Below are positions 1-64,000 of a DNA stretch of 64,000 nucleotides, piece by piece (positions within the stretch are counted from its first letter, which is position 1; the number at the start of each line of letters is the position of its first letter). This DNA comes from an uncultured Gammaproteobacteria bacterium (GTDB taxonomy: Bacteria; Patescibacteriota; Patescibacteriia; Magasanikbacterales; JBBTQS01): contig OZ246400.1 of assembly GCA_965230935.1 (NCBI GenBank), forward strand, positions 4,090 to 68,089, given 5' to 3'. The notes below the pieces were generated by a model. That model saw only the letters and a program-made list of their open reading frames with translations, was not told the DNA's origin and made no database searches. Position numbers and translations under genes: made by a program.

Positions 1-75
1 ATGAACCAAGAGCATGATATTCTCAAGATGTTGATCGATGCGCCCGAACGAACAGTAGATGATTGGATTGAATAA
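1..75 (+). CDS. 3' end of an upstream hypothetical protein (partial, runs off the window start)
   Basis: Open frame from base 1 to TAA at 73-75, followed by a rho-independent terminator. No family recognised. Confidence 0.3.
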   Translation: MNQEHDILKMLIDAPERTVDDWIE

Positions 76-85
76 ACTTAGGGGT

Positions 86-110
86 AAAAACCCGCTTCGG
101 CGGGTTTTTT
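86..110 (+). terminator. rho-independent terminator
   Basis: A-tract, then stem CCCGC / loop TTCG / stem GCGGG, then TTTTTT (aaaaacccgcttcggcgggtttttt). Confidence 0.8.
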
Positions 111-111
111 G

Positions 112-140
112 ATTGACAAAAAACGGTTTATGTGGTAGTA
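112..140 (+). promoter_or_regulatory. sigma70-like promoter (TTGACA-17-TAGTAT) for the helicase gene
   Basis: TTGACA at 112-117, a 17-nt spacer, then TAGTAT. It sits immediately after the terminator and before the helicase start. Confidence 0.5.
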
Positions 141-152
141 TTAGTTTCTTCT

Positions 153-1463
153 ATGAGAGAAAAAGAATCACAAACAGGTACATTTGCAGGTCTTGGCATC
201 GCAAAAAATTTTTTGGAGTGTTTACACAAAAAAGGATTTACAACACCAACCCCAATCCAGCATCAGATTATCCCAGGAGCAGTACAGGGGAAAGATGTTA
301 TTGGTATTGCACAAACAGGAACCGGAAAAACACTTGCATTTGGTATCCCTATGATCCAACGTCTTGGTACCTTAAAAGGGCAAGGGCTTGTTTTGGTTCC
401 AACACGTGAGCTTGCTTTGCAAGTGGATGAAGCATTACGCCACGTGGGAGCGTCACTTGGATTACGCACTGCTGTTATCATCGGGGGTACGTCACAGCAT
501 CCACAAGTTAAGGCATTACAAAAGAATCCGCATGTGGTTATTGCAACACCAGGAAGACTTGCAGATCTTATGCAGCAAAAGAAATACACACTTGATCGTG
601 TTTCCATTGTGACGCTAGACGAAGCAGATAGAATGTTGGATGTTGGTTTTTTGCCGCAGATTACAAAAATTCTTCAAGCGGCACCAAAACAAAGACAGAT
701 CATGTTGTTTTCGGCAACCATGCCAAAGTCCATCTCACAACTTGCTACCAAATTCATGACCATTCCACTTCGTATCGAGGTGGCACCACAAGGGACGTCA
801 GCTGAGAATGTAGAACAAGAAATTTTTGTAGTACGAAAGCCAGAAAAGATACGACTTCTTGATTCTATTCTTACAGAATATCGCACAGAGACTATTCTTA
901 TCTTTTCCCGGACAAAACATGGTGCGAAAAAAATGGCTCGTCAAATTAGGGCCATGGGGCATACGGCAACAGAAATTCATGGGAATAGATCTCAGGCGCA
1001 ACGAAGGAATGCCCTGGAAGGGTTTACCCAGAAGAAGTATCGAATTTTGGTAGCAACTGATATCGCAGCACGTGGTATTGATGTATCACATATTTCACTC
1101 GTTATTAATTACGACCTTCCAGACAACTCAGAAGATTACGTGCATCGAATCGGAAGAACGGGACGAGCAGGAAAATATGGCAAAGCAATTTCATTTGTTA
1201 CTCCTTCACAAAAAGCAGATGTGCGAAAAATTGAACAGTTGATTAGAAAAGCACTTCCGATACTCAGGCTGCCAGAATTGCCACCGCAAAGGGAGCGTCC
1301 ACCAAAAGAACTTCAACATAACAAGTCTCATACCCAAAAAAGAGCTGGAGCGCGTTTTCAGGGAAGCAAGACAAAAAGAAAAAAGAAGAAAAGTGGAGGA
1401 GGGTATACTAAACGAAAAGGTGGAAGTTTAAAATTAAATAGATCGAAGAGGAAACGGAGATAG
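153..1463 (+). CDS. DEAD-box ATP-dependent RNA helicase
   Basis: Q-motif region TPTPIQ, Walker A AQTGTGKT, DEAD box (LDEADRML), SAT, HRIGRTGRAG, and a Lys/Arg-rich C-terminal tail. The frame is open from GTG 132; I chose ATG 153 because the predicted -10 overlaps 132. Confidence 0.9.
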   Translation: MREKESQTGTFAGLGIAKNFLECLHKKGFTTPTPIQHQIIPGAVQGKDVIGIAQTGTGKTLAFGIPMIQRLGTLKGQGLVLVPTRELALQVDEALRHVGASLGLRTAVIIGGTSQHPQVKALQKNPHVVIATPGRLADLMQQKKYTLDRVSIVTLDEADRMLDVGFLPQITKILQAAPKQRQIMLFSATMPKSISQLATKFMTIPLRIEVAPQGTSAENVEQEIFVVRKPEKIRLLDSILTEYRTETILIFSRTKHGAKKMARQIRAMGHTATEIHGNRSQAQRRNALEGFTQKKYRILVATDIAARGIDVSHISLVINYDLPDNSEDYVHRIGRTGRAGKYGKAISFVTPSQKADVRKIEQLIRKALPILRLPELPPQRERPPKELQHNKSHTQKRAGARFQGSKTKRKKKKSGGGYTKRKGGSLKLNRSKRKRR

Positions 1464-1465
1464 AT

Positions 1466-1975
1466 TTATTTACTCAGCACCTTACATTCTCTTGTTTTTT
1501 CTGCAATGAGAATGGTAAAAGATTCGCCAACTCGCTTGCCGAGTAATGCGCTGCCAATCGGTGAAAGGTGCGAGATGGTGTTTTTACCTGGATCAGTTTC
1601 GCTTGGGCCAAGAATGGTGTACGTTTTTTTCTGTCCGTCAAGTGCAATGGTTACCGTGTCCCCAAGAGCAATCTCCTGTGTGTTTTGTTTTTGTATAATG
1701 ATGGCTCTTTTGAGATGATCTTCAATATGAAGGATTCTTCTATTGATGCCTCGTAACTTGCCTTTAGCAAGTTGATACTCTGCGTTTTCTGAAAAATCCC
1801 CCAGTTCTGCCAGTCGTTGTACTTCACGAGCGGCATGTGGGTGTTTTTTCTTCAGGCGATGTAGTTCATTTTCCAACTCTTTCTTTTTGCGTTGGGTAAT
1901 ATGTGGATCTGGCTTGAGATTGGTAAACTTACCGGGTTTTCGATAGGGTACTCGCATATGAAAAGATAGTAGCAT
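1466..1975 (-). CDS. greA: transcription elongation factor GreA
   Basis: N-terminal coiled coil plus the conserved AELGDFSENAEY motif and a C-terminal FKBP-like domain. AGGAAT Shine-Dalgarno lies 5 nt upstream of the ATG at 1975. Confidence 0.85.
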   Translation of the reverse strand: MLLSFHMRVPYRKPGKFTNLKPDPHITQRKKKELENELHRLKKKHPHAAREVQRLAELGDFSENAEYQLAKGKLRGINRRILHIEDHLKRAIIIQKQNTQEIALGDTVTIALDGQKKTYTILGPSETDPGKNTISHLSPIGSALLGKRVGESFTILIAEKTRECKVLSK

Positions 1976-2058
1976 GTATTCCTACTGATAAAAACCCAAT
2001 GAGCTTTTGCTAGGAAGATAAAAGTATTACCTGAAACAAGAGAGGAGCCTGAATAAGA

Positions 2059-2604
2059 TTATAAATCATGTGCGTCAATACCATCACTTATCAAGCGTTG
2101 TATTTTGCGGACGTAGTCGATATGTTTAATATTTGATTGGACATCTTCTGTTCGAGGGTTCCAAACAGATTTCATTCCCACGATTTTTGAAACCGTGGTA
2201 GTGTCATTGATAAGCATTACCGTTTGTAAATCCACTGAGGTGCTATCATTTTCTATCGGCCGTCTTTCGTTGATTGATCGATTCAGTTTTTGAGTGAGAA
2301 TTGTTTGTTTGATTTGTTCAAGCTCGGCATCGTCGAGCGTAAACGATAAGGATTTCTCAGTATCAAAATCTTCATCCGGATGATAGCCACCATAATGCCA
2401 GGTGTATGTTCCTTGATTATCTGCGATGGTAAGAGTTTCAACTTCCCAGTGTGCGTCCATGCTGTGTTCTTGCTCTTCAAAAGCGATTGAAAGATAAAAA
2501 TCATGGCCAGTGGGTATTTCAACTGGAATTTTGGGCGTGCGAGTGAGAGCGATTGCCAGAAGGGCTAATGCAGTCGCCACGACAAGTAAAAGAGATTTTT
2601 TCAT
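2059..2604 (-). CDS. hypothetical secreted protein/lipoprotein (signal peptide)
   Basis: N-terminus MKKSLLLVVATALALLAIAL is a typical signal peptide. No family recognised. Confidence 0.6.
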   Translation of the reverse strand: MKKSLLLVVATALALLAIALTRTPKIPVEIPTGHDFYLSIAFEEQEHSMDAHWEVETLTIADNQGTYTWHYGGYHPDEDFDTEKSLSFTLDDAELEQIKQTILTQKLNRSINERRPIENDSTSVDLQTVMLINDTTTVSKIVGMKSVWNPRTEDVQSNIKHIDYVRKIQRLISDGIDAHDL

Positions 2605-2670
2605 AGCTTTGGGCTAATTGTAGCATATCTAGACAAACGTGAGAGAATCCTATATATTTGGTGCAGTCTT

Positions 2671-2752
2671 GGGTCGGTACCGAAGCGGTCAAACGGGGCT
2701 GACTGTAAATCAGCTGGCTACGCCTTCGGGGGTTCGAATCCCTCCCGGCCCA
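2671..2752 (+). tRNA. tRNA-Tyr (anticodon GTA)
   Basis: 7-bp acceptor stem GGGTCGG/CCGGCCC, anticodon loop CTGTAAA (GUA), long variable arm, T-loop GGTTCGAATCC, discriminator A. No CCA is encoded. Confidence 0.85.
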
Positions 2753-3127
2753 CAGTATGATTTTGTATGATCTTTCATCAGCAAAAATGGCTACTCATTA
2801 AGTGGCTATTTTTGTTTTCAAATAAAAAACAGCACCCCAGCGTTGCGCCAGAGTGCGTGAAGGAAAAGGGTTAGACGGGCTCGAACGCGACGCAAGCTCC
2901 TACACAAGTATCGCGAACGGCCCACCACGACGGAGGTTCCAATGGAATTACATCATGGTGAACTTCGCCCGCCTTACCCAGCTCCGCAGTGTTCACCGCG
3001 GAACTTGTATCTGAAGTGCCCAAGGGCAAGGGAGTAGTGATCCCCCGCCCCCAGGCCGGTTGTGGTGTTCACCGCGTGATGCGAGGACCCTGGCAGGTCA
3101 CTCAAATCACGCAAGAAGGAGTACGAA

Positions 3128-3400
3128 ATGCACTCGTCCCCCTGCCCGCGTTGCGGATTCTTCCACCCCCGAGACCCAAGGAGTTCACCAAGGGTCAATT
3201 GTTTTGATCAATTGCGCGGGCGGCGAAGGGGATCCGACCCCCCTTCAACCACCCACGACTTCGGCTGCAGACAGATCCTGAGACCACGCCGTCAGACCGG
3301 CATGACCTCGCAATCGAGACAAGGAAACACGCTAATGAGAACTTGCCCCTTCTGCTGTAACTGTCTTCGTCCGCGTGTAAACAAGTATACAAAATACTGA
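3128..3400 (+). CDS. small Cys-rich basic ORF inside the GC-rich island (possible zinc ribbon: CPRC...CPFCC)
   Basis: AAGGAG Shine-Dalgarno 7 nt upstream of ATG 3128, and the stop overlaps a perfect hairpin. The Arg-rich composition could instead be a wrong-frame artefact of GC-rich DNA. Confidence 0.25.
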   Translation: MHSSPCPRCGFFHPRDPRSSPRVNCFDQLRGRRRGSDPPSTTHDFGCRQILRPRRQTGMTSQSRQGNTLMRTCPFCCNCLRPRVNKYTKY

Positions 3401-3425
3401 ACACCTGTCAAGTACAGGTGTTCAG
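3397..3425 (+). terminator. perfect 11-bp-stem hairpin (CTGAACACCTG-tcaagta-CAGGTGTTCAG)
   Basis: Perfect inverted repeat read directly from the sequence. No strong U-tract follows, so it could equally be an operator or RNA hairpin. Confidence 0.4.
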
Positions 3426-3574
3426 TCAAGATCGACGATAGATATTCCAGAGAATCCGAATGTATTGGCTCACTTGACTCATCTCCCACTCATTCAGTTC
3501 GGAAAACGGGAAGTTCGGCCCACCAATGCAAAAAGGCGCCTAATTTAGCAGCCTTTTTCATTCTTCTAAAGCAT

Positions 3575-3607
3575 TGACATTGTTCACTTTTTGTGGTGAA
3601 ATAGAAT
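3575..3607 (+). promoter_or_regulatory. sigma70-like promoter (TTGACATTGT ... TGAAAT/TAGAAT) inside an AT-rich pocket of the GC island
   Basis: TTGACA at 3575-3580, TGAAAT at 17-nt spacing, followed by TAGAAT. It shares the 11-mer ATTGACATTGT and TAGAAT with the tRNA-Thr promoter at 5809-5837. Confidence 0.45.
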
Positions 3608-3685
3608 TTGCCCTCTTGATTCGAGTAGGGTCTGCCAAACAATCCATTTGTTTTGAAGACCTTCTTCGTATCGTCCGGAGAGGCG

Positions 3686-3828
3686 CGCTCGGCGTGAAAA
3701 TACAGACCACAACAACGGTGTTGTAACATGTCGCTCGGTGACATGGTTTGTCAGAATTTCCCCAGACGAATAGTGCTCGGCACTAGGGGTGCTACGTGCA
3801 TAGCAATGTGCTGTTTCACTCGGTGAGA
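3686..3828 (+). repeat. four direct repeats of (C)GCTCGG(C/T)(G/A) at ~42-46-nt periodicity in the leader upstream of the 3861 ORF
   Basis: GCTCGG at 3687, 3733 and 3775, and ACTCGG at 3818. Four copies of a 6-mer in ~140 nt at a regular period are unlikely by chance. Confidence 0.4.
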
Positions 3829-3860
3829 CAAGTGGTGATTCTTTAGAAGACGGAGGAACC

Positions 3861-4724
3861 GTGGACGATCAAGTCTATAAACGGTATCTCGAGCTCGCGA
3901 AACTTCTTAGGAGATGCGGGCTCTTCAGTGTTTACCTGGCTATCATGATGGCAGCCAGGTCGCGCAAGCAGTTCGACACCATGATGGCGGAGCTGCCTGA
4001 CCACGCACGACTGATGCGCGAGGATCAGGTGGTGCTCTGGAAGGCTCTCAGCGCTGTCTGGGGGAAGGGTATTCCGACGGCAGATCACCTGAACTTGGCG
4101 GGGCGTGAGCTCCTGTTCAAGCCGGTGTTCGACGATCCGAAGGCCACTCTCGTCTGGTACTACAAGTTCGTGTTGTGTAAGGACCGTGAGCCTGCGAGCC
4201 TTTCCGCCTATGGGATTGGCCGACAGGACGAGCGACGCCTCATTCATGGTATCGAGGAGCGTTCGGGACGTGGGGCGCAGCACTTCTCGGTTCAGTGTGC
4301 TGGTCAGCTCTTCAGCGTCGGCTGCAACCTATTCGATGATGTCATGCTGGTGGAGTTCGAGCTTTCTGTCAAGAACCTCACCGAGCAGATGACACAGGCC
4401 ATCCGCAGCTGTAAGTCGCTGATGCGTCTGAACACGCGTCGTGGCTCAAGCGTTGATGACAAGGTGACCTTCGTCGTCGAGCTCAGCAACGTGGATGACC
4501 TGGCCGCCGTGGTCACCCAAGTCGAAACGGGGTGTGGACCTCTCGACCTGCTCGATCCTGACGACTTCACATTCGAGCGCCTGCTCACGGCGCGTCTTCG
4601 TGATCTGGAGCTGCCGCTCGAGTCGTCGGTCGGTCGAGTCGTCGACCACAACCCTGCGCTGAAGCATCACTTCCCCAAACATCCTGAGGGGCAGTGGAGC
4701 ATCCAGTTCCCGGCCATGGACTAA
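3861..4724 (+). CDS. hypothetical protein (GC-rich island cargo)
   Basis: GTG start with GGAGGA Shine-Dalgarno at 3852-3857, a 287-codon open frame, and a terminator hairpin after the stop. No family recognised. Confidence 0.6.
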   Translation: MDDQVYKRYLELAKLLRRCGLFSVYLAIMMAARSRKQFDTMMAELPDHARLMREDQVVLWKALSAVWGKGIPTADHLNLAGRELLFKPVFDDPKATLVWYYKFVLCKDREPASLSAYGIGRQDERRLIHGIEERSGRGAQHFSVQCAGQLFSVGCNLFDDVMLVEFELSVKNLTEQMTQAIRSCKSLMRLNTRRGSSVDDKVTFVVELSNVDDLAAVVTQVETGCGPLDLLDPDDFTFERLLTARLRDLELPLESSVGRVVDHNPALKHHFPKHPEGQWSIQFPAMD

Positions 4725-4764
4725 CCTCCATCGTGGTCTAAACTCACAAAACAAACACAACCAG

Positions 4765-4800
4765 AACGCAACCCTACGGGTTGTCGTTTTGTTTAGTTTT
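4765..4800 (+). terminator. rho-independent terminator
   Basis: Stem (ACG)CAACCC / GGGTTG(CGT) followed by a T-rich tract tcgttttgtttagtttt. Confidence 0.5.
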
Positions 4801-4957
4801 GATTTGTTACTGATTCATCCGGCTTGTAAATCTTCCCAAAATCAAAACACACCATCGTTGGTGTGTCTTGTTGGTTTGCCTAAACTTCCGTCATCTCCTG
4901 CGACGGCAATGCCTAGGGCTTGCTCGGATGACCGAGTGCGCCGCCACGCGCTCCCGA

Positions 4958-5570
4958 TCAGTCCTTGATGCGGACCACGCCGTCCGTGCCGACCTCCAGG
5001 GTCTGCTCGACGATGGCCGCCGCCACCGAGGCGTTGAGGCTGGTCCACAGCGTGTTGGTCGCGACGGCCTTCGCCAGCTCCCGGTCGCGCGCGAGGTCCG
5101 TCAGCTCGCAGCGCGCCGAGGTGAAGCCGTCCTGAGCCGCCGCGAGCCGAGCCAGGTTGGCCGGATCGCAGAACGGGTCCGCCAGGTCGTCCACCAGGAC
5201 CACGATGGCGTCGTCCACGTGCTCCTCGATCTCGGTCGCGTTGCCCTTGGTGCACTTGCCGACCACCGGCGTGGCGTCCTCGACGTTGCTCGGACCACCG
5301 GCGGGGTTGCTGTGGTTGCCGCCGACCAGCTCGACCTCGGTGAACTCCACACACAGGATGAACGAGTTGGGGTGCTGCGCCGTGAGCTCGGAGATGAGCT
5401 CGTCGGTGCAGTCGCCCTCCTCCTCGTACGTCAGCGTGCTGCTCCCGTCCTTGGCTTGGACCTCGATCTCGGCGACGGTCGTGGTCTGCGCGAGGGCGGT
5501 GGCGGGGACGGCGAAGGTGGCGGCGATGGCGGCGATGCAAAGAACGAACTCGATACCATAGTGACGCATG
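4958..5570 (-). CDS. hypothetical secreted protein (GC-rich island cargo)
   Basis: Internal ATG at 5570 gives MRHYGIEFVLCIAAIAATFAVPATALAQ, a clear signal peptide, with GGAG just upstream. It lies in the longest frame, 4958-5710. Several acidic, Cys-containing segments follow. Confidence 0.55.
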
Positions 5571-5808
5571 GATCTTCTCCCTTTCGATGATGCGCGTTCG
5601 ATGTGGGGTGTGAAGGATTCCTTCCCTCCTACTGCATCTCGCTTCCCACTTGGCGAGATGAGGTCCCTAACTCCCTCCTCGGAAGATTGAAACAGTAGAC
5701 TATAGCACATTTGGACGGTTTTGTCAAGGGTGTCAAAGTAACAATTTAGCTAAAATAAGGTTAATTTGATAAAATAGGCCAATTTCCCCCCGGATAAATT
5801 AGGCTAAA

Positions 5809-5837
5809 TTGACATTGTGGTAATTTGAAGGTAGAAT
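5809..5837 (+). promoter_or_regulatory. sigma70 promoter for tRNA-Thr (TTGACA-17-TAGAAT) with upstream A/T-rich repeated motifs
   Basis: Consensus -35 TTGACA, a 17-nt spacer and TAGAAT. Repeated AAAATA(A)GG..AATTT motifs at 5745-5806 resemble a UP element. Two hairpins in the leader precede the tRNA. Confidence 0.6.
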
Positions 5838-5938
5838 ATAGGGGCAAAAGTTGTCTTGCCGCCAACCTTAGCAACTTCGTCGCTAAGGTTGCTCGTTCGG
5901 AAAAGCATGAACGCAAGCGTTCAGCTTTTCACTCACTC

Positions 5939-6012
5939 GCCACCTTAGCTCATCTGGCTAGAGCGACGGTTTTGTAAACCGTAGGTACCGGGTTCGAGTC
6001 CCGGAGGTGGCT
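5939..6012 (+). tRNA. tRNA-Thr (anticodon TGT)
   Basis: Acceptor GCCACCT/AGGTGGC, anticodon stem ACGGT/ACCGT with loop TTTGTAA (UGU), T-arm CCGGGTTCGAGTCCCGG. Confidence 0.9.
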
Positions 6013-6101
6013 CACTTTCGAGGATGTACAGGCCGTGTTTATGGTGGTACATCTCACGGAATCCATTGCGGTCTACACTGAGGTTGATAACGAATCAACC
6101 T

Positions 6102-7844
6102 ATGGAAATCGACAGACTCCTGATGGAGTTCGCCGGGGACCGCGTGGCCTTGCGCGGCTACTCGCCCCACACAATGCGGCGCCAAGTGCAGGCGGCGCGA
6201 CAGTTCTTCACGGTCACCGGCATCGGCGCCCTATCAGAGGTGAGCTACGACGTGGACGCCCGCCAGAGCCAACAGCTACGCGATGAAACTGACTTGACCG
6301 CTGAGCAGGTTCAGCCGAGCAGTTCGCCGAACTGGTGGCAGTTTCTCACGCTCCCGAAGGGGCGCGTACGTCAGTACTGGACGCGTGCAGCCCGCGAGGT
6401 GGTTAGGGAGGTTGAGGCTTCAGAGTCCCCACTGGTCTTCATCACCTTCCATGCGAAATATCAAAGCGATGTGTACCGATGGCGGTTCTCACCATGTAAT
6501 CCGGTGCTGCTGCAAACGATAGGCATCAGAGCCTTCTTTACCCTCATCGATGATGTCTACCAGATGCACAAGCGGCGTCCCGGAGACATTCAGAGCGAAC
6601 GTCAGATGTGCTTCAAGTACGAAGATCCGGCGGAGCGCGCGCTCGCCCTGGTGAGAGAGACTAAGGCTTCCCTCGTCGAGCTGATCAGGTGGCGGCAAGA
6701 GGAGATTGCGACGACGGAGATGCTTGCGGCTGTGTCCGGTTGTTCTGCGCAGCTCGTGTCGATCCGACATCCGCTGGCCACGATGCACAAGCTGTTGGAA
6801 TCACCCGAGTCGGCATTTTACTTCTCACATCCGATTACTGGAGTTCGCGCCGACCCGAACTTTCCGGACGTGGTTGGTCTGAAGGAGATCGAGGATATCT
6901 CAAGCGAGCTCCGCGGTCGCTTCACACTGATTGAACCAACTACTATTGACGAGTACAGGATTGAGCAGCTGGGGCAGGGCACCCCCGCACCGCGTCTGAT
7001 TCCTCGACTGTCATGCCGATGGCCGTTCCCGGCTGGTGAGGACGAGATGCTTGGCGGCTCCGACGGCTTTCCCACGTTCGGTAAGCAAGAACTGCTCTGT
7101 CCGCGCGAGAACGTCGTCGCGCTAGAGTTGGAGGAATTCTTCGCGGATTTGCTGGCCGGAACCGCCCCGGAGGAGCCCACACATCTGGTTTCGGAGTCGA
7201 TCGGTGGCTTGGTTGATCTGCTAAAAGAAGACATCACCTGGCGGGATCACACGCTTGTAGACCAATGCGGACGCCTCGTGGTGTTCCGCCCGGCGTACCG
7301 CGGGATTCCGTCGACCGGAGTTCGCAGAGAGATTGAGTACTATCGGAAGCTAGCTCTTAGCGGTCCACAAGACAAACACTTCTGCGTATTGCTTCACCCG
7401 CCGGACGACGATGACGCCTTGGCCCAGTACATAGCGTTGAAACTTGTTTCTTCGTGGGCCGAGGACTCGGGCGTGGGCCCGCACATTCGACCACGTCTTG
7501 ATGTCGGGGCCGAAAATCAACTCATTCGAGACCTGACGGTCGCGCTCGGCAGCGACGCCGATGAGGAGACCACGGCCCGAGCATGTGCGGATGCGCTTTC
7601 CCCACGGATTGAACCGGAAGTCAGCGGACCGTCCCCAATGACGAGTGGTCGTCGTGTCGGAGCGCGAACAAGGAACAAAGAGGTCTTGCAGGCGGCCGCA
7701 GCCCGCGCGCTGTCGACGATACAAGATCACCGCTACTTTCGCTCTGGCGGCCTGATGCCAGGACGCGCGGCCGCCACTGACGATGCACGGCCACCACAAC
7801 CCTGCTGTTTTCTGAGTAATACGCCGTTTGGTGCAGTCGTTTAA
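6102..7844 (+). CDS. large hypothetical protein; the N-terminus resembles the core-binding (SAM-like) domain of tyrosine recombinases
   Basis: LMEFAGDRVALRGYSPHTMRRQVQAARQFF follows the XerC/XerD N-domain pattern (..RGLS.NT..AYRRDL..F). No canonical R-K-H-R-H-Y catalytic domain was recognised. Only weak RH...Y resemblance at RHPLATMHKLLESPESAFYFSH. The frame is open from 6024. Confidence 0.5.
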   Translation: MEIDRLLMEFAGDRVALRGYSPHTMRRQVQAARQFFTVTGIGALSEVSYDVDARQSQQLRDETDLTAEQVQPSSSPNWWQFLTLPKGRVRQYWTRAAREVVREVEASESPLVFITFHAKYQSDVYRWRFSPCNPVLLQTIGIRAFFTLIDDVYQMHKRRPGDIQSERQMCFKYEDPAERALALVRETKASLVELIRWRQEEIATTEMLAAVSGCSAQLVSIRHPLATMHKLLESPESAFYFSHPITGVRADPNFPDVVGLKEIEDISSELRGRFTLIEPTTIDEYRIEQLGQGTPAPRLIPRLSCRWPFPAGEDEMLGGSDGFPTFGKQELLCPRENVVALELEEFFADLLAGTAPEEPTHLVSESIGGLVDLLKEDITWRDHTLVDQCGRLVVFRPAYRGIPSTGVRREIEYYRKLALSGPQDKHFCVLLHPPDDDDALAQYIALKLVSSWAEDSGVGPHIRPRLDVGAENQLIRDLTVALGSDADEETTARACADALSPRIEPEVSGPSPMTSGRRVGARTRNKEVLQAAAARALSTIQDHRYFRSGGLMPGRAAATDDARPPQPCCFLSNTPFGAVV

Positions 7845-8046
7845 TTGCGCTTCGCAACGGTAGTCGGCCGACTCCTCACTGAGAAGAGGCGTTCGCATTT
7901 GCGAACACTGGACCGAACTGGCACCTGCAGCCGCCCGGGCTAGACAGATCCGCATGAGAAATGTTACTGTTGATCCGTCCCGCATGGCCCCGACCGGTTG
8001 AGAGTTGTTGCGGCGCTAAATTTAGCTAATCCAATAGAACAACCCC

Positions 8047-8090
8047 TTTGTAAACCGTAGGTACTGGGTTCGAGTCCCAGAGGTGGCTCA
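8047..8090 (+). repeat. attR-like direct repeat: displaced copy of the tRNA-Thr 3' half
   Basis: 42 of 44 bp are identical to 5969-6012, and the two mismatches are compensatory within the T-stem. Confidence 0.75.
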
Positions 8091-8139
8091 AGGAAGGATA
8101 AAAAAGCCATGGGGACGTAGTGAGCGAAAGCGAACGTCT

Positions 8140-8161
8140 GTCCCAGAGGTGGCTCAAGGAG
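8140..8161 (+). repeat. second tandem copy of the tRNA 3' terminus (GTCCCAGAGGTGGCTCAAGGAG)
   Basis: 21 of 22 bp match 8074-8095, about 45 bp downstream. The intervening sequence contains a GGACG/CGTCC hairpin. Confidence 0.6.
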
Positions 8162-8174
8162 TAACCAAAATACT

Positions 8175-8330
8175 ATGTCACAAGATAATCTGACTAGAAT
8201 GGAGTGTACTGGGTGCCAGCAAGTAACCCATCACACCAAGAAAAATAAAAAGAAGCTTAAAGACCGCCTTACCCTCAAAAAGGGGTGTAAGTTTTGTGGT
8301 AAGCATACCGACCACAAGGAGACGAAGTAA
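8175..8330 (+). CDS. rpmG: 50S ribosomal protein L33 (zinc-ribbon form)
   Basis: 51-aa ORF MSQDNLTRMECTGCQQVTHHTKKNKKKLKDRLTLKKGCKFCGKHTDHKETK. It matches the L33 pattern ..C..C....TKKNKRN....LELKK.C..C.KHT.H.E.K. It is absent from the ORF track because it is under 60 aa. Confidence 0.85.
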   Translation: MSQDNLTRMECTGCQQVTHHTKKNKKKLKDRLTLKKGCKFCGKHTDHKETK

Positions 8331-8377
8331 TACGGTTGAGACAAGAGAGAAAGCGTGCTACAATGCCATAATATTTT

Positions 8378-8827
8378 ATGGCATTTCGCATATGTACAAC
8401 GTGTTTCGTCAAAAAGCCTGTAGAACATTTTAGTGTACGAGATATTCGGATCGGTCGGCGACATCGAGTATGTAAGATGTGTCACAAAACGTATCGTCGT
8501 AAGCATTACCTGCGTAATAAAGAGAAGTACATTAAAAAGGCGCGCAGGTGGAATGGGAAACAACGTAAGAGTATAGAAGATTTTTTATTCCGATATTTAT
8601 CAAAACACCCTTGTATTGATTGTGGGGAGGGTGACGTGGTGGTACTTGATTTTGATCATCGCTATGATAAGCGCATGGCGATCACGCAGATGATGAAGAA
8701 TTGCTACGCACTTGAAACGATCAAGAAAGAGATAAAGAAATGTGAAGTTCGTTGTGCTAATTGCCATAGAAGGCGAACTGCTATAGAATGTGGGTACTGG
8801 AAAATTAAACGTCAATTGGGCCCATAG
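8378..8827 (+). CDS. HNH endonuclease (free-standing, homing-endonuclease-like)
   Basis: N-terminal Cys-rich zinc-binding region (CTTCF...CKMCH), then an HNH core CIDCGE...LDFDHRYDK...CANCHRRRT. Confidence 0.8.
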   Translation: MAFRICTTCFVKKPVEHFSVRDIRIGRRHRVCKMCHKTYRRKHYLRNKEKYIKKARRWNGKQRKSIEDFLFRYLSKHPCIDCGEGDVVVLDFDHRYDKRMAITQMMKNCYALETIKKEIKKCEVRCANCHRRRTAIECGYWKIKRQLGP

Positions 8828-8897
8828 TTTCAATTGGCAAAACGCAAGTCTCCAAAACTTGAGTTCTTCGTTCAAATCGAAGTGGGCCTGCCAATCT

Positions 8898-8926
8898 AAA
8901 ACACCCCTCGCTGAGGGGTGTTTTTA
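8898..8926 (+). terminator. rho-independent terminator (bidirectional-looking)
   Basis: A-tract, then stem CACCCCTC / GAGGGGTG, then TTTTT (aaaacacccctcgctgaggggtgttttt). Confidence 0.75.
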
Positions 8927-8942
8927 TATCACGTTTCAAATA

Positions 8943-9152
8943 CTAATATTCATCCTCATCAAAATCTTTCTTTTTCGTCCATTCAATTTTGCCATCAGTA
9001 CTGATCTTGGCTAAGAACCACATCAGAATTGGTAGACCAATGATGAGAGCAAGTAAGGTAATTACGCCTTGAGTTTCTGTCATAGAATGTGATATCTGTT
9101 TGCCTTGATCATACCGGAACAAGTGGAAATGTTCAACCAATCCTGTTACCAT
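8943..9152 (-). CDS. possible small membrane protein
   Basis: One predicted TM helix (VITLLALIIGLPILMWFLA). No Shine-Dalgarno. It overlaps the 5' end of the frame of the next + strand gene. Confidence 0.3.
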   Translation of the reverse strand: MVTGLVEHFHLFRYDQGKQISHSMTETQGVITLLALIIGLPILMWFLAKISTDGKIEWTKKKDFDEDEY

Positions 9153-9161
9153 ACCAATACT

Positions 9162-10004
9162 ATGCAGCAGTCCAAATCTACGATAGCAAAAAATATTAGA
9201 GCAGCAGAACTTGCCGTGCTTAAAAAGCAGTGGTGGCTTTGGGTGCCGCTTTGGCTCATTGTTGTTACAATCATTGCGCTTGAAGTGAGCGCGAGTTCTG
9301 GCGAAAGTTCATTTGGTATTTTTCTCGCCTTTGTCTTATTTGGAGTAATGATGTGGCGGGTGCAACATGTGCGTGGTGATTTTTGGAAAGCGTTCGCGTT
9401 AGAACACGGGCTGGTATATAACAAAAGGGGATCAACTGATGATGAAAAAGGATTGATATTCAATCAAAAAGATCACGCTGCTTTCACCAGTTATAGCCAC
9501 ATCTATCATCTGCTCACTGGAACTCACCGTGGCCGCCTAATGCGCATGTTTGAGTTAACCTTTACTCAAAAGATAGGGAAGCATGAGAAAAAATATTGGT
9601 TTACGGTTTTTGAACTAACAATGAAAGGAACCTTTCCCCACATATATTTGAACTATAAGCATGATGGTTACGTGGCAAAAATGAAAGGAAATGTTACTAA
9701 GATTCCACTACCAGGTGACGTCGCCAATCAGTACACACTTTACGCTCCACATCAGTATGAAATTGAAGCACTGGAAATTTTTACCCAGTCAATTTTCCAA
9801 TTTTTGTTGGATGGTCAATTTTCGCTCGATGTTGAAATCATTGATGGTGAAGTAATCTTTTATCGACACAAGCGAGTGAATAGTCGGGAGGAGCTTGAAG
9901 AAGCGTTTACCCATGCTGCAGCGCTTTTTGAAAAAATTGCGGCGCGTCTTGATCGGTCAAAATTGTACACCATTGGTGACCATCCGCATGAGATAACGCA
10001 ATAA
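9162..10004 (+). CDS. hypothetical membrane protein (two N-terminal TM helices, soluble C-domain)
   Basis: Open frame from TTG 9105. ATG 9162 was chosen as the start. TM segments WWLWVPLWLIVVTIIALEV and FGIFLAFVLFGVMMW. Immediately followed by an ABC transporter pair. Confidence 0.6.
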   Translation: MQQSKSTIAKNIRAAELAVLKKQWWLWVPLWLIVVTIIALEVSASSGESSFGIFLAFVLFGVMMWRVQHVRGDFWKAFALEHGLVYNKRGSTDDEKGLIFNQKDHAAFTSYSHIYHLLTGTHRGRLMRMFELTFTQKIGKHEKKYWFTVFELTMKGTFPHIYLNYKHDGYVAKMKGNVTKIPLPGDVANQYTLYAPHQYEIEALEIFTQSIFQFLLDGQFSLDVEIIDGEVIFYRHKRVNSREELEEAFTHAAALFEKIAARLDRSKLYTIGDHPHEITQ

Positions 10005-10008
10005 TAGT

Positions 10009-10722
10009 ATGCAGGCACTTAGTGTTTCTCACTTTACCAAACGATATGGAAAAAATTTGGCTGTAGATAACCTATCTTTTACGGTTGCGCCAGGTGAGTT
10101 TTTTGGATTTTTGGGTCCTAATGGAGCCGGAAAAACAACTACGATTAGTGCCATTACCGGAACCGTGAGATTTTCAGAAGGGGCTATCATGGTATTTGGC
10201 ACTGATGTGCAGAATAATTATCGTGAAGCTCGTAAAAAAATTGGCGTATCACCACAAGAGTTTAATGTTGATATATTTGCTACAGCGGAAAAGATCCTTT
10301 GGTACGCTGGTGGGTATTATGGGATGAATAAGACAAAACGTCGTGACCGGATCAAGACCCTGTTTGAAATATTAGAACTCACTGCTCATGCACATAAACG
10401 GTTTAAAGAGTTATCCGGGGGGCTCAAGCGAAGAGTCATGTTGGCGCGTGCCATGATTCATGATCCTGAGATATTGATTCTTGATGAACCAACAGCAGGA
10501 GTTGATGTGGAGTTATGTCAACAATTGTGGAAGTACTTACAAGAAATTAATGCACAAGGTAAGACGGTGATTCTTACCTCACATTATCTTGAGGAGGTCG
10601 AACTTCTTTGCAATCGTATTGGTGTTATCGCGAATGGAAAGTTGGTTGGCATTGATTCCAAAGATGCTTTTGTGCGCCATGGAAGTCTTGAGCAAGAATA
10701 CTTGCGTCTGACGCAATCATGA
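10009..10722 (+). CDS. ABC transporter ATP-binding protein
   Basis: Walker A GPNGAGKTT, signature LSGGLKRR, Walker B ILILDEPTAGVD. Confidence 0.9.
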   Translation: MQALSVSHFTKRYGKNLAVDNLSFTVAPGEFFGFLGPNGAGKTTTISAITGTVRFSEGAIMVFGTDVQNNYREARKKIGVSPQEFNVDIFATAEKILWYAGGYYGMNKTKRRDRIKTLFEILELTAHAHKRFKELSGGLKRRVMLARAMIHDPEILILDEPTAGVDVELCQQLWKYLQEINAQGKTVILTSHYLEEVELLCNRIGVIANGKLVGIDSKDAFVRHGSLEQEYLRLTQS

Positions 10723-11489
10723 ATAATATGAACTGGATTGGCCTACACACAATCATTATTCGTGAAATCCAGCGTTTTTTGCGAGTGGCTATACAAACAT
10801 TGGTCAGTCCATGGATTTCTGCTGCGTTGTATATTTTTGTGTTCGGGTTTATTGTGGGATCGAGAATCGCAGAGATCAATGGGGTGCGCTATATTGAATT
10901 TGTGATGCCAGGAGTACTTATGCTAAACGTTATTTCTTCGTCATTTTCTCAAACAAGTTCTTCATTATACTTTGGAAAGTTTGTTCGTTACATTGAGGAG
11001 ATGCTTGTTGCTCCTCTTTCTAGTATTGAGATCGTCACTGGATTCTTGGTAGGAGGAATTGTTCGTGGGGTCGCAGTTGGCATAGGGGTTTACGCGATCG
11101 CGATATTTTTTGGTGCAGCTGGGATTGAGCACCCAATACTCTTTTTGTTATATAGTGTTGTTGTTGCAGCTATTTTTTCACTGCTCGGATTACTAATCGG
11201 GTTATGGTCTGATAGTTTTGAACAGCTCTCAATGCTTAATACATTTGTCATCACGCCGCTTACATTTCTTGGTGGGGTGTTTAACTCCATTGACATGCTT
11301 CCGACAACATTGCAGAGTGTTATGCGATTTAATCCATTTTTTTATTTTGTCGACGGATTACGGTACTCAATGACTGGAATTCAAGAGTCCAATCTTTTTA
11401 TAGGATGGGTGTTGATAAGTTTTTTACTAATTAGTTTTGGATTCTGGGTTTGGGTGCTTTTTTCTCGTGGGTACAAGATTCGTTCTTAA
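10719..11489 (+). CDS. ABC-2 type transporter permease
   Basis: ATGA start/stop overlap with the ATPase gene. Six predicted TM segments with ABC-2 family topology. Confidence 0.8.
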   Translation: MNNMNWIGLHTIIIREIQRFLRVAIQTLVSPWISAALYIFVFGFIVGSRIAEINGVRYIEFVMPGVLMLNVISSSFSQTSSSLYFGKFVRYIEEMLVAPLSSIEIVTGFLVGGIVRGVAVGIGVYAIAIFFGAAGIEHPILFLLYSVVVAAIFSLLGLLIGLWSDSFEQLSMLNTFVITPLTFLGGVFNSIDMLPTTLQSVMRFNPFFYFVDGLRYSMTGIQESNLFIGWVLISFLLISFGFWVWVLFSRGYKIRS

Positions 11490-11496
11490 GTGATCT

Positions 11497-12000
11497 ATGA
11501 GTGGTACGACACATGCAATGGTTGGGGCAAACGCAGTTTGGCTGACCACCATAACTCTTGATCCGGCAGTAAATGAACAGACGATCATGTTGATCGCAGT
11601 AGGCGCATTCGTGGCGCTCCTACCTGATATTGAGGCCAAGCAGGCAAAGATACATTTTTTAGGTAAAGGAGTGCTTCGTCCATTCCAGGGCATGTTCCGA
11701 CATCGGGGGTTTACCCATTCCTTTTTAGCGATAGGGCTCGTATTTTTAATCAGTTATCTTGTCTTGCATGAGGTAAATATATGGTTACCGTGGGTAATTA
11801 CAACAAGCTATGCCAGCCATTCGATTATTGATGGACTGAACTACCCTGGTGTTAAGTATTGCTTCCCGTGGCGAAAACGCATCCGCCTTGTTCCAAAAAT
11901 ATTAGCAACAAAAGTAAAAGGTCCAGTTGATCAAGGATTATTTATAATTTCTACAATGACATTATTATTTTTTGTCCTTCAAGGTGTGTACTCATTATGA
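11497..12000 (+). CDS. membrane-bound metal-dependent hydrolase (DUF457/YdjM-like)
   Basis: Small polytopic membrane protein with a His-rich N-terminus (TTHAMVG) and a conserved IIDGLN segment typical of DUF457. Confidence 0.65.
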   Translation: MSGTTHAMVGANAVWLTTITLDPAVNEQTIMLIAVGAFVALLPDIEAKQAKIHFLGKGVLRPFQGMFRHRGFTHSFLAIGLVFLISYLVLHEVNIWLPWVITTSYASHSIIDGLNYPGVKYCFPWRKRIRLVPKILATKVKGPVDQGLFIISTMTLLFFVLQGVYSL

Positions 12001-12473
12001 AAAAGGAATATGCAACGTTTGGTGCGGGTTGTTTTTGGGGAGTAGAGGAGATGTTTCGTGTTTTGCCGGGAGTGCTCAATACCACAGTTGGATTTATGGG
12101 CGGGAATGTTGATGATCCATCGTATGAACAGGTTTGTACAACTGAGACTGGTCATGCTGAGGTAGTGCATATTGAATTTGATCCAAAGATTATCTCTTAC
12201 ACAGAACTTCTCGATGTATTTTGGGAGGCTCACGATCCAACACAATTGAACCGACAAGGTGCTGATATTGGTACACAGTATCGTTCTGTTATCTTTTACT
12301 ATTCAGCAGAACAGCAAAAACAAGCGACACAATCAAAAAAAGTACTGGAGTCATCAGCACAATTTTTTCGTCTCATTGTTACCCAAATTGTTCCTGCTGC
12401 TGATTTTTTTAAAGCAGAAGAACACCATCAACAGTATCTTGCTAAGCGTGGGAAGGGGAGTTGTGTAACCTAG
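11997..12473 (+). CDS. msrA: peptide methionine sulfoxide reductase MsrA
   Basis: GAGCFWGVEE active-site motif followed by VGFMGG; 158 aa. ATGA overlap with the upstream gene. Confidence 0.9.
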   Translation: MKKEYATFGAGCFWGVEEMFRVLPGVLNTTVGFMGGNVDDPSYEQVCTTETGHAEVVHIEFDPKIISYTELLDVFWEAHDPTQLNRQGADIGTQYRSVIFYYSAEQQKQATQSKKVLESSAQFFRLIVTQIVPAADFFKAEEHHQQYLAKRGKGSCVT

Positions 12474-13678
12474 TGAAGACTTTTAAGTGGTACATCAGCC
12501 CACTGGGCAACCACTTTTTTGATCTCATCTGAGCCCACTTTAGGGCGACCAGGAGATTTGGTAAGGTCTTTTTCAATCTCTTCAATGCGTTTCACTGTTG
12601 CTACCATGGTTTTGCGGATTTTGTTGAGTTCCTCTTTCGTATTGCGTTCTTTTTCTTGTGATTTGAGGTTAGATAACTTTTCTTTAAGTGCCATCAACTC
12701 TTTAGGACAGTCATCAAATTCACACCGTGCTTGGTATGACGCGTCGTGCAATAGCGCAACTGCTGACTCTGGTGCGCTACTTTCGCGGACTTTAACCGCA
12801 GCGCTGGCCTCGTCAATCAAGTCAATCGCCTTATCTGGGAGTTTACGATTGGTAATGTACTCAGCAGATAATCGCACGGCATCACGTACTGCTTCATCTT
12901 CAATCTCAACATCATGATAATCTTCGTAATTAACTTTTACTCCCATGAGGATTGTGATTGCTTCTTCAACACTTGGTTCGTCAACCGTAATCACTTGAAA
13001 TCGTCGCTCCAATGTCTCGTCTGGTTTAATGTACTCTTCGTATTCTTTAAGACTAGTCGCGCCAATCAATTGCAGCTCACCGCGCGCAAGTGCCGGTTTG
13101 AGAATATCAGTGAAGTTTACTGCGCCCTCTGTTCCTTTGGTTTGAATCAGCATGTGAATCTCATCAATAAACAGGATAATCGTGCGATTCGCCGCTTTGA
13201 TCTGTCCGATCAATTGTTGGATACGCTTTTCAAACTCACCACGATATTTTGTACCGGCAAGTAGCTCAGTAACTTGTAAGGCAAGCACTTGTTTATTTTT
13301 AAGATTCGCCGGGATGTCTCCGGTAGCGATCTTAAATGCTAGCCCTTCAACAATAGCAGTTTTCCCAACACCAGCTGGACCAACCAATAGGGGGTTGTTT
13401 TTGGTACGACGAGACAAGATATGAATTGCGCGCCTGATTTCGTCTTCGCGTCCAATTACCGGATCAACTTCACCTTCGTTGGCATCTCGCGTGACATTGA
13501 TACAAAACGGAAGATCACCTGGCTTGGTGCTCATCCCATTTCCCAGCTTGGGGAGCTTGGGCAGTGCAAAGTCTCCTTGACGCATATAGCGATACACAAA
13601 GAAGAATAACAACGCCGCAAGAATAAAGTAGAATACTGGCGTGATGCTGGTGCCAAATTCTGGGATGGGGATTTCCAC
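12470..13678 (-). CDS. membrane-anchored ClpA/ClpB-type AAA+ ATPase with a single (D1) nucleotide-binding domain
   Basis: N-terminal TM helix (VFYFILAALLFFFVYRY) replaces the Clp N-domain. DPVIGREDEIRRAIHILSRRTKNNPLLVGPAGVGKTAIVEGLA is a canonical ClpB D1 signature with Walker A. It ends at IKKVVAQWADVPLKSL, exactly where a D2 domain would start, so there is no D2. Confidence 0.75.
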   Translation of the reverse strand: MEIPIPEFGTSITPVFYFILAALLFFFVYRYMRQGDFALPKLPKLGNGMSTKPGDLPFCINVTRDANEGEVDPVIGREDEIRRAIHILSRRTKNNPLLVGPAGVGKTAIVEGLAFKIATGDIPANLKNKQVLALQVTELLAGTKYRGEFEKRIQQLIGQIKAANRTIILFIDEIHMLIQTKGTEGAVNFTDILKPALARGELQLIGATSLKEYEEYIKPDETLERRFQVITVDEPSVEEAITILMGVKVNYEDYHDVEIEDEAVRDAVRLSAEYITNRKLPDKAIDLIDEASAAVKVRESSAPESAVALLHDASYQARCEFDDCPKELMALKEKLSNLKSQEKERNTKEELNKIRKTMVATVKRIEEIEKDLTKSPGRPKVGSDEIKKVVAQWADVPLKSLH

Positions 13679-13695
13679 ACTACGGAGCTACAGGA

Positions 13696-14871
13696 TTAAA
13701 AGGAAAGACACTTGACTTGCGGGCTCACTTTAAATGGGAATTCTTTTACTGATCCTGGATATGACCAATTGTTGTCTGGATGGGCATTCACACAAAGTAC
13801 ATCATTCGCTTTTGGTGATAATGCGTACGTGTCTAGGGTTACAAAGAGATCCTCGGTCATTCCGGAATCGATTTCCACTGGATCAAAGGTGAAGGTGATT
13901 GTGCTACTGACCACGTTATATACGTCAGCGAGTGGAACCTCTTTTGCTTGGAGAAGATTTGATGAGAAAATATTGTCCTCATACAATTTTGCTTCAATGG
14001 TGGCTGGTAAGTCTGGTGATGCTGGATCGGTTTTCCACATGGCGGAGTTTACGTTAATTGTAAAACTGTCAAAGGAAATTGGTTTTGCATCTGCAGTCGG
14101 TGGCAATGTTGCATCAAAAATAGCAACTACGTGATCATCTCCATAAGAGCTTGCACCTGACGGCGATGAGTTGTTGTAATTAATGACCGGGTTTGGGAGT
14201 ACTATTTCCGGTTCCTTTTCTGTAATAAACGTTGGATATGAAAATGATTTCCCGATCACTTTTGTGACATTCGCTTCCACATCTTTGCTGTGCACCATGA
14301 ATGCGATTGGTGATCCTTCAAGTGCGGGATTTACATATTCTTTGGGCATGACATCAGCAGTGATGGTGAATTGCGTTAAGGTGCTGGTCGCCAAGAACAT
14401 ATCAAGCTCTTGGAACGTAACTTTTACCCCTTCACTGGTGGCAATTCCCGAGGCAATGGCTGGGATCGTTTTTGGTTTAAAGTCACTATCATAGAAACCG
14501 AAGTCAGACCACAGTTGGAAATTCGTAAATAGTGATGCCGCATCAGCAATCAGTGCTTTGTTGCGTGGGCGAATAATAAGACTTAGCTCATCAACACCAA
14601 CCGGGCCACTTGCTTTCGCAGTCATTTGAAAATCGATCAGCTCTACGGTTTTTTGAGCAAAATGGTATTCCTTTTGTGGTTCTTGTGGTGAAGAATCAAC
14701 CACTTTGATCCAGCTGCGCCCCGGCAGAGTTGCAAACCCGGCAGCAATTGCACCAAAGGCGAGTAACAGCCCTACTGTTACTGTTACTTTTTGTCCAACA
14801 GATGCTTTGGTTGCCACTTGGGTTGCACTTGTAGTTTTTGCACGAGCACGTGAAGTTTTTTTAGTTGGCAT
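13696..14871 (-). CDS. hypothetical type-II membrane-anchored protein with a large extracytoplasmic beta-rich domain
   Basis: Basic N-terminus MPTKKTSRARAK, TM helix VTVGLLLAFGAIAAGFATL, and about 340 extracytoplasmic residues. Upstream and co-directional with the ClpB-D1-like ATPase. Confidence 0.65.
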   Translation of the reverse strand: MPTKKTSRARAKTTSATQVATKASVGQKVTVTVGLLLAFGAIAAGFATLPGRSWIKVVDSSPQEPQKEYHFAQKTVELIDFQMTAKASGPVGVDELSLIIRPRNKALIADAASLFTNFQLWSDFGFYDSDFKPKTIPAIASGIATSEGVKVTFQELDMFLATSTLTQFTITADVMPKEYVNPALEGSPIAFMVHSKDVEANVTKVIGKSFSYPTFITEKEPEIVLPNPVINYNNSSPSGASSYGDDHVVAIFDATLPPTADAKPISFDSFTINVNSAMWKTDPASPDLPATIEAKLYEDNIFSSNLLQAKEVPLADVYNVVSSTITFTFDPVEIDSGMTEDLFVTLDTYALSPKANDVLCVNAHPDNNWSYPGSVKEFPFKVSPQVKCLSF

Positions 14872-14884
14872 ACGACAAAATAAG

Positions 14885-15733
14885 ATGAATAGATTCAGCG
14901 ATAGTATAGCATATTATGGAGATAGTTTGCATGTCACTCTTGGTGCTTACACCAAGGCATGCTATAGTACGCTAACGTCTTTCTTCATGATTATGCGTAA
15001 CCAAGCTAATCATCACGAGCATATGCTGTATGAGCATGCTCGCCAGTGGCTCATGCTTATTGTTCGGTATTGTTTTGCAGATGCAACTGTGGTGTTTACC
15101 GGATCGCATGAAAAAGGTACCGCCATCTCGCCACTTACTGATATTGATTGTTTAGTGGTGTTTGTTGATCAAACCTATCGATCTGATGATCCAGCAGAAT
15201 TTATGAGGTGGTTCATGAACGCGTTGTCTCAACGCGCGCCACATACTTCTATGGTCCTTCGTGCACATGCGATTACTGTCCAGTATTGCGCGCAAATGTA
15301 TATTGATCTTACTCCGGCTATACAAACGAGGTATGGTGGGTACATGATTCCGGAAGTATTTCCGTATACTGTCGCGCGGTGGGTGTACTCAAATCCAGAT
15401 CACCATATTATGCGTTTGCGAAATGAGAATCAGCGGCATCGTGGGATACTCCTTGATATTATTCGACAGGTCAAACAGTGGCGAAATCAACATTGTCCCT
15501 ATATCAAATCGTTTCATTTGGAAAGTTTGATTATCGAAAGTTTGCGCCATAAAGATGTTCTTTCCGTAGTACAGGGATGTCAATTATTTTTTGCTCGTGC
15601 TCTGCGATTGTCACAAATGCCATGCCTGCGTGATAGTGCAAATCCAATGCGATTAGTTGATGACTACCTTACCCTTGAACAGCGAGAGGATTTTCTTCAT
15701 CAATTGACTCAAGCGCAGACTTGCATTGCATGA
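14885..15733 (+). CDS. Pol-beta-superfamily nucleotidyltransferase, cGAS/DncV-like (CD-NTase/SMODS-type) motif arrangement
   Basis: [23 protein letters not shown] matches the hG[GS]x9-13DhDh motif. The third-Asp strand MYIDLTPAI matches hDhhPA. A C-terminal helix [10 protein letters not shown]...[11 protein letters not shown] resembles the conserved K-S-x-h-h-E-h-L helix of CD-NTases/OAS/Mab21. The frame is open from 14705; the ATG at 14885 was chosen. Confidence 0.65.
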
Positions 15734-15768
15734 GATATGTAGTACAATCTATCTACTTACTATTACTT

Positions 15769-16440
15769 ATGCGCATTTCATTATCGTTATTTTTACTCGC
15801 AATGGTATTGGTCGGGGCAGGGTGCGTCGGCACACAAGAGCCAGCACCGTCTCGAGCAGTACCACTTGATTATAATTCATCAAAAACGCAAGATACGTCT
15901 ATGAATACTCCGGCACAACCAGACATTACACCAGATGCTGACACTGATGTGGCAGTCGAAGCAGCCACTGCTATTATCAAAACCTCGCTTGGTGACATTA
16001 CCGTAGAATTTTTTGCTCAAGATTCACCAAAAACCGTTGCAAACTTTGTGAAGCTTGCCAGCGATGGATTTTATGATGGTATAAAGTTCCACCGCATTAT
16101 CTCAGATTTTATGGTTCAGGCTGGTGATCCACTGACAAAAGACGATAGTAAACAACCATTGTGGGGGACTGGTGGCCCAGGATATGAGTTTGCTGATGAG
16201 TTTAACTCTCATCCGCTGGTGCGCGGATCATTGGCAATGGCCAACTCAGGGCCAAACACCAATGGAAGCCAGTTTTTTATCGTGACTGCTGAGGCGACCC
16301 CATGGCTTGATGGCAATCACACGAATTTTGGTCGGGTGGTTGACGGGATGGATGTGTTGGATAAGTTGAATGTGGTAGCAACCGAAGGTCCTGATCGTCC
16401 GGTTGAGCCAGTGGTGATTGAAGGAGTAAAAGTACAATAA
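15769..16440 (+). CDS. cyclophilin-type peptidyl-prolyl cis-trans isomerase, probable lipoprotein
   Basis: Signal peptide with Cys ([12 protein letters not shown]). Cyclophilin core [15 protein letters not shown]...[19 protein letters not shown]. Start could be ATG 15730. Confidence 0.85.
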
Positions 16441-16462
16441 TGATCAATTGATTGGAGTGGTA

Positions 16463-16491
16463 AGCGCACACCCATGCGGGTGTGCGCTTTA
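16463..16491 (+). terminator. terminator hairpin
   Basis: AGCGCACACCC / GGGTGTGCGCT 11-bp stem followed by TTT. A TTGACA-17-TAAAGT promoter-like sequence follows, before the HlyD gene. Confidence 0.5.
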
Positions 16492-16541
16492 CATTAAATA
16501 CAATTGACAACATTTCTAAAATTCGCTAAAGTTACGTTCCT

Positions 16542-18311
16542 ATGGAACGCATAAAACAGCTTTGGAATTGGATTAAAACACATAGAAAAACAAGTATTGC
16601 CATTGGTATTGTTGTGGTGCTTATTATTGCCCGTATCTTTGGCGGTGACGACGGACCTGCTCGTGAATTTATTACTGTTGAGAAGCAAGATATTACCCAA
16701 TCAGTAGATGTTACCGGACAGGTGATTGCTGCAGCACAGGTTGACTTGGCATTCGAGCGAAGTGGCAAAGTGGCGCAAATCAATGTCGAGGTAGGGGATC
16801 ATGTTGAGCAGGGGCATGTGTTGGCAGTGCTCAACAACGCAGGATTGAGTGCCCAGCTGCAAAGCGCTAATGCAAGTGCCCTAAGCGCACAAGCATTGGT
16901 TGCACAGTATGAATCTGCATTGTTGGCTCAGCAAGTAAAACTTGAAGAGGTGTTGCGCGGTGCGCGCGATGAAGAAGTAACCATTGCACAAACAAAGGTT
17001 GATAATGCACTCATCAGTGTGCAAGACGCACAAGATAAGCTTGATTCAGTACAAGATAAAGCGCAAAGCGATCTTGATCAAGTGTATGAGGACATGGCGG
17101 ATGTATTGCACGATGCGGTGACCAAAGCTGACGATGCACTCAATCGTCTGGTTGATTCACACTTTAGCGCTGACAATACTGCCAACCCTGAGCTTACCTT
17201 TGTTACGGCAAATTTGAACATTGGCCAACAGGCAGAGTCGTCTCGCGTGTTTGCCACCAGCGCCTTAAGTCAATTAAAATCAATTTTGGCGACGTTGCCC
17301 ACTGATGGTGCTGCGCGAGCAAGTGCATTGTTGAATGCACAATTACACTTCAATGTCATCCGTGATTTTTTCACGACCATGACTACGGTTATGGTGGAGG
17401 CCCGTGGGCTTGATGAAAGTACCCTTGATACCTATCGCAATAATGTCAGCACTGCTCGTACAAATGTAAACACCGCAATTACTACTATTACTGCTCAACT
17501 ACAATTGGTGGATACACAGCAAGCAACAAATGACAATGCTATTGCTGCTGCGCAGATCACCTTGAGTAATGCGCAAAACGTACTGAATGTAGCGCACAAA
17601 GATTTGGATTTGGTGTTGGCCGGTCCTACAATCGAACAGATCCAGGCACAAGAAGCGGCCGTTGCCCAAGCGCAAGCAAATCTTGATTCACAAAAAGCAC
17701 AGTTGCAAAGTGCGTGGGCAAATGCCGCGAATGTCCGCGCGTTGATTGGTCAAACAGTGATCAGTGCACCAATTGCTGGTGTGGTGACCAAACAGGATAC
17801 GACAGTCGGTGAGATTGTTAGTGCAAATGCCGTGGTACTTGGGGTCATTGCCAATACACAATATGAGATCGAAGCATTTGTCCCAGAAGTAGATGTGGCA
17901 AAGCTTACTGTTGAGGATGAAGCGACGGTCACACTTGATGCCTACGGCAGTGATGTTGAGTTTAACGCTGTTGTAAGCACTATTGATCCTGCTGAGACTA
18001 TTGTTGATGGATTGGCAACCTACCGCATCCGCGTGCAGTTTATGCAAGATGACGAGCGCATTCGTTCGGGGATGACCGCAAACATGGAAATTGATACGGA
18101 TAGTCGCGAAGGGGTGATTGCAATTCCGCAGCGAGCAGTATTACGCGAAGATGGTAAAAAAGTGGTTCGTATATTGCGCCCAGATGAATCAATTGAAAAC
18201 GTGCAAATTACCACCGGTTTGCGTGGCTCTGATGGATTGATTGAGGTACTCTCAGGCGTGGAAGTCGGACAACAGGTGATCACTTTTCTTGAGGAAGAAG
18301 AGGAGTCATAA
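16542..18311 (+). CDS. HlyD-family/MacA-like periplasmic adaptor subunit
   Basis: N-terminal TM anchor, a long Ala/Gln-rich coiled coil, and a C-terminal beta-barrel/lipoyl-like region. Followed by MacB-like ATPase and FtsX-like permease genes. Confidence 0.8.
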   Translation: MERIKQLWNWIKTHRKTSIAIGIVVVLIIARIFGGDDGPAREFITVEKQDITQSVDVTGQVIAAAQVDLAFERSGKVAQINVEVGDHVEQGHVLAVLNNAGLSAQLQSANASALSAQALVAQYESALLAQQVKLEEVLRGARDEEVTIAQTKVDNALISVQDAQDKLDSVQDKAQSDLDQVYEDMADVLHDAVTKADDALNRLVDSHFSADNTANPELTFVTANLNIGQQAESSRVFATSALSQLKSILATLPTDGAARASALLNAQLHFNVIRDFFTTMTTVMVEARGLDESTLDTYRNNVSTARTNVNTAITTITAQLQLVDTQQATNDNAIAAAQITLSNAQNVLNVAHKDLDLVLAGPTIEQIQAQEAAVAQAQANLDSQKAQLQSAWANAANVRALIGQTVISAPIAGVVTKQDTTVGEIVSANAVVLGVIANTQYEIEAFVPEVDVAKLTVEDEATVTLDAYGSDVEFNAVVSTIDPAETIVDGLATYRIRVQFMQDDERIRSGMTANMEIDTDSREGVIAIPQRAVLREDGKKVVRILRPDESIENVQITTGLRGSDGLIEVLSGVEVGQQVITFLEEEEES

Positions 18312-18319
18312 TCAATAGT

Positions 18320-19042
18320 ATGGCGTTGATTGAAGTTCGTGATTTAGAAAAAACATATTACAGCGAGACAGGAGATGTGGCGACCCGTGCTTTGCGCGGG
18401 GTTTCTTTTGATATTGTTGCCGGGGAGTTTGTAGCGATCATGGGACCATCGGGGAGTGGGAAATCCACACTATTGCAGATGCTCGGCTTTTTAGACAGTC
18501 CAACCGCAGGCACATATGACTTTGACGGGAAAGAAGCTGCAACATATGACGAACCTGCTCAAGCACACGTGCGCAATTTTAACATGGGGTTTGTGTTCCA
18601 GACGTTTAATCTTCTTGGTCGAACGAGCGTACTTGAAAATGTAAAATTACCTTTGTTGTATTCGGATATTTCTGAGCAAGAGTGGAATCAGCGTGCTCAA
18701 GCAGCTATTGCGTCCGTTGGGATGAGTCATCGGTTAGATCATGAACCATCACAACTCTCTGGTGGAGAAAAACAGCGCGTGGCGATTGCGCGTGCATTGG
18801 TGTGTAGTCCAGATGTGATTTTTGCTGATGAGCCTACAGGAAACCTTGATTCAGCATCAGGAAAAATGGTGATGGAGGTGCTGCAAGAGCTGCACAGCAA
18901 AGGACACACGATTATCCTAATTACGCATGAAAGTGACACTGCTCGTCATGCACAGCGTATTATTCGTTTGCGCGATGGGGAGGTTGAGAGTGATGAACGA
19001 TTGAATAATCAGCTCAATGCCCGAGAATCTTTTGCTAAATAA
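18320..19042 (+). CDS. ABC transporter ATP-binding protein (MacB/LolD-like)
   Basis: Walker [10 protein letters not shown], signature LSGGEKQR, Walker [12 protein letters not shown]. Confidence 0.9.
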
Positions 19043-19043
19043 T

Positions 19044-20282
19044 ATGCGTATTCAAGACCAACTTTCCACTGCCGTTACTGCGCTGAAGACGAACCGCTCG
19101 CGTTCGTTACTCACGATTCTAGGTATTGTGATTGGTATTGCCGCAATTATTATTGTGATGGCTGCAGGAAAAGGAGCAGAGTCTTTGATTCTTAACGAGA
19201 TTAGCGCGTTTGGATCACGCAATATTTCAATTGACCCTGGTCGTCCCCCAAGTGGTCCGTCCGATTTTGCAGAAATTTTGACGGATACGCTTACGATCAC
19301 TGATGTACACGCGTTGCGCAAGCAAGAAAATGTACAAGGCGTTATTGAAGTAAGTCCATCAGTGCTGTTAGTAACTAATGTCGGGTTTGAAGATCAAAGT
19401 TTTCGAACCAATGTTATGGGGAGTACTGACTTTTTTCTGGAATCATTTAAGGTATTACCAAATCGCGGACGGGTATTTTCTGATGAAGAAGTGCGCCAGC
19501 GCGCGGATGTTGCGGTAATTGGAGAAGAGGTTCGGCGTGAGTTATTTGCGAACCGTGATCCGCTTGGGGAGAAGGTCAAAGTCAAAAATCGTACCTATCG
19601 GGTGATTGGGATTTTGCCGCCAACCGGAACGATTGCGTTTTTCAATTTTGACAAACTGATTTTAGTGCCCTATACCAGCGCACAACAGCACTTGTTAGGG
19701 ATTGATCACTTCCACAACATTGTGGTAAAAGTTGATGAAAACGCATCAATGGCGCGCGCGGTTGAAGATGTGCGGCTTACCTTGCGTGAGACGCATGGCA
19801 TTACTGACCCGGATAAAGAAGATTTTAACATCAACACGCAAGCCGATGCAGTCGAACGTATTGGGGTAATCAGTACTGCGCTCTCGGCACTGCTCATCGC
19901 GATCGCATCGATCGCATTGGTGGTTGGTGGGATTGGGATTATGAATATTATGTTAGTTTCAGTCACGGAACGGACTCGCGAGATTGGATTGCGTAAAGCA
20001 CTTGGGGCAACGCGCAGCAATATCTTGCAACAGTTTTTGCTCGAATCGATTTTACTGACCAGTATCGGGGGAGTGTTGGGTATTTTAGTTGGTGCCGGGA
20101 TTGCATGGTTGATTGCCGTGATTATGGTCAAGTTTGTGGCTTCTGGGTGGGGATATGATTTTCCAGTATCAGCGGCAATCATGGGTATTGCGGTTTCTGC
20201 AGTGATCGGATTAGTCTTTGGGCTGTATCCTGCCCGCCGAGCAGCGGATAAAAGTCCAATGGAGGCGCTTCGTTACGAGTAG
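19044..20282 (+). CDS. ABC transporter permease, FtsX/MacB-like
   Basis: N-terminal TM helix, a large periplasmic domain, and three C-terminal TM helices (FtsX fold). The alternative start at 19017 overlaps the ATPase gene. Confidence 0.8.
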   Translation: MRIQDQLSTAVTALKTNRSRSLLTILGIVIGIAAIIIVMAAGKGAESLILNEISAFGSRNISIDPGRPPSGPSDFAEILTDTLTITDVHALRKQENVQGVIEVSPSVLLVTNVGFEDQSFRTNVMGSTDFFLESFKVLPNRGRVFSDEEVRQRADVAVIGEEVRRELFANRDPLGEKVKVKNRTYRVIGILPPTGTIAFFNFDKLILVPYTSAQQHLLGIDHFHNIVVKVDENASMARAVEDVRLTLRETHGITDPDKEDFNINTQADAVERIGVISTALSALLIAIASIALVVGGIGIMNIMLVSVTERTREIGLRKALGATRSNILQQFLLESILLTSIGGVLGILVGAGIAWLIAVIMVKFVASGWGYDFPVSAAIMGIAVSAVIGLVFGLYPARRAADKSPMEALRYE

Positions 20283-20324
20283 TATTTGGCGCGAGATACT
20301 CCTGTTGGTACAATATCGGCATAT

Positions 20325-20849
20325 ATGCATCATATTTTGTTACGCATCTTTGGTATTCTGGTTGTTTTGGGGTTTGCCATAACATTTTTGGGGTTGACAC
20401 TTCGTGGGGTAGTAGATCTCACCAATGCAATACGGATCGGCGATGTGATATACGGAACAGCCTTTTTGCTGATTGGTATTGTATTTTTTACTATTGCCGT
20501 TCAAACGGTACGTCGAATTTGTGCTGCAGATTGGGTACATCAGTTTTTGTCTCGCGCACGTACACGCAAGCCACAATATATGGTAACCGCGGCGCTTGTG
20601 GTACTTACCATGGTGTTTGCGGTTGAGATCGGTTCGATTCTCGCATTACTTGGTCAGGCGATTGGTTTTTTCTTTATCAGTACGGCACGGGTGACGTATC
20701 AGAACCTGATTGGCATTGATTTGTATACCATTCGATTTGACTTTTTTGCCTGGGTGTTTCAATGGTACTTTATTGATTATATTGTACGAGCGGTGTTTCG
20801 ATTTGCACATAAACGCTCGCTTAAGCACCAGCATCGTGCAGGCAGTTAA
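20325..20849 (+). CDS. hypothetical polytopic membrane protein
   Basis: Four or five hydrophobic helices. Open from TTG 20286; ATG 20325 chosen. No family recognised. Confidence 0.5.
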   Translation: MHHILLRIFGILVVLGFAITFLGLTLRGVVDLTNAIRIGDVIYGTAFLLIGIVFFTIAVQTVRRICAADWVHQFLSRARTRKPQYMVTAALVVLTMVFAVEIGSILALLGQAIGFFFISTARVTYQNLIGIDLYTIRFDFFAWVFQWYFIDYIVRAVFRFAHKRSLKHQHRAGS

Positions 20850-20911
20850 GCGTGCATAATATTTTGTTTTGTTAAGTGCTGCGGTATACTAATCGGCGAG
20901 GACATGTCTTT

Positions 20912-21775
20912 ATGCGACCAGATAATTTGTCTACAAAAATATTTCTCGACGGTGGTGATCCAGAGGAAACCAAGCGTATTAAGAACCTGCTCGGTTTTGT
21001 AGATGGGCAAACCACTAATCCGACCTTAGTTGCCCACAATCCAAAAGCCACAGCACGGGTTGCTGCTGGTGAGAAATTTTCGCAAGACGAGATTTTTGAT
21101 TTTTATAAGACATTGGTGAGCGCCATTAGTCCGCTCGTATCTGATTCGGTTTCAATTGAAGTGTATGCCGATGGTAATACCACTACTGAACAAATGGTTC
21201 AGCAGGCTCAGCACATGAATACCTGGATCCCAAATGCGCATATTAAATTACCGATCACTCATGCTGGTCTTGGTGCAGCACACACCTTAGTTGCGCAAGG
21301 TATACGAGTTAACATGACGTTGTGTTTTACTCAGCAACAGGCAGCAGCAGTATATGCCGCTACCCGAGGTGCTAAGCGGGGACAAGTGTATGTTTCTCCG
21401 TTTATCGGACGACTTGACGATGGTGGACAGGATGGGGTATCGCTTATCACCAATATTCTTCAGATGTTCTGCGCAGGTGATAGTCATGTCATGGTGCTTA
21501 GTGCAAGTGTACGTACTCTTGATCATTTGCTTGGGGTGCTTGCGTGTAAGAGTGATATTGTGACGTGTCCCGTCAAAATTTATGACCAGTGGAGCGCAGC
21601 ATCGCTGCCAGTACCTGATGCACAATATCAATATCCGGCAGGTGATTTGCGGCCCATTTTATATGAAGAGGTTGACTTGGAGTTATCATGGGAGCAATAT
21701 GATATTGCACACCCACTGACTGATGCTGGGCTGCAACGGTTTAGTGATGATTGGAATAATTTAATTACCACCTAA
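20912..21775 (+). CDS. tal: transaldolase / fructose-6-phosphate aldolase family
   Basis: KIFLDGGDPEE...TTNPTL N-terminal motif of the short transaldolase/Fsa family. GAGGA Shine-Dalgarno 10 nt upstream of ATG 20912. Confidence 0.85.
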   Translation: MRPDNLSTKIFLDGGDPEETKRIKNLLGFVDGQTTNPTLVAHNPKATARVAAGEKFSQDEIFDFYKTLVSAISPLVSDSVSIEVYADGNTTTEQMVQQAQHMNTWIPNAHIKLPITHAGLGAAHTLVAQGIRVNMTLCFTQQQAAAVYAATRGAKRGQVYVSPFIGRLDDGGQDGVSLITNILQMFCAGDSHVMVLSASVRTLDHLLGVLACKSDIVTCPVKIYDQWSAASLPVPDAQYQYPAGDLRPILYEEVDLELSWEQYDIAHPLTDAGLQRFSDDWNNLITT

Positions 21776-21779
21776 CGCT

Positions 21780-22751
21780 ATGATGGAAACTGCTATCGCT
21801 GATTTTGCAAAACAATTTGCTTTTGCGCCTCAGATTGAAAACGTTGATGCGCTTGTGCGTAAATCACATGTCATTGTATGTGGCATGGGCGGCTCACATT
21901 TAGCTGCAGACCTGATTCAAACCTTATCTTCACAAACTCCGGTGACGGTTTTGTCTGATTATGATTTACGAGGTGCATTTAGCAAAGAAGTGTTACAGCA
22001 TAGTTTGGTTATCACCAGTTCCTATTCTGGAAACACCGAAGAGGTATTGAGTTGCTATGATCAGGCAAAAGAGGATGGGTTGTCGTTAGCTGCTATTGCG
22101 GTTGGGGGGAAGCTTTTGGAGCAGGCTAAGGTAGATGGAATTGCCTATGTCCAGATACCTGACACCGGGATTCAGCCCAGGAGCGCTTTGGGATTTAGTT
22201 TTCGTGGGTTGTGCGCGCTGATCGGTCTTGAAAGACTTTTGAAAGAATCTGGCACACTTGCTGATACGCTTGCACCAGAAGAGTATCGTGAGTCTGGTAA
22301 GCAGCTCGCACAATTATGCAAAGATCAGTTGCCGGTCATCTATAGCTCACGACGTAATCAGGCTGTAGCGTACAATTGGAAGATTAAGTTGAATGAGACC
22401 GGGAAAATTCCAGCGGTGTATAATGTTTTTCCAGAACTAAATCACAACGAAATGAATGGATTTGACGTGCAGGCTAAGAGTCAACATCTTTCCAAGAATA
22501 TGCAGGTGATATTTTTGAATGATACTGATGATCATCCACGCGTACAAAAACGCATGCAGGTATGTGCGCAATTATATCGCGACCGAGGTATTGCAGTTCA
22601 GGAGGTGCCCCTGGAAGGGGATAATCAGTTTGTAAAAGTGTTTGGCTCATTGGTATTGGCGGATTGGGTGGCAGTACATACTGCTGCACTGTATGGACTT
22701 GAAGCTGAGCAAGTACCGATGATTGAAGAATTTAAAAAGATGATTGCGTAG
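21780..22751 (+). CDS. bifunctional phosphoglucose/phosphomannose isomerase (SIS domain)
   Basis: VIVCGMGGSHLAADL SIS-domain motif. About 320 aa, archaeal-type PGI/PMI. Confidence 0.8.
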   Translation: MMETAIADFAKQFAFAPQIENVDALVRKSHVIVCGMGGSHLAADLIQTLSSQTPVTVLSDYDLRGAFSKEVLQHSLVITSSYSGNTEEVLSCYDQAKEDGLSLAAIAVGGKLLEQAKVDGIAYVQIPDTGIQPRSALGFSFRGLCALIGLERLLKESGTLADTLAPEEYRESGKQLAQLCKDQLPVIYSSRRNQAVAYNWKIKLNETGKIPAVYNVFPELNHNEMNGFDVQAKSQHLSKNMQVIFLNDTDDHPRVQKRMQVCAQLYRDRGIAVQEVPLEGDNQFVKVFGSLVLADWVAVHTAALYGLEAEQVPMIEEFKKMIA

Positions 22752-22959
22752 GGGTATGTTTTCGTTCGAAACCATCATGGCAATTTTTGAAACATTGGGC
22801 ACAGTACTTATTGGTATTGCTGCACTTCGGGTACATCATCATGTGCTCACCGAGCGCAAAATTGACCGTGCGGTGATCAAAACCATGCGAGTGGAGCAAC
22901 ACCTCGGTATCATGGGGATATTACTCATTGTGCTTGGGTTTTTGTTGCGGTTTGTATAA
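22744..22959 (+). CDS. possible small membrane protein
   Basis: 71 aa with two hydrophobic helices. It overlaps the end of the isomerase gene. No family recognised. Confidence 0.3.
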   Translation: MRRGMFSFETIMAIFETLGTVLIGIAALRVHHHVLTERKIDRAVIKTMRVEQHLGIMGILLIVLGFLLRFV

Positions 22960-23053
22960 TTCATCCACAGGGGAGACTTGCAACCCTGGAGTGTTGTGAT
23001 AAATTAGTTAAAGACTTGCTTAAACATTTAAACATTAATGTATTGGAGAGCGC

Positions 23054-23368
23054 ATGTTAGATCAGGTTCAAGTGAAAAAGATTCAAAAACATTTGCAACG
23101 CGCAGATGATCGACTGGTGAAGGTATTTGCAGCGCTCAGTGATCCGGGCCGGTACCGTATTTTTATGTCGCTTATTGATCATGAGGGTATTTGTGTTACT
23201 GAAGTGGCTAATATTCTTGGGGTATCAGTGCCGGCGGCATCACAACAGCTTAAGATTATGGAAAATGGAGGATTGATTGTACGTCAACGTGATGGACAAA
23301 AGATTTGCTATGAAACGAATACGCAAGATCCGTGTGTGCGGGCGATTATCAAGTTAATTCAGCAATAG
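23054..23368 (+). CDS. ArsR/SmtB-family transcriptional regulator
   Basis: Winged helix-turn-helix motif CVTEVANILGVSVPAASQQLKIMENGGLI. GGAGAG Shine-Dalgarno upstream. Confidence 0.85.
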   Translation: MLDQVQVKKIQKHLQRADDRLVKVFAALSDPGRYRIFMSLIDHEGICVTEVANILGVSVPAASQQLKIMENGGLIVRQRDGQKICYETNTQDPCVRAIIKLIQQ

Positions 23369-23369
23369 T

Positions 23370-24398
23370 GTGGAAAAGAAAACCATCATCGGAATTATCG
23401 CAGTTATTACTTTGTTTTTTGTAGGGTGGGGATTATATCGTGTACTTGGATTTTCTCGTGTTGTTCCTGCACAACCATCCACTTCTGTTTCACCAACTGG
23501 TGAGTTGCTCAATCCGGATTATACGATTGTGCAGACAACCAATGGCGTACAGCATACCGTGCCACTCAACGAAATTCGTGGAGGTGGTCCACCAAAGGAT
23601 GGAATCCCGCCGATTGATAATCCAAAGTTCATCTCAATCACTGAAGCTGATGAGGTGCTTGATGACAGTGCTCCTGGTGTTGCGGTCGCATTTGCCGATC
23701 AAGCACGATTTTATCCATTTAACATTTTGGTGTGGCATGAGATTGTTAATGACACGTTTGACGATACGCGAGTGTTAATTTCGTATTGTCCACTATGTCT
23801 TTCCGGTATTGTCTTTGATCCGGTTGTTGATGGCGAGCGTGTTGAGTTCGGCACTTCTGGAAAGTTGTGGAATTCAAATTTGGTGATGTATGATCGCAAA
23901 AACGAAAGTTATTGGTCACAAATTTTAGGTACCGCGATTGTGGGGGAGAATGCAGGAGAACAGCTTGAGGTGTTGCCATCAGATCAGATGCGCTATGGCG
24001 AGTGGAAAGCAGCGAATCCAGAGGGAGTCGTGCTATCGCAAGATACCGGGACTGCGCGACCATATGATCGCGATCCATATGGTGATTACTACACTACTGC
24101 GGGAACGATTTTCCCCTTGAGTAATACCGATGACCGGCTTTTTGATAAAGAATATGTATTAGGTGTGGTAATCAATGGACAAGCAAAAGCATATGTTCCA
24201 GCAGCGGTACAAAAAGTCGGTTTCGTAGAAGATGAGGTTGGTGGTACTGCGATTATCGCTGAGTATGATGCGTCTTTGGATGTAGTGCAGCTTTTTACAA
24301 TAGATGAATTTGGTGCGCGTACTCGACTCAATCCGTTCCCTACGTTTTGGTTTAGTTGGGCCGCAAGTTACCCACAAAGTGAGATTTATGCTGAATAA
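23370..24398 (+). CDS. DUF3179-domain secreted protein
   Basis: N-terminal TM/signal region, then the DGIPPIDNPKF motif characteristic of DUF3179. GTG start directly after the ArsR stop. Confidence 0.6.
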   Translation: MEKKTIIGIIAVITLFFVGWGLYRVLGFSRVVPAQPSTSVSPTGELLNPDYTIVQTTNGVQHTVPLNEIRGGGPPKDGIPPIDNPKFISITEADEVLDDSAPGVAVAFADQARFYPFNILVWHEIVNDTFDDTRVLISYCPLCLSGIVFDPVVDGERVEFGTSGKLWNSNLVMYDRKNESYWSQILGTAIVGENAGEQLEVLPSDQMRYGEWKAANPEGVVLSQDTGTARPYDRDPYGDYYTTAGTIFPLSNTDDRLFDKEYVLGVVINGQAKAYVPAAVQKVGFVEDEVGGTAIIAEYDASLDVVQLFTIDEFGARTRLNPFPTFWFSWAASYPQSEIYAE

Positions 24399-24401
24399 TC
24401 T

Positions 24402-24959
24402 ATGAAGTTTTTTTTGGGATTTTTTGCTGTTGTCGTCTTGGTTGTTGCCGGTATTTTCTGGTATGGCGCCACTGGATTGCCAGATGCACCGGTAATCCAA
24501 GATGGGCAAGAGCAGGGCATATGGAAGAACAATGGCCCAGCTACAAATCCTGAGCTGGTTCCTGATCTTTCCTTTGAGGATTATCAAGGTAACGTGGTGG
24601 CATTGCGGGACTTGATCGGTAAGCCATTGGTCGTGAACTCATGGGCAACCTGGTGTCCGTTTTGTAAAAAAGAGTTACCTGATTTTGCCCAGGTGCAAGA
24701 GATATTTGGTGACGAGGTGTTGATCGTTGCTATTGATCGCGCTGAGTCTCTTGAGCAAGCCAAAGCCTATACTGATGAGCATGGCATCACCGACAAACTG
24801 TTGTATCTGCTTGACCCAGACGACACATTTTATACTACGATCAGCGGATTTTCCATGCCAGAGACTCTTTTTGTAAACAGTGAAGGGATTATCGAACATC
24901 ATCGTCGCGGCATTATTGATGCAGTAGAACTTGATGCACGTATTCGTCAATTACCATAA
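24402..24959 (+). CDS. TlpA/ResA-like thiol-disulfide oxidoreductase (thioredoxin fold)
   Basis: Membrane anchor plus WATWCPFCKKELP (CxxC active site). Confidence 0.85.
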   Translation: MKFFLGFFAVVVLVVAGIFWYGATGLPDAPVIQDGQEQGIWKNNGPATNPELVPDLSFEDYQGNVVALRDLIGKPLVVNSWATWCPFCKKELPDFAQVQEIFGDEVLIVAIDRAESLEQAKAYTDEHGITDKLLYLLDPDDTFYTTISGFSMPETLFVNSEGIIEHHRRGIIDAVELDARIRQLP

Positions 24960-24979
24960 TCTACCTTTCTTACTACGGT

Positions 24980-25762
24980 ATGGATCCACAAACAACCACC
25001 CTTATTGCCCCTGCATTTATTGCCGGTCTGCTCACATTCTTAGCACCATGTACATTGCCACTGGTTCCCGGATTTTTGGGATTTATCAGTGGGGTGTCAG
25101 CTGATGATATCAACACCAAGGATCCGGAACAAGCACGAAAGATTCGTCGAAAGATTTTTCTAAATGGCGTGCTTTATGTGGTTGGATTCAGCTTAGTGTT
25201 TATCTTGATGGGAAGTCTGTTTGGTCTTGGTGGATTTGCGATTGCCAAGTATCGGATTTGGCTTACTAGGATTGGAGGAATTTTTGTGATTATTTTTGGT
25301 CTGTACATGATGCATGTACTCAAGTTTAAATTTTTAAACTTTTTAGGGAGCACGAAACGAGTTAATTCCTTTAGTTGGCTCAAACCTGGTCGTCCGTCCA
25401 GTTCATTGTTGTTTGGCGCAACGTTTGCGTTTGGGTGGTCACCTTGTGTAGGGCCGATCTTGGGCTCGATCTTGTTGTTAGCATCAAGTTCGGCAACCGT
25501 GGCGTCAGGAGCGTTTTTGTTGGCAGTATTCTCACTTGGTCTTGGAATTCCATTTTTAGTAATTGCCGCCGGGATTAGTTCGGCAGCAAAATATCTTCAT
25601 CGAATTGAAAAACATCTTAAGGTAATCTCAATGATCGGTGGAGTGTTCTTGGTGTTCCTTGGGGTGTTGATGGTAACGAATAATTTGGGAGTGTGGATCG
25701 GCTTTTTCTTTGAGATTTTTTCTGGATTGAATTACGAAGAGCGTTTGCTTGATTTTCTCTAA
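24980..25762 (+). CDS. ccdA: cytochrome c-type biogenesis protein CcdA / DsbD transmembrane domain
   Basis: Six TM helices with the conserved Cys pairs (LAPCTLPL and SPCVGPIL). Confidence 0.85.
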   Translation: MDPQTTTLIAPAFIAGLLTFLAPCTLPLVPGFLGFISGVSADDINTKDPEQARKIRRKIFLNGVLYVVGFSLVFILMGSLFGLGGFAIAKYRIWLTRIGGIFVIIFGLYMMHVLKFKFLNFLGSTKRVNSFSWLKPGRPSSSLLFGATFAFGWSPCVGPILGSILLLASSSATVASGAFLLAVFSLGLGIPFLVIAAGISSAAKYLHRIEKHLKVISMIGGVFLVFLGVLMVTNNLGVWIGFFFEIFSGLNYEERLLDFL

Positions 25763-25800
25763 ACCCACCTTATGGCTATGCTATACTAATTTCCAATACT

Positions 25801-26259
25801 ATGTCGACTACCGATCACGAAAATCAAGAACCGCACTTTGAGTATTCTCAAATAACGGATTTTATTTATATTGGTACAAATATGTGCTGCAAGGCTGATT
25901 TTGACAAGGGTTTGCTTGCGCAAGGCATTTTTGCTGATATTTCTTTGGAGAAGGAGCGATTGGACAATCCGTATGGTGTTGATTTCTTTTTATGGTTGCC
26001 CACTGAAGACCATACGGCTCCGGCTCAAGCACAATTGTATCTGGGTGTGCATGCACTTCAGGCATTGGTTGAACACAAGCAGAAAGTATATGTTCATTGC
26101 AAAAACGGCCATGGACGCGCACCGACATTGGTTGCGGCCTATTTGATCTCTCAAGGAAAAGGAGTAGAGGAGGCAATTACCTATATTAAGCAGCGACGAG
26201 AGAGCATTCATTTGGAAGATGCACAGGTCGAGGCCTTATACACATTTGCCAAGCCGTAG
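25801..26259 (+). CDS. dual-specificity/tyrosine protein phosphatase
   Basis: Active-site P-loop VHCKNGHGRAPT (HCx5R). Confidence 0.75.
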   Translation: MSTTDHENQEPHFEYSQITDFIYIGTNMCCKADFDKGLLAQGIFADISLEKERLDNPYGVDFFLWLPTEDHTAPAQAQLYLGVHALQALVEHKQKVYVHCKNGHGRAPTLVAAYLISQGKGVEEAITYIKQRRESIHLEDAQVEALYTFAKP

Positions 26260-26330
26260 TACAGGGCAGAACCCCTTGATTCTTTATATTCAATTGTGTA
26301 TAGTACAATCTAACCACTAATCTAACGCAT

Positions 26331-27128
26331 ATGCATGAGCAACAATCACATCATCATCTGCCAAAGCACCAAAATAGTATGGGTGTAGACAAGCGAAGCG
26401 CGGTTATCGGCTTTGTTGGCGGATTTTTATCACTATGTACCATTGGATTTTTTATTCTATTAGGCGTGGTCTTAACTGGCGATGACGCTGGTGCGCCAGC
26501 TGCGCGAGCCGTTGCCGCAAGACCAACAAATGTTGCTGCGCCAAGTGCGCCTACACCGGCAGCGCCATCAGCGCCAACTCCAGGAAATATCGATATCGCA
26601 TTGAGTGATGACGACTTCATTAAGGGAGATGTAGATGCGCCAATCACCTTGGTTGAATATTCAGATCTTGAATGTCCATTCTGTGAGCGATTTCATCCAA
26701 CTGCAGAGCAAGTGGTGGCTGACAATGACGGCAAAGTAAACTGGGTATATCGTCACTTCCCGTTGCGTTCGATTCATCCAACTGCAGCACGAAAGGCTGA
26801 GGCATCGGAATGTGCAGGAGAAATTGCCGGTGGAGCAGGATTTTGGGGTGTGGTTGATGGGATTTTTGAAGGCGCACCAGCAAGCACTGATGATCAGTTG
26901 GCTGACTTAGCAGCACAACATGGTGCTGATCGTGGCGCATTTACCGAGTGTTTGAACAGTGGTCGTGGTGCTGAGTTAGTTCAACAAGATGAATCTTCAG
27001 GATTGGCAGCAGGAGCACAAGGAACTCCATATTCAGTGATTGTTGGACCAAATGGAGAAACATTCCCTGTTTCTGGTGCATTACCAGCAGCACAGATCCA
27101 GCAGATCATTGATGGGATTGATGTATAA
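26331..27128 (+). CDS. DsbA-like thioredoxin-domain protein (membrane anchored)
   Basis: TM anchor, an Ala/Pro-rich linker, and LECPFCERFHP (CxxC) in a thioredoxin fold. Confidence 0.8.
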   Translation: MHEQQSHHHLPKHQNSMGVDKRSAVIGFVGGFLSLCTIGFFILLGVVLTGDDAGAPAARAVAARPTNVAAPSAPTPAAPSAPTPGNIDIALSDDDFIKGDVDAPITLVEYSDLECPFCERFHPTAEQVVADNDGKVNWVYRHFPLRSIHPTAARKAEASECAGEIAGGAGFWGVVDGIFEGAPASTDDQLADLAAQHGADRGAFTECLNSGRGAELVQQDESSGLAAGAQGTPYSVIVGPNGETFPVSGALPAAQIQQIIDGIDV

Positions 27129-27152
27129 GGTTTGATTTATTCAGCTCTCAAG

Positions 27153-27179
27153 AAAAGCCCGGCTGTGTCCGGGCTTTTG
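27153..27179 (+). terminator. rho-independent terminator
   Basis: AAGCCCGG / CCGGGCTT stem followed by TTTT (aaaagcccggctgtgtccgggctttt). Confidence 0.75.
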
Positions 27180-27231
27180 AATAAAAACGAGATGTCTTGT
27201 AAAATAGAGTCAGTAACATAGTCTTTGGAGT

Positions 27232-28320
27232 ATGGTTTTTGAAGACATTCTTGATCGATTTTCCAATCTTGATCAAATACACTACGGTGGCAATAGTGCC
27301 CAAGAGTATTTGATGGCGATTGGTATTTTTATTCTGCTGTTGGTGGTGCTCAAAGTATTTCATGTTGTGGTGTTAGCGCGCTTGCGTCGTTTGGCTAAAA
27401 AAACTGATACTGATTTTGATGATGTGGTGATTGACATTGTTTCGACGATTCAATTGCCGCTGTATTTTTTTGTGGCGGTATATTTTTCCGTGATTGCCTT
27501 AACTATCCCACAATGGCTTGAGAAAGGAATCAAACTCGTCTTTATTCTTGTAATTGCGTACGAAGTCGTGCGGGCGTTAGAGAAAATCATTGAATACGGC
27601 GTTCGTCGGTATGAGCAAAAGATCGCCAGTAGTGGTGAGCAAGCTGAAGCGGCAAAACCAATGATTGGTTTTACTCGGGTGGCATTGCGTATCGGAGTAT
27701 GGTTGATTGCAATCACCTTTGTACTTTCAAATTTTGGCGTGAATGTGACGTCAATTATCGCAAGCCTTGGGATTGGTGGAATTGCGATTGCATTGGCGTT
27801 GCAAAATGTGCTGACAGATATTTTTAGTTCATTTTCAATTTATATTGATAAACCATTTGAAATTGGGGACATGATCATGGTGGGGGAGCATAAGGGGCGT
27901 GTCGAGAAAATTGGGCTTAAAACCACGCGTCTGCGCTCACTTGAAGGCGAACAAATCATAGTAAGCAATAAGGAGCTGACTAGTGCGCGGGTACAGAATT
28001 TTCAACGTCGTGAGCGTCGTCGAGTAAAGATGTTTTTGTCATTTGAATATGGTTCAACAACCAAGACTATCGAGAAAATTCCCACGCTAGTTGAGAGCGT
28101 GATCAGCGAAGTCGAGCATGCACGGTTTAATCGCTGTTATTTTAGTGAATATCGAGACAGTGCTATAGTATTTGAAGTGGTGTACCATATTGATTCAGAT
28201 GTGTATACTATGTATATGCAAGCAAAACACGAGATAAATCTTGGATTGTATCGTGCATTTGCTAAGGCAAAAATTCCATTTGCCTATCCAACGCAAACTA
28301 TTTTTGTTCGTAAATCATAA
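27232..28320 (+). CDS. mechanosensitive ion channel, MscS family
   Basis: TM helices followed by the MscS beta-domain (GDMIMVGEHKGRVEKIGLKTTRLRSLEGEQIIVSN). Confidence 0.85.
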   Translation: MVFEDILDRFSNLDQIHYGGNSAQEYLMAIGIFILLLVVLKVFHVVVLARLRRLAKKTDTDFDDVVIDIVSTIQLPLYFFVAVYFSVIALTIPQWLEKGIKLVFILVIAYEVVRALEKIIEYGVRRYEQKIASSGEQAEAAKPMIGFTRVALRIGVWLIAITFVLSNFGVNVTSIIASLGIGGIAIALALQNVLTDIFSSFSIYIDKPFEIGDMIMVGEHKGRVEKIGLKTTRLRSLEGEQIIVSNKELTSARVQNFQRRERRRVKMFLSFEYGSTTKTIEKIPTLVESVISEVEHARFNRCYFSEYRDSAIVFEVVYHIDSDVYTMYMQAKHEINLGLYRAFAKAKIPFAYPTQTIFVRKS

Positions 28321-28330
28321 TCATTTTTCT

Positions 28331-30937
28331 ATGACACATGTTCTTTCATCTTGGCGATATTCTCATGTCTTTTGGGTACTGATTATGGTTGCGGCCATGG
28401 TTGGGTTATTTCTGAGTAGTCAAAGTGCTTTAGCAGCAATTGATGTTACTGGTGGGGGTTCTGATACTTGGATTAGTCAAAATACTCAAGTAGTCACCTT
28501 GGATCCAATGTCAGTCGGGTGTGCGCAAGATGCTGATGTGCCAGGTGCATTTTGGATTTTACTTGGTGGCGATGAGGGATTGAAGTACCGTGCCGGGGCA
28601 ACCTTGACCTTTGATTATGTTGGTGATTGGAATGGGGCTTCTGGGCAACAAACTTATGTCACGCCGTCAGCAGCAACATCGTACTCGATTAGCGGTGGTG
28701 TTCCAACCTGTAAGAAAGGGGACCGATTGATCATCTCAGGACTAATAGTGCTTTATGATGGTGTGACCACACAAGATGCCAGTGCAAATCCTGGTGCACG
28801 TGCTGTTGGAGGAAATACGTATTCAACCGGAGAGGTACACGCCGATACGCAATCACCGGTGCTCTCTGGTGCTGAGTACAAAGACACTGACTTTGATGGA
28901 ACGGTTGATGCCGTTGCATTAACGTTTGATGAAAGTGTTAGTTACGATACTTTTATCGATGTCGACTGGTCAGTGGTTGGCAATGATATTCCTAACTTGA
29001 AGATCACTGGAGTAAGTGGTGTATCCGGGAGTACAGTAACGCTTAATGCAACTGCTGATGCGAATGTCACTGGTGCAAAATCATTGGCCGGCACCAGTCC
29101 ACAGATTAGTTTGAATACAGCATCGATAACTGATGATCATGGTAATGGTAATGAAATATTCTCGTTGTATCCGGTTCGTGATAAGGCAATGCCGGCATTT
29201 TATGACGGTATCTTGGTGGATCAAGATGATGACGGAAAATTTGATGCGGCGACACTGTTGTTTACTGAATATGTGAATTATGATTCGTTAATTACCAGTG
29301 CAATTAGTTGGGCAATAACGAGTTCTGACGACTTTGATTTGCCTGGGTTTACCATCTCAAGTGTCCAGTCCACTGCAGCAACACCAAACTATGTTTGGCT
29401 TGAGTTTCCAGAATCAAATAACCAGTTTACCGGAGTTGGCGATCTTGCACTAACATTCCATGGTTCATCAATCAAGGATATTAGTACGAATGAAAATATC
29501 ATGACAGCCGCTGTTTTGACTGCTCCTGGACAGCCCTTCTCATCATTTCCTGTATTGCGTGAAGATACCAAGCCGCGCTTGCTCAGTGTGTCTCCGGTTG
29601 ATAACGCGACCTTGGTTGATACTGCCGGATCAATCTCTTTGACTTTCTCAGAGCCGATGAGTTCTGCAGATATGTTTTCTGTTCCAAGTGCGTTTACGCT
29701 TAATGAGTCCTCATGGTCTACCGATAAGCAAACAATTACCTGGACCTATTCTGGAATGGCTGAGAATACCACCTATGATGTGACCGTTGATGGTGGTACT
29801 GCAGAGGGTGGGTGGACTCCTGCAAACAAACAAGTGACTGCAGTCAATGGATTACCACTTGAGTTTTCATTTACCACAGGAGAAAACGCACTCACCATCA
29901 CCAACAAATCATTGTCGATTAACTCAGGAGCTGGTACGACCAATGATCAAACCGTTACCTTGACGATTGGCGCCACTAATGCAACGCAGATGCAAGTGAT
30001 TAATGGAACTGATTTTAGTGGAGCAGCATGGATCAGTTATGCAACAGAAAAAAGTTGGGCATTGCCGGGGAGCACGGGAAACAAAACGATTTGTGTGCGA
30101 TTTAAAAATGACACTGAAGAGAGTGGGAGTGTGTGTAGCACCATTGTGTATGACCCTGATTTTGGATCAAGCTCCGGTGAGCAGGATCCGCCAGCAACAC
30201 CAGCTCAACCAAGTGATCCAGGATCTACTGCACCAGGGTCACAAGCAAATCCATTTACTTCTGTTGCGCAACTCAACCAAGGAGATTTGATCAAGTTGCC
30301 AAATGATAATGATCCTGACACACAGCTTGATACTGCAGTATATTACTTTGGTGCTGATGGTAAGCGATATGCGTTTCCTAATCCAAAAGTGTATGCAACA
30401 TGGCATACGGATTTCTCCGCAGTAAAAGTTGTAACTACTGATGTGCTCGCATCGGTTACGTTGGGCGGAAATATGTTGGTACGCCCTGGAACCTATTTCA
30501 TTAAATCTCCAAGCTTAGCTGATGTGTATGCGGTAACTCCGGGTGGTGTATTACGTGCCTTTGAAAACGAAGCGGCTGCTATTGCATTATATGGTGCCAA
30601 TTGGGGCGCACGTCTGATTGATATGCCTGATGGGTTTATGGTCAATTATATCTTTGGCGGCGATCCACTCACCACAAGCAGCTTGTTGCCAGAAGGAGCG
30701 ATTGTAAAACACACTAGCGGAGGGAGTGCAACCAATTATTATGTGAAATCTGGGGCACTCCATGAGTTTACCGGCAGCGCGTTTGCTGATAATGGATTTA
30801 TTGCCTCATTCTTGCTCGGTATTGATAGTGCAACCAAACAACAGTATTCTAGCAGTAGCTCAATCTCTGCAAAGACCGACGCGTACTCAAAGTTCATCAA
30901 GAAAAATAAGAAGACCGGAGCAGTAAGTCAGTTGTAA
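28331..30937 (+). CDS. large secreted surface protein with a C-terminal domain shared with 58325-61258
   Basis: Signal peptide MTHVLSSWRYSHVFWVLIMVAAMVGLFLSSQSALA. Thr/Ser/Gly-rich repeats. The C-terminal ~150 aa (AVYYFGADGKRYAFPNPKVYATWH...) is paralogous to the C-terminus of the 977-aa protein. The frame is open from 28241. Confidence 0.7.
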   Translation: MTHVLSSWRYSHVFWVLIMVAAMVGLFLSSQSALAAIDVTGGGSDTWISQNTQVVTLDPMSVGCAQDADVPGAFWILLGGDEGLKYRAGATLTFDYVGDWNGASGQQTYVTPSAATSYSISGGVPTCKKGDRLIISGLIVLYDGVTTQDASANPGARAVGGNTYSTGEVHADTQSPVLSGAEYKDTDFDGTVDAVALTFDESVSYDTFIDVDWSVVGNDIPNLKITGVSGVSGSTVTLNATADANVTGAKSLAGTSPQISLNTASITDDHGNGNEIFSLYPVRDKAMPAFYDGILVDQDDDGKFDAATLLFTEYVNYDSLITSAISWAITSSDDFDLPGFTISSVQSTAATPNYVWLEFPESNNQFTGVGDLALTFHGSSIKDISTNENIMTAAVLTAPGQPFSSFPVLREDTKPRLLSVSPVDNATLVDTAGSISLTFSEPMSSADMFSVPSAFTLNESSWSTDKQTITWTYSGMAENTTYDVTVDGGTAEGGWTPANKQVTAVNGLPLEFSFTTGENALTITNKSLSINSGAGTTNDQTVTLTIGATNATQMQVINGTDFSGAAWISYATEKSWALPGSTGNKTICVRFKNDTEESGSVCSTIVYDPDFGSSSGEQDPPATPAQPSDPGSTAPGSQANPFTSVAQLNQGDLIKLPNDNDPDTQLDTAVYYFGADGKRYAFPNPKVYATWHTDFSAVKVVTTDVLASVTLGGNMLVRPGTYFIKSPSLADVYAVTPGGVLRAFENEAAAIALYGANWGARLIDMPDGFMVNYIFGGDPLTTSSLLPEGAIVKHTSGGSATNYYVKSGALHEFTGSAFADNGFIASFLLGIDSATKQQYSSSSSISAKTDAYSKFIKKNKKTGAVSQL

Positions 30938-30955
30938 ATCGTAACCCCTGCGCCT

Positions 30956-32116
30956 ATGGTGTGGCCAAAACAAGGGGGACAATTATTTGCTCGACGCGAC
31001 TTTGCGTCCATTGATGAGGCAGTGAATTTTTACGAAACCGTGATTGCTAATCTCGGCGTAAGTTTTGCATTGCTTGATCGAAAAAATAGCATTATCTGTA
31101 TTGCGCCAGAAGCGCTTCCTAAAGGAACATCTGAAGAGCAGGCCGTTGGGAAAAATTTTTTCGACATCATGCCACATTTGCTTGAAGCCAAGTTCCCCGA
31201 GATGATTGATCGGGTATTTGAATCATCTCAACCGATTATTGATTTATATGCGCGTCATACCACGTCTGCCGGACTCTCCGGATTTTTCCATCGCAAGTTT
31301 TTTCCGGTGGTGATTAGTGGGGTATGTGAAGCAATAGTACTTATTGTTGAGGATGTAAATGAATATCGTTTGGCAAAATTGCATGCGCATGAGTCAGAGT
31401 TTCGATACCAACGGCTTATCGAAAGCATGAATCTTATTTCGTTTCGTCTTGATGCGATTGGAAAATTTACCTACATCAACAAGGCGAGTTTGCAGGTGTT
31501 TGAATGGAGTCCGGCAGAGATGTTAGGAACCGCCTTTGTGCAGTATGTCCACAAAGATGATGTGGGAAAGTTTTGGAAAGTATTTTGGCAAGTGGTAAAC
31601 AAAGATCAAGATTATGGCACGGTAGAGGAGCGAATTGTAACGCGCACCGGAAAAGTAAAACATATTCGGTGGAACATCCACCCGCTCTATGATGAGGAGG
31701 GGAAAATTGTTGGCTCGCAGGGAGTAGGGGAGGACATCACCCAACAGCAAGAATTATTTGAGAATTTGCAAACCAGTTATGGCAAATATCGAGGTTTCTT
31801 TAATGCGTTGCCGGTTCCGGTATGTATTGTTGGTAAGAATGATGTAGTGGTAGGTGCCAGTCGTAAGATGTGTAAGTTATTGCTCTTTTCTCAAAAAGAG
31901 ATGCGAGAGATGACTATTTTTGATATACTCTCTTTAGATGAGCTTCCGCGATTTTCAAAAATGTGGATCAAACTCAAAAACACCGGAGGAATCCCACAGC
32001 ATGAAACTGTACTGACGCGTAAAGACGGGTCTTCGGTTCGTGTCATGGTGAATGGCGTCCGGTTTGGTGAGTACTACATGTTCATTTTTAAGCGGGAGTT
32101 GTCATCATCGTCTTAA
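30956..32116 (+). CDS. PAS-domain sensor protein (tandem PAS, no recognisable output domain)
   Basis: Repeated PAS-like blocks (e.g. ERIVTRTGKVKHIRWNIHPLYDEEGKIVGSQGVGEDITQQQE). No kinase or GGDEF domain. Confidence 0.65.
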   Translation: MVWPKQGGQLFARRDFASIDEAVNFYETVIANLGVSFALLDRKNSIICIAPEALPKGTSEEQAVGKNFFDIMPHLLEAKFPEMIDRVFESSQPIIDLYARHTTSAGLSGFFHRKFFPVVISGVCEAIVLIVEDVNEYRLAKLHAHESEFRYQRLIESMNLISFRLDAIGKFTYINKASLQVFEWSPAEMLGTAFVQYVHKDDVGKFWKVFWQVVNKDQDYGTVEERIVTRTGKVKHIRWNIHPLYDEEGKIVGSQGVGEDITQQQELFENLQTSYGKYRGFFNALPVPVCIVGKNDVVVGASRKMCKLLLFSQKEMREMTIFDILSLDELPRFSKMWIKLKNTGGIPQHETVLTRKDGSSVRVMVNGVRFGEYYMFIFKRELSSSS

Positions 32117-32124
32117 GATTTTTC

Positions 32125-33282
32125 ATGGCAAACTCACGACGAGCAGTGTCCTTTTTTGAGGCAATGATGTTGATCGTCGGTTCTGTGGTTGGAGCCGGCG
32201 TTCTTGGTATACCGTATGTTGTCTCCCAGGTGGGGTTTGGTCTTGGGGTGGTGTATTTGGTGGTACTCGGAGCAGTAAGTATTGGGCTGCATTTGGTGTT
32301 AGGTGAGGTAACGTTGCGCACCAAAAAGTTTTTACAAATTGGCGGTTTGGCAGAAAAGTACATCGGACCGCGGATAGGGACTGCGGTAAAGTTGCTTGTG
32401 GTGCTCATGGGAGCAAGTGCACTGGTCGCCTATGTCATTGGAATGGGTCAAGCAGCATATGCAATTTTTGCAGATACGGCGATCGGATTTACTCCATATA
32501 TCTGGAGTATTATTTTTTGGGCATTTGGTTCGTTGATTGTTGCCGCTGGTTTGCGCACACTCGCGCATATGGAGTTTGTATTTGCGAGTATTATCTTTTT
32601 GATCATGATTATCATTGCCGGAATTGCGGCACCGAGTGTTGCGTATGATCAACTTACGCATGTGAGTTTTGCTCATTTCTTTTTGCCGTACGGTGTGATT
32701 TTGTTTGCATTTCATGGAACGGTTGCTATTCCGCAAGTGGAGGAATTATTGCCTAAGCAGCAGCGACGAATGAAACGGGCGATTTTGTATGGTGGTGCCG
32801 TACCGATTGTGCTGTATTTGTTGTTTACCTGGGCAGTAGTTGGTGTTACCGGCGTTGATACTACACCAATTGCGACCATTGGGTTGGGTGAGTATTTGGG
32901 TCCTGGTGCTATTATTTTTGGTAATCTTTTTGCGTTATTTGCCATGATTACGAGTTTTTTTGGTATTGGACTAGCATTGCGGCGCACATTTGAATGGGAT
33001 TTCAAACTCCCTCCATTGTGGGCAATAGTACTCACGCTGGGGATTCCATTGGGTGTATTTTTATTGGGCTTGCGAGATTTTATTGCAACCATCGGTATTG
33101 CCGGCGCGCTGTTTGGATCTCTTGAGGCACTTATTATTATTGTTATGTTTTGGAAATCTCGTAGTAACGGTGACATGCCGGCACGTGCGTATGCACTCCA
33201 TTGGGCCAGCTTTTTGATCGCAATCTTAGCCATTGTCTTTTTGATTGGCGGTGTGTATGGTGTATTAGAGTTATTAGCGTAA
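32125..33282 (+). CDS. amino acid permease (aromatic amino acid/HAAAP-like transporter)
   Basis: Eleven or so TM helices. The N-terminus AMMLIVGSVVGAGVLGIPY resembles Trp/Tyr permease family proteins. Confidence 0.65.
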   Translation: MANSRRAVSFFEAMMLIVGSVVGAGVLGIPYVVSQVGFGLGVVYLVVLGAVSIGLHLVLGEVTLRTKKFLQIGGLAEKYIGPRIGTAVKLLVVLMGASALVAYVIGMGQAAYAIFADTAIGFTPYIWSIIFWAFGSLIVAAGLRTLAHMEFVFASIIFLIMIIIAGIAAPSVAYDQLTHVSFAHFFLPYGVILFAFHGTVAIPQVEELLPKQQRRMKRAILYGGAVPIVLYLLFTWAVVGVTGVDTTPIATIGLGEYLGPGAIIFGNLFALFAMITSFFGIGLALRRTFEWDFKLPPLWAIVLTLGIPLGVFLLGLRDFIATIGIAGALFGSLEALIIIVMFWKSRSNGDMPARAYALHWASFLIAILAIVFLIGGVYGVLELLA

Positions 33283-33286
33283 CGAT

Positions 33287-34531
33287 ATGAAACACATTGT
33301 TATTTTAGGTACTGGATTTGCAGCGCTTGATACCTATCGCCATGTACACAAGTTGATCCATCGTCGCACTGATGTGCGTATTACTATTGTAGGACGCAAC
33401 AATTATTTTTTGTTTACTCCAATGTTGCACGAGATCGCCGCAGGAAGTGTGGGGCGCAGTCATATTGTGCAGCCGGTGCGTGAAGTGGTGCGGTGTTGTT
33501 TGGAGTCATTCCATCAAGCAGAGATTGAGAAAGTAGACATCGAAAAAAAGCAGATACACACGAGTACCGGTGTAGTTTCGTATGATTATCTTGTCGTAGG
33601 GCTTGGTTCACGAGTGAATTATTTTGGGGTCAAAGGCGCCAAACAACATACGTTGGCGTTGAAGACTATGCAGGACGCTGTGGCATTGCGCAATCATATC
33701 ATCTCAGTTTTTGAGCAGGCGACAAAAGAGAAAAATACAAAAAAACGTAAGCAGCTATTAAACTTTGTGATTATTGGAGCTGGGCCTACTGGTGTGGAGT
33801 TGGCAGGACAAATGGCTGATTTAGTATATCACGCGTTTCGACCACTCTATCAAGAGATTGATTATAAAGAAGTTAAAATCACCTTGGTGCATCGTAATGA
33901 ACGCGTGTTGCATGTATTTCGAGAGAAAACCAGTGTCCAGGCGCTTAAGCGACTTAAAAAAATAGGAATAACCGTGAAGCTCAAGACAGGAGTGGTTGCG
34001 GTTGATGAGCAAGGAGTAGAGCTTGATTCAGGGTCACGAGTTGAATCCAAAACCGTAGTTTGGGCTGCCGGTACGGCATCAGTGGCTCCGGATGTTTTAG
34101 ACGCAAAGTGGCTCAATAAGCGCGGACAAATAAAAGTTCGCCCGGAGCTTCATATCCCGGATCATCCCAATGTATTTGCCTTGGGTGATTGTGCTGCGCT
34201 TGATGGTGATTTGGCTCCGTTTGCTCCAGCGACCGCACAAGCAGCACAAGATGCCGCAAAAATTGTCGCTCGTAACGTGAATATGGCATGTAGTGATGTT
34301 TCAGAAGAAAAATACAAATCATTTATTTTCAAACAAAAAGGATATATTATGCCGATTGGCGATTGGTTTGCTGTGGCTGAGATCGGCCCGTTCACGTTTA
34401 GTGGGCGTGTGGCTTGGTGGATGCGTCGAACGGTATTTATTCAACATTTGAATAGTTGGATGAACCGACTTCGGGTCACGATTGATTGGACATTGCATAG
34501 TTTTATGCATCGTGACACGAGTGAGTTGTAA
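33287..34531 (+). CDS. FAD-dependent pyridine nucleotide-disulfide oxidoreductase, NDH-2-like
   Basis: Rossmann motifs IVILGTGFAAL and IIGAGPTGVELAG. About 410 aa, type-II NADH dehydrogenase-like. Confidence 0.8.
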   Translation: MKHIVILGTGFAALDTYRHVHKLIHRRTDVRITIVGRNNYFLFTPMLHEIAAGSVGRSHIVQPVREVVRCCLESFHQAEIEKVDIEKKQIHTSTGVVSYDYLVVGLGSRVNYFGVKGAKQHTLALKTMQDAVALRNHIISVFEQATKEKNTKKRKQLLNFVIIGAGPTGVELAGQMADLVYHAFRPLYQEIDYKEVKITLVHRNERVLHVFREKTSVQALKRLKKIGITVKLKTGVVAVDEQGVELDSGSRVESKTVVWAAGTASVAPDVLDAKWLNKRGQIKVRPELHIPDHPNVFALGDCAALDGDLAPFAPATAQAAQDAAKIVARNVNMACSDVSEEKYKSFIFKQKGYIMPIGDWFAVAEIGPFTFSGRVAWWMRRTVFIQHLNSWMNRLRVTIDWTLHSFMHRDTSEL

Positions 34532-34533
34532 AT

Positions 34534-35346
34534 ATGGAAATACTGCAGGCTATTGTTTTGGGGGCGTTGCAGGGTGTGACGGAGTTTTTGCCTGTTTCTA
34601 GTTCTGGTCATTTGGTGTTGTTGCCGTATGTGGCAGGCTGGGATTCACTTGGTTTGGCGTTTGATGTAATTTTGCATCTTGGAACCTTTGCCGCTATTGT
34701 TGTAGTCTTCTTTACGAAGATTGCGCAGTTACTGCGAGGATTTTTTATGCCAACTCGATACCGGGCCGATGCGCGCCTTGCCTGGATAATTATCGCAGCA
34801 AGTATTCCAGCAGCGGTAATTGGGTTTGCTTTGGTTGATATTGTTGAGGGATTTTTGCGCGATCCGCTTGTGGTAGTATTTGGGTTATTGTTTGGTTCGA
34901 CATGTTTGTGGTTTGCCGATCATTTGATTGCTGAGAAGAAGCGAACCGTGAAAAAGATAGAGCAGGTTGGGTTTTGGCAGGGGATTGGTATTGGTATGGC
35001 ACAGACATTGGCGCTTGTTCCAGGAGTATCTCGATCCGGAGTGACCATGAGTACTGCTGCGTGGCTTGGATTTGATCGTCCGACCAGTGCAGCGTTTTCA
35101 TTTTTGCTTGGTGCGCCAGTGTTCTTAGGAGCAGGAGTGCATCAAATTATGGCATTGGTGAACAAGCCAAATGGTGTTGCTACACTGTTGAGCACCCCGA
35201 TGATCGTTGGATTTGTAAGTGCACTGTTTGTTGGCATGATTGCGATTCGATTTTTACTCAAATACTTACATGCCCATAGTTTTCGTGGATTTGTGTGGTA
35301 TCGCACCGTCTTAGCGCTCATCATTTTTGTGGTGTTATTTACCTAG
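34534..35346 (+). CDS. uppP: undecaprenyl-diphosphatase UppP (BacA)
   Basis: GVTEFLPVSSSGHLVL motif and a polytopic membrane topology. Confidence 0.9.
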   Translation: MEILQAIVLGALQGVTEFLPVSSSGHLVLLPYVAGWDSLGLAFDVILHLGTFAAIVVVFFTKIAQLLRGFFMPTRYRADARLAWIIIAASIPAAVIGFALVDIVEGFLRDPLVVVFGLLFGSTCLWFADHLIAEKKRTVKKIEQVGFWQGIGIGMAQTLALVPGVSRSGVTMSTAAWLGFDRPTSAAFSFLLGAPVFLGAGVHQIMALVNKPNGVATLLSTPMIVGFVSALFVGMIAIRFLLKYLHAHSFRGFVWYRTVLALIIFVVLFT

Positions 35347-35391
35347 TATGCTTGGTTTACAAAACTGCCTATTTTCGCGTATACTTTGGGT

Positions 35392-36084
35392 ATGATAATC
35401 GACTTTTTCCAGCATACATTGTACGAGCCCTTGTTTAACTTGCTGGTCTGGATTTACAATAATTTTACTGCACAAAATTTTGGATGGGCGGTTGTGATCA
35501 TGACCGTTGGTTTTCGTGTTATTATGTTGCCGCTTTCCATTATTTCGGAGCGTAACAAGCTGCGATATGCCATGCTGCACAAACGTATTTCCAGTATTAA
35601 ACATGATTTTGGAAAGGATCCGGTAGCGATGCGTAATCGGATTCGGTTGTTATTTGAGGAGTATCGTATTAGTCCGTGGGCCAAAACGATTGTGTTATTG
35701 GCGCAAGTATTGCTCTTTTTAATTCTGTACTGGGTATTTTTGCGTGGAGTCAACAGCGAGCAGATTGGTACGATTCTCTATGATTTTGTGGGTCACCCTG
35801 GTATAATCAATACAGATTTTTACGGCTTTAATATTGCTGCTCGCAGCGCGTTGTGGGCCGGCGCCACTGGTATTTTGTTCTTCTTGATTGTGCTTATTGA
35901 ACAGCACGGTCAGCGGTTAAAAAGAGCTGATTTGTACTATCGCGTCCTGTTTCCGTTCTCGATATTTATTTTTTTGTGGTTGCTGCCAATGGTAAAGTCG
36001 TTGTTCTTTATGACCTCAGTACTATTTAGTTTGGTACTGATTCTGTTGCGAAAACTTTTTATCAAAACACCAAAATCAAGATAA
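35392..36084 (+). CDS. yidC: membrane protein insertase YidC/Oxa1 family (short form)
   Basis: GWAVVIMTVGFRVIMLPLS conserved YidC core helix. About 230 aa. Open from TTG 35386. Confidence 0.8.
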   Translation: MIIDFFQHTLYEPLFNLLVWIYNNFTAQNFGWAVVIMTVGFRVIMLPLSIISERNKLRYAMLHKRISSIKHDFGKDPVAMRNRIRLLFEEYRISPWAKTIVLLAQVLLFLILYWVFLRGVNSEQIGTILYDFVGHPGIINTDFYGFNIAARSALWAGATGILFFLIVLIEQHGQRLKRADLYYRVLFPFSIFIFLWLLPMVKSLFFMTSVLFSLVLILLRKLFIKTPKSR

Positions 36085-36093
36085 TTGCAATCT

Positions 36094-36669
36094 ATGTCAG
36101 CTGAATCCGTTGATAAACTCATGTATTCATTTGTGATCGAGGACGTCCTCAAAGGCGTCTTTATTCACGTACCACCGGGATATGTCGCGTGTGTATATGA
36201 TTTAGGTCGGGGAGTGCTTAAAAAAGTGTTGACTCCTGGACTGCATTTGAAAATTCCGTTTTGGCAAAAGGCCAAGTTGTTTAACACGCAAACACTTGAA
36301 TATAGTATTTCGCGCGAGTTTAACCCAAAGAATGAAAATGCGATGGGGGATATTCCGATTCAAGTGGAGACCAAAGATGATAAAAAGTTGGTGATCGAGG
36401 GGACGGTATTGTTACGATTGGACATTCATCAGATCCCAGCAATTTGGCAAACGATTGGTGAGGATTTTATTCATAAAATTATTCGGCCGACCATTCAATC
36501 ACGTATGCGTTTGATTATGTCGCATTGGAAAGGGCAAGAGGTAATTTCGACTAAGCGGGACGAGGTGGAAGAAGATATCCGTTCGCAGCTTGAAAAATTG
36601 TTTAAACGTCGTGGAATTTTTGTTGAGGATGTGTTGCTCTCAGAGGTAAGTCCGGTGGGGAGGGGATAG
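36094..36669 (+). CDS. SPFH/band-7 (prohibitin/HflC-like) domain protein
   Basis: VPPGYVACVYDLGRGVLKKVLTPGLHLKIPFWQKAKLFNTQTLEY is an SPFH N-terminal signature. Relatively short at 191 aa. Confidence 0.75.
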   Translation: MSAESVDKLMYSFVIEDVLKGVFIHVPPGYVACVYDLGRGVLKKVLTPGLHLKIPFWQKAKLFNTQTLEYSISREFNPKNENAMGDIPIQVETKDDKKLVIEGTVLLRLDIHQIPAIWQTIGEDFIHKIIRPTIQSRMRLIMSHWKGQEVISTKRDEVEEDIRSQLEKLFKRRGIFVEDVLLSEVSPVGRG

Positions 36670-36691
36670 TCAATTTTAAAGCGAAGAAATA

Positions 36692-36717
36692 ATACACCGT
36701 TAATGGCGGTGTATTTT
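36692..36717 (+). terminator. rho-independent terminator
   Basis: ATACACCG / CGGTGTAT stem followed by TTT. Confidence 0.65.
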
Positions 36718-36805
36718 GGTATTCTTCTTCTTGACCGGGAGTTAGATGCCTGCTATTTTATGGTCAACGTGTCATCACTGGGGTGACACAAGGAGGATTG
36801 AGCAC

Positions 36806-37177
36806 GTGGACGGCACATGTAAGCTTCTACTCGTCGTGAGCAGAGGAAGGAAAGATGGCCCTGCAGCCACTAAAGGAGCACAGGTCAGTGATGATCTGGA
36901 GGGCAAGATCATTGTGCGCATGGTGAGGTGGCCAACCATACCTACGCGTGGTGATCTGTGCGTGTTTGGTCGTACTGAGGATGGAAAGGTGATTTCGAAG
37001 TACCTGGAACGCTCAGCACGATCCATTCAGCACGACTTTGATCACGACGTGGTTCGGGTTTGCTATCGCGGTCTTGAGCCCGCACTGTTCGACGTACTAG
37101 CGAACCAAGACGGTTGGCAGACGTTGGAGAAGTGGGAGGCTGGGCTTGCTTCGTCTCAAGACACCGCAGAGGGCTGA
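36806..37177 (+). CDS. hypothetical protein (GC-rich micro-insert cargo)
   Basis: AAGGAGG Shine-Dalgarno at 36791-36797, then GTG 36806. 123 codons. A short hairpin GTGTCA..TGACAC lies just upstream. No family recognised. A longer ATG-initiated frame runs from 36746. Confidence 0.45.
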   Translation: MDGTCKLLLVVSRGRKDGPAATKGAQVSDDLEGKIIVRMVRWPTIPTRGDLCVFGRTEDGKVISKYLERSARSIQHDFDHDVVRVCYRGLEPALFDVLANQDGWQTLEKWEAGLASSQDTAEG

Positions 37178-37252
37178 GTAGCCCGACACGCACGCAACAC
37201 AACTTCATACAACAGACAGCCGTTGACGCCATGTTCAGCGGTTTGTGTATTC

Positions 37253-37280
37253 TTGACAGGTTTTATAGGTGTGCTATGCT
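37253..37280 (+). promoter_or_regulatory. sigma70-like promoter of the hrcA operon (TTGACA-16-TATGCT)
   Basis: Consensus -35, a 16-nt spacer, and a -10 that abuts the CIRCE operator. Confidence 0.55.
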
Positions 37281-37283
37281 TGC

Positions 37284-37310
37284 TTAGCACTCTCTTGACC
37301 TGAGTGCTAA
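37284..37310 (+). promoter_or_regulatory. CIRCE operator (HrcA binding site)
   Basis: TTAGCACTC-N9-GAGTGCTAA is a perfect match to the CIRCE consensus. It sits immediately upstream of hrcA-grpE-hsp20-dnaK. Confidence 0.9.
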
Positions 37311-37327
37311 TCAATAGTAAACTTGCT

Positions 37328-38020
37328 ATGCAAGATCGACAATTACAACTTTTGAAGGGTCTTGTTGATATGTATGTGCAGACCGCAGAGCCGGTTGGTT
37401 CTCAAGCATTGCTTGATTATTGCAATCTCAATGTAAGCTCAGCTACGGTTCGAAATGATCTGAAAGTGCTGGAGCAGGAAGGTTATGTCAGCTCTCCACA
37501 CACCAGTGCTGGGCGAGTGCCAACAGCAAAAGCCTATCGCTATTATGTTGAGCATTGTATTGCTCCAGTAGTCTCACAAGAGGTCTTGGGTGTTGCCCAA
37601 GAGCACGCAACGGTTGCTGATCCAGTAGTACGCACCAAGGCATTTGCCAAAGCACTTGCGGTACAGATTAACCAAGCGGTGTTTGTGGTCATCTCCCCAG
37701 AGCAACTGTACTACACCGGGTTGTCCCACTTATTCTCGCAGCCAGAGTTTGCAGATCAGGGAAGTGTACAAAATGTGACGCGCTTGCTTGATCGGTTTGA
37801 TGAGGTGGTGCATGATCTGTTTGGTTTGGTGGAAGACAAAGACATGCATGTGCACATTGGTCCTGGAAATCCATTTGGTGATGTGTGTTCTATTATGCAT
37901 ATTCCCTGCGAGATTACTGCAGGGCAGAAAAGTTTGTTTGGTATTTTAGGACCAACACGAATGGACTACAACACGACCATTGGGGTAATGAAATGTGTAA
38001 AAGAATTTTTAGCAAAGTAG
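37328..38020 (+). CDS. hrcA: heat-inducible transcription repressor HrcA (short form)
   Basis: N-terminal winged-helix ERQLQLLKGLVDMYVQTAEPVGSQAL. The first gene after CIRCE. 230 aa. Confidence 0.8.
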   Translation: MQDRQLQLLKGLVDMYVQTAEPVGSQALLDYCNLNVSSATVRNDLKVLEQEGYVSSPHTSAGRVPTAKAYRYYVEHCIAPVVSQEVLGVAQEHATVADPVVRTKAFAKALAVQINQAVFVVISPEQLYYTGLSHLFSQPEFADQGSVQNVTRLLDRFDEVVHDLFGLVEDKDMHVHIGPGNPFGDVCSIMHIPCEITAGQKSLFGILGPTRMDYNTTIGVMKCVKEFLAK

Positions 38021-38021
38021 T

Positions 38022-38504
38022 ATGGCAAAAAAGAAGATGAAAAAAGATGAGCTTGAACAGCAAAGCGCAGAATATCTTAACAATTGGAAACGTGCACTCG
38101 CTGATTATGAGAATCTACAAAAAGATTTGGCGCGGCAAAAGACCCAGATGCGGGTGAATATGATGGAACATGTGGCGCAAGTGGTTCTGCCGATTCTCGA
38201 TAACTTTGCCATGGCATATGAACATCAGCCAAAAGAGGTGAGTGAAGAATGTAGCCAGTGGATGGCTGGAATCGGGCATATCAAAACCCAATATGAGCAA
38301 ATGATTCGTGATTTGGGACTCCAGCCAATCACAACCGAGGGCAAGGTTGATCCTACACAGCATGAGGTGGTAGAGACAATAGAGGATCAGGAGAAAGAGG
38401 ATGACACGATTGTGCGCGTAGCACAAGTTGGATATACGTTTAATTCAACAGTAATTAGACCAGCAAAAGTCGTGGTTGTTAATAACAAGAAATCTAATCA
38501 ATAA
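38022..38504 (+). CDS. grpE: nucleotide exchange factor GrpE
   Basis: GrpE coiled-coil (WKRALADYENLQKD) and C-terminal beta domain (IVRVAQVGYTFNSTVIRPAKVVV). Confidence 0.85.
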   Translation: MAKKKMKKDELEQQSAEYLNNWKRALADYENLQKDLARQKTQMRVNMMEHVAQVVLPILDNFAMAYEHQPKEVSEECSQWMAGIGHIKTQYEQMIRDLGLQPITTEGKVDPTQHEVVETIEDQEKEDDTIVRVAQVGYTFNSTVIRPAKVVVVNNKKSNQ

Positions 38505-38507
38505 CAT

Positions 38508-38942
38508 ATGGCAATTATCAAATGGTCACCAATGACCGACCCATTCGATGAAATGGATCGCATGATCAAACAGTTTGCTGGGTTGCCAGCGATTCGTCAG
38601 CAAGCTGGATTTATTCCACCGGTTGATGTATACGAAACTGATGACGCGATTGTTATCGAAACTCCACTCGCTGGATTTAATCCAGGCGATGTCACAGTTG
38701 AGATGGAAGGCGACACCTTGGTGATTGCCGGGGACAGCAATAGTGAGCGTGAGGTGGATGAGAAGAATTATTATCGCAAAGAGGTTCGTAATGGGACATT
38801 TCGACGTGTGCTGCGTATGCCAGCGAAGATTGATAAAGCAGCTATCAGCGCGGAGTTTGAAAGCGGATTGCTCAAGATCACTGCGCCGAAGATGCAAAAG
38901 GAAGAGAGTAAAAAGATTGAAGTTAAAATCAATAAGAAATAA
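38508..38942 (+). CDS. small heat shock protein (Hsp20/alpha-crystallin family)
   Basis: Alpha-crystallin domain: DVYETDDAIVIETPLAGFNPGDVTVEMEGDTLVIAGD...GTFRRVLRMP...ISAEFESGLLKITAPK. Confidence 0.85.
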   Translation: MAIIKWSPMTDPFDEMDRMIKQFAGLPAIRQQAGFIPPVDVYETDDAIVIETPLAGFNPGDVTVEMEGDTLVIAGDSNSEREVDEKNYYRKEVRNGTFRRVLRMPAKIDKAAISAEFESGLLKITAPKMQKEESKKIEVKINKK

Positions 38943-38962
38943 AACTACATAACTGAAACACT

Positions 38963-40921
38963 ATGCCAAAAATTCTTGGAATCGATCTTGGAACTACCAA
39001 CTCAGCCATGGCAATCATGGAAGGTGGAAGTCCGAAGATTTTGGAAAATGCAGAAGGAAACCGCACTACGCCATCAATGGTGGCAGTGTCCAAAACCGGT
39101 GAGCGGTTGGTTGGTTTAGTTGCCAAGCGACAAGCTGTGACTAATCCAGAGAATACCTTGTATTCAGTTAAGCGTCTGATCGGGCGAAGTTTTGATGATT
39201 CAGAAGTAAAGGCGGTAATGGAGACCGCGCCATACAAGATTGTCAAAGCTGGTGAGGGTGTAAAAGTAGCAATGGGAGACAAAGAATATACTCCGCAAGA
39301 GATCGCAGCCATGGTTTTGGGTAAGCTTAAAGCTGATGCTGAAGAGCGTTTGGGGGAGAAGATTGAAGAAGCAGTGATTACCGTTCCTGCATATTTTGAT
39401 AATGCACAACGACAAGCAACCAAGGATGCAGGGGAAATTGCAGGTTTGAAAGTCGCTCGTGTGATTAACGAGCCTACTGCTGCGGCATTTGCGTATGGGT
39501 TTGATAAGAACAATGATCAAAAGATCGCGGTATATGACTTGGGTGGTGGAACATTTGATGTTTCGATCTTAGAAGTTGCTCATGATGCGCAAGAGAATCA
39601 AAACACGGTTGAGGTGAAAGCAACTAATGGTGATACCCATTTGGGTGGAGATGACTTTGATCAACGTATCATGAAGTGGATTATTGAAGAGTTTAAAAAG
39701 ACTGAAGGCATTGATTTATCAGGCGATCCACTGGCGATGCAGCGTATTAAAGAAGCGGCTGAAAAAGCGAAGATCGAGCTTTCGAGCGCAGCTGAGACTG
39801 AGATTAACCAGCCATTTATTACTAGCGATTCAAGCGGGCCAAAGCACATGGTGATGAAGTTGTCGCGCGCAAAAATGGAAGAGTTGGTTGATGATCTGGT
39901 TACCAAGAGTTTGGAGCCATGTAAGCAAGCGTTGCAAGACGCTGGACTTTCAACCAGTGAGATTAATGAAGTGATCTTGGTTGGTGGAATGACCCGCATG
40001 CCACTCGTGCAAAAGAAGGTTGAAGAGTTTTTTGCGAAAAAGCCGCACATGGGCGTTAACCCGGATGAAGTGGTCGCATCTGGTGCTGCGATTCAGGCAG
40101 GCCAGCTGCAAGGTGATCTTGGTAAAGACATTTTGCTTTTGGACGTGACACCGTTGTCTCTTGGTCTTGAGACTTTGGGTGGTGTAAGCACCAAGCTTAT
40201 CGATCGCAATACCACCATTCCTACCAAAAAGACACAAGTGTTTTCAACTGCTGCTGATAATCAGCCATCTGTTGAGATTCATGTGTTGCAGGGTGAGCGT
40301 GAGATGGCAGGGGATAACAAGACTCTTGGGCGATTTATCTTAGATGGATTACCACCAGCACCACGTGGTGTTCCGCAAGTTGAGGTGAGCTTTGACATTG
40401 ATGCCAATGGAATCTTAAACGTATCTGCAAAAGATAAGGCAACTGGTAAGGAGCAATCTATTCGAATCGAGGCATCAAGCGGACTTTCTAAAGATGAGAT
40501 CGAGAAGATGAAAGCTGATGCTGAGGCGCATGCAGATGATGATAAGAAAAAGCGTGAGTCAATTGATATTCGCAATACGGCTGACACCATGGTCTACACC
40601 ACTGAGAAAATGCTTAAAGAAGCAGATGAGAAAAAGGTAAAGATCGAGGATGCGGACAAAAAAGATGTCGAGGCAAAGCTTGAGGCGCTTAAGAAGGTAA
40701 AGGATGGCGAGGATATTGAGGCGATCAAGAAAGCGTCTGACGAACTTGCCACCACTGCGCAAAAAGTTGGTGCCGCAATGTATCAACAAGAGCAAGCAAA
40801 GCAGCAAGCGGCCGGTGGAGCCGGTGCGCAAGGTGCTGCGGCCGGTGACGGTGCTAAAGCAGATGAGAAGAAAGATGATGTGGTTGAGGGAGAGGTTGTT
40901 GATGAAAGTGATAAGAAGTAA
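38963..40921 (+). CDS. dnaK: molecular chaperone DnaK (Hsp70)
   Basis: [23 protein letters not shown], the substrate-binding domain and an acidic/Gly-Ala C-terminal tail. 652 aa. Confidence 0.95.
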
Positions 40922-41086
40922 TTACTAGATAATCGTGCAGCAGTGACTGTGCAGGTACTCACGAACTGTTTTGGCTTGGATCGTGCGGAGCACGGCAAAA
41001 CAGTGAGTGCGTAGCGAAGCGGTCCGCAGGAGACCGCAAGCGCACCTGCATAAGTGACTGCTGTGCTATTTATTCAGGAATTGATT

Positions 41087-42145
41087 ATGTCCAAAGACTA
41101 CTACAACATCCTCAACATCGACAAAAGCGCCTCTGAAGCAGATATCAAGAAGGCGTATCGTCGCATGGCGCATAAATACCATCCAGACAAAGATGGAGGA
41201 GATGAGACAAAATTTAAAGAAGTAAACGAGGCGTACCAGGTACTTGGTAATCCACAAAAGAAACAACAGTACGATCAGTTTGGTACAACATTTGATCAAG
41301 CAGGTGCAGGTGGCCAAGGGCCATTTGGCGGTTTTGGTGGTCATGCTGGTGGGTTTAACATTAACTTTGAAGATTTGGGCGACATGTTCGGCGACTTTTT
41401 TGGCGGTGGCGGTGGGCGGACTCGTCGCCGCGCCAAAGGGCAGGATGTTGTTATTGATGTCACACTATCATTTGCAGAATCCGTGCTTGGTGTTGAAAAG
41501 ACTATCAAGCTTCGTCTTGGTGTTGATTGTGCAGTATGTAGTGGTTCTGGAGCTGAGCCAGGCACCGGCACGAAGAGTTGCGGGACCTGTAATGGTTCTG
41601 GACAAGTAACGCAGATGCAGCGCACCATCCTTGGTGCTATGCAATCCACACGGGTATGTGATACGTGTAGTGGACAAGGGTCAGTTCCAGAAACACCATG
41701 TAAACACTGTCGTGGTGTAGGAGTAGAGAAGCGCGAAACAGAAACTACGGTTCGGATTCCGGCAGGGATTGCTGATGGTAATACGATTAAATTTCTTGGC
41801 AAAGGCGAAGCGTCGTTGAAAAAAGGCGATCGCGGTGATTTGTTTGTTCGGATTCATGTGCAAACAGACGATCGGTTTATGCGTGATGGATTTGATCTGC
41901 GCGCAACAGAGTATCTTAATTTTTCTCAAGCAGCACTTGGTGATACTATCACGGTGCAAACCGTTGATGGGGAAGTGAAGCTTAAAATTCCTTCAGGAAC
42001 CCAATCAGGAACCGTATTTCGTGTACGCGGTAAAGGAGTTGCTGATCGGGGTGATTTGTATATTACCGCACAGGTAAATGTGCCAAAGAAAATGAATCGT
42101 AAGGCAAAGAAACTTTTAGAGCAGTTGGAGCAAGAGTTGTCGTAA
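41087..42145 (+). CDS. dnaJ: molecular chaperone DnaJ
   Basis: J domain with HPD (YHPDKD), a G/F-rich region, four CxxCxGxG zinc-finger repeats, and a C-terminal domain. Confidence 0.9.
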   Translation: MSKDYYNILNIDKSASEADIKKAYRRMAHKYHPDKDGGDETKFKEVNEAYQVLGNPQKKQQYDQFGTTFDQAGAGGQGPFGGFGGHAGGFNINFEDLGDMFGDFFGGGGGRTRRRAKGQDVVIDVTLSFAESVLGVEKTIKLRLGVDCAVCSGSGAEPGTGTKSCGTCNGSGQVTQMQRTILGAMQSTRVCDTCSGQGSVPETPCKHCRGVGVEKRETETTVRIPAGIADGNTIKFLGKGEASLKKGDRGDLFVRIHVQTDDRFMRDGFDLRATEYLNFSQAALGDTITVQTVDGEVKLKIPSGTQSGTVFRVRGKGVADRGDLYITAQVNVPKKMNRKAKKLLEQLEQELS

Positions 42146-42226
42146 GCATTGACAAAAGTGGGGTATCGTGAGACGATAGACTATCGTCTGAGTCCTCAGG
42201 CGGTGTAACCACAAGAAGGAGTACCA

Positions 42227-42466
42227 ATGACGGAGCACTCAGCGCTACTTGTTGCAGATGTTCCGCCAGGGGGAATATTTCTGTATCAATATCCGCAAGG
42301 CGGGGAAGACATCCTGGTGCTCGGGTCTCCTAAGCCCGACACCATGTACGTGTACGTTCACGTGTTTGGTGACACAAACGGCGAGCGTTTTCTCCTCGCG
42401 CTTACGCGATCAATCGTTCGAGTCTTTGGCTCACGTGACGAGGCGCGTAAGCACGCGGATCAATAA
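42227..42466 (+). CDS. hypothetical small protein (GC-rich micro-insert cargo)
   Basis: AAGGAG Shine-Dalgarno 7 nt upstream of the ATG. 79 codons in a GC-rich segment, followed by a hairpin and T-tract at ~42483-42510. Confidence 0.4.
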   Translation: MTEHSALLVADVPPGGIFLYQYPQGGEDILVLGSPKPDTMYVYVHVFGDTNGERFLLALTRSIVRVFGSRDEARKHADQ

Positions 42467-42543
42467 CCATACTCCACAACCACGACGCGCAGCACCTGCT
42501 GTGCGTTTGTGATTTATGGTATTTTGGGATACAGTATCTTCAT

Positions 42544-42981
42544 ATGAAACCAGGAATAGATTACATCGGCGTTGGTTGCGGAGCATTGATTTTTAATGAT
42601 CAAGGGCAGATGTTGCTTATGCAACGCGCAAAAGGTGCAGCCAACGAGCCTGGATTTTGGGCAAAGCCTGGTGGTGCTATTGAATTTGAAGAAACTGCAG
42701 AGCAAGCAATTAAACGCGAAATCAAAGAAGAGCTTAATATTGATATAGAGATTATCGGCTGGCTGCCACATGTGGATCACAAAACAGCCGAAGGACAACA
42801 TTGGGTAGCAATTAATTTTGTGGCAAAGGTGGTTGGCGGAGAACTTACTAACATGGAGCCGCACAAATGTGATGCAGTCGAGTGGTTTGACTTTGATGCA
42901 CTTCCTGAAAAATTAAATCAAGTTACAACAGAACCGATTGAGCAATACAAAAAAGGGAATGTGATTATGCGGGCTGTATAA
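42544..42981 (+). CDS. NUDIX hydrolase
   Basis: Nudix box GGAIEFEETAEQAIKREIKEELNI (Gx5Ex7REUxEExGU). Confidence 0.8.
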   Translation: MKPGIDYIGVGCGALIFNDQGQMLLMQRAKGAANEPGFWAKPGGAIEFEETAEQAIKREIKEELNIDIEIIGWLPHVDHKTAEGQHWVAINFVAKVVGGELTNMEPHKCDAVEWFDFDALPEKLNQVTTEPIEQYKKGNVIMRAV

Positions 42982-43033
42982 GTTCGTTCTCCAAAATACA
43001 AAAATAGTGTATACTAAGGGCAATCAAGACATT

Positions 43034-43588
43034 ATGGAGGGCGCAATTAGTGTACTTAATGACTTCGCCCAATCGATTAACTGGGGCGCTCCAACATGGG
43101 ATCTGTTCATTTGGATCTTCTTTATTGTTGCGTCTTTTTTGTATGGTATCTCTCTTGGTCGCGATCGTATCATTGTGATTATGGTTGGGTTGTATATGGC
43201 GCTTGCCATTGTTGGCAACTCACCATTTTTGCAAAACTTTACCGCTAATATTCAAATTCAAGGGTTTGGGGTAAAGTTCTCGATTTTTGTTGGTCTTTTT
43301 ATTCTCTTTTTCTTTTTACTTTCTCGCAGTGCACTGGCCGAAGCGCTCGAAGGAATAAAAACAGCCAAAGGCAATTGGCTTCAAGTTGTAGTCTTTAGTT
43401 TGCTGCACGTCGGTTTGCTTGTCAGCATTATTTTGTCCTTTTTGCCGGCCGGATCAGTTGATGTGCTCTCACCATTCACTCAAAAGATATTCAATAGCGA
43501 CACAGCTCGATTCTTGTGGCTACTGCTTCCGGTGATCGCCATGATTCTTTTTCAAGATACAAAAAAAACCGGTCACGACGAATACTAG
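43034..43588 (+). CDS. hypothetical polytopic membrane protein
   Basis: Five hydrophobic helices. No family recognised. Open from GTG 43007. Confidence 0.5.
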   Translation: MEGAISVLNDFAQSINWGAPTWDLFIWIFFIVASFLYGISLGRDRIIVIMVGLYMALAIVGNSPFLQNFTANIQIQGFGVKFSIFVGLFILFFFLLSRSALAEALEGIKTAKGNWLQVVVFSLLHVGLLVSIILSFLPAGSVDVLSPFTQKIFNSDTARFLWLLLPVIAMILFQDTKKTGHDEY

Positions 43589-43612
43589 TGACCAGTACGC
43601 TTTTGTACAATA

Positions 43613-44014
43613 TTACTCGCGCGCGTCCAAGGTTTTGTTTACCCAGCTATCAGCATGGGTATTTTTTTCACGGCGAATGTGAGAGAAGGTGACTTTCCCA
43701 AGTGCAGTTGCGGCGTTGTAGGCTTTGACAAACAGTTTTTGGATTGATGGTTCCTTTACTTTCCAATTCTGATTCATTTGCTCTACCACCAATTTAGAAT
43801 CCAAATAACAATCCGCCGACGTTGCCCCAAGTTTTTTCGCGCGTACTAGTGCTGAGATAATTGCTGAGTATTCAGCAAAGTTATTGGTTTGCTCACCAAG
43901 ATACTCGCCATATTCTGCAAGCACCTTGCCACGGGAGTCTTGAATCACCACACCAGTTGCGGCCGGTCCAGGATTGCCGCGTGAGCCACCATCAGTGTAA
44001 ATCGTTACGTTCAT
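43613..44014 (-). CDS. rnhA: ribonuclease HI
   Basis: IYTDGGSRGNPGPAA and NNFAEY catalytic motifs. 133 aa. Overlaps the recJ stop. Confidence 0.85.
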   Translation of the reverse strand: MNVTIYTDGGSRGNPGPAATGVVIQDSRGKVLAEYGEYLGEQTNNFAEYSAIISALVRAKKLGATSADCYLDSKLVVEQMNQNWKVKEPSIQKLFVKAYNAATALGKVTFSHIRREKNTHADSWVNKTLDARE

Positions 44015-45762
44015 ACTTTTTTAATATCAACAATCTTAAGTTGCAGTTCTTGTCGTCCGTTCCATGAATTAATCCCAATTTCAAATACAATGTCTGCGCA
44101 GTCATTTGCGCTAAACTCCTCAAGCCACTTTTGACTAAAGAAGCTAATAAATTTTTGCACCACACGTCCGTCAGGGGAGCGCGCTAACAATCGCATATGG
44201 TTAGCTTTTTTCCCCACCGGCTGCACATCCACAATCATGGCACGACGTGTCACGAATAATGGTTCTGGATTGGCCACCCCAAACGGCGCAAACCGCTCGA
44301 GCACGCGCCAAAGATCCCAGTTCACTTCATCCAGATTCACCTCAGTTTCAAGCGCGAGTTTGGACACAAGCTCTTTATCACCTAGCTCCCGCTTTGCAAT
44401 CGCCGTCATGGCACGGGTAAATTCAGTATACATGTCTTTGCTTACCAATGAGAAGCCGCACGCCTGTGGGTGGCCGCCGAACTTGGCAAAACAATGCGAT
44501 GCTTCGCCAAGTGCACGGGTAATATGAAATTGCTCGATGCTGCGTCCAGATCCAACATAGGTGTCATTAGCTTCACCTAGTACAATCACTGGTTTGTAAA
44601 ATTCATCTTTTAGTCTACTGGCGATCAAACCAACAATGCCTGGTGACCAGCCGTCACCACGCACAAATAAAATCGGGTCGTTGTCTTGATGGTTGGCATG
44701 GATAAATTTTCGTCCAGCTTTGGTAAGTGTTTCGGTGAGTTTTTGCCGTTGCACATTATGATCTTGAATGGTTTGTGCCAAGGTTTGCGCGCGTTGCGCA
44801 TCAGTCTCAAGTAACAGCTCCAATGCATCTTTGGCATGTGCCATGCGTCCGGCAGCATTAATTCGAGGTGCAATACGAAATCCAATTGTGGACGTATCGA
44901 TCGTTGGCGGCTCGCCATTAATTGGCTGTGTAATACGCGCAGTTTCAAATAGCTTCTGCATACCTTGGCGTTTGGTTTTGTTCAGTACCATCAAACCAAA
45001 GCGGGTGAGCGCACGGGTTTCGTCAAGCAGTGGAACCATATCAGCAACTGAGGAGACCGCGACCAGGTCAAGGAGCCATTTTTCAAAGGCCTCGTGACTT
45101 ATCCCATCAATCGTTTCATTCCCAAGTGATTGATGTTTTCGTAATAATCCCTGGCATAGTTTAAAGGCAACACCACCGCCAGAAAGTGTTTTGTCAGGAT
45201 AGATTTCTCCTTCGCATTTTGGATGCAAAATCGCATATGCTTGCGGGACTTCTTCTGGAATTTGATGGTGATCAGTAATAATGACATCAATCCCTTTTGT
45301 ATTTGCCAGGGCAATTTCTTGTGCATTACTAATCCCGCAATCGCAGGTAATAATGACATTGGTGCCTTCTTGCGCCAATGTTTCTATAGTATTGGTGTTG
45401 AGTCCATAACCATCTTTTTCGCGATGCGGTAAAAAATATCCTACATCAGCGCCCAACGCCGAAAGCGTAGTACAGAGTACTGCAGAGCCACAAATTCCAT
45501 CAGCATCATAGTCCCCATGGACAATAATTTTTTCGCCGTTATCAATCGCCGAAAAAATACGATCCACGGCTTTATGCATATCAGTAAATAAAAACGGATC
45601 ATGGACATCGCGTTCGTAACTCGGATTTAAAAACCGATCAATAACCGCCTTCTCATGCAAATCACGGTTAAACAACAGTTGGGTAATAATTGGTGGAAAT
45701 TGTTTGTGTAAATCAAAAAACGAATCAGGAGCCTTTGCTTTGAGCGCCCAAACTTTTTGCAT
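44011..45762 (-). CDS. recJ: single-stranded-DNA-specific exonuclease RecJ
   Basis: DHH motifs (HGDYDADGICG, ITDHH), plus DHHA1 and OB-fold regions. 583 aa. Confidence 0.85.
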   Translation of the reverse strand: MQKVWALKAKAPDSFFDLHKQFPPIITQLLFNRDLHEKAVIDRFLNPSYERDVHDPFLFTDMHKAVDRIFSAIDNGEKIIVHGDYDADGICGSAVLCTTLSALGADVGYFLPHREKDGYGLNTNTIETLAQEGTNVIITCDCGISNAQEIALANTKGIDVIITDHHQIPEEVPQAYAILHPKCEGEIYPDKTLSGGGVAFKLCQGLLRKHQSLGNETIDGISHEAFEKWLLDLVAVSSVADMVPLLDETRALTRFGLMVLNKTKRQGMQKLFETARITQPINGEPPTIDTSTIGFRIAPRINAAGRMAHAKDALELLLETDAQRAQTLAQTIQDHNVQRQKLTETLTKAGRKFIHANHQDNDPILFVRGDGWSPGIVGLIASRLKDEFYKPVIVLGEANDTYVGSGRSIEQFHITRALGEASHCFAKFGGHPQACGFSLVSKDMYTEFTRAMTAIAKRELGDKELVSKLALETEVNLDEVNWDLWRVLERFAPFGVANPEPLFVTRRAMIVDVQPVGKKANHMRLLARSPDGRVVQKFISFFSQKWLEEFSANDCADIVFEIGINSWNGRQELQLKIVDIKKV

Positions 45763-45767
45763 ATAGC

Positions 45768-45881
45768 TTAATAGCCAATGTTTTGTCCACTCAAAAGCGG
45801 AAGGATGGTAAAGAAGAGCATGCCAAGCACCATGAGCCCGACAAAGATAAGTTGCACAACTTTTTTATGCTTTTTGCGCAT
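45768..45881 (-). CDS. possible 37-aa small membrane protein between lepA and recJ
   Basis: MRKKHKKVVQLIFVGLMVLGMLFFTILPLLSGQNIGY: a basic N-terminus plus one TM helix. The stop is 5 nt from the recJ start. Absent from the ORF track (under 60 aa). Confidence 0.3.
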   Translation of the reverse strand: MRKKHKKVVQLIFVGLMVLGMLFFTILPLLSGQNIGY

Positions 45882-45887
45882 AGAGAT

Positions 45888-47684
45888 TTATCGTTTAAGT
45901 ACGGCGATGTATGCTTCTGGTGGAATATCAACTTTGCCTGCACCCATTGCCATCATTTTCTTTTTTCCTTTCTTTTGTTTTTCAAGCAACTTACGTTTAC
46001 GCGTGACATCTCCACCATACAATTTTGCAGTGACATCTTTGCGCATAGCACTCAGTCGTTCTGCAGCAATAACTTTTCCACCAATCGCCGCTTGAATTTT
46101 TAGTGCAAACATTTGACGTGGCAGTGTTTCTTTCAGTTTTTTTACAATCGCTTTACCGGTTTTAAATGCTTCGTCTCGCCACACAATCGTTGCCAGTGCC
46201 TCGACCGGTTCTTCTGCTACTAAGATATTCAGTCGAACCACATCAGCAACACGATGTTCCGTGACTTCGTAATTAAGCGAAGCATATCCTGAGCTAACAG
46301 TTTTTAGTTTATCATAAAAATCAACCAAAATCGACGCAAGTGGCATATGATAATGCAGTACCACACGTCGACTTTCCCCAGTACCGGTTAAGTACTCCGT
46401 ATTAATGTATTCACCGCGCTTGTCTTGCACCAATGACATGATATTCCCAATCGTCGCTTGAGTAGTCACAATATCAACGGTAACCCATGGCTCGAGAATC
46501 TGTTTGATGTGTGTTGGGTCAGGGAGATCAAGTGGGCTTTTAACAATTATTTCTTCATCGCCAGTTTTGGTGACGCGATACGCAACTGAGGGGACAGTCG
46601 CGGTGATTTCTAAATTATGCTCGCGGCGCAGGCGCTCTTGGACAATCTCCAGATGGAGGAGTCCCAAAAAGCCACAGCGAAATCCATAGCCAAGCGCTTT
46701 TGAGTGTTCAGGTTCAAACTGAAGTGATGCATCAGAAAGTTCGAGCTTGTCCATGGCTTCGCGAAGTGCCGCATAGTCATTTCCTTCTTTTGGAAAAAAT
46801 CCAGCAAACACCATTGGGGTAACTTCTTGATATCCAGCAAGCGCCTCAGTTTGTGTCCGCGATTTTTCAAGCGTGACGGTGTCACCAACGCGACAGATTT
46901 TGATATCTTTAAGACCAGTAACAAGTAAGCCTATCTCTCCGGTGTTAATGGTTTTGGCCGAAGCAAACTGCGGAGTAAAGTATCCAACATCAACTAGCTC
47001 GGCACTCCCTTGCGTACCCATGTAATACACTTTGTCTCGTCCGTTTGCTGCACCATCCATCACGCGCACCGAAGCCACCACACCTTTGTACTCATCATAA
47101 TACGAGTCAAAGATGAGCGCGCGAAGTGGTGCATCAGGATTGCCTTTTGGTGCTGGGATGCGAGCAGTAATCGCATCCAAAATATCTTCAACGCCCTGGC
47201 CGGTTTTTCCACTGGCTAATATGATGTCTTCTTCAGCACAGCCGATGAGACCAATAATTTCTTCTTTGGTTTTTTCAACATCGGCGTTGGGTAAATCAAC
47301 TTTGTTGACCACTGGAATGATTTCGAGATTTTGCTCGATCGCCAAATACAAGTTTGCCAATGTTTGCGCTTGAACCCCTTGAGTGCAATCTACTAACAAG
47401 AGCGCGCCTTCGACAGCAGCAAGTGATCGGGATACTTCATAGGTAAAGTCCACATGACCGGGGGTGTCAATCAAATTCAGGACATGATCTTTGTGTTCCA
47501 TGCGAACAGGCTGTAGCTTGATGGTAATTCCACGCTCACGTTCCAAATCCATTTGATCAAGGAGTTGTGCTTTCATCTCACGCTCAGAAATGGTTCCGGT
47601 AACTTCAAGAAGACGATCGGCAAGCGTGGACTTGCCGTGGTCAATATGCGCGATAATACTAAAGTTTCTAATGTGATCTAACAT
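45888..47684 (-). CDS. lepA: elongation factor 4 (LepA)
   Basis: N-terminus IRNFSIIAHIDHGKSTLADRLL with GTPase G-motifs and the LepA-specific C-terminal domain. 598 aa. Confidence 0.95.
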   Translation of the reverse strand: MLDHIRNFSIIAHIDHGKSTLADRLLEVTGTISEREMKAQLLDQMDLERERGITIKLQPVRMEHKDHVLNLIDTPGHVDFTYEVSRSLAAVEGALLLVDCTQGVQAQTLANLYLAIEQNLEIIPVVNKVDLPNADVEKTKEEIIGLIGCAEEDIILASGKTGQGVEDILDAITARIPAPKGNPDAPLRALIFDSYYDEYKGVVASVRVMDGAANGRDKVYYMGTQGSAELVDVGYFTPQFASAKTINTGEIGLLVTGLKDIKICRVGDTVTLEKSRTQTEALAGYQEVTPMVFAGFFPKEGNDYAALREAMDKLELSDASLQFEPEHSKALGYGFRCGFLGLLHLEIVQERLRREHNLEITATVPSVAYRVTKTGDEEIIVKSPLDLPDPTHIKQILEPWVTVDIVTTQATIGNIMSLVQDKRGEYINTEYLTGTGESRRVVLHYHMPLASILVDFYDKLKTVSSGYASLNYEVTEHRVADVVRLNILVAEEPVEALATIVWRDEAFKTGKAIVKKLKETLPRQMFALKIQAAIGGKVIAAERLSAMRKDVTAKLYGGDVTRKRKLLEKQKKGKKKMMAMGAGKVDIPPEAYIAVLKR

Positions 47685-47692
47685 GAGCCAAG

Positions 47693-49312
47693 TTAATCAG
47701 CTCCTCCTGTAGTATCTGGTGGTTCTGGCACCAGTGCTTTTTGTCGAAAGAGTCTTTGTCTGACGACCGCGATAAACGTGTGTAATTCCTCTGATTTGAG
47801 TGCATACAGGATCAGGCCATAGACCAGTAATCCGAGAATACCAGGCACCAGTCCTTGTGTAAACACAGCCCAAAATGTTTGCGTACCAATCGTCTCTCCA
47901 ATCCAGGTTTTGGTTTGCTGCACCACAAAGGACATTACCACTGCTGCGACAAAGATTTTGTACGAACTATGGAGGATTTTTTGCTCATGCAAGGTCCCGA
48001 TTTCCAGGCGCAGCGCAACCCAAAGCAAGGCAAACTGGATCACGGCACCGAGTGAGAAGGCAAGAGCAACGCCGGCAATACCATAACTATCTTTAAGGTA
48101 GAGCGCGGCAAAAATGTTTACAATGATTCCTACAATCCCGGCATAGAGTGGTGTTTTGGTGTTGTGCAGCGCATAAAACGCGCGGTTTACTAGTGGGACG
48201 AGCGCTTGAGCGAACAATGAGATCGTGAATGCGGCAAGTGCATCTCCTGTTGCAATAGTTGCGGTCCAATCAAATGCGCCAGTCCCAAGAACCACACGGG
48301 TAATTTGGGCGCGAAGGATTAAAAAGAGCACGGTGATCGGAATGATTAAAAACAAAATTTGTCGCGTGGTGTTGTTAATGTGCGTGACCATCTTTTCAAT
48401 CTCGCCGCGTGAGATTAATGCACAAAACGTTGGGAACGCGGCAATAGCGAATGACACACCAAAAATACCAATGGGCAGCCCTTGGATGTTATTGGCAAAG
48501 TGAAACACCGCTACCGAACCGGCCGCAATAGTTGAGGCAATGGTTGTCATCACAATAATATTGATTTGTGTTGCTCCAAGACCAAGCATGCGTGGCACCA
48601 TCAGGCGAATAATCTCATGAAGATTTTTATCCTTGAGGTTGAGCAGCGCGTTATATTTGAAACCGCTTTTGCGCAAAATCGGAATTTGAATCAGCAGATG
48701 TAGCAGCGCGCCGAGAACCACTCCAATTGCTAATCCTGCCGGGCCAATTTGCGGTGCAATAAATACCGCACCAATAATAATGCCGACATTATAGAAGATC
48801 GGAGTAAGTGCATAGATAAAGAAGTACTTGAGCGATTGCAATACTCCAGAGACCACTGAGCTGATTCCCAAAATGATCGGGCTCAAAAACATGATCCGCA
48901 TGAGCATGGTGGTCAGATCAAGTTTTTCTTGAGAAAAGCCCGGAGCAACCACTTCAGCAAGTGCTGGTGCAATAATGATAAGCACAATACCCACGCCAAT
49001 GAGGACAAACCCAAGCAAGTTAATTACCGAATTGATCAACTCCCATGCCTTGGCTTTATTTTTCTCCCACACACCAGCAAAGACCGGGATAAGCCCTGCG
49101 GAGAGTGCACCCATAACCAGCAGCATGTATACCAAATCCGGGAATCGAAATGCCGCAACATAGGCGTCCATGATATCGCCAGCACCAAAGTAATGCGCAA
49201 AGATCCTCTCACGAATAATGCCAATAAAGCGACTTAAAAAAGAAGCCCCAGCAAGGATGATCGCTGCGCTGGCAATGGTCTTTGATTGGCCGGTCATTAA
49301 TTTACGGATCAT
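47693..49312 (-). CDS. murJ: lipid II flippase MurJ
   Basis: 14-TM MOP-superfamily profile. N-terminus SRFIGIIRERIFAHYFGAG is typical of MurJ/MviN. 539 aa. Confidence 0.85.
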   Translation of the reverse strand: MIRKLMTGQSKTIASAAIILAGASFLSRFIGIIRERIFAHYFGAGDIMDAYVAAFRFPDLVYMLLVMGALSAGLIPVFAGVWEKNKAKAWELINSVINLLGFVLIGVGIVLIIIAPALAEVVAPGFSQEKLDLTTMLMRIMFLSPIILGISSVVSGVLQSLKYFFIYALTPIFYNVGIIIGAVFIAPQIGPAGLAIGVVLGALLHLLIQIPILRKSGFKYNALLNLKDKNLHEIIRLMVPRMLGLGATQINIIVMTTIASTIAAGSVAVFHFANNIQGLPIGIFGVSFAIAAFPTFCALISRGEIEKMVTHINNTTRQILFLIIPITVLFLILRAQITRVVLGTGAFDWTATIATGDALAAFTISLFAQALVPLVNRAFYALHNTKTPLYAGIVGIIVNIFAALYLKDSYGIAGVALAFSLGAVIQFALLWVALRLEIGTLHEQKILHSSYKIFVAAVVMSFVVQQTKTWIGETIGTQTFWAVFTQGLVPGILGLLVYGLILYALKSEELHTFIAVVRQRLFRQKALVPEPPDTTGGAD

Positions 49313-49314
49313 AC

Positions 49315-50013
49315 CTATTGTTTTGGTGGGAAGTCGACGCTCAGCACGGTAAAGTCAGTTCCTTTGGTTTCTTCATCAATATCCTCAAGGTACAGTGTGG
49401 CAAAGATGTCTTCTTTGCGGAACGTCATCTTAATGGTTCCTGGTTTACTGGTGTGTCGTGTACTGACAAAGTCATTCTTTTCAAATTCGTTTGCATAAAA
49501 ATCCGCAATAAACTGCATTTGCGCACCAAGGTTATTCCATTCAATAACAACCGTGTCGTTTTCTTCAAGTACCGGTGTGGTAGTGAGTTCTAAAAAGTCA
49601 TCCCAGGTAAATGATTTGCGGTATACCACATGACCGGACTCAACGGTTTTTTCGATTTTCTTTTCTGGATTTAGTGGATTGTACGCGGCAAAGATCGGTG
49701 CCAAAATGACCTTCGGGAAAAACGAGGCAATTTCAAACCCCCGACTTTTTTGGTGCGCAGAAATGTATTTAACACTACTAGTATTGTCTTGGTTATACAG
49801 TGTGACCATATCTTGGGGAAAGTGACCGGGAAGTCCACTGATATCTTTGGGTCCTGGTCCAATAGCAATACGCACGATGATGATGATGGCAATGACAAAA
49901 AGTGTGATGCAGCCCAGGCCACTCACACAGCTTCGCTTTAGGCAGGAACTCTTCTTTCCCAGGGTTTTCATTGTTGGGTCCTGGATCTCAACTGAAGATG
50001 GTTCTTGTCTCAT
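49315..50013 (-). CDS. hypothetical membrane-anchored protein
   Basis: One TM helix (GCITLFVIAIIIIVRIAIG) then an extracytoplasmic domain. An alternative start at the internal Met (MKTLGKK) is possible. Confidence 0.55.
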   Translation of the reverse strand: MRQEPSSVEIQDPTMKTLGKKSSCLKRSCVSGLGCITLFVIAIIIIVRIAIGPGPKDISGLPGHFPQDMVTLYNQDNTSSVKYISAHQKSRGFEIASFFPKVILAPIFAAYNPLNPEKKIEKTVESGHVVYRKSFTWDDFLELTTTPVLEENDTVVIEWNNLGAQMQFIADFYANEFEKNDFVSTRHTSKPGTIKMTFRKEDIFATLYLEDIDEETKGTDFTVLSVDFPPKQ

Positions 50014-50082
50014 ATATGGCGTAGTGTAGCAAATATCGCCCTATGGTACAATAGATTAGGCAATATTTTTTCAGCTAAATCT

Positions 50083-51435
50083 ATGAAAATACATTTCTAT
50101 GGCGCAGCTCGGGAGGTAACCGGATCGTGTTATCTGGTCGAACTCCATGAGCATAAAATCTTGGTGGATTGCGGGATGTTTCAAGGAAGTCGCTATGCGA
50201 GTGAGAAAAACTTTGAACCGTTTCAATTTGATCCAACTCGTGTTGATTCAGTTCTGGTGACCCATGCGCATATTGATCATAATGGTCGTATTCCTAAGTT
50301 GGTTCATGAAGGGTTTCGAGGAAAGATTTATGCGAGCGAACCGACCGCGGCGCTTTTGGAGATCATGTGGAATGATGCGGTTCGGATCATGCGATACGCC
50401 TTTGAGAAAAATAAAGACCCTATGCTTTACAGTGAAGAGGATGTTAAGCGTGCGGTCGAGATGATTCATCCGGTCCCGTATCATGAACCGGTTCGGTTGC
50501 CTGGTGATGGGGTGGCAAAGTTTTTTGATGCTGGGCATATTATTGGTTCGGCGTGGATTGAGATCAAGCAGGCAGGCAAGACTGTGGTATTTTCTGGTGA
50601 TGTGGGTAATGATGATGTGCCAATCATTCGTGAGACTGAACCAATTGCGCAGGCCGATGCTGTGATTTGTGAATCAACGTATGGTGACCGGCTGCATGAG
50701 AGTGCCATTGCGCGATCATCGCGGCTCAAGACCGTTATTGAGGATTCAGTAAAACGTGGGGGCGTATTGATGATCCCGGCATTTAGTTTGGAGCGCACAC
50801 AAGAGATTTTGTATGAGCTTAATTGGCTGATTGAAGAGTGTAAATGTTTGCCGCGCGTACCGATTTATCTTGACTCGCCGCTAGCGATTCGCGCGACAGA
50901 AGTATTTAAAGAGTTTACTGACTATTATGATCAGGATGCGTTGGCGTTGAAAAAGCTTGATGGTGACTTATTTGATTTTCCCGGTTTAGAAGTGACGCTT
51001 GATAGTTCTGCATCGCGCAAGATCAATAGTGCCAAAAATCCCAAGGTGATTATTGCTGGTGGGGGAATGATGGTTGGTGGGCGAATTTTACATCATCTTA
51101 TACGCTATCTTGGTGACAAAAATAGCACATTGTTGATCGTGTCGTATCAGGCTGATGGAACACTTGGACGTAAGATTCAAGATGGTGCAAAAGTAGTGTC
51201 GATTTTTGGCAAACGCATTGAGGTGAAGTGTCGTGTTGAACGACTTGGATCCTATAGTGCGCATGGAGACCAAGCAAAAGTGTTGCGTTGGTTAGGGACT
51301 GCAGATCCAAAACCTAAGCATGTGTATTTAAGCCATGGCGATCCTTCAGCACAAGATGAATTTGTCCAATGTATTGAACGGGATTTGGGTGTGGCAGCGA
51401 GTGCACCAGAGTTTGGGGGAATAGTGGAGGTATAA
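50083..51435 (+). CDS. metallo-beta-lactamase/beta-CASP family ribonuclease (RNase J-like)
   Basis: HxHxDH motif (VTHAHIDHNG), downstream His/Asp motifs, and a beta-CASP region. 450 aa. Open from 50005. Confidence 0.8.
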   Translation: MKIHFYGAAREVTGSCYLVELHEHKILVDCGMFQGSRYASEKNFEPFQFDPTRVDSVLVTHAHIDHNGRIPKLVHEGFRGKIYASEPTAALLEIMWNDAVRIMRYAFEKNKDPMLYSEEDVKRAVEMIHPVPYHEPVRLPGDGVAKFFDAGHIIGSAWIEIKQAGKTVVFSGDVGNDDVPIIRETEPIAQADAVICESTYGDRLHESAIARSSRLKTVIEDSVKRGGVLMIPAFSLERTQEILYELNWLIEECKCLPRVPIYLDSPLAIRATEVFKEFTDYYDQDALALKKLDGDLFDFPGLEVTLDSSASRKINSAKNPKVIIAGGGMMVGGRILHHLIRYLGDKNSTLLIVSYQADGTLGRKIQDGAKVVSIFGKRIEVKCRVERLGSYSAHGDQAKVLRWLGTADPKPKHVYLSHGDPSAQDEFVQCIERDLGVAASAPEFGGIVEV

Positions 51436-51475
51436 TCTTAGTTGCCCAGTAGCACCACATATCATGAAATCACAA

Positions 51476-51503
51476 AGGCCCGGCGCGAAGCGCCAGGCCT
51501 TTT
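51476..51503 (+). terminator. rho-independent terminator
   Basis: AGGCCCGGCGC / GCGCCAGGCCT stem with one mismatch, then TTTT. Confidence 0.7.
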
Positions 51504-51775
51504 CAAGGTCAACTGAATTTCGTCGGTCAGAAGTCAAAATAATACTGTCTCTTCATACCATTCCAATTCGTAGTTGTGAACCCCGATTCTATGTCGTCCG
51601 GATCTGATATCGGGATCGAGAAGCAAACATAGAAATTACATACTAGCACGATCGACAAGATTTGTCAAGTTTGTGGTGTTTTGGCTCTATTTTAGCAAAA
51701 TGTACAAAAAAGAAAGGTCGTGATACTATTGCTATAGACCCTACTACCCCTCAAAAGAGGGCATTTTGTGATTTT

Positions 51776-53842
51776 ATGGCATTTTCACTCAAGTCAGCGT
51801 TCAAGCCAACCGGTGATCAACCACAAGCGATTAAGTCGCTTGTTTCGGGTTTGCGAAAAAAGCAAAAACTCCAGACCCTTCTTGGGGTAACTGGTTCTGG
51901 AAAAACGTTTACCATGGCCAATGTAATTCAGCAGGTTCAGCGGCCAACATTGGTATTGGCGCATAACAAGACATTAGCTGCGCAGTTATGCAGTGAGTTT
52001 CGAGAATTTTTCCCCGACAGTGCGGTTGAATATTTTGTCTCATATTATGACTATTATCAGCCAGAAGCGTATCTACCCAATTCAGACACGTACATTGAAA
52101 AAGAGTCTATGGTCAACGAAGAGATTGACCGATTACGTCATAGTGCAACACAGCGTATTTTAACGCGTAAGGATGTTATTGTGGTGGCATCGGTATCGTG
52201 TATTTACAACATTGGGTCACCGAAAGAATATCAAGATATTGTATTGCGTGTGTTTGTAGGTCAGCAGTTTGATCGCGGTGGACTTTTGGCGCAGCTTATT
52301 AAAATGCACTTTGAACGTACGAACGGCGAGTTGGCTCGAGGGACATTTCGATTGCGCGGTAGTGTATTTGAGATTATGCCGGTCAATGAGGAGATGATTT
52401 ATCGCATTGAAATGGACATGCACAACGCTGTGCAGCAGATCGAAACCATTGATCCACTCACGCGCAAGGTTGTGGCCGAAGGTGAAGACGCTTGGTTTTT
52501 TCCGGCCGCACATTATGTGTTGCCCGAGAAAACACGCGAGCCGGGGTTTGCATCGATTAAGCACGAGCTTAAGCAACGATTAGCTGATTTTGAAGCGCAA
52601 GGCAAAACATTGGAGTATGAACGACTCAAGCGTCGAACGCGGTATGATCTGGAGATGATTGAGCAAATTGGCTATTGTAAAGGGATTGAAAATTATTCGC
52701 GCCATTTTGATGGGCGTGATCCTGGTGATCCGCCGTATACACTGTTTGATTACTTTAATACGCATGACGAGTGGATGCTGATCGTTGACGAGTCTCATGT
52801 GACATTGCCACAAGTGCGTGGGATGCATGGTGGAGATCGGGCGCGAAAAGAGAATCTCATTGAGTTTGGGTTTCGGTTGCCCTCAGCTCGTGATAATCGA
52901 CCATTGCAGTTTCATGAGTTTGAATCACGCATGCCACAGACCGTGTGCGTAAGTGCAACGCCAGGACCATATGAACTCCAGCATAGTGAGGCCATTGTTG
53001 AACAAATCATTCGTCCAACTGGTCTGCTTGATCCTGAGTTAATAATTGCTCCGGTGACCGGAAAAGGGAAACAGCGCTCACAAGTCGAGGATGTCATGGA
53101 TCGTATTGCCAAGCGCAGCGCAAAGCAGGAACGCACCATTGTGACTACACTCACGAAAAAAATGGCAGAGGATTTGGCTGGATATCTTGAAGAAAAGGGG
53201 ATTGCCTGTCGATATCTCCATAGTGATATCAAAACAATCGAGCGCATTGAGATCTTGTCGAATTTTCGCAAAGGAATTTTTGATGTGTTGGTGGGAGTTA
53301 ATCTATTACGCGAAGGGTTGGACTTGCCCGAAGTTTCGCTCGTGGCAATATTGGACGCTGACAAAGAAGGATTTTTGCGATCAGAAACATCATTGATTCA
53401 AACCATTGGTCGGGCAGCACGGAATGTAAATGGTCAAGTGGTGTTGTATGCGGATCAGATGACCGGGTCACTCAATCGTGCGATTGAAGAGACCAATCGT
53501 CGTCGGGAAATCCAATTAGCATACAACAAAAAGCACAACATTACCCCACAGACTATTCGCAAGTCGATTCGGGACTTGGTCGAAGAATTTGGTATTGTTC
53601 CTGATAGTGAAAAAGCAGCAAACGCAAAAAAGCGAAAAGGGAAATCGCGTACCGGCAATCGTATTTTAGATATTGAGCTCAGCGGAGATGCGCGACCGGT
53701 TGAAGTGATTATTCGTGAAAAAGAAAAGCAGATGAAAGAAGCGGCTAAAGAACTGGCATTTGAGTTGGCAGCTGTGTTGCGTGATGAGATCGCAAGTTTA
53801 AAAAAATTATCCAAAGTTTCGTCAGCTAAGGCGAAGAAATAA
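51776..53842 (+). CDS. uvrB: excinuclease ABC subunit B
   Basis: FKPTGDQPQAIKSL, helicase motif I GVTGSGKT, the beta-hairpin region, helicase motifs, and a C-terminal UVR domain. The frame is open from 51662. Confidence 0.95.
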   Translation: MAFSLKSAFKPTGDQPQAIKSLVSGLRKKQKLQTLLGVTGSGKTFTMANVIQQVQRPTLVLAHNKTLAAQLCSEFREFFPDSAVEYFVSYYDYYQPEAYLPNSDTYIEKESMVNEEIDRLRHSATQRILTRKDVIVVASVSCIYNIGSPKEYQDIVLRVFVGQQFDRGGLLAQLIKMHFERTNGELARGTFRLRGSVFEIMPVNEEMIYRIEMDMHNAVQQIETIDPLTRKVVAEGEDAWFFPAAHYVLPEKTREPGFASIKHELKQRLADFEAQGKTLEYERLKRRTRYDLEMIEQIGYCKGIENYSRHFDGRDPGDPPYTLFDYFNTHDEWMLIVDESHVTLPQVRGMHGGDRARKENLIEFGFRLPSARDNRPLQFHEFESRMPQTVCVSATPGPYELQHSEAIVEQIIRPTGLLDPELIIAPVTGKGKQRSQVEDVMDRIAKRSAKQERTIVTTLTKKMAEDLAGYLEEKGIACRYLHSDIKTIERIEILSNFRKGIFDVLVGVNLLREGLDLPEVSLVAILDADKEGFLRSETSLIQTIGRAARNVNGQVVLYADQMTGSLNRAIEETNRRREIQLAYNKKHNITPQTIRKSIRDLVEEFGIVPDSEKAANAKKRKGKSRTGNRILDIELSGDARPVEVIIREKEKQMKEAAKELAFELAAVLRDEIASLKKLSKVSSAKAKK

Positions 53843-53850
53843 GTACCCGT

Positions 53851-54489
53851 ATGAAGAAATTACTATTCTTATTTGCAAGCTTGGCGCTTATTGGCGTTGG
53901 TTGCTCTCAACTCATTGATAATGAGATTGAACATCAGACAAATTACCGCTCAATGCTGCCGGATCATAATGATCGTCCACCGGAGTTTACCCAAACGCAT
54001 GGTGAATCAAATGTCGTGTTTGCGTTTCGTGCGGGTCAAGAAGTCTATGGAGGTCAACTGGGCAAGTCAATGCATGACTTAATTCAAACGCAAGGTGAGC
54101 TTATGGATGAGAATAAAGCATTCCTTGCATTATATGCAGTAGATCAGATGGATCCTGCACAAAGCTTTGTCGGGTATGTGTTAGCGTTGCATCCAAACAC
54201 TGCGTATCAATTGTATCCACTCGAGCCGGTTACCAATGAAATGCCAACTTTTGTTGAATCAGTATTCTTTATGGATGTGGCTGGAGACGAGCAAAAGGAG
54301 ATTTTGGTGCTCTATTCAACCATGACTGGGATCGGGCCAACCGGTGCGCAACCATATTATGAAACCGCAGTATATACGTTTGAGACTAAGCCGGATGGTT
54401 CAAAAAAATATGTGCGGCTTCCGGAGATCGAAAGCGAGCTGGTTGAGCTGTATCCAGCAGAAGTAGTACAAGCAAAATTGGCAAAATAA
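53851..54489 (+). CDS. hypothetical lipoprotein
   Basis: Lipoprotein signal MKKLLFLFASLALIGVGC. No family recognised. Confidence 0.6.
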   Translation: MKKLLFLFASLALIGVGCSQLIDNEIEHQTNYRSMLPDHNDRPPEFTQTHGESNVVFAFRAGQEVYGGQLGKSMHDLIQTQGELMDENKAFLALYAVDQMDPAQSFVGYVLALHPNTAYQLYPLEPVTNEMPTFVESVFFMDVAGDEQKEILVLYSTMTGIGPTGAQPYYETAVYTFETKPDGSKKYVRLPEIESELVELYPAEVVQAKLAK

Positions 54490-54498
54490 TTACCACAC

Positions 54499-57033
54499 AT
54501 GAAAGAACACATCACCATCACCGGCGCGCGTGAGCATAATCTAAAAAACGTTTCACTTGAGTTACCGCGCAATAAAATGATCGTTTTTACCGGGTTGTCA
54601 GGTTCTGGCAAGTCGTCGTTGGCATTTGATACGATTTTTGCAGAAGGGCAGCGGCGATATGTTGAGTCACTCTCTGCATATGCGCGTCAGTTTTTAGGGG
54701 TGATGCAAAAACCGGACGTCGATGAGATTGAAGGATTGTCCCCGGCGATTGCTATTGATCAAAAAGCACATAGTGCCAATCCGCGTTCAACCGTTGCTAC
54801 GATTACGGAGATTTACGATTATCTGCGCGTGTTGTTTGCCCGGGTTGGAGCACCGAGCTGTCTTGAGTGTGATCGGCCAATTGCCAAGATGAGTGCTGAG
54901 GAGATTGTCAGCGCGGTGTTTGCCGGAGTGACCAAACAGAAGAAAGGCAAAGAGAATTTTGTTCCGGTGCGTGTGTTCGCTCCTGTAGTGTTTGGTCGCA
55001 AAGGTCAGTATTATCAATTGCTCTATGATTTGTATAACTCCGGATTTAGCACCGTGCGTATTGATGGGGCAATCAAGTCGCTGAAAAGTCGCGTAAAATT
55101 ATCACGATACAAACAACACACAATTGAGGTTGTGGTTGATGAGATTCCAATACCGCGCGCGTCAAGCAAGATTGATTCGGATCTTCGTCAGCGTGTTGCT
55201 GAAGCAGTGGAGACAGCGATTGAATACGGTAATGGCACATTGAGTGTTGATTATACTGCTGTAGATGAGCACACCTTTTCAACCAAACACGCTTGTCCGC
55301 ATGATGGGTTTGCGTTTCCAGAAATCGAACCACGATTGTTTAGCTTTAACAGCCCGTACGGCTACTGTCCAGAATGTACCGGACTTGGGACGGAGAGTTT
55401 GTTTTCTCAAACTGTGTGTAAAACGTGTGGTGGAGCACGACTGAATCCAGCAGCACTGCATGTGCGCATTGGTGGGCAAAATATTGTGCAAGTGACTTCA
55501 ATGAATATTGAACATGCGATGCAGTGGTGCATGGATTTGGAGGACAAGAACGTGCTCAGTACTCAGGCGCAAGAAATATCAACACAAGTGCGTAAAGAAA
55601 TTTTTGCTCGCCTTGAGTTTATGATGAATATCGGGTTGCACTATTTGACTCTTGATCGTAAAGCAGGAACACTCTCTGGCGGCGAGGCACAACGGATTCG
55701 TTTGGCATCCCAGTTGGGCTCGCGCCTCGTCGGGGCGATGTATGTGCTTGATGAGCCAACTATTGGTCTGCATCAGCGGGATAATGAACGATTGATCAGA
55801 ACCCTCCATGAGTTGCGTGATTTGGGCAATACGATTTTGGTTGTTGAACATGACGAGGATGTGATTATGTCCTCTGATTATTTGGTTGATATTGGTCCGG
55901 GCGCTGGTGTACATGGCGGCGCAATTGTGGTAGATGGCACATTACCAGCGGTGCTTAAAAAGAAAGGATCGCTTACTGTCGAGTATCTTACTGGCAAAAA
56001 ATCAATTCCAACTCCGAAAAAACGCCGTAAGATTCTCAATGAGAAGTTGCAGATCATTGGTGCTACTGAAAATAATTTGAAAAATATCAATGTTGATATT
56101 CCGCTTCGTCGGTTTGTGTGTGTGACTGGTGTATCAGGTTCTGGAAAGTCATCATTAGTTAATGAGGTCATGTATAAGACATTGGCCAAGCACTTGCATG
56201 GTGCAAAAGCACATCCAGGTAAACACAGCAGCATTAAAGGAATCACCCACCTTGATAAGGTGCTCATGATCGATCAATCAGCAATTGGGCGCACACCTCG
56301 TAGCAATCCGGCAACCTATACCGGTGCGTTTACCTATATTCGTGAGCTCTTCGCGGCCACTACTGAAGCACGAGTTCGTGGGTATAAAGTTGGTCGGTTT
56401 TCGTTTAATGTGAAAGGTGGGCGCTGTGAGAATTGTCAGGGAAACGGCCAAATTGCTATTGAAATGCATTTTTTGCCAACAGTGTATGTTACGTGTGATA
56501 TTTGCAAGGGAACCCGGTTTGATCATGAGACATTGCAAGTGAAGTTTAAAGGAAAGAATATTGCCGAGGTGCTCGCCATGACTATTGAAGAGGCTGAGGA
56601 GTTTTTTCAAGATGTTCCTTGGATTTATCAGCGTTTGAAGATTTTGAACGAAGTTGGGTTGGATTATTTGACGCTTGGGCAATCAGCAACCACACTCTCC
56701 GGTGGAGAAGCGCAACGAATTAAGTTGAGTAAAGAGCTCGCGCGTCGCGATACTGGTCGCACGCTTTATGTATTGGATGAGCCCACCATTGGTTTGCATT
56801 ACGAAGATGTGAAAAAGTTGCTTGATGTGCTGAATCGGTTAGTGACAAAAGGAAATTCAATCGTGATTATTGAACATAATCTTGATGTGGTCAAAATGGC
56901 AGATCATATTATTGACCTTGGTCCTGAGGGTGGAGAAGGGGGTGGGAAAGTTATGGCTTCTGGGACACCAGAACAAGTAGCGAAGAATCCTAAAAGTCCA
57001 ACAGGAGAATATTTAAAACGAGTACTGAAATAG
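54499..57033 (+). CDS. uvrA: excinuclease ABC subunit A
   Basis: Two ABC ATPase modules (GLSGSGKSSL and GVSGSGKSSL Walker A, two LSGGEAQR signatures) and zinc-finger Cys clusters. 844 aa. Confidence 0.95.
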   Translation: MKEHITITGAREHNLKNVSLELPRNKMIVFTGLSGSGKSSLAFDTIFAEGQRRYVESLSAYARQFLGVMQKPDVDEIEGLSPAIAIDQKAHSANPRSTVATITEIYDYLRVLFARVGAPSCLECDRPIAKMSAEEIVSAVFAGVTKQKKGKENFVPVRVFAPVVFGRKGQYYQLLYDLYNSGFSTVRIDGAIKSLKSRVKLSRYKQHTIEVVVDEIPIPRASSKIDSDLRQRVAEAVETAIEYGNGTLSVDYTAVDEHTFSTKHACPHDGFAFPEIEPRLFSFNSPYGYCPECTGLGTESLFSQTVCKTCGGARLNPAALHVRIGGQNIVQVTSMNIEHAMQWCMDLEDKNVLSTQAQEISTQVRKEIFARLEFMMNIGLHYLTLDRKAGTLSGGEAQRIRLASQLGSRLVGAMYVLDEPTIGLHQRDNERLIRTLHELRDLGNTILVVEHDEDVIMSSDYLVDIGPGAGVHGGAIVVDGTLPAVLKKKGSLTVEYLTGKKSIPTPKKRRKILNEKLQIIGATENNLKNINVDIPLRRFVCVTGVSGSGKSSLVNEVMYKTLAKHLHGAKAHPGKHSSIKGITHLDKVLMIDQSAIGRTPRSNPATYTGAFTYIRELFAATTEARVRGYKVGRFSFNVKGGRCENCQGNGQIAIEMHFLPTVYVTCDICKGTRFDHETLQVKFKGKNIAEVLAMTIEEAEEFFQDVPWIYQRLKILNEVGLDYLTLGQSATTLSGGEAQRIKLSKELARRDTGRTLYVLDEPTIGLHYEDVKKLLDVLNRLVTKGNSIVIIEHNLDVVKMADHIIDLGPEGGEGGGKVMASGTPEQVAKNPKSPTGEYLKRVLK

Positions 57034-57051
57034 TTCCATTGTTTATTGTCT

Positions 57052-58320
57052 ATGGCAACTATTGCCCAACAAGTTAAGCATCTTCCGGATCAGCCCGGAG
57101 TGTACACGTTTCGTAATGTGCAGAGTGAAGTTATCTATGTTGGTCGCGCGACATCGTTGCGCACTCGAGTAAAGTCATACTTTGCCAAGAAATTCTCAGT
57201 GACCGATCGCGAAGCGCGTCCAATTGAGCGCATGATTGATGAGGTGGTTCAGATTACCCATGAGGTCACTCCTACGGTGATTGAGTCAGTGATTTTGGAA
57301 GCAAATACGATTAAGCAATTGCGCCCAAAATACAATGTGATGTTGCGCGATAATCGGAGTTTTGCGTATTTGGGGCTTACCAAAGACGAATATCCACGAT
57401 TTACTATCGTGCGTGGACATGAGCTTGGTGTTGATTGGTTTGTCGGTAAACAGGAGGTGCCAAAACAGTTTCAGGTATTGTTTGGTCCGTTTAAAAGTGC
57501 GCATGTAATCAATACAACACTCAAGATTTTGCGCAAAATTTTTCCGTATGCAACGTGCAAGCCAGGGCGATCACGCGCATGTTTGTATTATCAAATCGGA
57601 TTATGTCCCGGCGTGTGTATTAGCGCAGTAAGTTCGACTGAGTATCGTAAGCGTATTCGTCCAATCATTCTCTTTTTTCAGGGAAAGAAGCGGTACATTG
57701 TTCGGGATTTGAACGCTCAGATGAAAACATTAGCTCAGCAAAATAAATTTGAACGCGCAGGAGAAATCCGTGATCAGTTATTTGCAATTGAACATATCCA
57801 AGATATCGCATTGATTCAAAAAGAATATGAAATCGACCACAAAGGAAATCCAATCCTTGGTCGCATCGAAGCATATGATATTTCAAATATCAGCGGTACG
57901 TCGGCTACCGGATCTATGGTGGTATTTGAAGCAGGGGAAGCCAACAAGTCACAGTACCGCAAGTTTCGTATCAAGACCGTGAGTAAAAGTAACGATGTTG
58001 CGATGATGCGTGAAGTTATTGGGAGACGATTGGCGCACCCAGAGTGGCCACTTCCTGATGTGTTTGTTATTGATGGTGGTAAGCCGCAAGTAAATTGCGT
58101 GCATCACGAGCTTGAGTCGGCCGGGATTACTATTCCGATACTTGGAATCGCAAAAGGGCCAACCCGTAAGAATGCACGTATTGTGCAAATCGGCGGGGGA
58201 GCAAAATTGGCACGTCTTGCGCGGACATATCTGTCAGTCTTACTTGCGGCACGTGACGAAGCACACCGTTTTGCGGTACAATATCATCGTAAGCGTAGAG
58301 AACGTTTGATTCGTAATTAG
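57052..58320 (+). CDS. uvrC: excinuclease ABC subunit C (lacks the C-terminal helix-hairpin-helix domain)
   Basis: GIY-YIG (GVYTFRNVQSEVIYVGRA), the UvrB-interacting UVR domain, and an RNase H-like region. It ends at ...DEAHRFAVQYHRKRRE, where an (HhH)2 domain would normally follow. The frame is open from TTG 57046. Confidence 0.9.
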   Translation: MATIAQQVKHLPDQPGVYTFRNVQSEVIYVGRATSLRTRVKSYFAKKFSVTDREARPIERMIDEVVQITHEVTPTVIESVILEANTIKQLRPKYNVMLRDNRSFAYLGLTKDEYPRFTIVRGHELGVDWFVGKQEVPKQFQVLFGPFKSAHVINTTLKILRKIFPYATCKPGRSRACLYYQIGLCPGVCISAVSSTEYRKRIRPIILFFQGKKRYIVRDLNAQMKTLAQQNKFERAGEIRDQLFAIEHIQDIALIQKEYEIDHKGNPILGRIEAYDISNISGTSATGSMVVFEAGEANKSQYRKFRIKTVSKSNDVAMMREVIGRRLAHPEWPLPDVFVIDGGKPQVNCVHHELESAGITIPILGIAKGPTRKNARIVQIGGGAKLARLARTYLSVLLAARDEAHRFAVQYHRKRRERLIRN

Positions 58321-58324
58321 TGTA

Positions 58325-61258
58325 ATGAGCACGCTTCGTTTTCATACTATTGGATTGCTTGTCATCCTCAGTATTGCAGTAGGATTTTTTTTGGTATCTG
58401 AAAGTGCGCACGCTGCGATAAAAACGTGGGACGGCGGCGGTGGAGGTGATACCAATATGAGCACAGCCGCCAACTGGGATGCTGACACATTGCCAACAGC
58501 AGGGGACACTCTCACTTTTGACGGCACTTCAGGGAATAACGCGACGTGGGATAGTGGTTTTGTTTCTGCTACTAATTGGCAGGTCAATATGGCAACCGGG
58601 TACACCGGTACGATCACATTGACCAGTAGTACCTTAACCATCGCATCGACCACTGTTGTTGCCGGAACATTTAGCGTTGGGAGTAATACCCTTGATGTTA
58701 CTGGAGAAACCACAATTAACGGGGGAGTGGTGACCTCTACTACTGATGGCGGAACAATGGATTTTGATGGCGATGTTAATTTACTCAGTGGAACGTTTCA
58801 TCCGGCACAAACCGTGACCGCTGCAGCAAACTGGGTTGTCAGTGGTGGGACGCTGGTGAACTATACTGCTCATGATTGGACATTGACATTTGATAGCACA
58901 TCAACCAACCAGAGTGTTACTGCCGGAGGGGCATCTGTTTCATATTACAATGTAAAGATAAACAATACAGAGGGGGCCTCGTCAGATGTAGTCACCATTA
59001 GTGATGCGTTTACCGCAGTAGGGTATGTGACTGTTCAAGATGGTAAGCTTTCCACCGGCGGTGCTATTGATTTAACCGGCGATCTTACGATTTCACAAAA
59101 TGCACAGGCAGAGTGGGAACATACCAGTGGGACTACTAATTTTGAGGGAAGTATTTTTGAAAGCAGGAGCGGTGCAATTACCATTTCTACGCCAAATCCA
59201 ATGACCCTTGATGGATCGTCTACTCAATTTGTATCATCCACTGCTAGTTTTCCAGGGTTTGTGATCAATAAAACCGGCACTGCGCAATTTGGAAGTGCGG
59301 TTGGGGACATGACCACGTCGACATTTGGGAACTATTTTAATCTCACCAGTGGGAATGCTGACTTTGCCACTAACAATATTGGTGTAGATATTGGGAGCTT
59401 CATATCGATAGGAGCATCAGCCGGGACATTAAGTTGGGGAACACGAGCTTTTTACGTTGAAACTGACACGACAATCAACGGTGGAACCATTACTCCGGGA
59501 ACCGGACAGTTTATTTTAGATAAGGAGACAAGCGCTACGCAGACAATTACATTAAATGCCGCTGCAAGTCTTGGTTCAATGCGCGCCTATCTTTTCCCAT
59601 TTGCCCGAACCATTGATATTAACGGTTCATACGGGTTAACGCTTACTGATCTTGCAATCGACACTGGGATGACAGTGGATATTGACGGTGCAAGTACTAC
59701 GATTAGTAGTTCTATTAGCAACGACGGAACCTTAACTGAAGGAACCGGGTATGTGCTTAAAGCCAATGATTCGACAATTATCACTGATTCTGGTGGAACA
59801 GAACAGAATTCAATTGCCTATGTTGATGGCACTTTACTGTACTTTAGTGTTACTGATGAAGACGAAAATACTGATGGTGCCACTGCTGATACCATGAGTG
59901 TGACCGTGAGTACTCCGGATGGTGATTCAGAAAGCGTTACATTGACTGAGACTGGTACAGCAACAGAGGTATTTACCGGTTCGATCCAAATTGCCAATAC
60001 CGGAACGATAAGCCCAAGTAATAGTAAGTTGGAGCTCAATGGTGAAGTAACAGTCACACTATCCTATACTGATGCACAAGATGCAACAGATACTGGTACT
60101 GACACCGCAGTTTTGTCTGGTCCTTCGGTTGCAGGCAGGACAATTATCAAACCAAAATACGCGCAGATTTTGATTAATAATGATGCGTTTACCACTACTG
60201 AGCGCGAAGTAGTGCTTTCACTTGATGCCGATGATGTGGTCGAGATGTTGGTAAGTGAGGATTCGACGTTTTCAGGATTAACCTGGCAAGCATTTACTGA
60301 TCGGATACCCTTTACCTTGTCAGATGGATTTGGAACCAAAACCTTGTACGCGCGCTTTGCGAATACCAGTGGTAATTTGTCTGAGGTTGTTTCTGCTTCA
60401 ATCGAGTACATTGATACTGATGCCCCTACCCAGCCCGATGGAACAGTAAGTTCACCAGAAGGTGATGTCGTGCCAGATGCAGGTGAAGAGATGGTACTCG
60501 ACACTGATAATGATGGATTAGCTGATGAGGCAGAGGTCGCCATGTGGAAAACTGATCCTACAAACCCAGATACTGATGGAGACGGATATAACGATGGTCT
60601 TGAAGTACGCTCCGGATATAGTCCTACTGGTCCTGGAAAACTTGCTGATGTGCTTGATACTCCAGGGTCAGTGGTCAAAAATGTGAGCACGTTTGCGGTA
60701 TACTATATTGGTCGAGATGGGAAACGACATGCTTTTCCTAATGAGCAGATTTATCGAACCTGGTTTGATTCTTTTGTTGGTGTGCACACGGTTCGTGATC
60801 GTGATTTGGCCAAAGTCCCTCTTGGTAAGAACATGAAGGTTCGTCCAAGTACAAGACTCATTAAAATTACCACTGATCCCAAAGTATATGCCGTTGGTAC
60901 TGGTGGCACTATTCATTGGGTGGTGGATGAGTTTTTGGCAACAGATCTGTATGGAACAGACTGGGCAAAGCAGGTGATTGATGTTTCTGATGCGTTGTTC
61001 CCAGACTATATGCGTGGAGCAGATATTGGGACGTATTGGTATCCCAATGGAACCATTGTGCGCCAAGCAGGCGAAATCTTCTTTGTAGAAAATATGATTT
61101 GGAGGCGGTTCCGTGATACGCACGCGATAGAGCATAATGTTGTTAATGCGCCACTTATCAAACAAGCGCCCGGAGGCACAACCGGTGTGGGCGGGCTAGT
61201 TATTGATGAACGTGAGGATCATATTGTATTTCCAACAGGATTTTCTGCACAAAATTAA
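58325..61258 (+). CDS. large secreted surface protein (beta-helix-like repeats, Asp-rich calcium-binding-like motif, C-terminal domain shared with 28331-30937)
   Basis: Signal peptide, Thr/Gly/Ser-rich repetitive region, DTDNDGLADEAEVAMWKTDPTNPDTDGDGYNDGLE (thrombospondin-type-3-like Asp repeats), and a conserved C-terminus (AVYYIGRDGKRHAFPNEQIYRTWF...). Confidence 0.7.
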   Translation: MSTLRFHTIGLLVILSIAVGFFLVSESAHAAIKTWDGGGGGDTNMSTAANWDADTLPTAGDTLTFDGTSGNNATWDSGFVSATNWQVNMATGYTGTITLTSSTLTIASTTVVAGTFSVGSNTLDVTGETTINGGVVTSTTDGGTMDFDGDVNLLSGTFHPAQTVTAAANWVVSGGTLVNYTAHDWTLTFDSTSTNQSVTAGGASVSYYNVKINNTEGASSDVVTISDAFTAVGYVTVQDGKLSTGGAIDLTGDLTISQNAQAEWEHTSGTTNFEGSIFESRSGAITISTPNPMTLDGSSTQFVSSTASFPGFVINKTGTAQFGSAVGDMTTSTFGNYFNLTSGNADFATNNIGVDIGSFISIGASAGTLSWGTRAFYVETDTTINGGTITPGTGQFILDKETSATQTITLNAAASLGSMRAYLFPFARTIDINGSYGLTLTDLAIDTGMTVDIDGASTTISSSISNDGTLTEGTGYVLKANDSTIITDSGGTEQNSIAYVDGTLLYFSVTDEDENTDGATADTMSVTVSTPDGDSESVTLTETGTATEVFTGSIQIANTGTISPSNSKLELNGEVTVTLSYTDAQDATDTGTDTAVLSGPSVAGRTIIKPKYAQILINNDAFTTTEREVVLSLDADDVVEMLVSEDSTFSGLTWQAFTDRIPFTLSDGFGTKTLYARFANTSGNLSEVVSASIEYIDTDAPTQPDGTVSSPEGDVVPDAGEEMVLDTDNDGLADEAEVAMWKTDPTNPDTDGDGYNDGLEVRSGYSPTGPGKLADVLDTPGSVVKNVSTFAVYYIGRDGKRHAFPNEQIYRTWFDSFVGVHTVRDRDLAKVPLGKNMKVRPSTRLIKITTDPKVYAVGTGGTIHWVVDEFLATDLYGTDWAKQVIDVSDALFPDYMRGADIGTYWYPNGTIVRQAGEIFFVENMIWRRFRDTHAIEHNVVNAPLIKQAPGGTTGVGGLVIDEREDHIVFPTGFSAQN

Positions 61259-61286
61259 AAAATCAAATTTAGCAAAACCAAAATAA

Positions 61287-61721
61287 ATGAGTATGCATTA
61301 TAAAACCTTATTTGCCCTTGTGGCCACACTCGTACTCTTAGGAGTAGGATGTGGATCAGATGAGTTGCCACCTCGCGAGCGGGAGCTCACGATAGCTGAC
61401 GGGTACACCATGCAGCATTTGGAAAATTATCAGCTCGTTGTTGGAGATGATAAACATACTATTAGTGATGGAGAGTGTCTGGTGTACTTGGATGGAGAAA
61501 ATCCATTGTCAGTTGCATCATGGATTCCAGAACCGAATACCAAAAAACTTGGTGAATTGAGTTACAACTTTACCACGTTCCGCGAGAATGGAAACACCGT
61601 GCGAGTTGATGCAAAGGCGCTGAGCGCGCCAATTACGTTTTCACTGGATAATCCGACCGGGTTTCAACGATGTATTGATGAATTTGAAACCATGTTAGGC
61701 ACCGTAGTGCACACACCATAA
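61287..61721 (+). CDS. hypothetical lipoprotein
   Basis: Lipoprotein signal LFALVATLVLLGVGC. No family recognised. Confidence 0.55.
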   Translation: MSMHYKTLFALVATLVLLGVGCGSDELPPRERELTIADGYTMQHLENYQLVVGDDKHTISDGECLVYLDGENPLSVASWIPEPNTKKLGELSYNFTTFRENGNTVRVDAKALSAPITFSLDNPTGFQRCIDEFETMLGTVVHTP

Positions 61722-61740
61722 TTATTCTTAGTTTCATTAT

Positions 61741-62133
61741 ATGGAAACATCATTATTCTTAGCGCAACTGATTGGGTTGACGCTTATCATAGCCGGCTTG
61801 GCCGTACTTGTGCGGCAAAAGCCGTTGACCAAAGCCATGTCTGCCGCGGTCAAAGATACCATGTTTTTGTTCTACAGTGGTATCGAAGGGGTGGTTGTTG
61901 GTTTGGCTCTTATCTTGAACCACAATATTTGGCAAGGAGAGTCATATCAAATTGTACTCACTGTGTTAAGTTGGTATGTGTTGCTTAAGGGAATTGTATT
62001 GTTGTTTGCACCACAAAAGTTTTTTTCAAAATTAATGAAAAAGTTTCGGAGTGGACCATGGGTAACGATTGATGCATTGGTTATCATCGCTCTTGGTGCA
62101 TATCTCGCTTCTTGGGGGTTTGGACTGATTTAA
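61741..62133 (+). CDS. hypothetical membrane protein (four TM helices)
   Basis: 130 aa, strongly hydrophobic. Confidence 0.5.
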   Translation: METSLFLAQLIGLTLIIAGLAVLVRQKPLTKAMSAAVKDTMFLFYSGIEGVVVGLALILNHNIWQGESYQIVLTVLSWYVLLKGIVLLFAPQKFFSKLMKKFRSGPWVTIDALVIIALGAYLASWGFGLI

Positions 62134-62154
62134 AAGACAGCGAGTTATTACCTA

Positions 62155-62184
62155 AAACAAGCCTGATTCCAGGCTTGTTTTAGT
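62155..62184 (+). terminator. rho-independent terminator
   Basis: ACAAGCCTG / CAGGCTTGT stem followed by TTTT. Confidence 0.75.
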
Positions 62185-62228
62185 TTTCCACAGGGGAGGG
62201 TTTGCATCCACAGTAAAAGTGGCTTAAA

Positions 62229-62265
62229 ATGGGGAATGAGGATGACAAGTGGGGATAAGTGGGGA
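62229..62265 (+). promoter_or_regulatory. direct repeats (A/G)TGGGGA in the mraZ upstream region (candidate MraZ operator)
   Basis: ATGGGGA at 62229, GTGGGGA at 62249 and GTGGGGA at 62259, on a 10-bp lattice, with a degenerate ATGAGGA between them. Confidence 0.5.
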
Positions 62266-62308
62266 AGGGAGCCACTTATCTCTACCTTACTATTGCTCAA
62301 CAACCACC

Positions 62309-62740
62309 ATGTTTATTGGAGAGTTTACTCATTCGATCGATGATAAAGGCCGGCTTGCAATCCCGGGTAAATTTCGTGCTGCCTGCAAAGGTGGTGTGGT
62401 GGTTACCCGAGGACTTGATCAATGTCTATTTCTGTACACCAAAAAAGAATGGGTTGCGCTTGCAAAAAAGCTTGCCGCACTACCCATTAGCCAAGCAAAC
62501 ACCCGTGCATTCGCCCGACTCATGCTTGCGGGCGCAATGGATCTCAATCTTGATTCCCAAGGACGCGTTCTGATTCCAGAATATCTGCGTCGGTATGCCG
62601 GATTCAAAAAAGAGACAGTAGTTGCTGGACTGTACAACCGTCTTGAGTTGTGGGACACCACACGATGGAATCGATACAAGACGGCAACAGAAAAAGACTC
62701 CGGTGCAATTGCGGAGCAATTAGGCGAACTTGGTGTCTAA
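62309..62740 (+). CDS. mraZ: transcriptional regulator MraZ
   Basis: MFIGEFTHSIDDKGRLAIP N-terminus and the second DxxxR module (NLDSQGRVLIP). 143 aa. Open from 62249. Confidence 0.85.
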   Translation: MFIGEFTHSIDDKGRLAIPGKFRAACKGGVVVTRGLDQCLFLYTKKEWVALAKKLAALPISQANTRAFARLMLAGAMDLNLDSQGRVLIPEYLRRYAGFKKETVVAGLYNRLELWDTTRWNRYKTATEKDSGAIAEQLGELGV

Positions 62741-62741
62741 T

Positions 62742-63626
62742 ATGCGCCACATTCCAGTACTTCACGATGAGACAATCGCGTCTCTGAATTTGTCAGCCGG
62801 TGCAATAGTGATTGATGGCACACTTGGCGATGCCGGGCATAGTGAGTTGATTGCCAAGAAGATTGGTAAGCGCGGTACGCTTCTTGGACTTGATCTCGAT
62901 CCTGAGTCCTTGTTGCGAGCAAAAAAGTTTTTAGACGCGTATCAGAATACCGTAACGTTGGTGCGTGATTCGTTTCGCAATATCATTGCGGTTGCCGCGA
63001 CGCATCAGATTGAAGCTGTTGATGCCGTACTCCTTGATCTTGGATGGAGTTCTCCGCAGTTTGCGCAACGAGGAAGAGGGTTTTCTTTTCAACAGGATGA
63101 ACCACTCAACATGCGCTATGACGGCAAACAAGATGATGGGGTGGTGACGGCAAAATACCTTCTCGCCACCAATAGTGCCACTGAGCTTGCCTTGATCTTC
63201 TCACGCTATGGAGAAGAAAAGCATGCACAAAAGATCGCCAGAGCCATTGTGCAGGCACGACGCAAGACACCAATCAACACTACGACGCAATTGGTGCAAA
63301 TTATTGAAATGGTGTATGGGAAGACGCGCGGAAAAATTCATCCGGCAACCAAAGTGTTTCAAGCCTTGCGTATTGCGGTGAACGATGAATTTGAAGCGCT
63401 GAAAGATGGATTGGTTGGTGCGGCGCAACTGTTGCGTGATGGCGGAAGACTGGCAGTAATCACGTTTCATTCCGGAGAGGATCGTATTGTCAAGCGGTTT
63501 ATGCAACTGCATCCGCAACTTGAGATTGTTACCAAAAAACCAATTACTGCATCGGCAGCTGAGCGGGCACAAAATCCGCGTGCACGAAGTGCCAAACTTC
63601 GTGTGGCTCAAAAAACAAGTACATGA
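62742..63626 (+). CDS. rsmH: 16S rRNA (cytosine1402-N4)-methyltransferase RsmH
   Basis: HIPVLHDE N-terminus and the SAM-binding DGTLGDAGHS motif. Directly after mraZ. Confidence 0.9.
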   Translation: MRHIPVLHDETIASLNLSAGAIVIDGTLGDAGHSELIAKKIGKRGTLLGLDLDPESLLRAKKFLDAYQNTVTLVRDSFRNIIAVAATHQIEAVDAVLLDLGWSSPQFAQRGRGFSFQQDEPLNMRYDGKQDDGVVTAKYLLATNSATELALIFSRYGEEKHAQKIARAIVQARRKTPINTTTQLVQIIEMVYGKTRGKIHPATKVFQALRIAVNDEFEALKDGLVGAAQLLRDGGRLAVITFHSGEDRIVKRFMQLHPQLEIVTKKPITASAAERAQNPRARSAKLRVAQKTST

Positions 63627-64000
63627 AATTTCTCGTAAGTTACAATCGACTCAAACGTTCAGCAACAAAAGCTTCGCGACCAGCATCTCGTCGTCGAAGA
63701 AGCTTTTCTCTAATTGCCTGGTATCACCAAATACGTACGTCCACCACAGTGCGCATATCTTTGGTTGTGGCGATCGTATTGTTTGGCGTGGGGTATAGTG
63801 TTGCCACGAGTAATGTATCGACTAAAGGCTATGAGATGAAGGTAGTTGAACGACAGATTGCTGAGCTGAAAGAACACAATCAACAGCTCAAACTCTCCAT
63901 TGCCCAATATCGATCACTCGATCGCATTGAAAAGCGTATTACGGCACTTGGCATGGTTCCGGTGGATACTATCCAATATATCTCCACACAAGGATCAAAC
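63623..64000 (+). CDS. ftsL: cell division protein FtsL-like (partial, runs off the window end)
   Basis: ATGA overlap with the rsmH stop. Basic N-terminus, one TM helix (ISLVVAIVLFGVGYSV), then a coiled coil (VVERQIAELKEHNQQLKLSIAQY). No stop codon before base 64000. Confidence 0.5.
   Translation, partial: MKFLVSYNRLKRSATKASRPASRRRRSFSLIAWYHQIRTSTTVRISLVVAIVLFGVGYSVATSNVSTKGYEMKVVERQIAELKEHNQQLKLSIAQYRSLDRIEKRITALGMVPVDTIQYISTQGSN

What the first reader, a model, noticed from the sequence alone, without database searches (positions are those of the whole stretch)
2753..5710. ~2.9-kb GC-rich island between tRNA-Tyr and the tRNA-Thr promoter carrying ORFs with strong Shine-Dalgarno sites and no recognisable family
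Composition jumps sharply right after tRNA-Tyr (~2830) and drops again at ~5700. Inside are a 287-aa cytoplasmic ORF (GTG start, GGAGGA Shine-Dalgarno, own terminator), a convergent 204-aa secreted protein with a clean signal peptide, and possibly a 90-aa Cys-rich ORF (AAGGAG Shine-Dalgarno). None resembles a housekeeping family. Host genes in this window rarely show such strong Shine-Dalgarno sites, and the codon composition differs from them. Placement next to a tRNA suggests horizontal acquisition, but I found no convincing direct repeat of the tRNA-Tyr 3' end at the far boundary. Only a weak AACTCCCTCC resemblance is present at ~5676.
Basis: partly seen in the sequence, partly recalled or inferred. 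Interest (0 to 1): 0.6.

Follow-up and report, generated by a model that had tools for sequence, protein, structure and literature searches.

The report
Mosaic tRNA-linked island hiding new RNAs
The GC-rich stretch beside two tRNA genes of a small-genome (probably Patescibacteria) bacterium is a patchwork of separately acquired DNA pieces, and its conserved core is an undescribed folded RNA that always precedes a protein with no recognisable fold.

Summary
The composition jump is real, but the island is larger and composite. GC-rich DNA runs 2830-5710 and again 6013-8050, split by tRNA-Thr and its AT-rich promoter.

Five modules were resolved:
1. An insertion at the tRNA-Tyr 3' end (2754-3523). 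Its cargo is a ~550-nt, very strongly structured RNA candidate on the minus strand (z = -8), with its own promoter and terminator. The 90-aa Cys-rich ORF is antisense to it and probably spurious.
2. A self-contained cassette of a ~190-nt pseudoknotted leader RNA (3660-3846), the 287-aa ORF and a terminator. A relative (L001) has it at the same Tyr/Thr position.
3. A secreted-protein gene with GC3 0.94 and no detectable homologue.
4. A 2.08-kb insertion at tRNA-Thr bounded by a 44-nt direct repeat. It carries an orphaned kinase-fold gene whose homologues follow GGDEF or deaminase genes.
5. A further 66-bp scar of the tRNA-Thr end.

No integrase remains. The leader RNA sits upstream of every 287-aa-family gene examined. 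It has 96.6% paired cells, and 38 of 51 modelled pairs covary. It is absent from Rfam. The protein matches no family and no fold in the libraries available.

Verdict: an ordinary kind of tRNA-linked mosaic that contains one well-supported and one candidate new RNA class.

The parts
2671..2753 (+). tRNA-Tyr (GTA). Its 3' end CGGCCCAC (2746-2753) is the left junction of the first insertion.
   Evidence: ARAGORN, Rfam tRNA 56.5 bits, pattern search.
2785..2820 (.). Hairpin plus T/A tracts directly after tRNA-Tyr, able to terminate in both directions.
   Evidence: Read from the sequence.
2754..3523 (.). About 770-bp insertion at the tRNA-Tyr 3' end. Copies of the tRNA end (CGGCCCAC, followed by CA at both sites) lie at 2918-2927 and 3516-3525. 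The stretch 3515-3616 is colinear with L001's tRNA-Tyr end, terminator, -35 box and leader start.
   Evidence: Three + strand copies within 770 bp, against 1.2 expected on both strands of the whole window. Local alignment to L001 scores 36 against a shuffle mean of 21, with 1 of 200 shuffles as high. In L001 only about 90 nt separate tRNA-Tyr from the leader.
2826..3377 (-). Candidate ~550-nt highly structured non-coding RNA, an orphan with no homologue found.
   Evidence: MFE -270.6 kcal/mol, z = -8.06, with 0 of 100 shuffles as good. The + strand gives -191 kcal/mol, z = -1.19. In a sliding scan only this tract reaches z = -5.5 to -9.1 on one strand, while the other GC-rich coding DNA is mostly near z = 0. 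The fold has 188 pairs, 19% G-U, and uninterrupted stems up to 16 bp. No Rfam match.
3384..3411 (-). Sigma-70-type promoter for the minus-strand RNA (TTGACA-16-TATACT, 11/12). It is embedded in a perfect 13-bp palindrome (3396-3426) that looks like an operator.
   Evidence: I14.
2832..2856 (-). Intrinsic terminator of the minus-strand RNA (11-bp stem followed by TGTTTTTTAT).
3128..3400 (+). 90-aa Cys-rich ORF of the finding. Probably spurious, because it is antisense to the structured RNA.
   Evidence: GC1/2/3 = 0.46/0.62/0.59, not a coding pattern. No promoter-like site upstream. No family hit.
3530..3558 (.). Terminator-like hairpin. By position it is the ancestral tRNA-Tyr terminator.
   Evidence: Inverted repeat I24. 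Colinear with the L001 terminator.
3574..3602 (+). Putative promoter of the leader/287-aa cassette (TTGACA, 17 nt, TGAAAT). The -10 assignment is uncertain.
   Evidence: A TTGACA box lies 287-320 nt upstream of the start codon in 7 of 8 family loci, and 239 nt in L001. The consensus scan did not call it.
3660..3846 (+). Conserved ~190-nt structured leader RNA with 11 helices in the two-sequence consensus, 9 of which remain as positions in the nine-sequence model. Four hairpins carry identical C-UCG-G loops. A pseudoknot joins the P1 loop UCGUC (3671-3675) to GACGA (3765-3769).
   Evidence: About 87% identical to L001, more than the CDS. RNAalifold gives 65 pairs, 0 broken and 7 compensatory. 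Covariance models R1 and R2 hit directly upstream of every family ORF. 96.6% of cells are paired and 38 of 51 pairs covary, with 0 of 500 shuffles as high. Pseudoknot covariation. Not in Rfam.
3861..4724 (+). 287-aa protein of a rare, undescribed family (GTG start, GGAGGA at 3852-3857).
   Evidence: Orthologue P0002 at 54% identity (BLASTP), full length. 14 remote homologues of 243-316 aa. Invariant residues R50, L51, D55, Y100, Y101, E175. Codon-position identity 0.67/0.71/0.52. AF2 pLDDT 82, pTM 0.80. No Foldseek match with E <= 0.001 in PDB or BFVD.
4768..4795 (+). Intrinsic terminator of the 287-aa gene.
4847..4866 (.). Hairpin downstream of the 204-aa gene, read as its terminator on the minus strand. 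The scan listed it on the + strand.
   Evidence: and the sequence.
4958..5572 (-). 204-aa secreted protein gene with extreme GC3. A separate and probably recent acquisition.
   Evidence: GC1/2/3 = 0.66/0.45/0.94, the canonical pattern of a real high-GC gene, whereas overlapping frames lack it. Signal peptide MRHYGIEFVLCIAAIAATFAVPATALA/Q. No homologue found.
5699..5727 (-). Promoter of the 204-aa gene (TTGACA-17-TATAGT, 11/12, with an extended TG), lying in host-like AT-rich DNA.
5809..5837 (+). Promoter of tRNA-Thr (TTGACA-17-TAGAAT, 11/12).
5939..6013 (+). tRNA-Thr (TGT). Its 3' part (5971-6014) is the left repeat (attL) of the second insertion.
6014..8046 (.). About 2.08-kb GC-rich insertion at tRNA-Thr, carrying no integrase.
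   Evidence: GC 0.53-0.63. Bounded by direct repeat D1 with 2076-bp spacing. No integrase domain in any ORF.
6024..7844 (+). 606-aa ORF (573 aa from the start used in public gene calls). The N-terminal ~215 residues have an archaeal adenylate-kinase-like fold. Here the gene lacks its usual upstream partner.
   Evidence: 12 homologues besides its own entry, none with a Pfam domain. In the five places read for P0006 (one protein on near-identical contigs) and the one place read for P0008 they follow a GGDEF gene, and in one other locus a deaminase gene, with a 4-nt overlap to the GGDEF genes. AF2 pLDDT 75. Foldseek 7owl E = 3e-6. The first ~50 residues have pLDDT below 50 and do not align to the homologues' FAFTGIPGTG start.
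8047..8090 (+). Displaced tRNA-Thr 3' part (attR), 42/44 identical to 5971-6014. The two differences are compensatory in the T-stem (C..G in the live tRNA, T..A here).
8140..8160 (+). Third copy of the tRNA-Thr 3' end plus its flank (GTCCCAGAGGTGGCTCAAGGA). This is the scar of another, almost completely deleted insertion, and the rpmG ribosome-binding site follows it directly.
   Evidence: Direct repeat D4 with 66-bp spacing, and the sequence.

Best explanation
The GC-rich tract is a mosaic of foreign DNA that has accumulated at the 3' ends of two neighbouring tRNA genes in a small, ~42% GC genome, probably a Patescibacteria bacterium. It is not one island.

Shown:
- An element inserted into tRNA-Thr regenerated the tRNA with its own T-stem version and displaced the original 3' part to 8047-8090.
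- A second tRNA-Thr scar follows at 8140-8160.
- The three GC-rich coding genes have three different codon compositions.

Probable: a ~770-bp insertion at the tRNA-Tyr 3' end (2754-3523), whose only cargo is a ~550-nt highly structured RNA gene on the minus strand.

Inferred: integration was by tyrosine-type site-specific recombination, and the integrase genes and most cargo were later deleted.

Between the insertions lies the conserved core, a self-contained cassette of promoter, ~190-nt pseudoknotted leader RNA, 287-aa protein and terminator. It is inherited at this locus since the common ancestor with L001, but it sits at unrelated loci in more distant lineages.

My preferred mechanism for the cassette is inferred, not shown. 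The leader is a cis-acting translational control element bound by its own product. Its three or four hairpins display one identical loop sequence that changes in concert between lineages. The folded domain ends about 10 nt before the Shine-Dalgarno site, so bound protein would block the 30S subunit (autogenous repression).
For: Composition and mosaic
- GC3 of 0.73, 0.94 and 0.67 against 0.31-0.40 in host genes.

tRNA-Thr insertion
- 44-nt repeat, 42/44 identical, with a compensatory T-stem difference; a third 21-nt copy follows 66 bp later.

tRNA-Tyr insertion
- CGGCCCAC occurs three times within 770 bp.
- 3515-3616 is colinear with L001's tRNA-Tyr end, terminator and -35 box.
- In L001, tRNA-Tyr and the leader are only about 90 nt apart.

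The locus is variable among relatives
- The Tyr-Thr gap is 32 nt in L082, holds an unrelated membrane protein in L078 and L083, and holds the 283-aa orthologue in L001.

Minus-strand RNA
- Promoter at 11/12 and an intrinsic terminator.
- z = -8.06 on the minus strand against -1.19 on the other.
- Unique in a sliding scan.

Leader RNA
- More conserved than the CDS.
- An unbiased MAFFT plus RNAalifold run on 8 leaders gives 35 pairs, 23 with compensatory changes.
- A covariance model built from the window and L001 alone finds full-length hits upstream of six other lineages, at 21-55 bits.
- Model R2 finds the untrained L099 at 82.5 bits and nothing else in 1.39 Mb.
- 96.6% of cells are paired, against 73.6% in shuffles and 36-49% with slid partners; 38 of 51 pairs covary.
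- The pseudoknot UCGUC/GACGA covaries to UCAUC/GAUGA.
- Loops are the same within a leader and differ between lineages.

Protein
- Under purifying selection, with third codon positions the most divergent.
- Family of 16.
Against: - No integrase or other recombinase is present in 2754-8160, so the mode of integration is inferred from repeats only.
- The tRNA-Tyr repeat is only 8-10 nt. On its own it is not significant: 33 of 300 shuffles score as well.
- The 550-nt RNA has no homologue anywhere I could search. It therefore rests on thermodynamics and flanking signals, without covariation or expression data.
- Uninterrupted stems of 11-16 bp are unusual for a functional bacterial RNA.
The same loop pattern would fit an RNA partner, antitoxin or scaffold role. 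The GGA-type loops of most lineages also resemble CsrA sites.
- The 287-aa-family genes are richer in GC than their hosts in every lineage, which this model does not explain.
- The covariation counts were made on alignments fitted to the model.
Confidence: 0.7

Rival explanations
1. One reading: one horizontally acquired ~2.9-kb island (2753-5710) integrated at tRNA-Tyr and carrying three protein genes.
For: The GC jump after tRNA-Tyr and the dip at about 5700. All ORFs lack family matches.
Against: The three coding genes differ strongly in GC3. The 287-aa gene with its leader is shared at the same locus with L001, while the flanking blocks are not. The tRNA-Tyr end recurs at 3516, not at 5700. 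The GC-rich tract continues to 8050, with its own repeats of the tRNA-Thr end. The 90-aa ORF is not coding-like.
Confidence: 0.07
2. Assembly chimera: reads from a high-GC organism were wrongly joined into a low-GC genome.
For: Very sharp composition boundaries. GC3 of 0.94 in a 42% GC genome. No homologue of the 204-aa gene to anchor it.
Against: The GC-rich blocks alternate with host-like DNA that holds a functional tRNA-Thr and consensus promoters. The junctions coincide with repeats derived from tRNA ends. L001, a different organism, has the core cassette at the same site. A second public assembly is identical over 14.7 kb.
Confidence: 0.03
3. The leader RNA is the functional partner of the 287-aa protein rather than a cis-regulator. 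In this view the pair forms a mobile two-component RNA-protein system, for example a type III-like toxin-antitoxin or defence module, or an RNA-scaffolded oligomer.
For: The RNA and the protein are always together. Three or four identical loops per RNA change in concert between lineages. The cassette is compact, has its own promoter and terminator, occurs sporadically, is GC-atypical and sits at unrelated loci. An 11-helix pseudoknotted fold is more elaborate than most protein-binding leaders.
Against: There are no tandem direct repeats and no terminator between the RNA and the ORF. The protein matches no ToxN, AbiQ or other PADLOC model and no known toxin fold. Its neighbours are housekeeping genes, not defence islands.
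Confidence: 0.25
4. The leader is a riboswitch or other ligand- or condition-sensing RNA that controls the 287-aa gene.
For: It lies in a 5' UTR, has multi-stem junctions and a pseudoknot, and has conserved unpaired nucleotides (UUCCCC...GAYGA). P1 is a conserved CUUCUUC/GAAGAGG pair, which could act as an anti-SD/SD-mimic switch.
Against: Loop sequences that change in concert between lineages are not expected for a small-molecule pocket. There is no expression platform such as a terminator or a clear SD-sequestering helix. The regulated gene gives no metabolic clue.
Confidence: 0.12
5. The strong fold of 2826-3377 is not an RNA gene. It would instead be DNA-level palindromic debris of a decayed mobile element, or an antisense regulator of a real 90-aa ORF.
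For: There is no homologue and so no covariation. Stems are long and near-perfect. An AAGGAG sequence precedes the 90-aa ORF.
Against: The 80 kcal/mol strand asymmetry comes from 35 G-U pairs. DNA palindromes would fold equally on both strands. A promoter at 11/12 and a terminator bracket exactly the structured tract on the minus strand. The 90-aa frame is not coding-like.
Confidence: 0.2

Closest known systems
tDNA-integrated genomic islands (Islander definition, PMC4383910)
   Same: The insertions lie at the 3' side of tRNA genes. The tRNA is regenerated by island sequence. The displaced 3' fragment marks the far end as a direct repeat (44 nt at tRNA-Thr). Composition is atypical. Tandem accretion has occurred at one tRNA.
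   Different: No integrase gene remains. The insertions are tiny (0.77 and 2.08 kb) and carry a single cargo each, in one case apparently an RNA gene. The tRNA-Tyr repeat is only 8-10 nt.
ROOL and GOLLD large ornate RNAs (Rfam; PMC5737381, PMC12286853)
   Same: The 2826-3377 candidate is large (about 550 nt, where ROOL averages 581 nt). It is non-coding, lies next to a tRNA gene and is inside mobile DNA. The paper states that GOLLD and ROOL are often near tRNAs and in prophages.
   Different: No covariance-model match even at E <= 10. No homologues are known, so no conserved junctions or pseudoknots can be shown. The predicted fold is a row of long hairpins rather than an ornate multi-junction fold.
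Autogenously regulated leaders bound by their own product (ribosomal-protein leaders, phage MS2 coat and T4 RegA operators). This comparison rests on established knowledge, not on a test here.
   Same: A structured 5' leader lies immediately upstream of the ribosome-binding site of the gene whose product is the proposed binder. Hairpin-loop recognition elements are present.
   Different: The leader is much larger (11 helices and a pseudoknot) and has three or four repeated identical loops. Binding is untested. The protein is of unknown fold and function.
Type III toxin-antitoxin systems (ToxIN, CptIN, TenpIN)
   Same: An RNA element directly upstream of a protein gene in one compact, mobile cassette. 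Repeated RNA units appear to co-evolve with the protein.
   Different: There are no tandem direct repeats and no intervening terminator. The protein is larger and unrelated to the ToxN/AbiQ folds.
CsrB/RsmZ-type RNAs with GGA hairpin loops. This comparison rests on established knowledge.
   Same: Most lineages show three or four hairpins with C-NGGA-G loops.
   Different: The window and L001 leaders have C-UCG-G, L096 has GGGC and L099 has ACGA. A conserved host CsrA therefore cannot be the common partner. The RNA is also a 5' leader rather than a free sRNA.
Nucleotide-signalling conflict systems built on GGDEF or minimal CRISPR polymerase enzymes (e.g. Panoptes, PMC11974786). This is relevant only to the 606-aa gene's relatives.
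   Same: In the P0006 loci (one protein on near-identical contigs) and the P0008 locus, homologues of the 606-aa protein are translationally coupled to a GGDEF cyclase; one homologue follows a deaminase. One locus adjoins PDC-M38 candidate defence genes.
   Different: The family is not in PADLOC. The window copy lacks the partner gene and has a divergent N-terminus. No function has been tested.

Membership tests
tDNA-integrated genomic island | Lies at the 3' side of an intact tRNA gene | tested here: met
   tRNA-Tyr 2671-2753 and tRNA-Thr 5939-6013 are intact. GC-rich DNA starts downstream of each.
tDNA-integrated genomic island | A displaced tRNA fragment forms a direct repeat at the far end | tested here: met
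   tRNA-Thr: 5971-6014 against 8047-8090, 42/44 identical. tRNA-Tyr: only an 8-10 nt repeat at 3516, supported mainly by colinearity with L001, so that case is weaker.
tDNA-integrated genomic island | Encodes a tyrosine (or serine) integrase | tested here: not met
   No integrase domain in any ORF of 2754-8160. The integrase-like look of the N-terminus of the 606-aa ORF was not confirmed.
tDNA-integrated genomic island | Absent from the same site in relatives | tested here: met
   L001 lacks 2754-3523, the 204-aa cassette and the tRNA-Thr insertion. In L082 tRNA-Tyr and tRNA-Thr are 32 nt apart.
Any Rfam 15 RNA family (including ROOL, GOLLD, HEARO, OLE, riboswitches) | Covariance-model match | tested here: not met
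   Only the three tRNAs reach the gathering score. At E <= 10 there are only chance hairpin hits, for both the leader and the 550-nt RNA.
Conserved structured RNA (general criterion) | Base pairs maintained by compensatory changes across lineages | tested here: met
   Leader: 38 of 51 pairs with double changes, 96.6% of cells paired, 0 of 500 shuffles as high, slid controls 36-49%. A structure-blind alignment gives 23 of 35 pairs. The untrained locus L099 is found at 82.5 bits. For the 550-nt RNA there are no homologues, so this could not be tested.
Type III toxin-antitoxin | Tandem direct RNA repeats upstream of the toxin gene | tested here: not met
   TRF finds no array in 3560-3860.
Type III toxin-antitoxin | Toxin of the ToxN/AbiQ/CptN fold | tested here: not met
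   No match to any ToxN/AbiQ or other toxin model in PADLOC or Pfam, and no Foldseek match.
CsrA-binding RNA | Several GGA motifs in hairpin loops | tested here: not met
   The window leader has C-UCG-G in all four hairpins. GGA loops occur in other lineages only.
P-loop NMP/adenylate kinase (606-aa ORF) | Kinase fold | tested here: met
   Foldseek matches archaeal adenylate kinases at E = 3e-6 to 1e-4, with TM-score 0.58-0.69 normalised to the target.
P-loop NMP/adenylate kinase (606-aa ORF) | Walker A motif GxxxxGK[ST] | tested here: not met
   Homologues read FAFTG(I/V)xGTG without the lysine. The window copy has an unrelated, low-confidence N-terminus.
Autogenous translational operator | The gene product binds its own leader and represses translation | not testable with these tools
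   Only indirect support: loops that change in concert, and the proximity of the folded domain to the Shine-Dalgarno site.

The most novel reading that the evidence does not exclude
The leader RNA and the 287-aa protein together form a new class of mobile RNA-protein system in Patescibacteria. The RNA would present three or four identical, lineage-specific hairpin loops to an oligomer of a protein with an undescribed fold, acting as an antitoxin-like partner, a scaffold or a guide rather than as a plain cis-regulator. Separately, the neighbouring ~550-nt minus-strand transcript would be the first member of a new class of large structured RNA carried by miniature tRNA-integrating elements, analogous in context to ROOL and GOLLD.
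Probability: 0.25. Interest if true: 0.8.

Novelty: new variant of a known kind. Interest (0 to 1): 0.6.

Why it matters
tRNA-linked islands are ordinary, so the value lies in what this one contains.

- **A new RNA class.** The ~190-nt pseudoknotted leader is supported by covariation in seven lineages. It is tied one-to-one to a protein family that matches no Pfam, NCBIfam, PADLOC or PHROG model and no fold in PDB or BFVD by Foldseek. Patescibacteria are largely uncultured and have reduced genomes. A compact RNA-protein cassette that keeps moving between their genomes is a ready target for biochemistry, such as binding, structure and toxicity tests.
- **A candidate large RNA.** The ~550-nt candidate has exceptional predicted stability and appears to be the sole cargo of a 770-bp insertion at a tRNA. 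If real, it extends the link between large structured RNAs, tRNA genes and mobile DNA to a new phylum.
- **Annotation corrections.** The 204-aa gene is called on the wrong strand in the public record, and the 287-aa gene is given the wrong start.
- **Genome dynamics.** The locus shows that even ~0.9-Mb genomes accumulate and erode foreign DNA at tRNA genes.

Tried and rejected
- **DNA similarity.** blastn of 2754-8100 against plasmids gave nothing, and against phages gave only tRNA hits.
- **Protein similarity to plasmids.** tblastn of the three proteins gave nothing.
- **Relatives of the 287-aa protein.** None were found in GTDB species genomes or JGI metagenomes.
- **Relatives of the other proteins.** None for the 204-aa protein in JGI metagenomes, and none for the 606-aa family in IMG/VR.
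- **Curated libraries.** Pfam, NCBIfam, PADLOC and PHROGs gave nothing for the island ORFs apart from noise.
- **Solved structures by sequence.** Searches for the 287-aa family and the 204-aa protein gave noise only.
- **Integrase remnant.** I suspected that the N-terminus of the 606-aa ORF was the remnant of an integrase SAM-like domain. Pfam at E <= 10 does not support this, so I dropped it.
- **Second leader copy.** A weak match at L001 444-637 (12.4 bits with R1) disappeared with the better model R2, so I treat it as chance.
- **Homologues of the 550-nt RNA.** None by blastn or nhmmer in 1.44 Mb of fetched loci, and none by two 20-mer scans of IMG/VR.
- **GreA synteny.** Most relatives do not keep the tRNA cluster next to greA, so only four loci were informative.
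- **Pseudoknot counting.** A column-based count was not possible, because the J5 register differs between rows of the model alignment. I used string matching instead.
- **Failed run.** The first z-score scan timed out and was repeated successfully.

Full report
**1. The observation**

The window is about 41-48% GC, except for one tract. In 400-nt windows, GC climbs from 0.39-0.46 to 0.50-0.69 between about 2800 and 5700. It dips to 0.46 at 5601-6000 and is again 0.53-0.63 up to about 8100. In 1-kb bins, no other part of the 64 kb exceeds 0.483.

- tRNA-Tyr lies at 2671-2753, tRNA-Thr at 5939-6013 and tRNA-Trp at 8818-8893.
- GC3 is 0.31-0.40 in flanking host genes. It is 0.73, 0.94 and 0.67 in the 287-aa, 204-aa and 606-aa ORFs.

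So the composition anomaly is real. However, it is about 5.3 kb long, not 2.9 kb, and it is interrupted by tRNA-Thr and its AT-rich promoter.

**2. The host, and whether the tract is an assembly artefact**

The identical protein is on record on a 931-kb contig. The named nearest GreA relatives are Magasanikbacteria, Falkowbacteria and other Patescibacteria MAGs. The host assignment is an inference from those titles; several unnamed TPA MAGs carry a 'Gammaproteobacteria' title that I do not trust.

A second public assembly (L003, ENA) is 100% identical to window 1-14724. I cannot tell whether it comes from independent reads.

Three further points argue against a chimera:
- The GC-rich blocks alternate with host-like DNA that holds consensus promoters.
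- The block boundaries coincide with repeats derived from tRNA ends.
- A different organism (L001) carries the core gene at the same site.

**3. The tRNA-Thr insertion (6014-8046)**

The 3' part of tRNA-Thr (5971-6014) recurs at 8047-8090 with 42 of 44 positions identical. The two differences are compensatory in the T-stem: CCGGG/CCCGG in the live tRNA and CTGGG/CCCAG in the displaced copy.

This is the signature described for tDNA islands. Island sequence regenerates the tRNA, and the displaced fragment marks the far end (PMC4383910, seen).

A third copy of the last 17 nt plus the 3' flank (GTCCCAGAGGTGGCTCAAGGA) lies 66 bp further on, at 8140-8160, directly before the rpmG ribosome-binding site (D4). 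This is a second, almost entirely deleted insertion.

The 2.08-kb block holds one gene, 6024-7844:
- Besides its own database entry it has 12 homologues, none with a Pfam domain.
- In the places read for two of them (P0006, on five near-identical contigs, and P0008) the homologue follows a GGDEF cyclase gene (PF00990, 124 bits) with a 4-nt overlap.
- In one other locus it follows a dCMP/APOBEC-like deaminase gene, next to PDC-M38 candidate defence genes.
- An AF2 model has pLDDT 75. Its N-terminal ~215 residues match archaeal adenylate kinases (Foldseek E = 3e-6).
- The family lacks the Walker A lysine. The window copy has a divergent, low-confidence first ~50 residues and no partner gene.

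No integrase domain is present.

**4. The tRNA-Tyr insertion (2754-3523) and a large structured RNA candidate**

*The insertion.* In L001, tRNA-Tyr is followed within about 90 nt by a terminator, a TTGACA box and the leader of the 283-aa gene. In the window the same order of features starts only at 3515: TCGGCCCAC-CAATG, then a terminator at 3530-3558, then CATTGACA. The local alignment scores 36 against a shuffle mean of 21, and 1 of 200 shuffles scores as high.

The tRNA-Tyr end CGGCCCAC occurs at 2746, 2918 and 3516 on the + strand, where 1.2 matches are expected in the whole window on both strands. I read 2754-3523 as an insertion into the tRNA-Tyr 3' end. The repeat alone is too short to prove it: 33 of 300 shuffles give an 8-nt match.

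*The RNA candidate.* Inside the insertion, the minus strand carries a sigma-70-type promoter at 3411->3384 (TTGACA-16-TATACT, 11/12). The promoter is embedded in a perfect 13-bp palindrome. An intrinsic terminator lies at 2856->2832.

The 552 nt between them fold far better on the minus strand:

| Strand | MFE (kcal/mol) | z-score | Shuffles as good |
|---|---|---|---|
| Minus | -270.6 | -8.06 | 0 of 100 |
| Plus | -191.0 | -1.19 | 11 of 100 |

In a 300-nt sliding scan of 1801-9150, only this tract reaches z = -5.5 to -9.1 on one strand. The interiors of the GC-rich ORFs stay mostly near z = 0, apart from one window at 5251-5550 with z = -4.8 on the + strand. The other signals at or below z = -4 lie at the terminator region 4501-5100, at tRNA-Thr (both strands) and at 8701-9000 around tRNA-Trp.

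The fold has 188 pairs, 19% of them G-U. This explains the strand asymmetry and argues for selection at the RNA level rather than for DNA palindromes.

It has GC1/2/3 of 0.46/0.62/0.59, no promoter and no family match, so I regard it as spurious.

The RNA matches no Rfam family even at E <= 10. I found no homologue in phages or plasmids, in 1.44 Mb of fetched loci or in two IMG/VR pattern scans. It therefore remains a candidate.

Its size and its position next to a tRNA gene inside mobile DNA recall ROOL and GOLLD (PMC5737381). Membership was tested and not met.

**5. The conserved core: leader RNA plus the 287-aa protein**

*The protein.*
- It has one close homologue, P0002 (54% identity by BLASTP, full length), in L001. 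There the order is tRNA-Tyr, gene, tRNA-Thr, rpmG, tRNA-Trp.
- Third codon positions diverge most (identity 0.67/0.71/0.52 by codon position), so it is a real protein under purifying selection.
- An exhaustive profile search found 14 remote homologues of 243-316 aa (E = 1e-18 to 3e-4).
- Residues R50, L51, D55, Y100, Y101 and E175 are invariant.
- The AF2 model is confident (pLDDT 82, pTM 0.80). It shows an N-terminal six-helix domain and a C-terminal alpha/beta domain.
- No Foldseek match with E <= 0.001 in PDB or BFVD, no match to PDB sequences and no family match.

*The leader RNA.*
- The 200 nt upstream of the start codon are about 87% identical between the window and L001. That is more than the CDS, and more than flanking housekeeping genes at 66-73%.
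- RNAalifold on the pair gives 65 pairs, none broken and 7 compensatory.
- Upstream regions of remote family members show the same architecture.
- A structure-blind MAFFT alignment of eight leaders already yields 35 consensus pairs, 23 with compensatory changes.
- Covariance model R1, built from the window and L001 only, finds full-length matches directly upstream of the ORF in six other lineages: 54.6, 38.3, 36, 29.5, 24.7 and 21.3 bits.
- Model R2, built from those eight, finds the untrained L099 leader at 82.5 bits (E = 7e-21). It finds nothing else in 1.39 Mb of Patescibacteria DNA.
- On the nine-sequence alignment, 96.6% of cells are paired, against 73.6% in shuffles and 36-49% with slid partners. 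38 of 51 pairs have changes on both sides, and 0 of 500 shuffles reach any observed measure. That alignment is fitted to the model, so one search is the unbiased control.
- A pseudoknot between the P1 loop and the strand after the CCCC helix covaries: UCGUC/GACGA in the window, L001, L096 and L097, UCAUCUG/CAGAUGA in L090 and UCAUCC/GGAUGA in L098. L099 also has UCGUC/GACGA.

*The loops.* The three or four terminal hairpins of one leader carry the same loop, but the loop differs between lineages:

| Lineage | Hairpin loop |
|---|---|
| Window, L001 | C-UCG-G (four hairpins) |
| L090 | AGGA |
| L093, L095, L098 | mostly CGGA |
| L097 | CGGA, AGGA, GGGA |
| L096 | GGGC |
| L099 | ACGA |

The RNA is absent from Rfam.

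**6. How the core cassette most likely works**

Shown:
- The RNA fold is conserved.
- It is linked one-to-one with the protein family.
- It lies in the 5' leader and ends about 10 nt before GGAGGA.
- The cassette has its own TTGACA box and terminator.
- It sits at unrelated loci in different lineages, next to rpsO/pnp, tsf/rpsB, gap or dockerin proteins.
- It is always 5-14 GC points above its surroundings.

Inferred: identical loops that change in concert imply a single binding partner that co-evolves with the RNA. The only co-inherited candidate is the encoded protein. Several protein copies bound next to the ribosome-binding site would repress translation (autogenous control).

I give this about 0.35-0.4. 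An RNA-partner, type III-like or scaffold role gets about 0.25, and a ligand-sensing riboswitch about 0.12.

A host CsrA partner is unlikely, because the GGA motif is replaced in three lineages.

**7. The 204-aa gene**

- The minus-strand frame has GC1/2/3 of 0.66/0.45/0.94. This is the canonical signature of a real high-GC gene, and the overlapping frames do not show it.
- The public gene call in L003 is on the opposite strand (220 aa) and is probably wrong.
- The gene has a signal peptide.
- A near-consensus promoter in host-like AT-rich DNA (5727->5699, 11/12) drives it, and a hairpin at 4847-4866 follows it.
- No homologue was found.
- L001 lacks it.
- The extreme GC3 suggests a recent transfer from a high-GC donor, which remains unidentified.

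**8. Synthesis**

The finding is a real composition anomaly, and 'foreign DNA next to tRNA genes' is right in outline. Two tRNA genes have each collected insertions that later eroded, and no recombinase remains. One inserted gene has lost its usual partner. One proposed ORF is an artefact.

The conserved element in the middle is an RNA-protein cassette of an undescribed class. As an island it is an ordinary kind of object in an unusually miniature, integrase-free form. As a source of new RNA biology it is moderately interesting. The leader RNA is well supported. The 550-nt RNA rests on thermodynamics and flanking signals only.

Noticed in passing
window 8378-8827 (+): A phage-type HNH endonuclease ORF (PHROG 2255, E = 8.5e-29) sits between rpmG and tRNA-Trp and overlaps the start of tRNA-Trp. 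The same gap in L001 has no such gene. It has host-like GC, so it is a separate mobile insertion, possibly a homing endonuclease.
   Followed up: partly
window 4928-5590 (+) against 4958-5572 (-), and 3861 against 3984: In L003, the public gene calls place a 220-aa gene on the + strand, where codon-position GC shows that the real gene is the 204-aa minus-strand ORF. They also start the 287-aa gene at an internal ATG (246 aa), although the L001 orthologue supports GTG 3861.
   Followed up: yes
L004-L008 (about 1214-5069), L009 1042-6518: Homologues of the 606-aa protein are translationally coupled (4-nt overlap) to a MazG-like plus GGDEF protein. In one case the homologue instead follows a dCMP/APOBEC-like deaminase gene 77 nt upstream. 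In L009 they adjoin PDC-M38A/B (AbiLi-like) candidate defence genes. This looks like an undescribed two-gene nucleotide-signalling conflict system.
   Followed up: partly
window 3396-3426: A perfect 13-bp inverted repeat (ACTGAACACCTGT N5 ACAGGTGTTCAGT) overlaps the -35 box of the minus-strand RNA promoter. It looks like an operator for a dimeric repressor that is not encoded nearby.
   Followed up: no
window 2918-2927: The minus-strand RNA contains UGGUGGGCCG, which is complementary to the last 10 nt of mature tRNA-Tyr including CCA (CGGCCCACCA). It may be only a remnant of an attachment site, but it resembles a primer-binding-site arrangement.
   Followed up: no
window 8091-8177: After the insertions, rpmG (8175-8330) is separated from the tRNA-Thr promoter by 2.1 kb of foreign DNA. 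Its ribosome-binding site directly follows the third tRNA-Thr scar, and no promoter-like site was found just upstream of it in the scan. How rpmG is now transcribed is unclear.
   Followed up: no
L099 50-337 (-), L091 3763-4539 (-): A GIY-YIG ORF lies next to one 287-aa-family cassette. A tyrosine recombinase gene lies 2.5 kb from another. These are possible hints about how the cassette moves.
   Followed up: no
L001 456-1409 (-): Two paralogous GC-rich ORFs (155 and 138 aa, no Pfam match) lie upstream of tRNA-Tyr in L001, so that relative also has GC-rich DNA at this tRNA cluster.
   Followed up: no

What the first reader, a model, noticed from the sequence alone, without database searches (positions are those of the whole stretch)
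5939..8161. Compact GC-rich integrative element inserted in tRNA-Thr, bounded by a 44-bp direct repeat with a compensatory T-stem change
The tRNA-Thr 3' half (5969-6012) recurs at 8047-8090 with exactly two changes. These are a complementary pair (C to T and G to A), so both copies keep a perfectly paired T-stem. That is the signature of attL/attR formed by site-specific integration, where the element supplies a new 3' half and displaces the host one. The ~2.1-kb segment between them is visibly GC-rich against AT-rich flanks and encodes only one large ORF. A second copy of the last 22 bp of the repeat lies ~45 bp further on (8140-8161). An element this small with a single unrecognised gene would be an unusual minimal integrative element.
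Basis: seen in the sequence. Interest (0 to 1): 0.75.

Follow-up and report, generated by a model that had tools for sequence, protein, structure and literature searches.

The report
Decayed foreign islet in tRNA-Thr gene
A 2.1-kb piece of foreign, GC-rich DNA really did insert into a threonine tRNA gene of a tiny (Patescibacteria-type) bacterium. It is an ordinary, non-autonomous leftover with no recombinase, and its single gene looks like an orphaned part of a nucleotide-based anti-phage cassette.

Summary
The tRNA-Thr(UGU) gene lies at 5939-6013. Its last 44 bp (5971-6014) recur at 8047-8090 with two changes that are a compensatory T-stem pair. A 21-bp third copy lies at 8140-8160. The DNA between the copies is about 58% GC against about 45% outside.

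A related genome (L100) and four more distant relatives have tRNA-Thr followed directly by rpmG, 27-77 bp apart. That is the empty site. Both junctions were rebuilt independently from separate sequencing runs. Insertion by recombination in the anticodon loop is therefore well supported.

The "minimal self-mobile element" reading is not supported. The 580-aa ORF matches no recombinase profile. Its model is an adenylate-kinase-like domain with a degenerate P-loop, plus a nucleoside-2-deoxyribosyltransferase/MilB-like domain.

Its homologues have no tRNA on any of the 12 sequenced loci and no integrase among their neighbouring genes. They are the middle gene of a three-gene cassette in defence islands: a MazG-GGDEF or deaminase protein, the 580-aa protein, then a ~74-aa protein. 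Here both partners are missing.

Best reading: an integrase-less, att-flanked remnant (CIME-like) at an insertion hot spot. Interest is low to moderate.

The parts
5939..6013 (+). Intact tRNA-Thr(UGU). It functions as attL: the 5' part is host, and the 3' part from the anticodon loop onward is inferred to come from the element.
   Evidence: ARAGORN. Rfam tRNA at 65.6 bits. Cloverleaf fold.
5971..6014 (+). Left copy of the 44-bp direct repeat, running from the anticodon loop to the 3' end plus CA. T-stem CCGGG/CCCGG.
6015..6101 (+). Element-side left arm and 5' untranslated region of the ORF, with intermediate GC (about 0.46-0.56).
6102..7844 (+). The only gene, 580 aa (called from 6123 as 573 aa). 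It has an N-terminal adenylate-kinase-like domain with a degenerate P-loop (roughly 6102-6806). It then has a nucleoside-2-deoxyribosyltransferase/MilB/Rcl/TIR-like domain (roughly 6807-7480) and a helical tail.
7845..8015 (.). GC-rich non-coding tail of the insert. It holds a perfect 7-bp palindrome, GTTCGCA/TGCGAAC, at about 7889-7904. No remnant of the ~74-aa partner gene is found here.
8016..8046 (+). AT-rich element-side right arm. It is a degenerate image of the tRNA's 5' part and contains AATTTAGCTAA.
   Evidence: 12 of 5000 shuffles reach the score.
8047..8090 (+). Right copy of the 44-bp repeat (attR core), inferred to be the displaced host 3' half. T-stem CTGGG/CCCAG. It is not a tRNA on its own.
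8091..8139 (.). 49-bp spacer with a hairpin (GGGGACGT...ACGTCTGTCCC). It is either the remnant of an older element or part of the native tRNA-rpmG spacer.
   Evidence: A similar hairpin lies in the L088 spacer, but none in the closer relative L100.
8140..8160 (+). Third, partial copy (21 bp): T-stem 3' strand, acceptor 3' strand and AAGGA. It sits 14 bp before the rpmG start codon.
8175..8330 (+). rpmG (ribosomal protein L33), the native right-hand neighbour of tRNA-Thr.
   Evidence: Pfam Ribosomal_L33, E = 2e-12. tRNA-Thr is followed by rpmG in L055, L083, L087, L088 and L100.

Best explanation
Positions 6015-8046 are foreign DNA, possibly extending to 8139. This DNA entered the tRNA-Thr(UGU) gene of a Patescibacteria-type genome by site-specific recombination in the anticodon loop. 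That is the pattern expected of tyrosine integrases that target tRNA genes.

The incoming DNA carried its own copy of the tRNA's 3' 44 bp. That copy now completes the working tRNA (attL). The host's original 3' half was pushed 2.1 kb downstream (attR). The two differences between the copies form a compensatory pair because each copy had served in a working tRNA.

What remains is not autonomous. The recombinase module is gone, most likely by deletion; less likely it never was on this piece and acted in trans.

The one surviving gene is cargo. It encodes a two-domain nucleotide-binding and nucleotide-processing protein: a pseudo-kinase domain plus an N-glycosidase-like domain. In other bacteria this protein is the middle gene of a three-gene cassette in defence islands. 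Both partners are missing here and its N-terminal P-loop region has degenerated.

The 21-bp third copy marks either an earlier integration whose element decayed to 49 bp (tandem accretion) or a small templated duplication.

Shown: the repeats, the foreign composition, the empty site in relatives, reproducible junctions, the absence of a detectable recombinase, and the fold and gene contexts of the ORF. Inferred: which copy is host-derived, that an integrase did the joining, and that the recombinase was lost by deletion.
For: - Repeat geometry: the sharp boundary at the anticodon loop and the compensatory pair.
- Composition: GC 0.58 inside against 0.45 outside, and GC3 0.67 against 0.31-0.39 in host genes.
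- Empty site: seen in the syntenic relative L100 and in L083, L087 and L088.
- Recurrent use of the site: another lineage, L055, carries its own partial duplicate of the tRNA-Thr 3' half. It starts in the anticodon loop, 16 bp after the tRNA.
- Real junctions: two long contigs from different runs agree over 17.8 kb with only 2 SNPs, and short contigs from other assemblies span the right junction.
- No recombinase: none in the ORF, none in fragments of the neighbouring non-coding GC-rich DNA, and none in the 64-kb window by phmmer with XerD and gamma-delta resolvase.
- Homologue contexts: the partner gene lies immediately upstream, a conserved ~74-aa gene lies downstream, and Gabija-like, HsdM and AAA_21/DUF3226 genes are neighbours. 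No tRNA genes occur on these loci.
- Partners absent from the window.
- N-terminal degeneration of the window's copy.
- Published precedent: att-flanked, integrase-less remnants and their tandem accretion are described for CIMEs (PMC5704250).
Against: - No intact relative of the element, with an integrase next to the same att arms, was found anywhere. Scans for the tRNA halves in metagenome and viral collections gave 0 hits.
- No excision product or polymorphic empty site was seen in the same population. All contigs from four runs are occupied.
- Relatives' T-stems differ from both copies, so relatives cannot show which copy is host-derived.
- The base run left of the overlap in attR (AACCCC) is not an inverted repeat of the right core (ACCGT), as an ideal tyrosine-recombinase core would be.
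- The recombinase search in the window used single-sequence phmmer and is not very sensitive. Only 64 kb of a genome of about 1 Mb was examined.
Confidence: 0.62

Rival explanations
1. The piece is a live non-autonomous mini-element. It keeps working attL and attR and is excised and inserted in trans by an integrase encoded elsewhere in this or a co-resident genome, so it acts as a one-gene cassette.
For: Both att copies are nearly intact, 42 of 44 bp. The arms next to the cores have their own AT-richer character. The ORF is intact and keeps 71 of 73 family-invariant residues outside the first 50 aa. CIMEs can be mobilised this way (PMC5704250).
Against: No integrase was found in the 64 kb. 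No second copy, circular junction or empty allele was seen in four runs. No other instance of the arms or cores turned up in any scan. The cargo is a fragment of a cassette, which looks like decay rather than design.
Confidence: 0.14
2. No integrase was involved. A circularised foreign fragment that happened to carry a tRNA-Thr-like 44-bp stretch recombined with the host tRNA by RecA-type homologous (Campbell) recombination, for example after natural DNA uptake.
For: The same repeat geometry would result. This bacterial group is reported to be naturally competent (my own knowledge, not checked here). The region has taken up several other GC-rich pieces that show no att repeats.
Against: The homology is only 44 bp with two mismatches, and the longest exact run is 18 bp. 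The left boundary falls exactly at the first base of the anticodon loop and the right boundary at the tRNA end. That is what an attP carries, not what a random donor fragment would carry. A donor tRNA gene would have supplied homology across the whole tRNA.
Confidence: 0.1
3. The host first had a tandem duplicate of tRNA-Thr. Unrelated foreign DNA later landed between the copies, and the right copy's 5' half decayed.
For: The 32 bp left of the right copy still resemble the tRNA's 5' part. L055 shows a near-tandem partial duplicate with only 16 bp between the copies.
Against: Decay would not leave 42 of 44 identity on one side of the anticodon loop and about 60% on the other. It would not make the only two 3'-half differences a compensatory pair. 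L100, L083, L087 and L088 have a single copy.
Confidence: 0.06
4. The 580-aa ORF is itself a new kind of recombinase, so this is a minimal self-mobile element.
For: It is the only gene between the repeats and starts 88 bp after the tRNA, where integrase genes often sit. It has no family annotation.
Confidence: 0.02
5. The structure is an assembly chimera that joins a GC-rich organism's contig to the host at shared tRNA sequence.
For: tRNA sequence is a known place for mis-joins. Logan contigs break inside the GC-rich blocks, at about 4141-4151 and 7791-7983.
Against: The whole 18-kb arrangement is identical or 99.99% identical in MEGAHIT contigs from two different runs. Three further contigs from other assemblies cross the right junction from GC-rich DNA into rpmG. 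The right junction is a half-tRNA, which a chimera between two genomes would not create.
Confidence: 0.02

Closest known systems
Genomic islands and integrative elements inserted in tRNA genes by tyrosine integrases, anticodon-loop sublocation (Williams 2002, Nucleic Acids Res 30:866; cited from my own knowledge, not retrievable here)
   Same: There is an intact tRNA at one end and a direct repeat of the tRNA's 3' part from the anticodon loop to the 3' end at the other. The composition is foreign, and relatives have an empty site.
   Different: There is no integrase gene, no excisionase and no other mobility gene. The insert is only 2.1 kb with a single cargo gene. The host is a Patescibacteria-type genome.
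CIMEs, cis-mobilizable elements of Streptococcus and other Firmicutes (review PMC5704250; ICEberg 2.0, PMC6323972)
   Same: CIMEs are defined as elements that have lost integration and transfer genes but kept attL and attR. They are often found in tandem arrays with extra internal att copies (accretion), as the third copy here may be.
   Different: Derivation from an ICE or IME and mobilisation by a neighbouring ICE are not shown here. No ICE, IME or conjugation genes are nearby.
Nucleoside 2-deoxyribosyltransferase / Rcl (DNPH1) / MilB CMP-hydrolase superfamily and archaeal adenylate kinases (PDB 4ohr, 7o62, 2khz; 6ln3, 7owe)
   Different: No sequence-profile match at E <= 1. The family's P-loop lacks the Walker lysine (consensus GIPGTGV), and in this copy it is further degraded. 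The two-domain fusion and its three-gene cassette were not found in PADLOC, Pfam or the searched literature.
Nucleotide-centred anti-phage systems, such as dCTP-deaminase nucleotide-depletion defence and cyclic-nucleotide signalling systems (from my own knowledge)
   Same: The homologues' partners are a MazG-like module fused to either a GGDEF cyclase or a dCMP/cytidine deaminase domain. The cassettes sit beside Gabija-like, type I restriction-modification and AAA_21/DUF3226 genes.
   Different: No member has been tested. In the window the gene stands alone, so any such function is doubtful here.

Membership tests
tRNA-targeted integrative element / genomic island (tyrosine-integrase type) | Direct repeats made of the 3' part of the target tRNA, with an intact tRNA at one end | tested here: met
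tRNA-targeted integrative element / genomic island (tyrosine-integrase type) | Insert absent from the same site in related genomes | tested here: met
   L100 has tRNA-Thr, 73 bp, then rpmG. L083, L087 and L088 have 27-61 bp spacers.
tRNA-targeted integrative element / genomic island (tyrosine-integrase type) | Integrase gene inside the element, next to an att site | tested here: not met
   No recombinase profile hit for the ORF, its N-terminus or flanking fragments. No XerD-like or resolvase-like ORF in 64 kb. The fold is not a recombinase fold.
tRNA-targeted integrative element / genomic island (tyrosine-integrase type) | Excision to a circular form and restoration of attB | not testable with these tools
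   This needs raw reads or an experiment. All available contigs are occupied.
CIME (cis-mobilizable element) | Retains attL and attR but lacks integration and transfer genes (PMC5704250) | tested here: met
CIME (cis-mobilizable element) | Derived from an ICE or IME by deletion, and mobilisable by a related element that integrates alongside | not testable with these tools
   No related intact element was found.
P-loop nucleoside-monophosphate kinases (adenylate kinase) | Kinase fold | tested here: met
P-loop nucleoside-monophosphate kinases (adenylate kinase) | Walker A motif GxxGxGK[ST] | tested here: not met
   The family consensus is FTGIPGTGV, with no lysine. The window copy reads FAGDRVALRGYS with a 4-residue insertion, and pLDDT is below 50 at residues 13-23.
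Nucleoside 2-deoxyribosyltransferase / Rcl / MilB superfamily | Fold match | tested here: met
Nucleoside 2-deoxyribosyltransferase / Rcl / MilB superfamily | Sequence-profile membership (Pfam) and catalytic glutamate | tested here: inconclusive
   No Pfam hit. An invariant S-x-G-V-x-x-E motif is present (G401, S404, G406, V407, E410), but I did not align its equivalence to the catalytic Glu residue by residue.

The most novel reading that the evidence does not exclude
The tRNA-Tyr / tRNA-Thr / rpmG stretch of these ultra-small bacteria is a collecting site for single foreign genes, mostly defence-type and GC-rich. The genes arrive as att-flanked, integrase-less mini-cassettes moved in trans by a resident or visiting integrase. 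The 2.1-kb piece would then be a still-mobile one-gene cassette rather than a dead remnant, and its donors could be the GC-rich organisms these episymbionts live on.
Probability: 0.12. Interest if true: 0.6.

Novelty: new member of a known kind. Interest (0 to 1): 0.33.

Why it matters
The finding itself is a textbook pattern: a tRNA-anchored islet that has lost its mobility genes. It documents horizontal acquisition of GC-rich DNA by a Patescibacteria-type genome and shows that the tRNA-Thr/rpmG junction is used repeatedly in that group.

Two by-products may be worth more than the finding:

1. The cargo gene belongs to a large, unannotated family of about 1,160 cluster representatives. Its members are pseudo-kinase plus N-glycosidase-like proteins. 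They form a conserved three-gene cassette with MazG-GGDEF or deaminase proteins inside defence islands. This is a candidate untested anti-phage system.

2. A ~190-nt structured RNA lies upstream of the neighbouring gene and has six compensatory pairs between two genomes.

Tried and rejected
- **Integrase N-terminus idea.** The ORF's N-terminus (RGYSPHTMRRQVQAARQFF) looked like the SAM-like N-terminal domain of a tyrosine recombinase fused by deletion. Pfam at E <= 10 on the 62- and 107-aa peptides gave nothing. The alignment shows the segment is a diverged version of the family's own N-terminus. Rejected.
- **Empty site via GreA synteny in reference genomes.** GreA-tRNA synteny is not conserved even in the closest MAGs, so most of the 80 loci were uninformative. 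Four happened to contain tRNA-Thr-rpmG.
- **Exact and degenerate scans for att halves.** I scanned for the reconstructed host tRNA, the donor-type 3' half and a relaxed T-stem pattern in metagenome and viral collections. All returned 0.
- **L33 exact-protein look-up.** Not on record.
- **ORF against plasmids and phages (tblastn).** No match. One distant relative (27% identity) sits on an IMG/VR contig with no tRNA; not pursued.
- **tRNA-Tyr duplicate bounding the first GC-rich block.** None found.
- **Integrase remnants in non-coding GC-rich DNA.** None found.
- **Secreted-protein gene 4958-5569.** No homologues.
- **AFDB fold library.** Unavailable.
- **Literature.** No description found of the cassette or of such islets in Patescibacteria.
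- **Covariance model of the leader RNA.** It found only its two training sequences in 1.4 Mb of held loci.
Full report
**1. The observation**

ARAGORN finds three tRNA genes in the window: tRNA-Tyr at 2671-2753, tRNA-Thr(TGT) at 5939-6013 and tRNA-Trp at 8818-8893. Rfam finds the same three and nothing else between 2400 and 9200.

The last 44 bp of tRNA-Thr plus two bases (5971-6014) recur at 8047-8090 with two mismatches. Shuffled sequence gives 0.00 such matches.

The mismatches are C5989/T8065 and G6003/A8079. These are the two sides of one T-stem base pair. Both the present tRNA and a tRNA rebuilt from the host 5' part plus the right-hand copy fold as cloverleaves.

Identity begins exactly at the first base of the 7-nt anticodon loop (TTTGTAA) and ends just past the tRNA's 3' end.

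A third copy of 21 bp, not 22, lies at 8140-8160. It is identical to 8074-8094 and includes five bases beyond the tRNA end.

GC is 0.58 across 5851-8150 and 0.446 in the window outside 2836-8100.

**2. The junctions are real**

- The window is 100% identical over its first 18 kb to a 74-kb MEGAHIT contig from run ERR2281801.
- It is 99.99% identical (2 SNPs) to a 108-kb contig from run ERR2281800.
- Three short contigs from other assemblies (Logan ERR2281800, Logan ERR2281801, ENA ERR2281804) start inside the GC-rich DNA and run through the right-hand copy into rpmG.
- Contigs from the left side are also colinear.
- No contig from this project shows an empty site.

**3. Relatives have the empty site**

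The host looks like a member of the Patescibacteria. Its GreA relatives are MAGs named Magasanikbacteria, Falkowbacteria or Patescibacteria group. The three closest MAG titles say "uncultured Gammaproteobacteria", which I treat as unreliable labels.

Synteny around GreA is not conserved. Even so, four of those loci contain tRNA-Tyr, then tRNA-Thr(UGU), then rpmG, with only 27-77 bp between tRNA-Thr and rpmG.

A much closer relative, L100, came to light through the neighbouring gene. Its ABC transporter is 70% identical in protein and its L33 is 78% identical, and the downstream gene order is the same. It has:
- tRNA-Tyr;
- a homologue of the 287-aa ORF;
- tRNA-Thr(UGU);
- a 73-bp spacer;
- rpmG;
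- tRNA-Trp.

It has no duplicate and no 580-aa gene.

One distant relative, L055, has its own partial copy of the tRNA-Thr 3' half. That copy begins in the anticodon loop, 16 bp after the tRNA. The same site has therefore been hit, and has decayed, in another lineage.

**4. What the insert carries**

The only long + strand ORF is 6102-7844 (580 aa; gene callers give 573 aa). It has no hit at E <= 1 in Pfam, NCBIfam, PHROGs or PADLOC, and nothing meaningful in PDB sequences.

It is not an orphan. A word-indexed search found 15 relatives at 35-47% identity. A profile search found 1,163 cluster representatives, 277 of them below 1e-30. Distant members also lack annotation, except for fusions to a Ser/Thr kinase of the PD-T4-6 type or to TPR repeats.

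The family's glycine-rich loop lacks the Walker lysine (consensus FTGIPGTGV). In the window's copy it reads FAGDRVALRGYS and is modelled with low confidence.

The copy keeps 77 of the 85 residues that are invariant in its 13 closest relatives. Six of the eight losses fall in the first 50 residues.

**5. What the homologues' neighbourhoods say**

I examined six independent contexts.
- In three of them (those of P0004, P0006 and P0008), a ~440-aa MazG-like plus GGDEF protein lies immediately upstream and often overlaps the gene.
- In two (P0002, P0005), a ~450-aa protein with a dCMP/cytidine deaminase domain lies upstream.
- In one (P0012), the upstream gene is uncharacterised and cut by the contig end.

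The deaminase protein and the GGDEF proteins share a ~240-residue module (BLASTP 8e-32). A conserved 72-89-aa protein follows the 580-aa gene in three lineages.

Neighbouring genes include:
- a Gabija-like pair (AAA_15/DUF2813 plus UvrD helicase);
- HsdM;
- AAA_21 plus DUF3226;
- a 1,749-aa ATPase.

None of 12 homologue loci holds a tRNA gene. Their GC is 0.53-0.64, which fits the composition of the window's copy.

The window contains no trace of either partner gene. The gene is therefore cargo and not machinery, and it is a fragment of a larger unit.

**6. No recombinase was found**

- No recombinase profile matches the ORF, its N-terminal peptide, or six-frame fragments of the non-coding GC-rich DNA.
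That search has limited sensitivity.

**7. How it most likely arose**

The sharp identity boundary at the anticodon loop is the classical picture of a tyrosine-integrase attP recombining with a tRNA gene (Williams 2002, from memory). So are the extension of identity to the tRNA's end and the regeneration of a working tRNA.

The compensatory pair is expected if each 3' half had served in a working tRNA before the event.

The 32 bp left of the right-hand copy still resemble the tRNA's 5' part (p about 0.002-0.006). This fits an attP that descends from a tRNA gene.

The arms next to both cores are less GC-rich than the cargo. This hints at a backbone adapted to AT-richer hosts that had picked up a GC-rich gene.

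The integrase module is missing and the cargo is an incomplete cassette, so I read the piece as a decayed remnant. Elements that keep attL and attR but have lost integration and transfer genes are called CIMEs. Extra internal att copies arise when further elements integrate in tandem (PMC5704250).

The third copy here may be such a relic, with 49 bp of an older element left. Alternatively, the 49 bp may be native spacer. L088 has a similar GGGGACG...CGTCCC hairpin and a similar GTAAC-AAAA lead-in to rpmG, although the closer relative L100 has neither. In that case the 16 extra bases are a small templated duplication. I cannot decide between the two readings.

**8. The wider region is an insertion hot spot**

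Compared with L100, the window has three further extras besides the 580-aa islet:
- 2760-3662, which is GC-rich and non-coding;
- about 4730-5938, which includes a secreted-protein gene on the minus strand (4958-5569) with GC3 of 0.94 and no homologues;
- an intact HNH endonuclease gene at 8378-8827, of which L100 keeps only a 24-residue remnant.

None of these has tRNA-derived repeats.

The 287-aa ORF (3861-4724) is shared with L100 and is GC-rich in both genomes, so it is an older acquisition.

**9. Comparison with known things, and novelty**

The piece works like a tRNA-targeted integrative island, but it fails the defining test of carrying an integrase. It meets the descriptive definition of a CIME. 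Its origin from an ICE or IME and its mobilisability cannot be tested here.

This is a new instance of a known kind of feature in an under-studied bacterial group. It is not a new kind of element.

The cargo family and its three-gene cassette appear undescribed in PADLOC 2023, Pfam and the searchable literature. They are the more original lead, but in this window the gene stands alone.

**10. Verdict**

- Observation: confirmed.
- Integration: supported.
- [quoted passage not shown]: not supported.
- Interest: 0.33.

Noticed in passing
window 3672-3862 (+); L100 1719-1909: A ~190-nt conserved leader lies directly upstream of the 287-aa ORF. It is about 87% identical between the two genomes, while the flanking host genes are 65-70% identical. 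RNAalifold predicts 62 pairs, of which 6 have changes on both sides and none is broken. Four hairpins are capped by CUCGG-type loops, and the structure ends next to the GGAGG ribosome-binding site. There is no Rfam match. A covariance model found no further copies in 1.4 Mb of held loci. This is a candidate new cis-regulatory or partner RNA.
   Followed up: partly
L001 8685-11951; L005 1458-4917; L004 3307-6518; L095 1-3438; L107 2456-5624: There is a conserved cassette of three genes: a MazG-like module fused to GGDEF or to a dCMP/cytidine deaminase, then the 580-aa pseudo-kinase/N-glycosidase-like protein, then a ~74-aa protein. It lies beside Gabija-like, HsdM and AAA_21/DUF3226 genes. It is absent from PADLOC 2023 and Pfam. 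This is a candidate untested anti-phage system.
   Followed up: partly
window 2836-3662 and 4730-5710: Two more GC-rich blocks lie between tRNA-Tyr and tRNA-Thr and are absent from the relative L100. The first has no credible ORF and no Pfam hit on its fragments. The second holds a minus-strand gene (4958-5569, 203 aa, with a signal-peptide-like start) that has GC3 of 0.94 and no homologues. The public gene call here is on the opposite strand and looks like an antisense artefact.
   Followed up: partly
window 8378-8827 (+); L100 3221-3292: An intact HNH endonuclease gene (PHROG 2255, E = 8.5e-29) sits between rpmG and tRNA-Trp. The relative L100 keeps only a 24-residue C-terminal remnant at the same place.
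   Followed up: partly
L055 11560-11600 (minus strand of the locus): In a distant Patescibacteria MAG, tRNA-Thr(UGU) is followed after 16 bp by a partial copy of its own 3' half that starts in the anticodon loop. The copy's acceptor strand (GGGCGGC) does not match the current 5' strand. It looks like a scar of integration at the same site.
   Followed up: partly
window 5743-5753 and 8019-8029: The 11-mer AATTTAGCTAA occurs exactly twice in 64 kb. One copy is 196 bp upstream of tRNA-Thr and the other is 18 bp upstream of the right-hand repeat (28 bp start to start). With one mismatch allowed there are 4 hits against 1.39 expected. Its meaning is unknown.
   Followed up: partly
window 5714-5727: GACGGTTTTGTCAA matches 13 of 14 bases of the 5' side of the tRNA-Thr anticodon arm (5965-5978). 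It sits at the right edge of the second GC-rich block. The 26 bases before it do not resemble the tRNA, so it may be chance.
   Followed up: no
window 5508 and 6425: These are the only two differences, over 17.8 kb, between the independent assemblies of runs ERR2281800 and ERR2281801. Both fall inside the foreign GC-rich blocks. The one at 6425 changes Glu to Asp in the 580-aa ORF.
   Followed up: no
window about 14885-15733 (+); L100 6137-6757: A SMODS-domain (nucleotidyltransferase) gene is conserved in both the window and the relative L100. In the window it lies next to an AAA+ ATPase gene and a 391-aa unknown gene. This may be a resident signalling or defence gene of the host lineage.
   Followed up: no

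Follow-up and report, generated by a model that had tools for sequence, protein, structure and literature searches.

Among the described systems, the closest in sequence to the cyclase considered here are type I CBASS operons that combine a single-transmembrane (1TM) effector with a CD-NTase::AGS-C fusion (L069-L084 and P0004), whose cyclases are 33-36% identical to the protein encoded in the window, the whole 64-kb stretch of DNA that was analysed. These cyclases are 424-426 aa long and end in AGS-C, a domain named in Pfam that is reported to act as a sensor (Burroughs et al. 2015), and their genes have a ~168-aa 1TM effector directly upstream and restriction-modification genes adjacent. They share with the window protein the catalytic motifs, an IPEVFxxxxxW insertion and the PADLOC model PDLC00823, whereas the window cyclase is ~145 residues shorter and lacks AGS-C, and both the effector and the restriction-modification genes are absent from the window. 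A second group, the type II-short (E2-only) systems (P0003/L006, L087-L104, L010 and L011), has cyclase cores that are 26-33% identical to that of the window cyclase and is organized as an effector-cyclase-E2 three-gene operon; in contrast, the window cyclase has neither an E2 gene beside it nor the C-terminal tail. Since some members of this group are found in CPR genomes, the clade is in circulation among organisms similar to the one from which the window derives. In Cap2-type systems the C-terminus of the cyclase is the site of a ubiquitin-like conjugation that primes the enzyme (PMC10097602; bioRxiv 10.1101/2022.03.31.486616).

In structural comparisons the best matches of the window protein are the type III CBASS CdnD of Pseudomonas aeruginosa (6P82/6P8J) and E. 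coli CdnC, with TM scores of 0.72-0.76 over 263-270 aligned columns, 20-21% identity and a Foldseek E value of 2.5e-12. Those enzymes are controlled by HORMA and TRIP13 and signal to NucC, whereas the window has no HORMA gene and its AAA+ protein is ClpB-D1-like. The fourth comparison is to type IV CBASS, represented by the CdnD of the Cap10-CdnD complex (9NTN) and by the QueC/TGT-linked P0002, in which the cyclase is primed through N-terminal deazaguanylation by Cap9 and Cap10 (bioRxiv 10.1101/2025.04.06.647259); the window has no QueC, TGT or OGG gene. The last comparison is to P0005 and P0006, which belong to the wider clade of the window cyclase (best tblastn segment 31-34% identical, E 2e-33 and 1e-30), likewise have no adjacent effector or E2 gene, and are likewise embedded among housekeeping or envelope genes. 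However, P0005 and P0006 keep the full C-terminal helix, which the window cyclase does not, and they are syntenic in two species within a polysaccharide-biosynthesis cluster, whereas the window cyclase is a singleton without a known orthologue. Cyclases without an effector are usually regarded as degraded CBASS. A literature search on orphan or effector-less CD-NTases found nothing useful.

Family assignment of the window cyclase

The sequence-only reading of this locus had proposed a CD-NTase/SMODS-type nucleotidyltransferase, and membership of that family is secure on profile, catalytic-residue and fold evidence. A SMODS tag was already attached to the protein in the automated annotation, and the Pfam SMODS model (PF18144) scores 40.1 bits against a gathering cut-off of 26.5. 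Its best PADLOC cyclase model is PDLC00823 (E 1.3e-39), which is also the best model for its closest relatives, and 33 PADLOC oligonucleotide-cyclase models match at E<=10, the 25 listed spanning 1.3e-39 to 2.6e-07. With a profile made from its nearest clade the protein reaches 181.8 bits. Two NCBIfam models match below their cut-offs of 200, NF041117 (CBASS_cyclase_b), an equivalog model, at 120.4 bits and NF041116 at 36.2 bits; its divergence or its truncation is too great for automatic equivalog naming by NCBIfam.

The Pol-beta nucleotidyltransferase signature, consisting of G[S], [D/E]x[D/E] and a third acidic residue, is complete in the window protein, and the three motifs quoted from it at the outset were all recovered verbatim. 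The catalytic aspartates on which that assignment leaned are conserved among homologues (Table 1). In an alignment of 144 sequences the window cyclase keeps every position that is conserved at >=90% (G73, S74, T79, D86, D88, P144, I155, W166, P171, K197 and E213), and D141 and the SFHLE motif are likewise kept. The AlphaFold2 model made with the same alignment (pLDDT 89.7, pTM 0.84) has the two-lobed cGAS-like fold, with an NTase core and a helical C-terminal lobe, but without the final helix and the tail that are typical of the family. Foldseek ranks 1-37 against the PDB are exclusively bacterial CD-NTases, with MiD51 and cGAS coming after them; P. aeruginosa CdnD leads, with the values given above, and the further CD-NTase matches include CdnC, E. 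cloacae CdnD, CdnE, CdnB, CdnG-E2 and Cap10-CdnD. By sequence, the best match among PDB structures is the type IV CdnD of 9NTN (E 4.9e-9).

It had also been suggested that the protein might belong to a different Pol-beta nucleotidyltransferase family, such as the aminoglycoside or lincosamide nucleotidyltransferases, AbiEii, or the head of a CCA/poly(A) polymerase. This alternative is effectively refuted already, and we give it next to no weight. The generic NTP_transf_2 model does match at 23.4 bits, slightly over its 21-bit cut-off, and there is a weak archaeal CCA match, but the latter reaches 19 bits against a cut-off of 281 and an MTPAP-like model reaches 14.4 bits against 27; AbiEii and ANT families gave no match at E<=10 in the Pfam search. 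SMODS and the 33 PADLOC cyclase models score far higher than the models of other nucleotidyltransferases; for the named families there was either no match or a generic one below threshold. Moreover, ANT, LinA, AbiEii and CCA/poly(A) families are absent among the 50 listed Foldseek matches, and the family-specific C-terminal motifs K197, W199, SFHLE (209-213) and D250 are present in the cyclase. The profile and structure searches thus placed the protein among the CD-NTases.

Within that family the window protein stands far from its relatives. When 1.84 billion representative proteins were scanned in full with HMMER, 547 relatives were found at E<=1e-3, the best non-self match being 1.4e-28 and identity at most 34%, and a word-indexed protein search returned the protein itself and one 29% match, P0002. 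Since both searches found only remote relatives, we regard the cyclase as a deep singleton. Nearer relatives came from a metagenome scan (up to 36% identity, tblastn E down to 2e-39). In a neighbour-joining tree with 100 bootstraps the protein lies on a long branch, with 39% support for its nearest grouping. The viral collection gave one distant match (25% identity), and this near absence argues that the clade is not phage-borne. Taken with its shortened C-terminus and its surroundings, described below, the protein is a very divergent, truncated and effector-less member of a known family.

Table 1. Positions of the cyclase gene, its motifs, promoter-like elements and adjacent genes (nucleotide positions are those of the window; residue numbers follow the annotated ORF).
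Feature	Position (nt)	Strand	Remarks
Annotated CD-NTase (SMODS) ORF	14885..15733	+	282 codons plus stop
More probable coding sequence	14987..15733	+	248 aa, presumed start at Met35
Cyclase stop codon	15731..15733	+	falls inside the family's penultimate helix
Promoter-like element for the cyclase	14940..14968	+	TTGGTG, 17-nt spacer, TATAGT with TG extension
Extended -10 box TGCTATAGT	14960-14968	+	3' of the annotated ATG, 18 nt 5' of ATG 14987
TGCTATACT, promoter-like -10 box of the divergently oriented 391-aa gene	14903..14911	-	back to back with the cyclase box
TACAAT box of the cyclophilin gene	15743-15748	+	its own box
Gly73-Ser74, NTase G[S] motif	15101..15106	+	in 99% of 143 relatives
Asp86-Ile-Asp88, metal-binding DxD	15140..15148	+	D86 in 94%, D88 in 99% of 143 relatives
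Asp141, third catalytic acidic residue (hDhhPA)	15305..15307	+	in 78% of 143 relatives; followed by P144, in 98%
G[S]...DhD motif	15095-15163	+	residues 71-93; as quoted in the sequence-only reading
MYIDLTPAI	15296-15322	+	residues 138-146; as quoted in the sequence-only reading
C-terminal helix motif	15503-15535	+	residues 207-217; as quoted in the sequence-only reading
391-aa protein (context only)	13696..14871	-	basic N-terminus, one TM, beta-rich remainder
TM-anchored ClpB-D1-like AAA+ ATPase (context only)	12470..13678	-	conserved Patescibacteria/Magasanikbacteria gene
Cyclophilin lipoprotein (context only)	15769..16440	+	Pro_isomerase 1.5e-50, lipoprotein-type signal peptide

Both ends of the cyclase differ from those of its relatives

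The annotated start of the gene is doubtful because homology and model confidence both begin only at about residues 41-48. None of the HMMER matches to relatives starts before residue 34 and most start at residues 48-71, and the HMM of the near clade aligns residues 67-279, with an envelope from residue 32. The annotated protein has 72 residues before its GS motif, compared to a median of 49 in relatives. Mean pLDDT of the AlphaFold2 model is 42-64 in the four 10-residue blocks of residues 1-40 and >=90 from residue 41. The late homology, the low N-terminal pLDDT and an extended -10 box lying between the two candidate ATGs lead us to conclude that translation probably begins at Met35 and that annotated residues 1-34 are probably not translated. 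One MAFFT alignment (A4) had placed residues 1-20 on the first helix of the relatives, an equivalence that we dropped after two statistical tests gave no signal: position-specific scoring of every 19-mer in the window showed no similarity of residues 1-34 to that helix, and an N-terminal sub-profile compared to 3000 shuffles gave no signal for the same residues. The first N-terminal helix of the relatives' cyclases has probably been lost in the window cyclase.

Sequences resembling the extended -10 box recur in the window, TGCTAYANT occurring nine times against 3.8 expected, and four of these occurrences lie 9-13 nt 5' of the ATG starts of other genes. Shine-Dalgarno sequences are rarely used in this genome. 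The promoter-like elements of the cyclase gene and its neighbours are listed in Table 1.

At the other end, relatives run a median of 26 residues past the point at which the window cyclase stops, and by >=15 residues in 84% of cases. Their extra sequence takes the form either of an ...AIxEWxxIF segment plus a tail or of ~160 aa that include an AGS-C domain, and glycine is the last residue in 43 of 143 relatives. In the closest relatives the C-terminus is the AGS-C-bearing continuation of ~145 residues, which the window cyclase lacks; no trace of the missing C-terminal part or of an AGS-C domain was found in any frame of the window. Identical copies of the cyclase gene occur in the assemblies of two other samples and on a 931-kb contig; shorter contigs of the ENA assemblies ERZ930061 and ERZ930066 also carry the gene, and a check for population variation found two other assemblies to be 100% identical to the window, over 20.8 kb and 1.8 kb. 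The window has a GC content of 44% and tightly packed genes, and the GC (0.43), GC3 (0.378) and codon score (0.096) of the cyclase gene equal the window mean, which argues that the gene is not a recent foreign arrival.

The cyclase is an orphan in the 64-kb window

The cyclase ORF is the sole CBASS-type gene in the window. The absence of an adjacent effector, predicted from the sequence, was borne out and can be extended to the whole 64 kb, in which no effector-like domain or relic was found. The searches covered effectors, Cap2 E1/E2 or E2, Cap3, HORMA and TRIP13, QueC/TGT and OGG, none of which is encoded within the window, and the effector, E2 and TGT proteins of relatives had no significant match in its six-frame translation. 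Precomputed Pfam assignments for the called genes at ~4,900-64,000 are housekeeping only, and that set is free of Pfam or PADLOC domains of a defence type. The housekeeping genes include ABC transporters, MsrA, transaldolase, PGI, thiol-disulfide proteins, MscS and HrcA-GrpE-DnaK-DnaJ, as well as RecJ, LepA, MurJ, UvrABC and MraZ. A CBASS locus is recognized by a cyclase with an adjoining cyclic-oligonucleotide-activated effector and by type-defining accessory genes; at this locus the 64-kb window holds neither. With no effector-type domain or relic present, the cyclase is a true orphan over a distance of at least 15 kb on its upstream side and 48 kb on its downstream side, and its position is outside defence islands.

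The immediate neighbours are as first described, i.e. a cyclophilin lipoprotein gene downstream and, divergently oriented upstream, genes for a transmembrane 391-aa protein and a TM-anchored ClpB-D1-like AAA+ ATPase. An HlyD/MacB-type exporter comes after the cyclophilin gene. The AAA+ neighbour is a conserved housekeeping gene of the Magasanikbacteria type and not a CBASS partner: it has hundreds of orthologues of ~395 aa (45-68% identity) in Magasanikbacteria and other Patescibacteria, and its best named relatives are from Candidatus Magasanikbacteria, which points to a source organism with a small genome within the Patescibacteria (CPR). In five related contigs these orthologues sit in a conserved order (Wzy_C, AAA+, an 80-aa gene, a methyltransferase, a 137-aa gene and UPF0102, with NusA farther on) from which the cyclase is absent; that synteny is broken in the window. 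We considered whether the AAA+ protein could be the TRIP13 of a type III CBASS and rejected it, since the match (3.9e-6) covers 81 of 302 profile positions in the generic P-loop part, there is no HORMA gene, and the orthologues are conserved without a cyclase. The 391-aa protein had no Pfam, PADLOC or PHROG match, its homologue search returned only the protein itself, and it cannot be recognised as an effector. A single-sequence AlphaFold prediction of it reached a pLDDT of 38, too low to be of use; by the positive-inside rule, its bulk is likely to be extracytoplasmic. The cyclophilin lipoprotein, judged by its signal peptide, is likewise predicted to be extracytoplasmic and no CBASS partner.

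These observations bear on the idea that the cyclase has been repurposed to act with a gene product now encoded beside it (the AAA+ protein, the 391-aa protein or the cyclophilin lipoprotein), for example in envelope-related signalling. In its favour, the cyclase gene shares with the 391-aa gene both lineage specificity and a back-to-back promoter region, a divergently oriented effector exists in one relative (L102, a 4TM effector, 1.6e-67), the orphans at L008 and L009 also occupy envelope (polysaccharide) loci, and the AAA+ protein has the weak TRIP13 match noted above. However, homologues of the AAA+, 391-aa, cyclophilin and MsrA genes of the window occur in 0 of 133 related loci, the AAA+ orthologues keep a different neighbourhood, and the TRIP13 match is confined to the P-loop with no HORMA gene to accompany it. 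Furthermore, the predicted extracytoplasmic location of the cyclophilin and of the bulk of the 391-aa protein would leave neither able to bind a cytosolic nucleotide, and no database match marks the 391-aa protein as an effector. Repurposing with these neighbours is therefore very unlikely in our estimation. Repurposing of the cyclase in any form is only slightly less improbable, and the version with a peptidyl-prolyl isomerase or membrane AAA+ protein as a non-canonical partner, which had been put forward from the sequence, deserves very little of even that small share: it found no counterpart in the 133 related loci, and the AAA+ synteny is maintained elsewhere without the cyclase.

Gene context of relatives

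To judge ancestry we counted the 36 nearest metagenome loci, three of which lie on contigs too short upstream to be judged, leaving 33 that are informative. Of the 36, 18 carry a 1TM effector and 12 both a 1TM effector and an E2 gene; one carries NucC, one E2 only, and one (L102) the divergently oriented 4TM effector noted above. An effector and/or E2 gene adjoins the cyclase in all 33 informative loci (26-36% identity to the window protein), and these loci lie mostly within islands rich in restriction-modification genes. The survey of homologues for conserved neighbours thus pointed away from the genes that flank the window cyclase and towards canonical partners.

The same arrangement recurs in several individual loci. 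The P0003 locus (L006) encodes NucC (1e-85), the cyclase and E2 (3.6e-57) beside an integrase, and the P0007 locus encodes a NucC-like DUF6602 protein and the cyclase. At the P0004 locus a 171-aa protein and a cyclase::AGS-C fusion, which carries Pfam SMODS and AGS_C, lie beside LexA and methyltransferases; the 171-aa protein, which served as the 1TM_L056 reference, matches 1TM effectors that PADLOC confirmed in its closest relatives. In Candidatus Doudnabacteria (L010) a 1TM effector is beside the cyclase together with E2, and in a Saccharibacteria locus (L011) a 1TM effector is beside the cyclase on a contig that ends before any E2 position. The P0002 locus, with Ogg, QueC, TGT, the cyclase and a 2TM protein, is a type IV CBASS. 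Besides the window cyclase, only P0005 and P0006, from two Gammaproteobacteria MAGs (L008 and L009), are without an effector; in both MAGs the gene is flanked by two UDP-glucose dehydrogenase genes at one and the same place in a polysaccharide cluster. These two cyclases are 39% identical to each other, compared to 43-77% for the other proteins of the cluster, and their occurrence shows that effector-less copies are able to persist.

It is against this background that a split system has to be weighed, in which the window cyclase would be a working signal synthase whose cyclic oligonucleotide is read by a receptor or effector elsewhere in the genome, beyond the 64-kb window, in defence or signalling. 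The intact catalytic core, the confident fold, the host-like codon usage, the promoter-like box, the retention of the gene in a minimal genome and the synteny of the orphans P0005 and P0006 across two species would all be in keeping with such a system. Set against it are the partner gene found directly adjacent in 33 of 33 informative close relatives, the loss of the C-terminal module, which serves the relatives in sensing or priming, and the absence of anything receptor-like within ~15 kb upstream or 48 kb downstream. On balance we consider a split system unlikely, though a possibility to be taken seriously.

Discussion

The explanation that we favour, and to which we attach about even confidence, is that the cyclase gene is the stranded remnant of a former CBASS operon, left without a dedicated receiver. 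The ancestor would have been a small CBASS operon of the kind seen in informative close relatives and circulating in CPR and groundwater organisms, with an effector beside the cyclase, in most cases a ~170-aa single-TM protein encoded directly upstream and otherwise NucC or a 4TM protein, and with a cyclase that either bore a C-terminal AGS-C sensor or was followed by an E2 (Cap2-like) gene. The effector, the E2 gene and the C-terminal regulatory module would then have been lost, and probably the first N-terminal helix as well. What remained would be the catalytic core, as a single gene with a promoter-like box between unrelated housekeeping and envelope genes; the disrupted gene order around the AAA+ neighbour also speaks for such a rearranged setting. 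In that core, Gly73-Ser74, Asp86, Asp88 and Asp141 of the Pol-beta-type fold would bind NTPs and Mg2+ and join the NTPs into a cyclic oligonucleotide, and the product, if it is still made, would have no dedicated receiver nearby. Judging from its residues, the core is possibly still active. Loss of the C-terminal module and of the partners takes away the trigger as well as the output that a canonical CBASS needs, and with no effector, E2 gene or regulatory module, canonical abortive-infection CBASS is impossible at this locus.

The proposal of a stand-alone signalling nucleotidyltransferase, made when only the sequence had been considered, stands in one part, since the gene is an orphan across 64 kb, and not in the other: the partners present in informative relatives, the C-terminal truncation and the probably mis-annotated N-terminus make a stranded remnant likelier than a purpose-built stand-alone enzyme. 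Several observations do speak against a remnant. The ORF is intact, all highly conserved residues are kept and the fold is predicted with confidence, which is not what long neutral decay predicts. Its base composition and codon usage match those of the host, effector-less copies persist in the two Gammaproteobacteria MAGs, and the gene has a plausible promoter in a streamlined genome of ~0.93 Mb with gaps of 13-35 nt between annotated genes. Dead genes are normally deleted from streamlined genomes. The conservation of residues could, however, be inherited from an ancestor that was functional until shortly before stranding.

A broader proposal is that selection keeps this CD-NTase clade as stand-alone enzymes after effector loss, exapted beyond operon-encoded abortive infection; we regard it as distinctly unlikely. 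Candidate roles would be cyclic-oligonucleotide signalling linked to housekeeping or envelope functions, or a signal from an episymbiotic CPR cell to receptors of its host bacterium. Three findings are compatible with exaptation. The copy is intact, adapted to its host and equipped with a promoter in a genome of ~0.93 Mb; it has lost its sensor or priming module, so that synthesis could have become constitutive; and syntenic orphans lie in the polysaccharide clusters of two Gammaproteobacteria. If the enzyme makes a product, cyclic tri-AMP (cA3) would be the first to look for, since some relatives pair with NucC, which is reportedly activated by cyclic tri-AMP (Lau et al. 2020).

The data presented here largely fit the view that a cyclase without an effector is what is left of a degraded CBASS, and we see in the window gene a modest curiosity rather than a new system. 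If it is a remnant, it would be a clean example of CBASS operon decay in reduced genomes, in which the toxic effector and the regulatory modules are lost first and a harmless cyclase core lingers, and it would caution against taking SMODS matches by themselves for defence systems when CPR genomes are surveyed. If it is still used, it would be among very few bacterial cGAS-like enzymes that work outside an effector-linked operon, and would point to cyclic-oligonucleotide signalling in ultra-small symbiotic bacteria.

Sequence features of the window

A stretch of ~5.3 kb near the start of the window (~2800-8100) has a GC content of 50-71%, versus 44% for the genome, beginning directly after the tRNA-Tyr gene, enclosing the tRNA-Thr gene and stopping ~700 nt before the tRNA-Trp gene. 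Its three ORFs are atypical in codon usage and returned zero matches in Pfam, PHROG and Rfam. Over the overlap that was compared (window position 4885 onwards), the sequence of the stretch was 100% the same in the assembly of a second sample. The region may represent an island of foreign origin or have a stranger explanation. Atypical codon usage was also apparent for a 143-aa ORF with a GC content of 54%, which is flanked by a Band_7 gene and hrcA and had no match in Pfam or PHROG.

An extended -10 box, TGCTAYANT, recurs in the window, with 9 matches versus 3.8 expected. Given that the distance from this box to the downstream ATG start codon is often just 9-13 nt and that Shine-Dalgarno sequences are mostly missing, the sequence suggests that mRNAs in this genome are leaderless or have very short leaders.

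Upstream of the window cyclase lies a gene for a single-domain, membrane-anchored ClpB-D1-like AAA+ protein of ~395 aa, whose conservation extends widely across Magasanikbacteria and other Patescibacteria. The neighbourhood of its orthologues is likewise conserved, with Wzy_C upstream and an 80-aa gene, a methyltransferase gene and UPF0102 downstream.

Coordinates of features in the window and at loci carrying relatives of the window cyclase
Feature	Location	Position	Strand
TGCTAYANT boxes (among others)	window	2617-2625, 8356-8364, 14903-14911, 14960-14968, 25779-25787, 50023-50031	
tRNA-Tyr	window	2671-2753	
ORFs of GC-rich stretch	window	3861..4724, 4928..5590, 6123..7844	
tRNA-Thr	window	5939-6013	
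tRNA-Trp	window	8818-8893	
ClpB-D1-like AAA+	window	12470-13678	-
143-aa ORF	window	36746-37177	+
CD-NTase	L008	6938-7798	
CD-NTase	L009	6845-7699	
4TM CBASS effector	L102	144-1634	-
Cyclase	L102	1624-2643	+

Gene arrangements among relatives of the cyclase

At one locus carrying a relative of the window cyclase (L102), the 4TM effector, which bears an additional N-terminal region of ~220 aa as a fusion, and the cyclase are divergently transcribed, an arrangement that is unusual for CBASS. More distant relatives in Bacteroidota (loci L012-L019, L032, L039, L042 and similar) lie in operons of four genes, in the order ~324-aa cyclase, ~145-aa gene, ~259-aa gene and a gene for a ~267-aa protein. 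This last protein also hits the CD-NTase profile, giving two cyclase-like genes per operon.

Effector-less CD-NTase genes were found in two uncultured Gammaproteobacteria MAGs, one in each (L008 and L009). Both are intact, their products share 39% identity, and each occupies the same position in a polysaccharide-biosynthesis cluster, between two UDP-glucose/GDP-mannose dehydrogenase genes. This pair may represent a conserved non-CBASS use of a cyclase.
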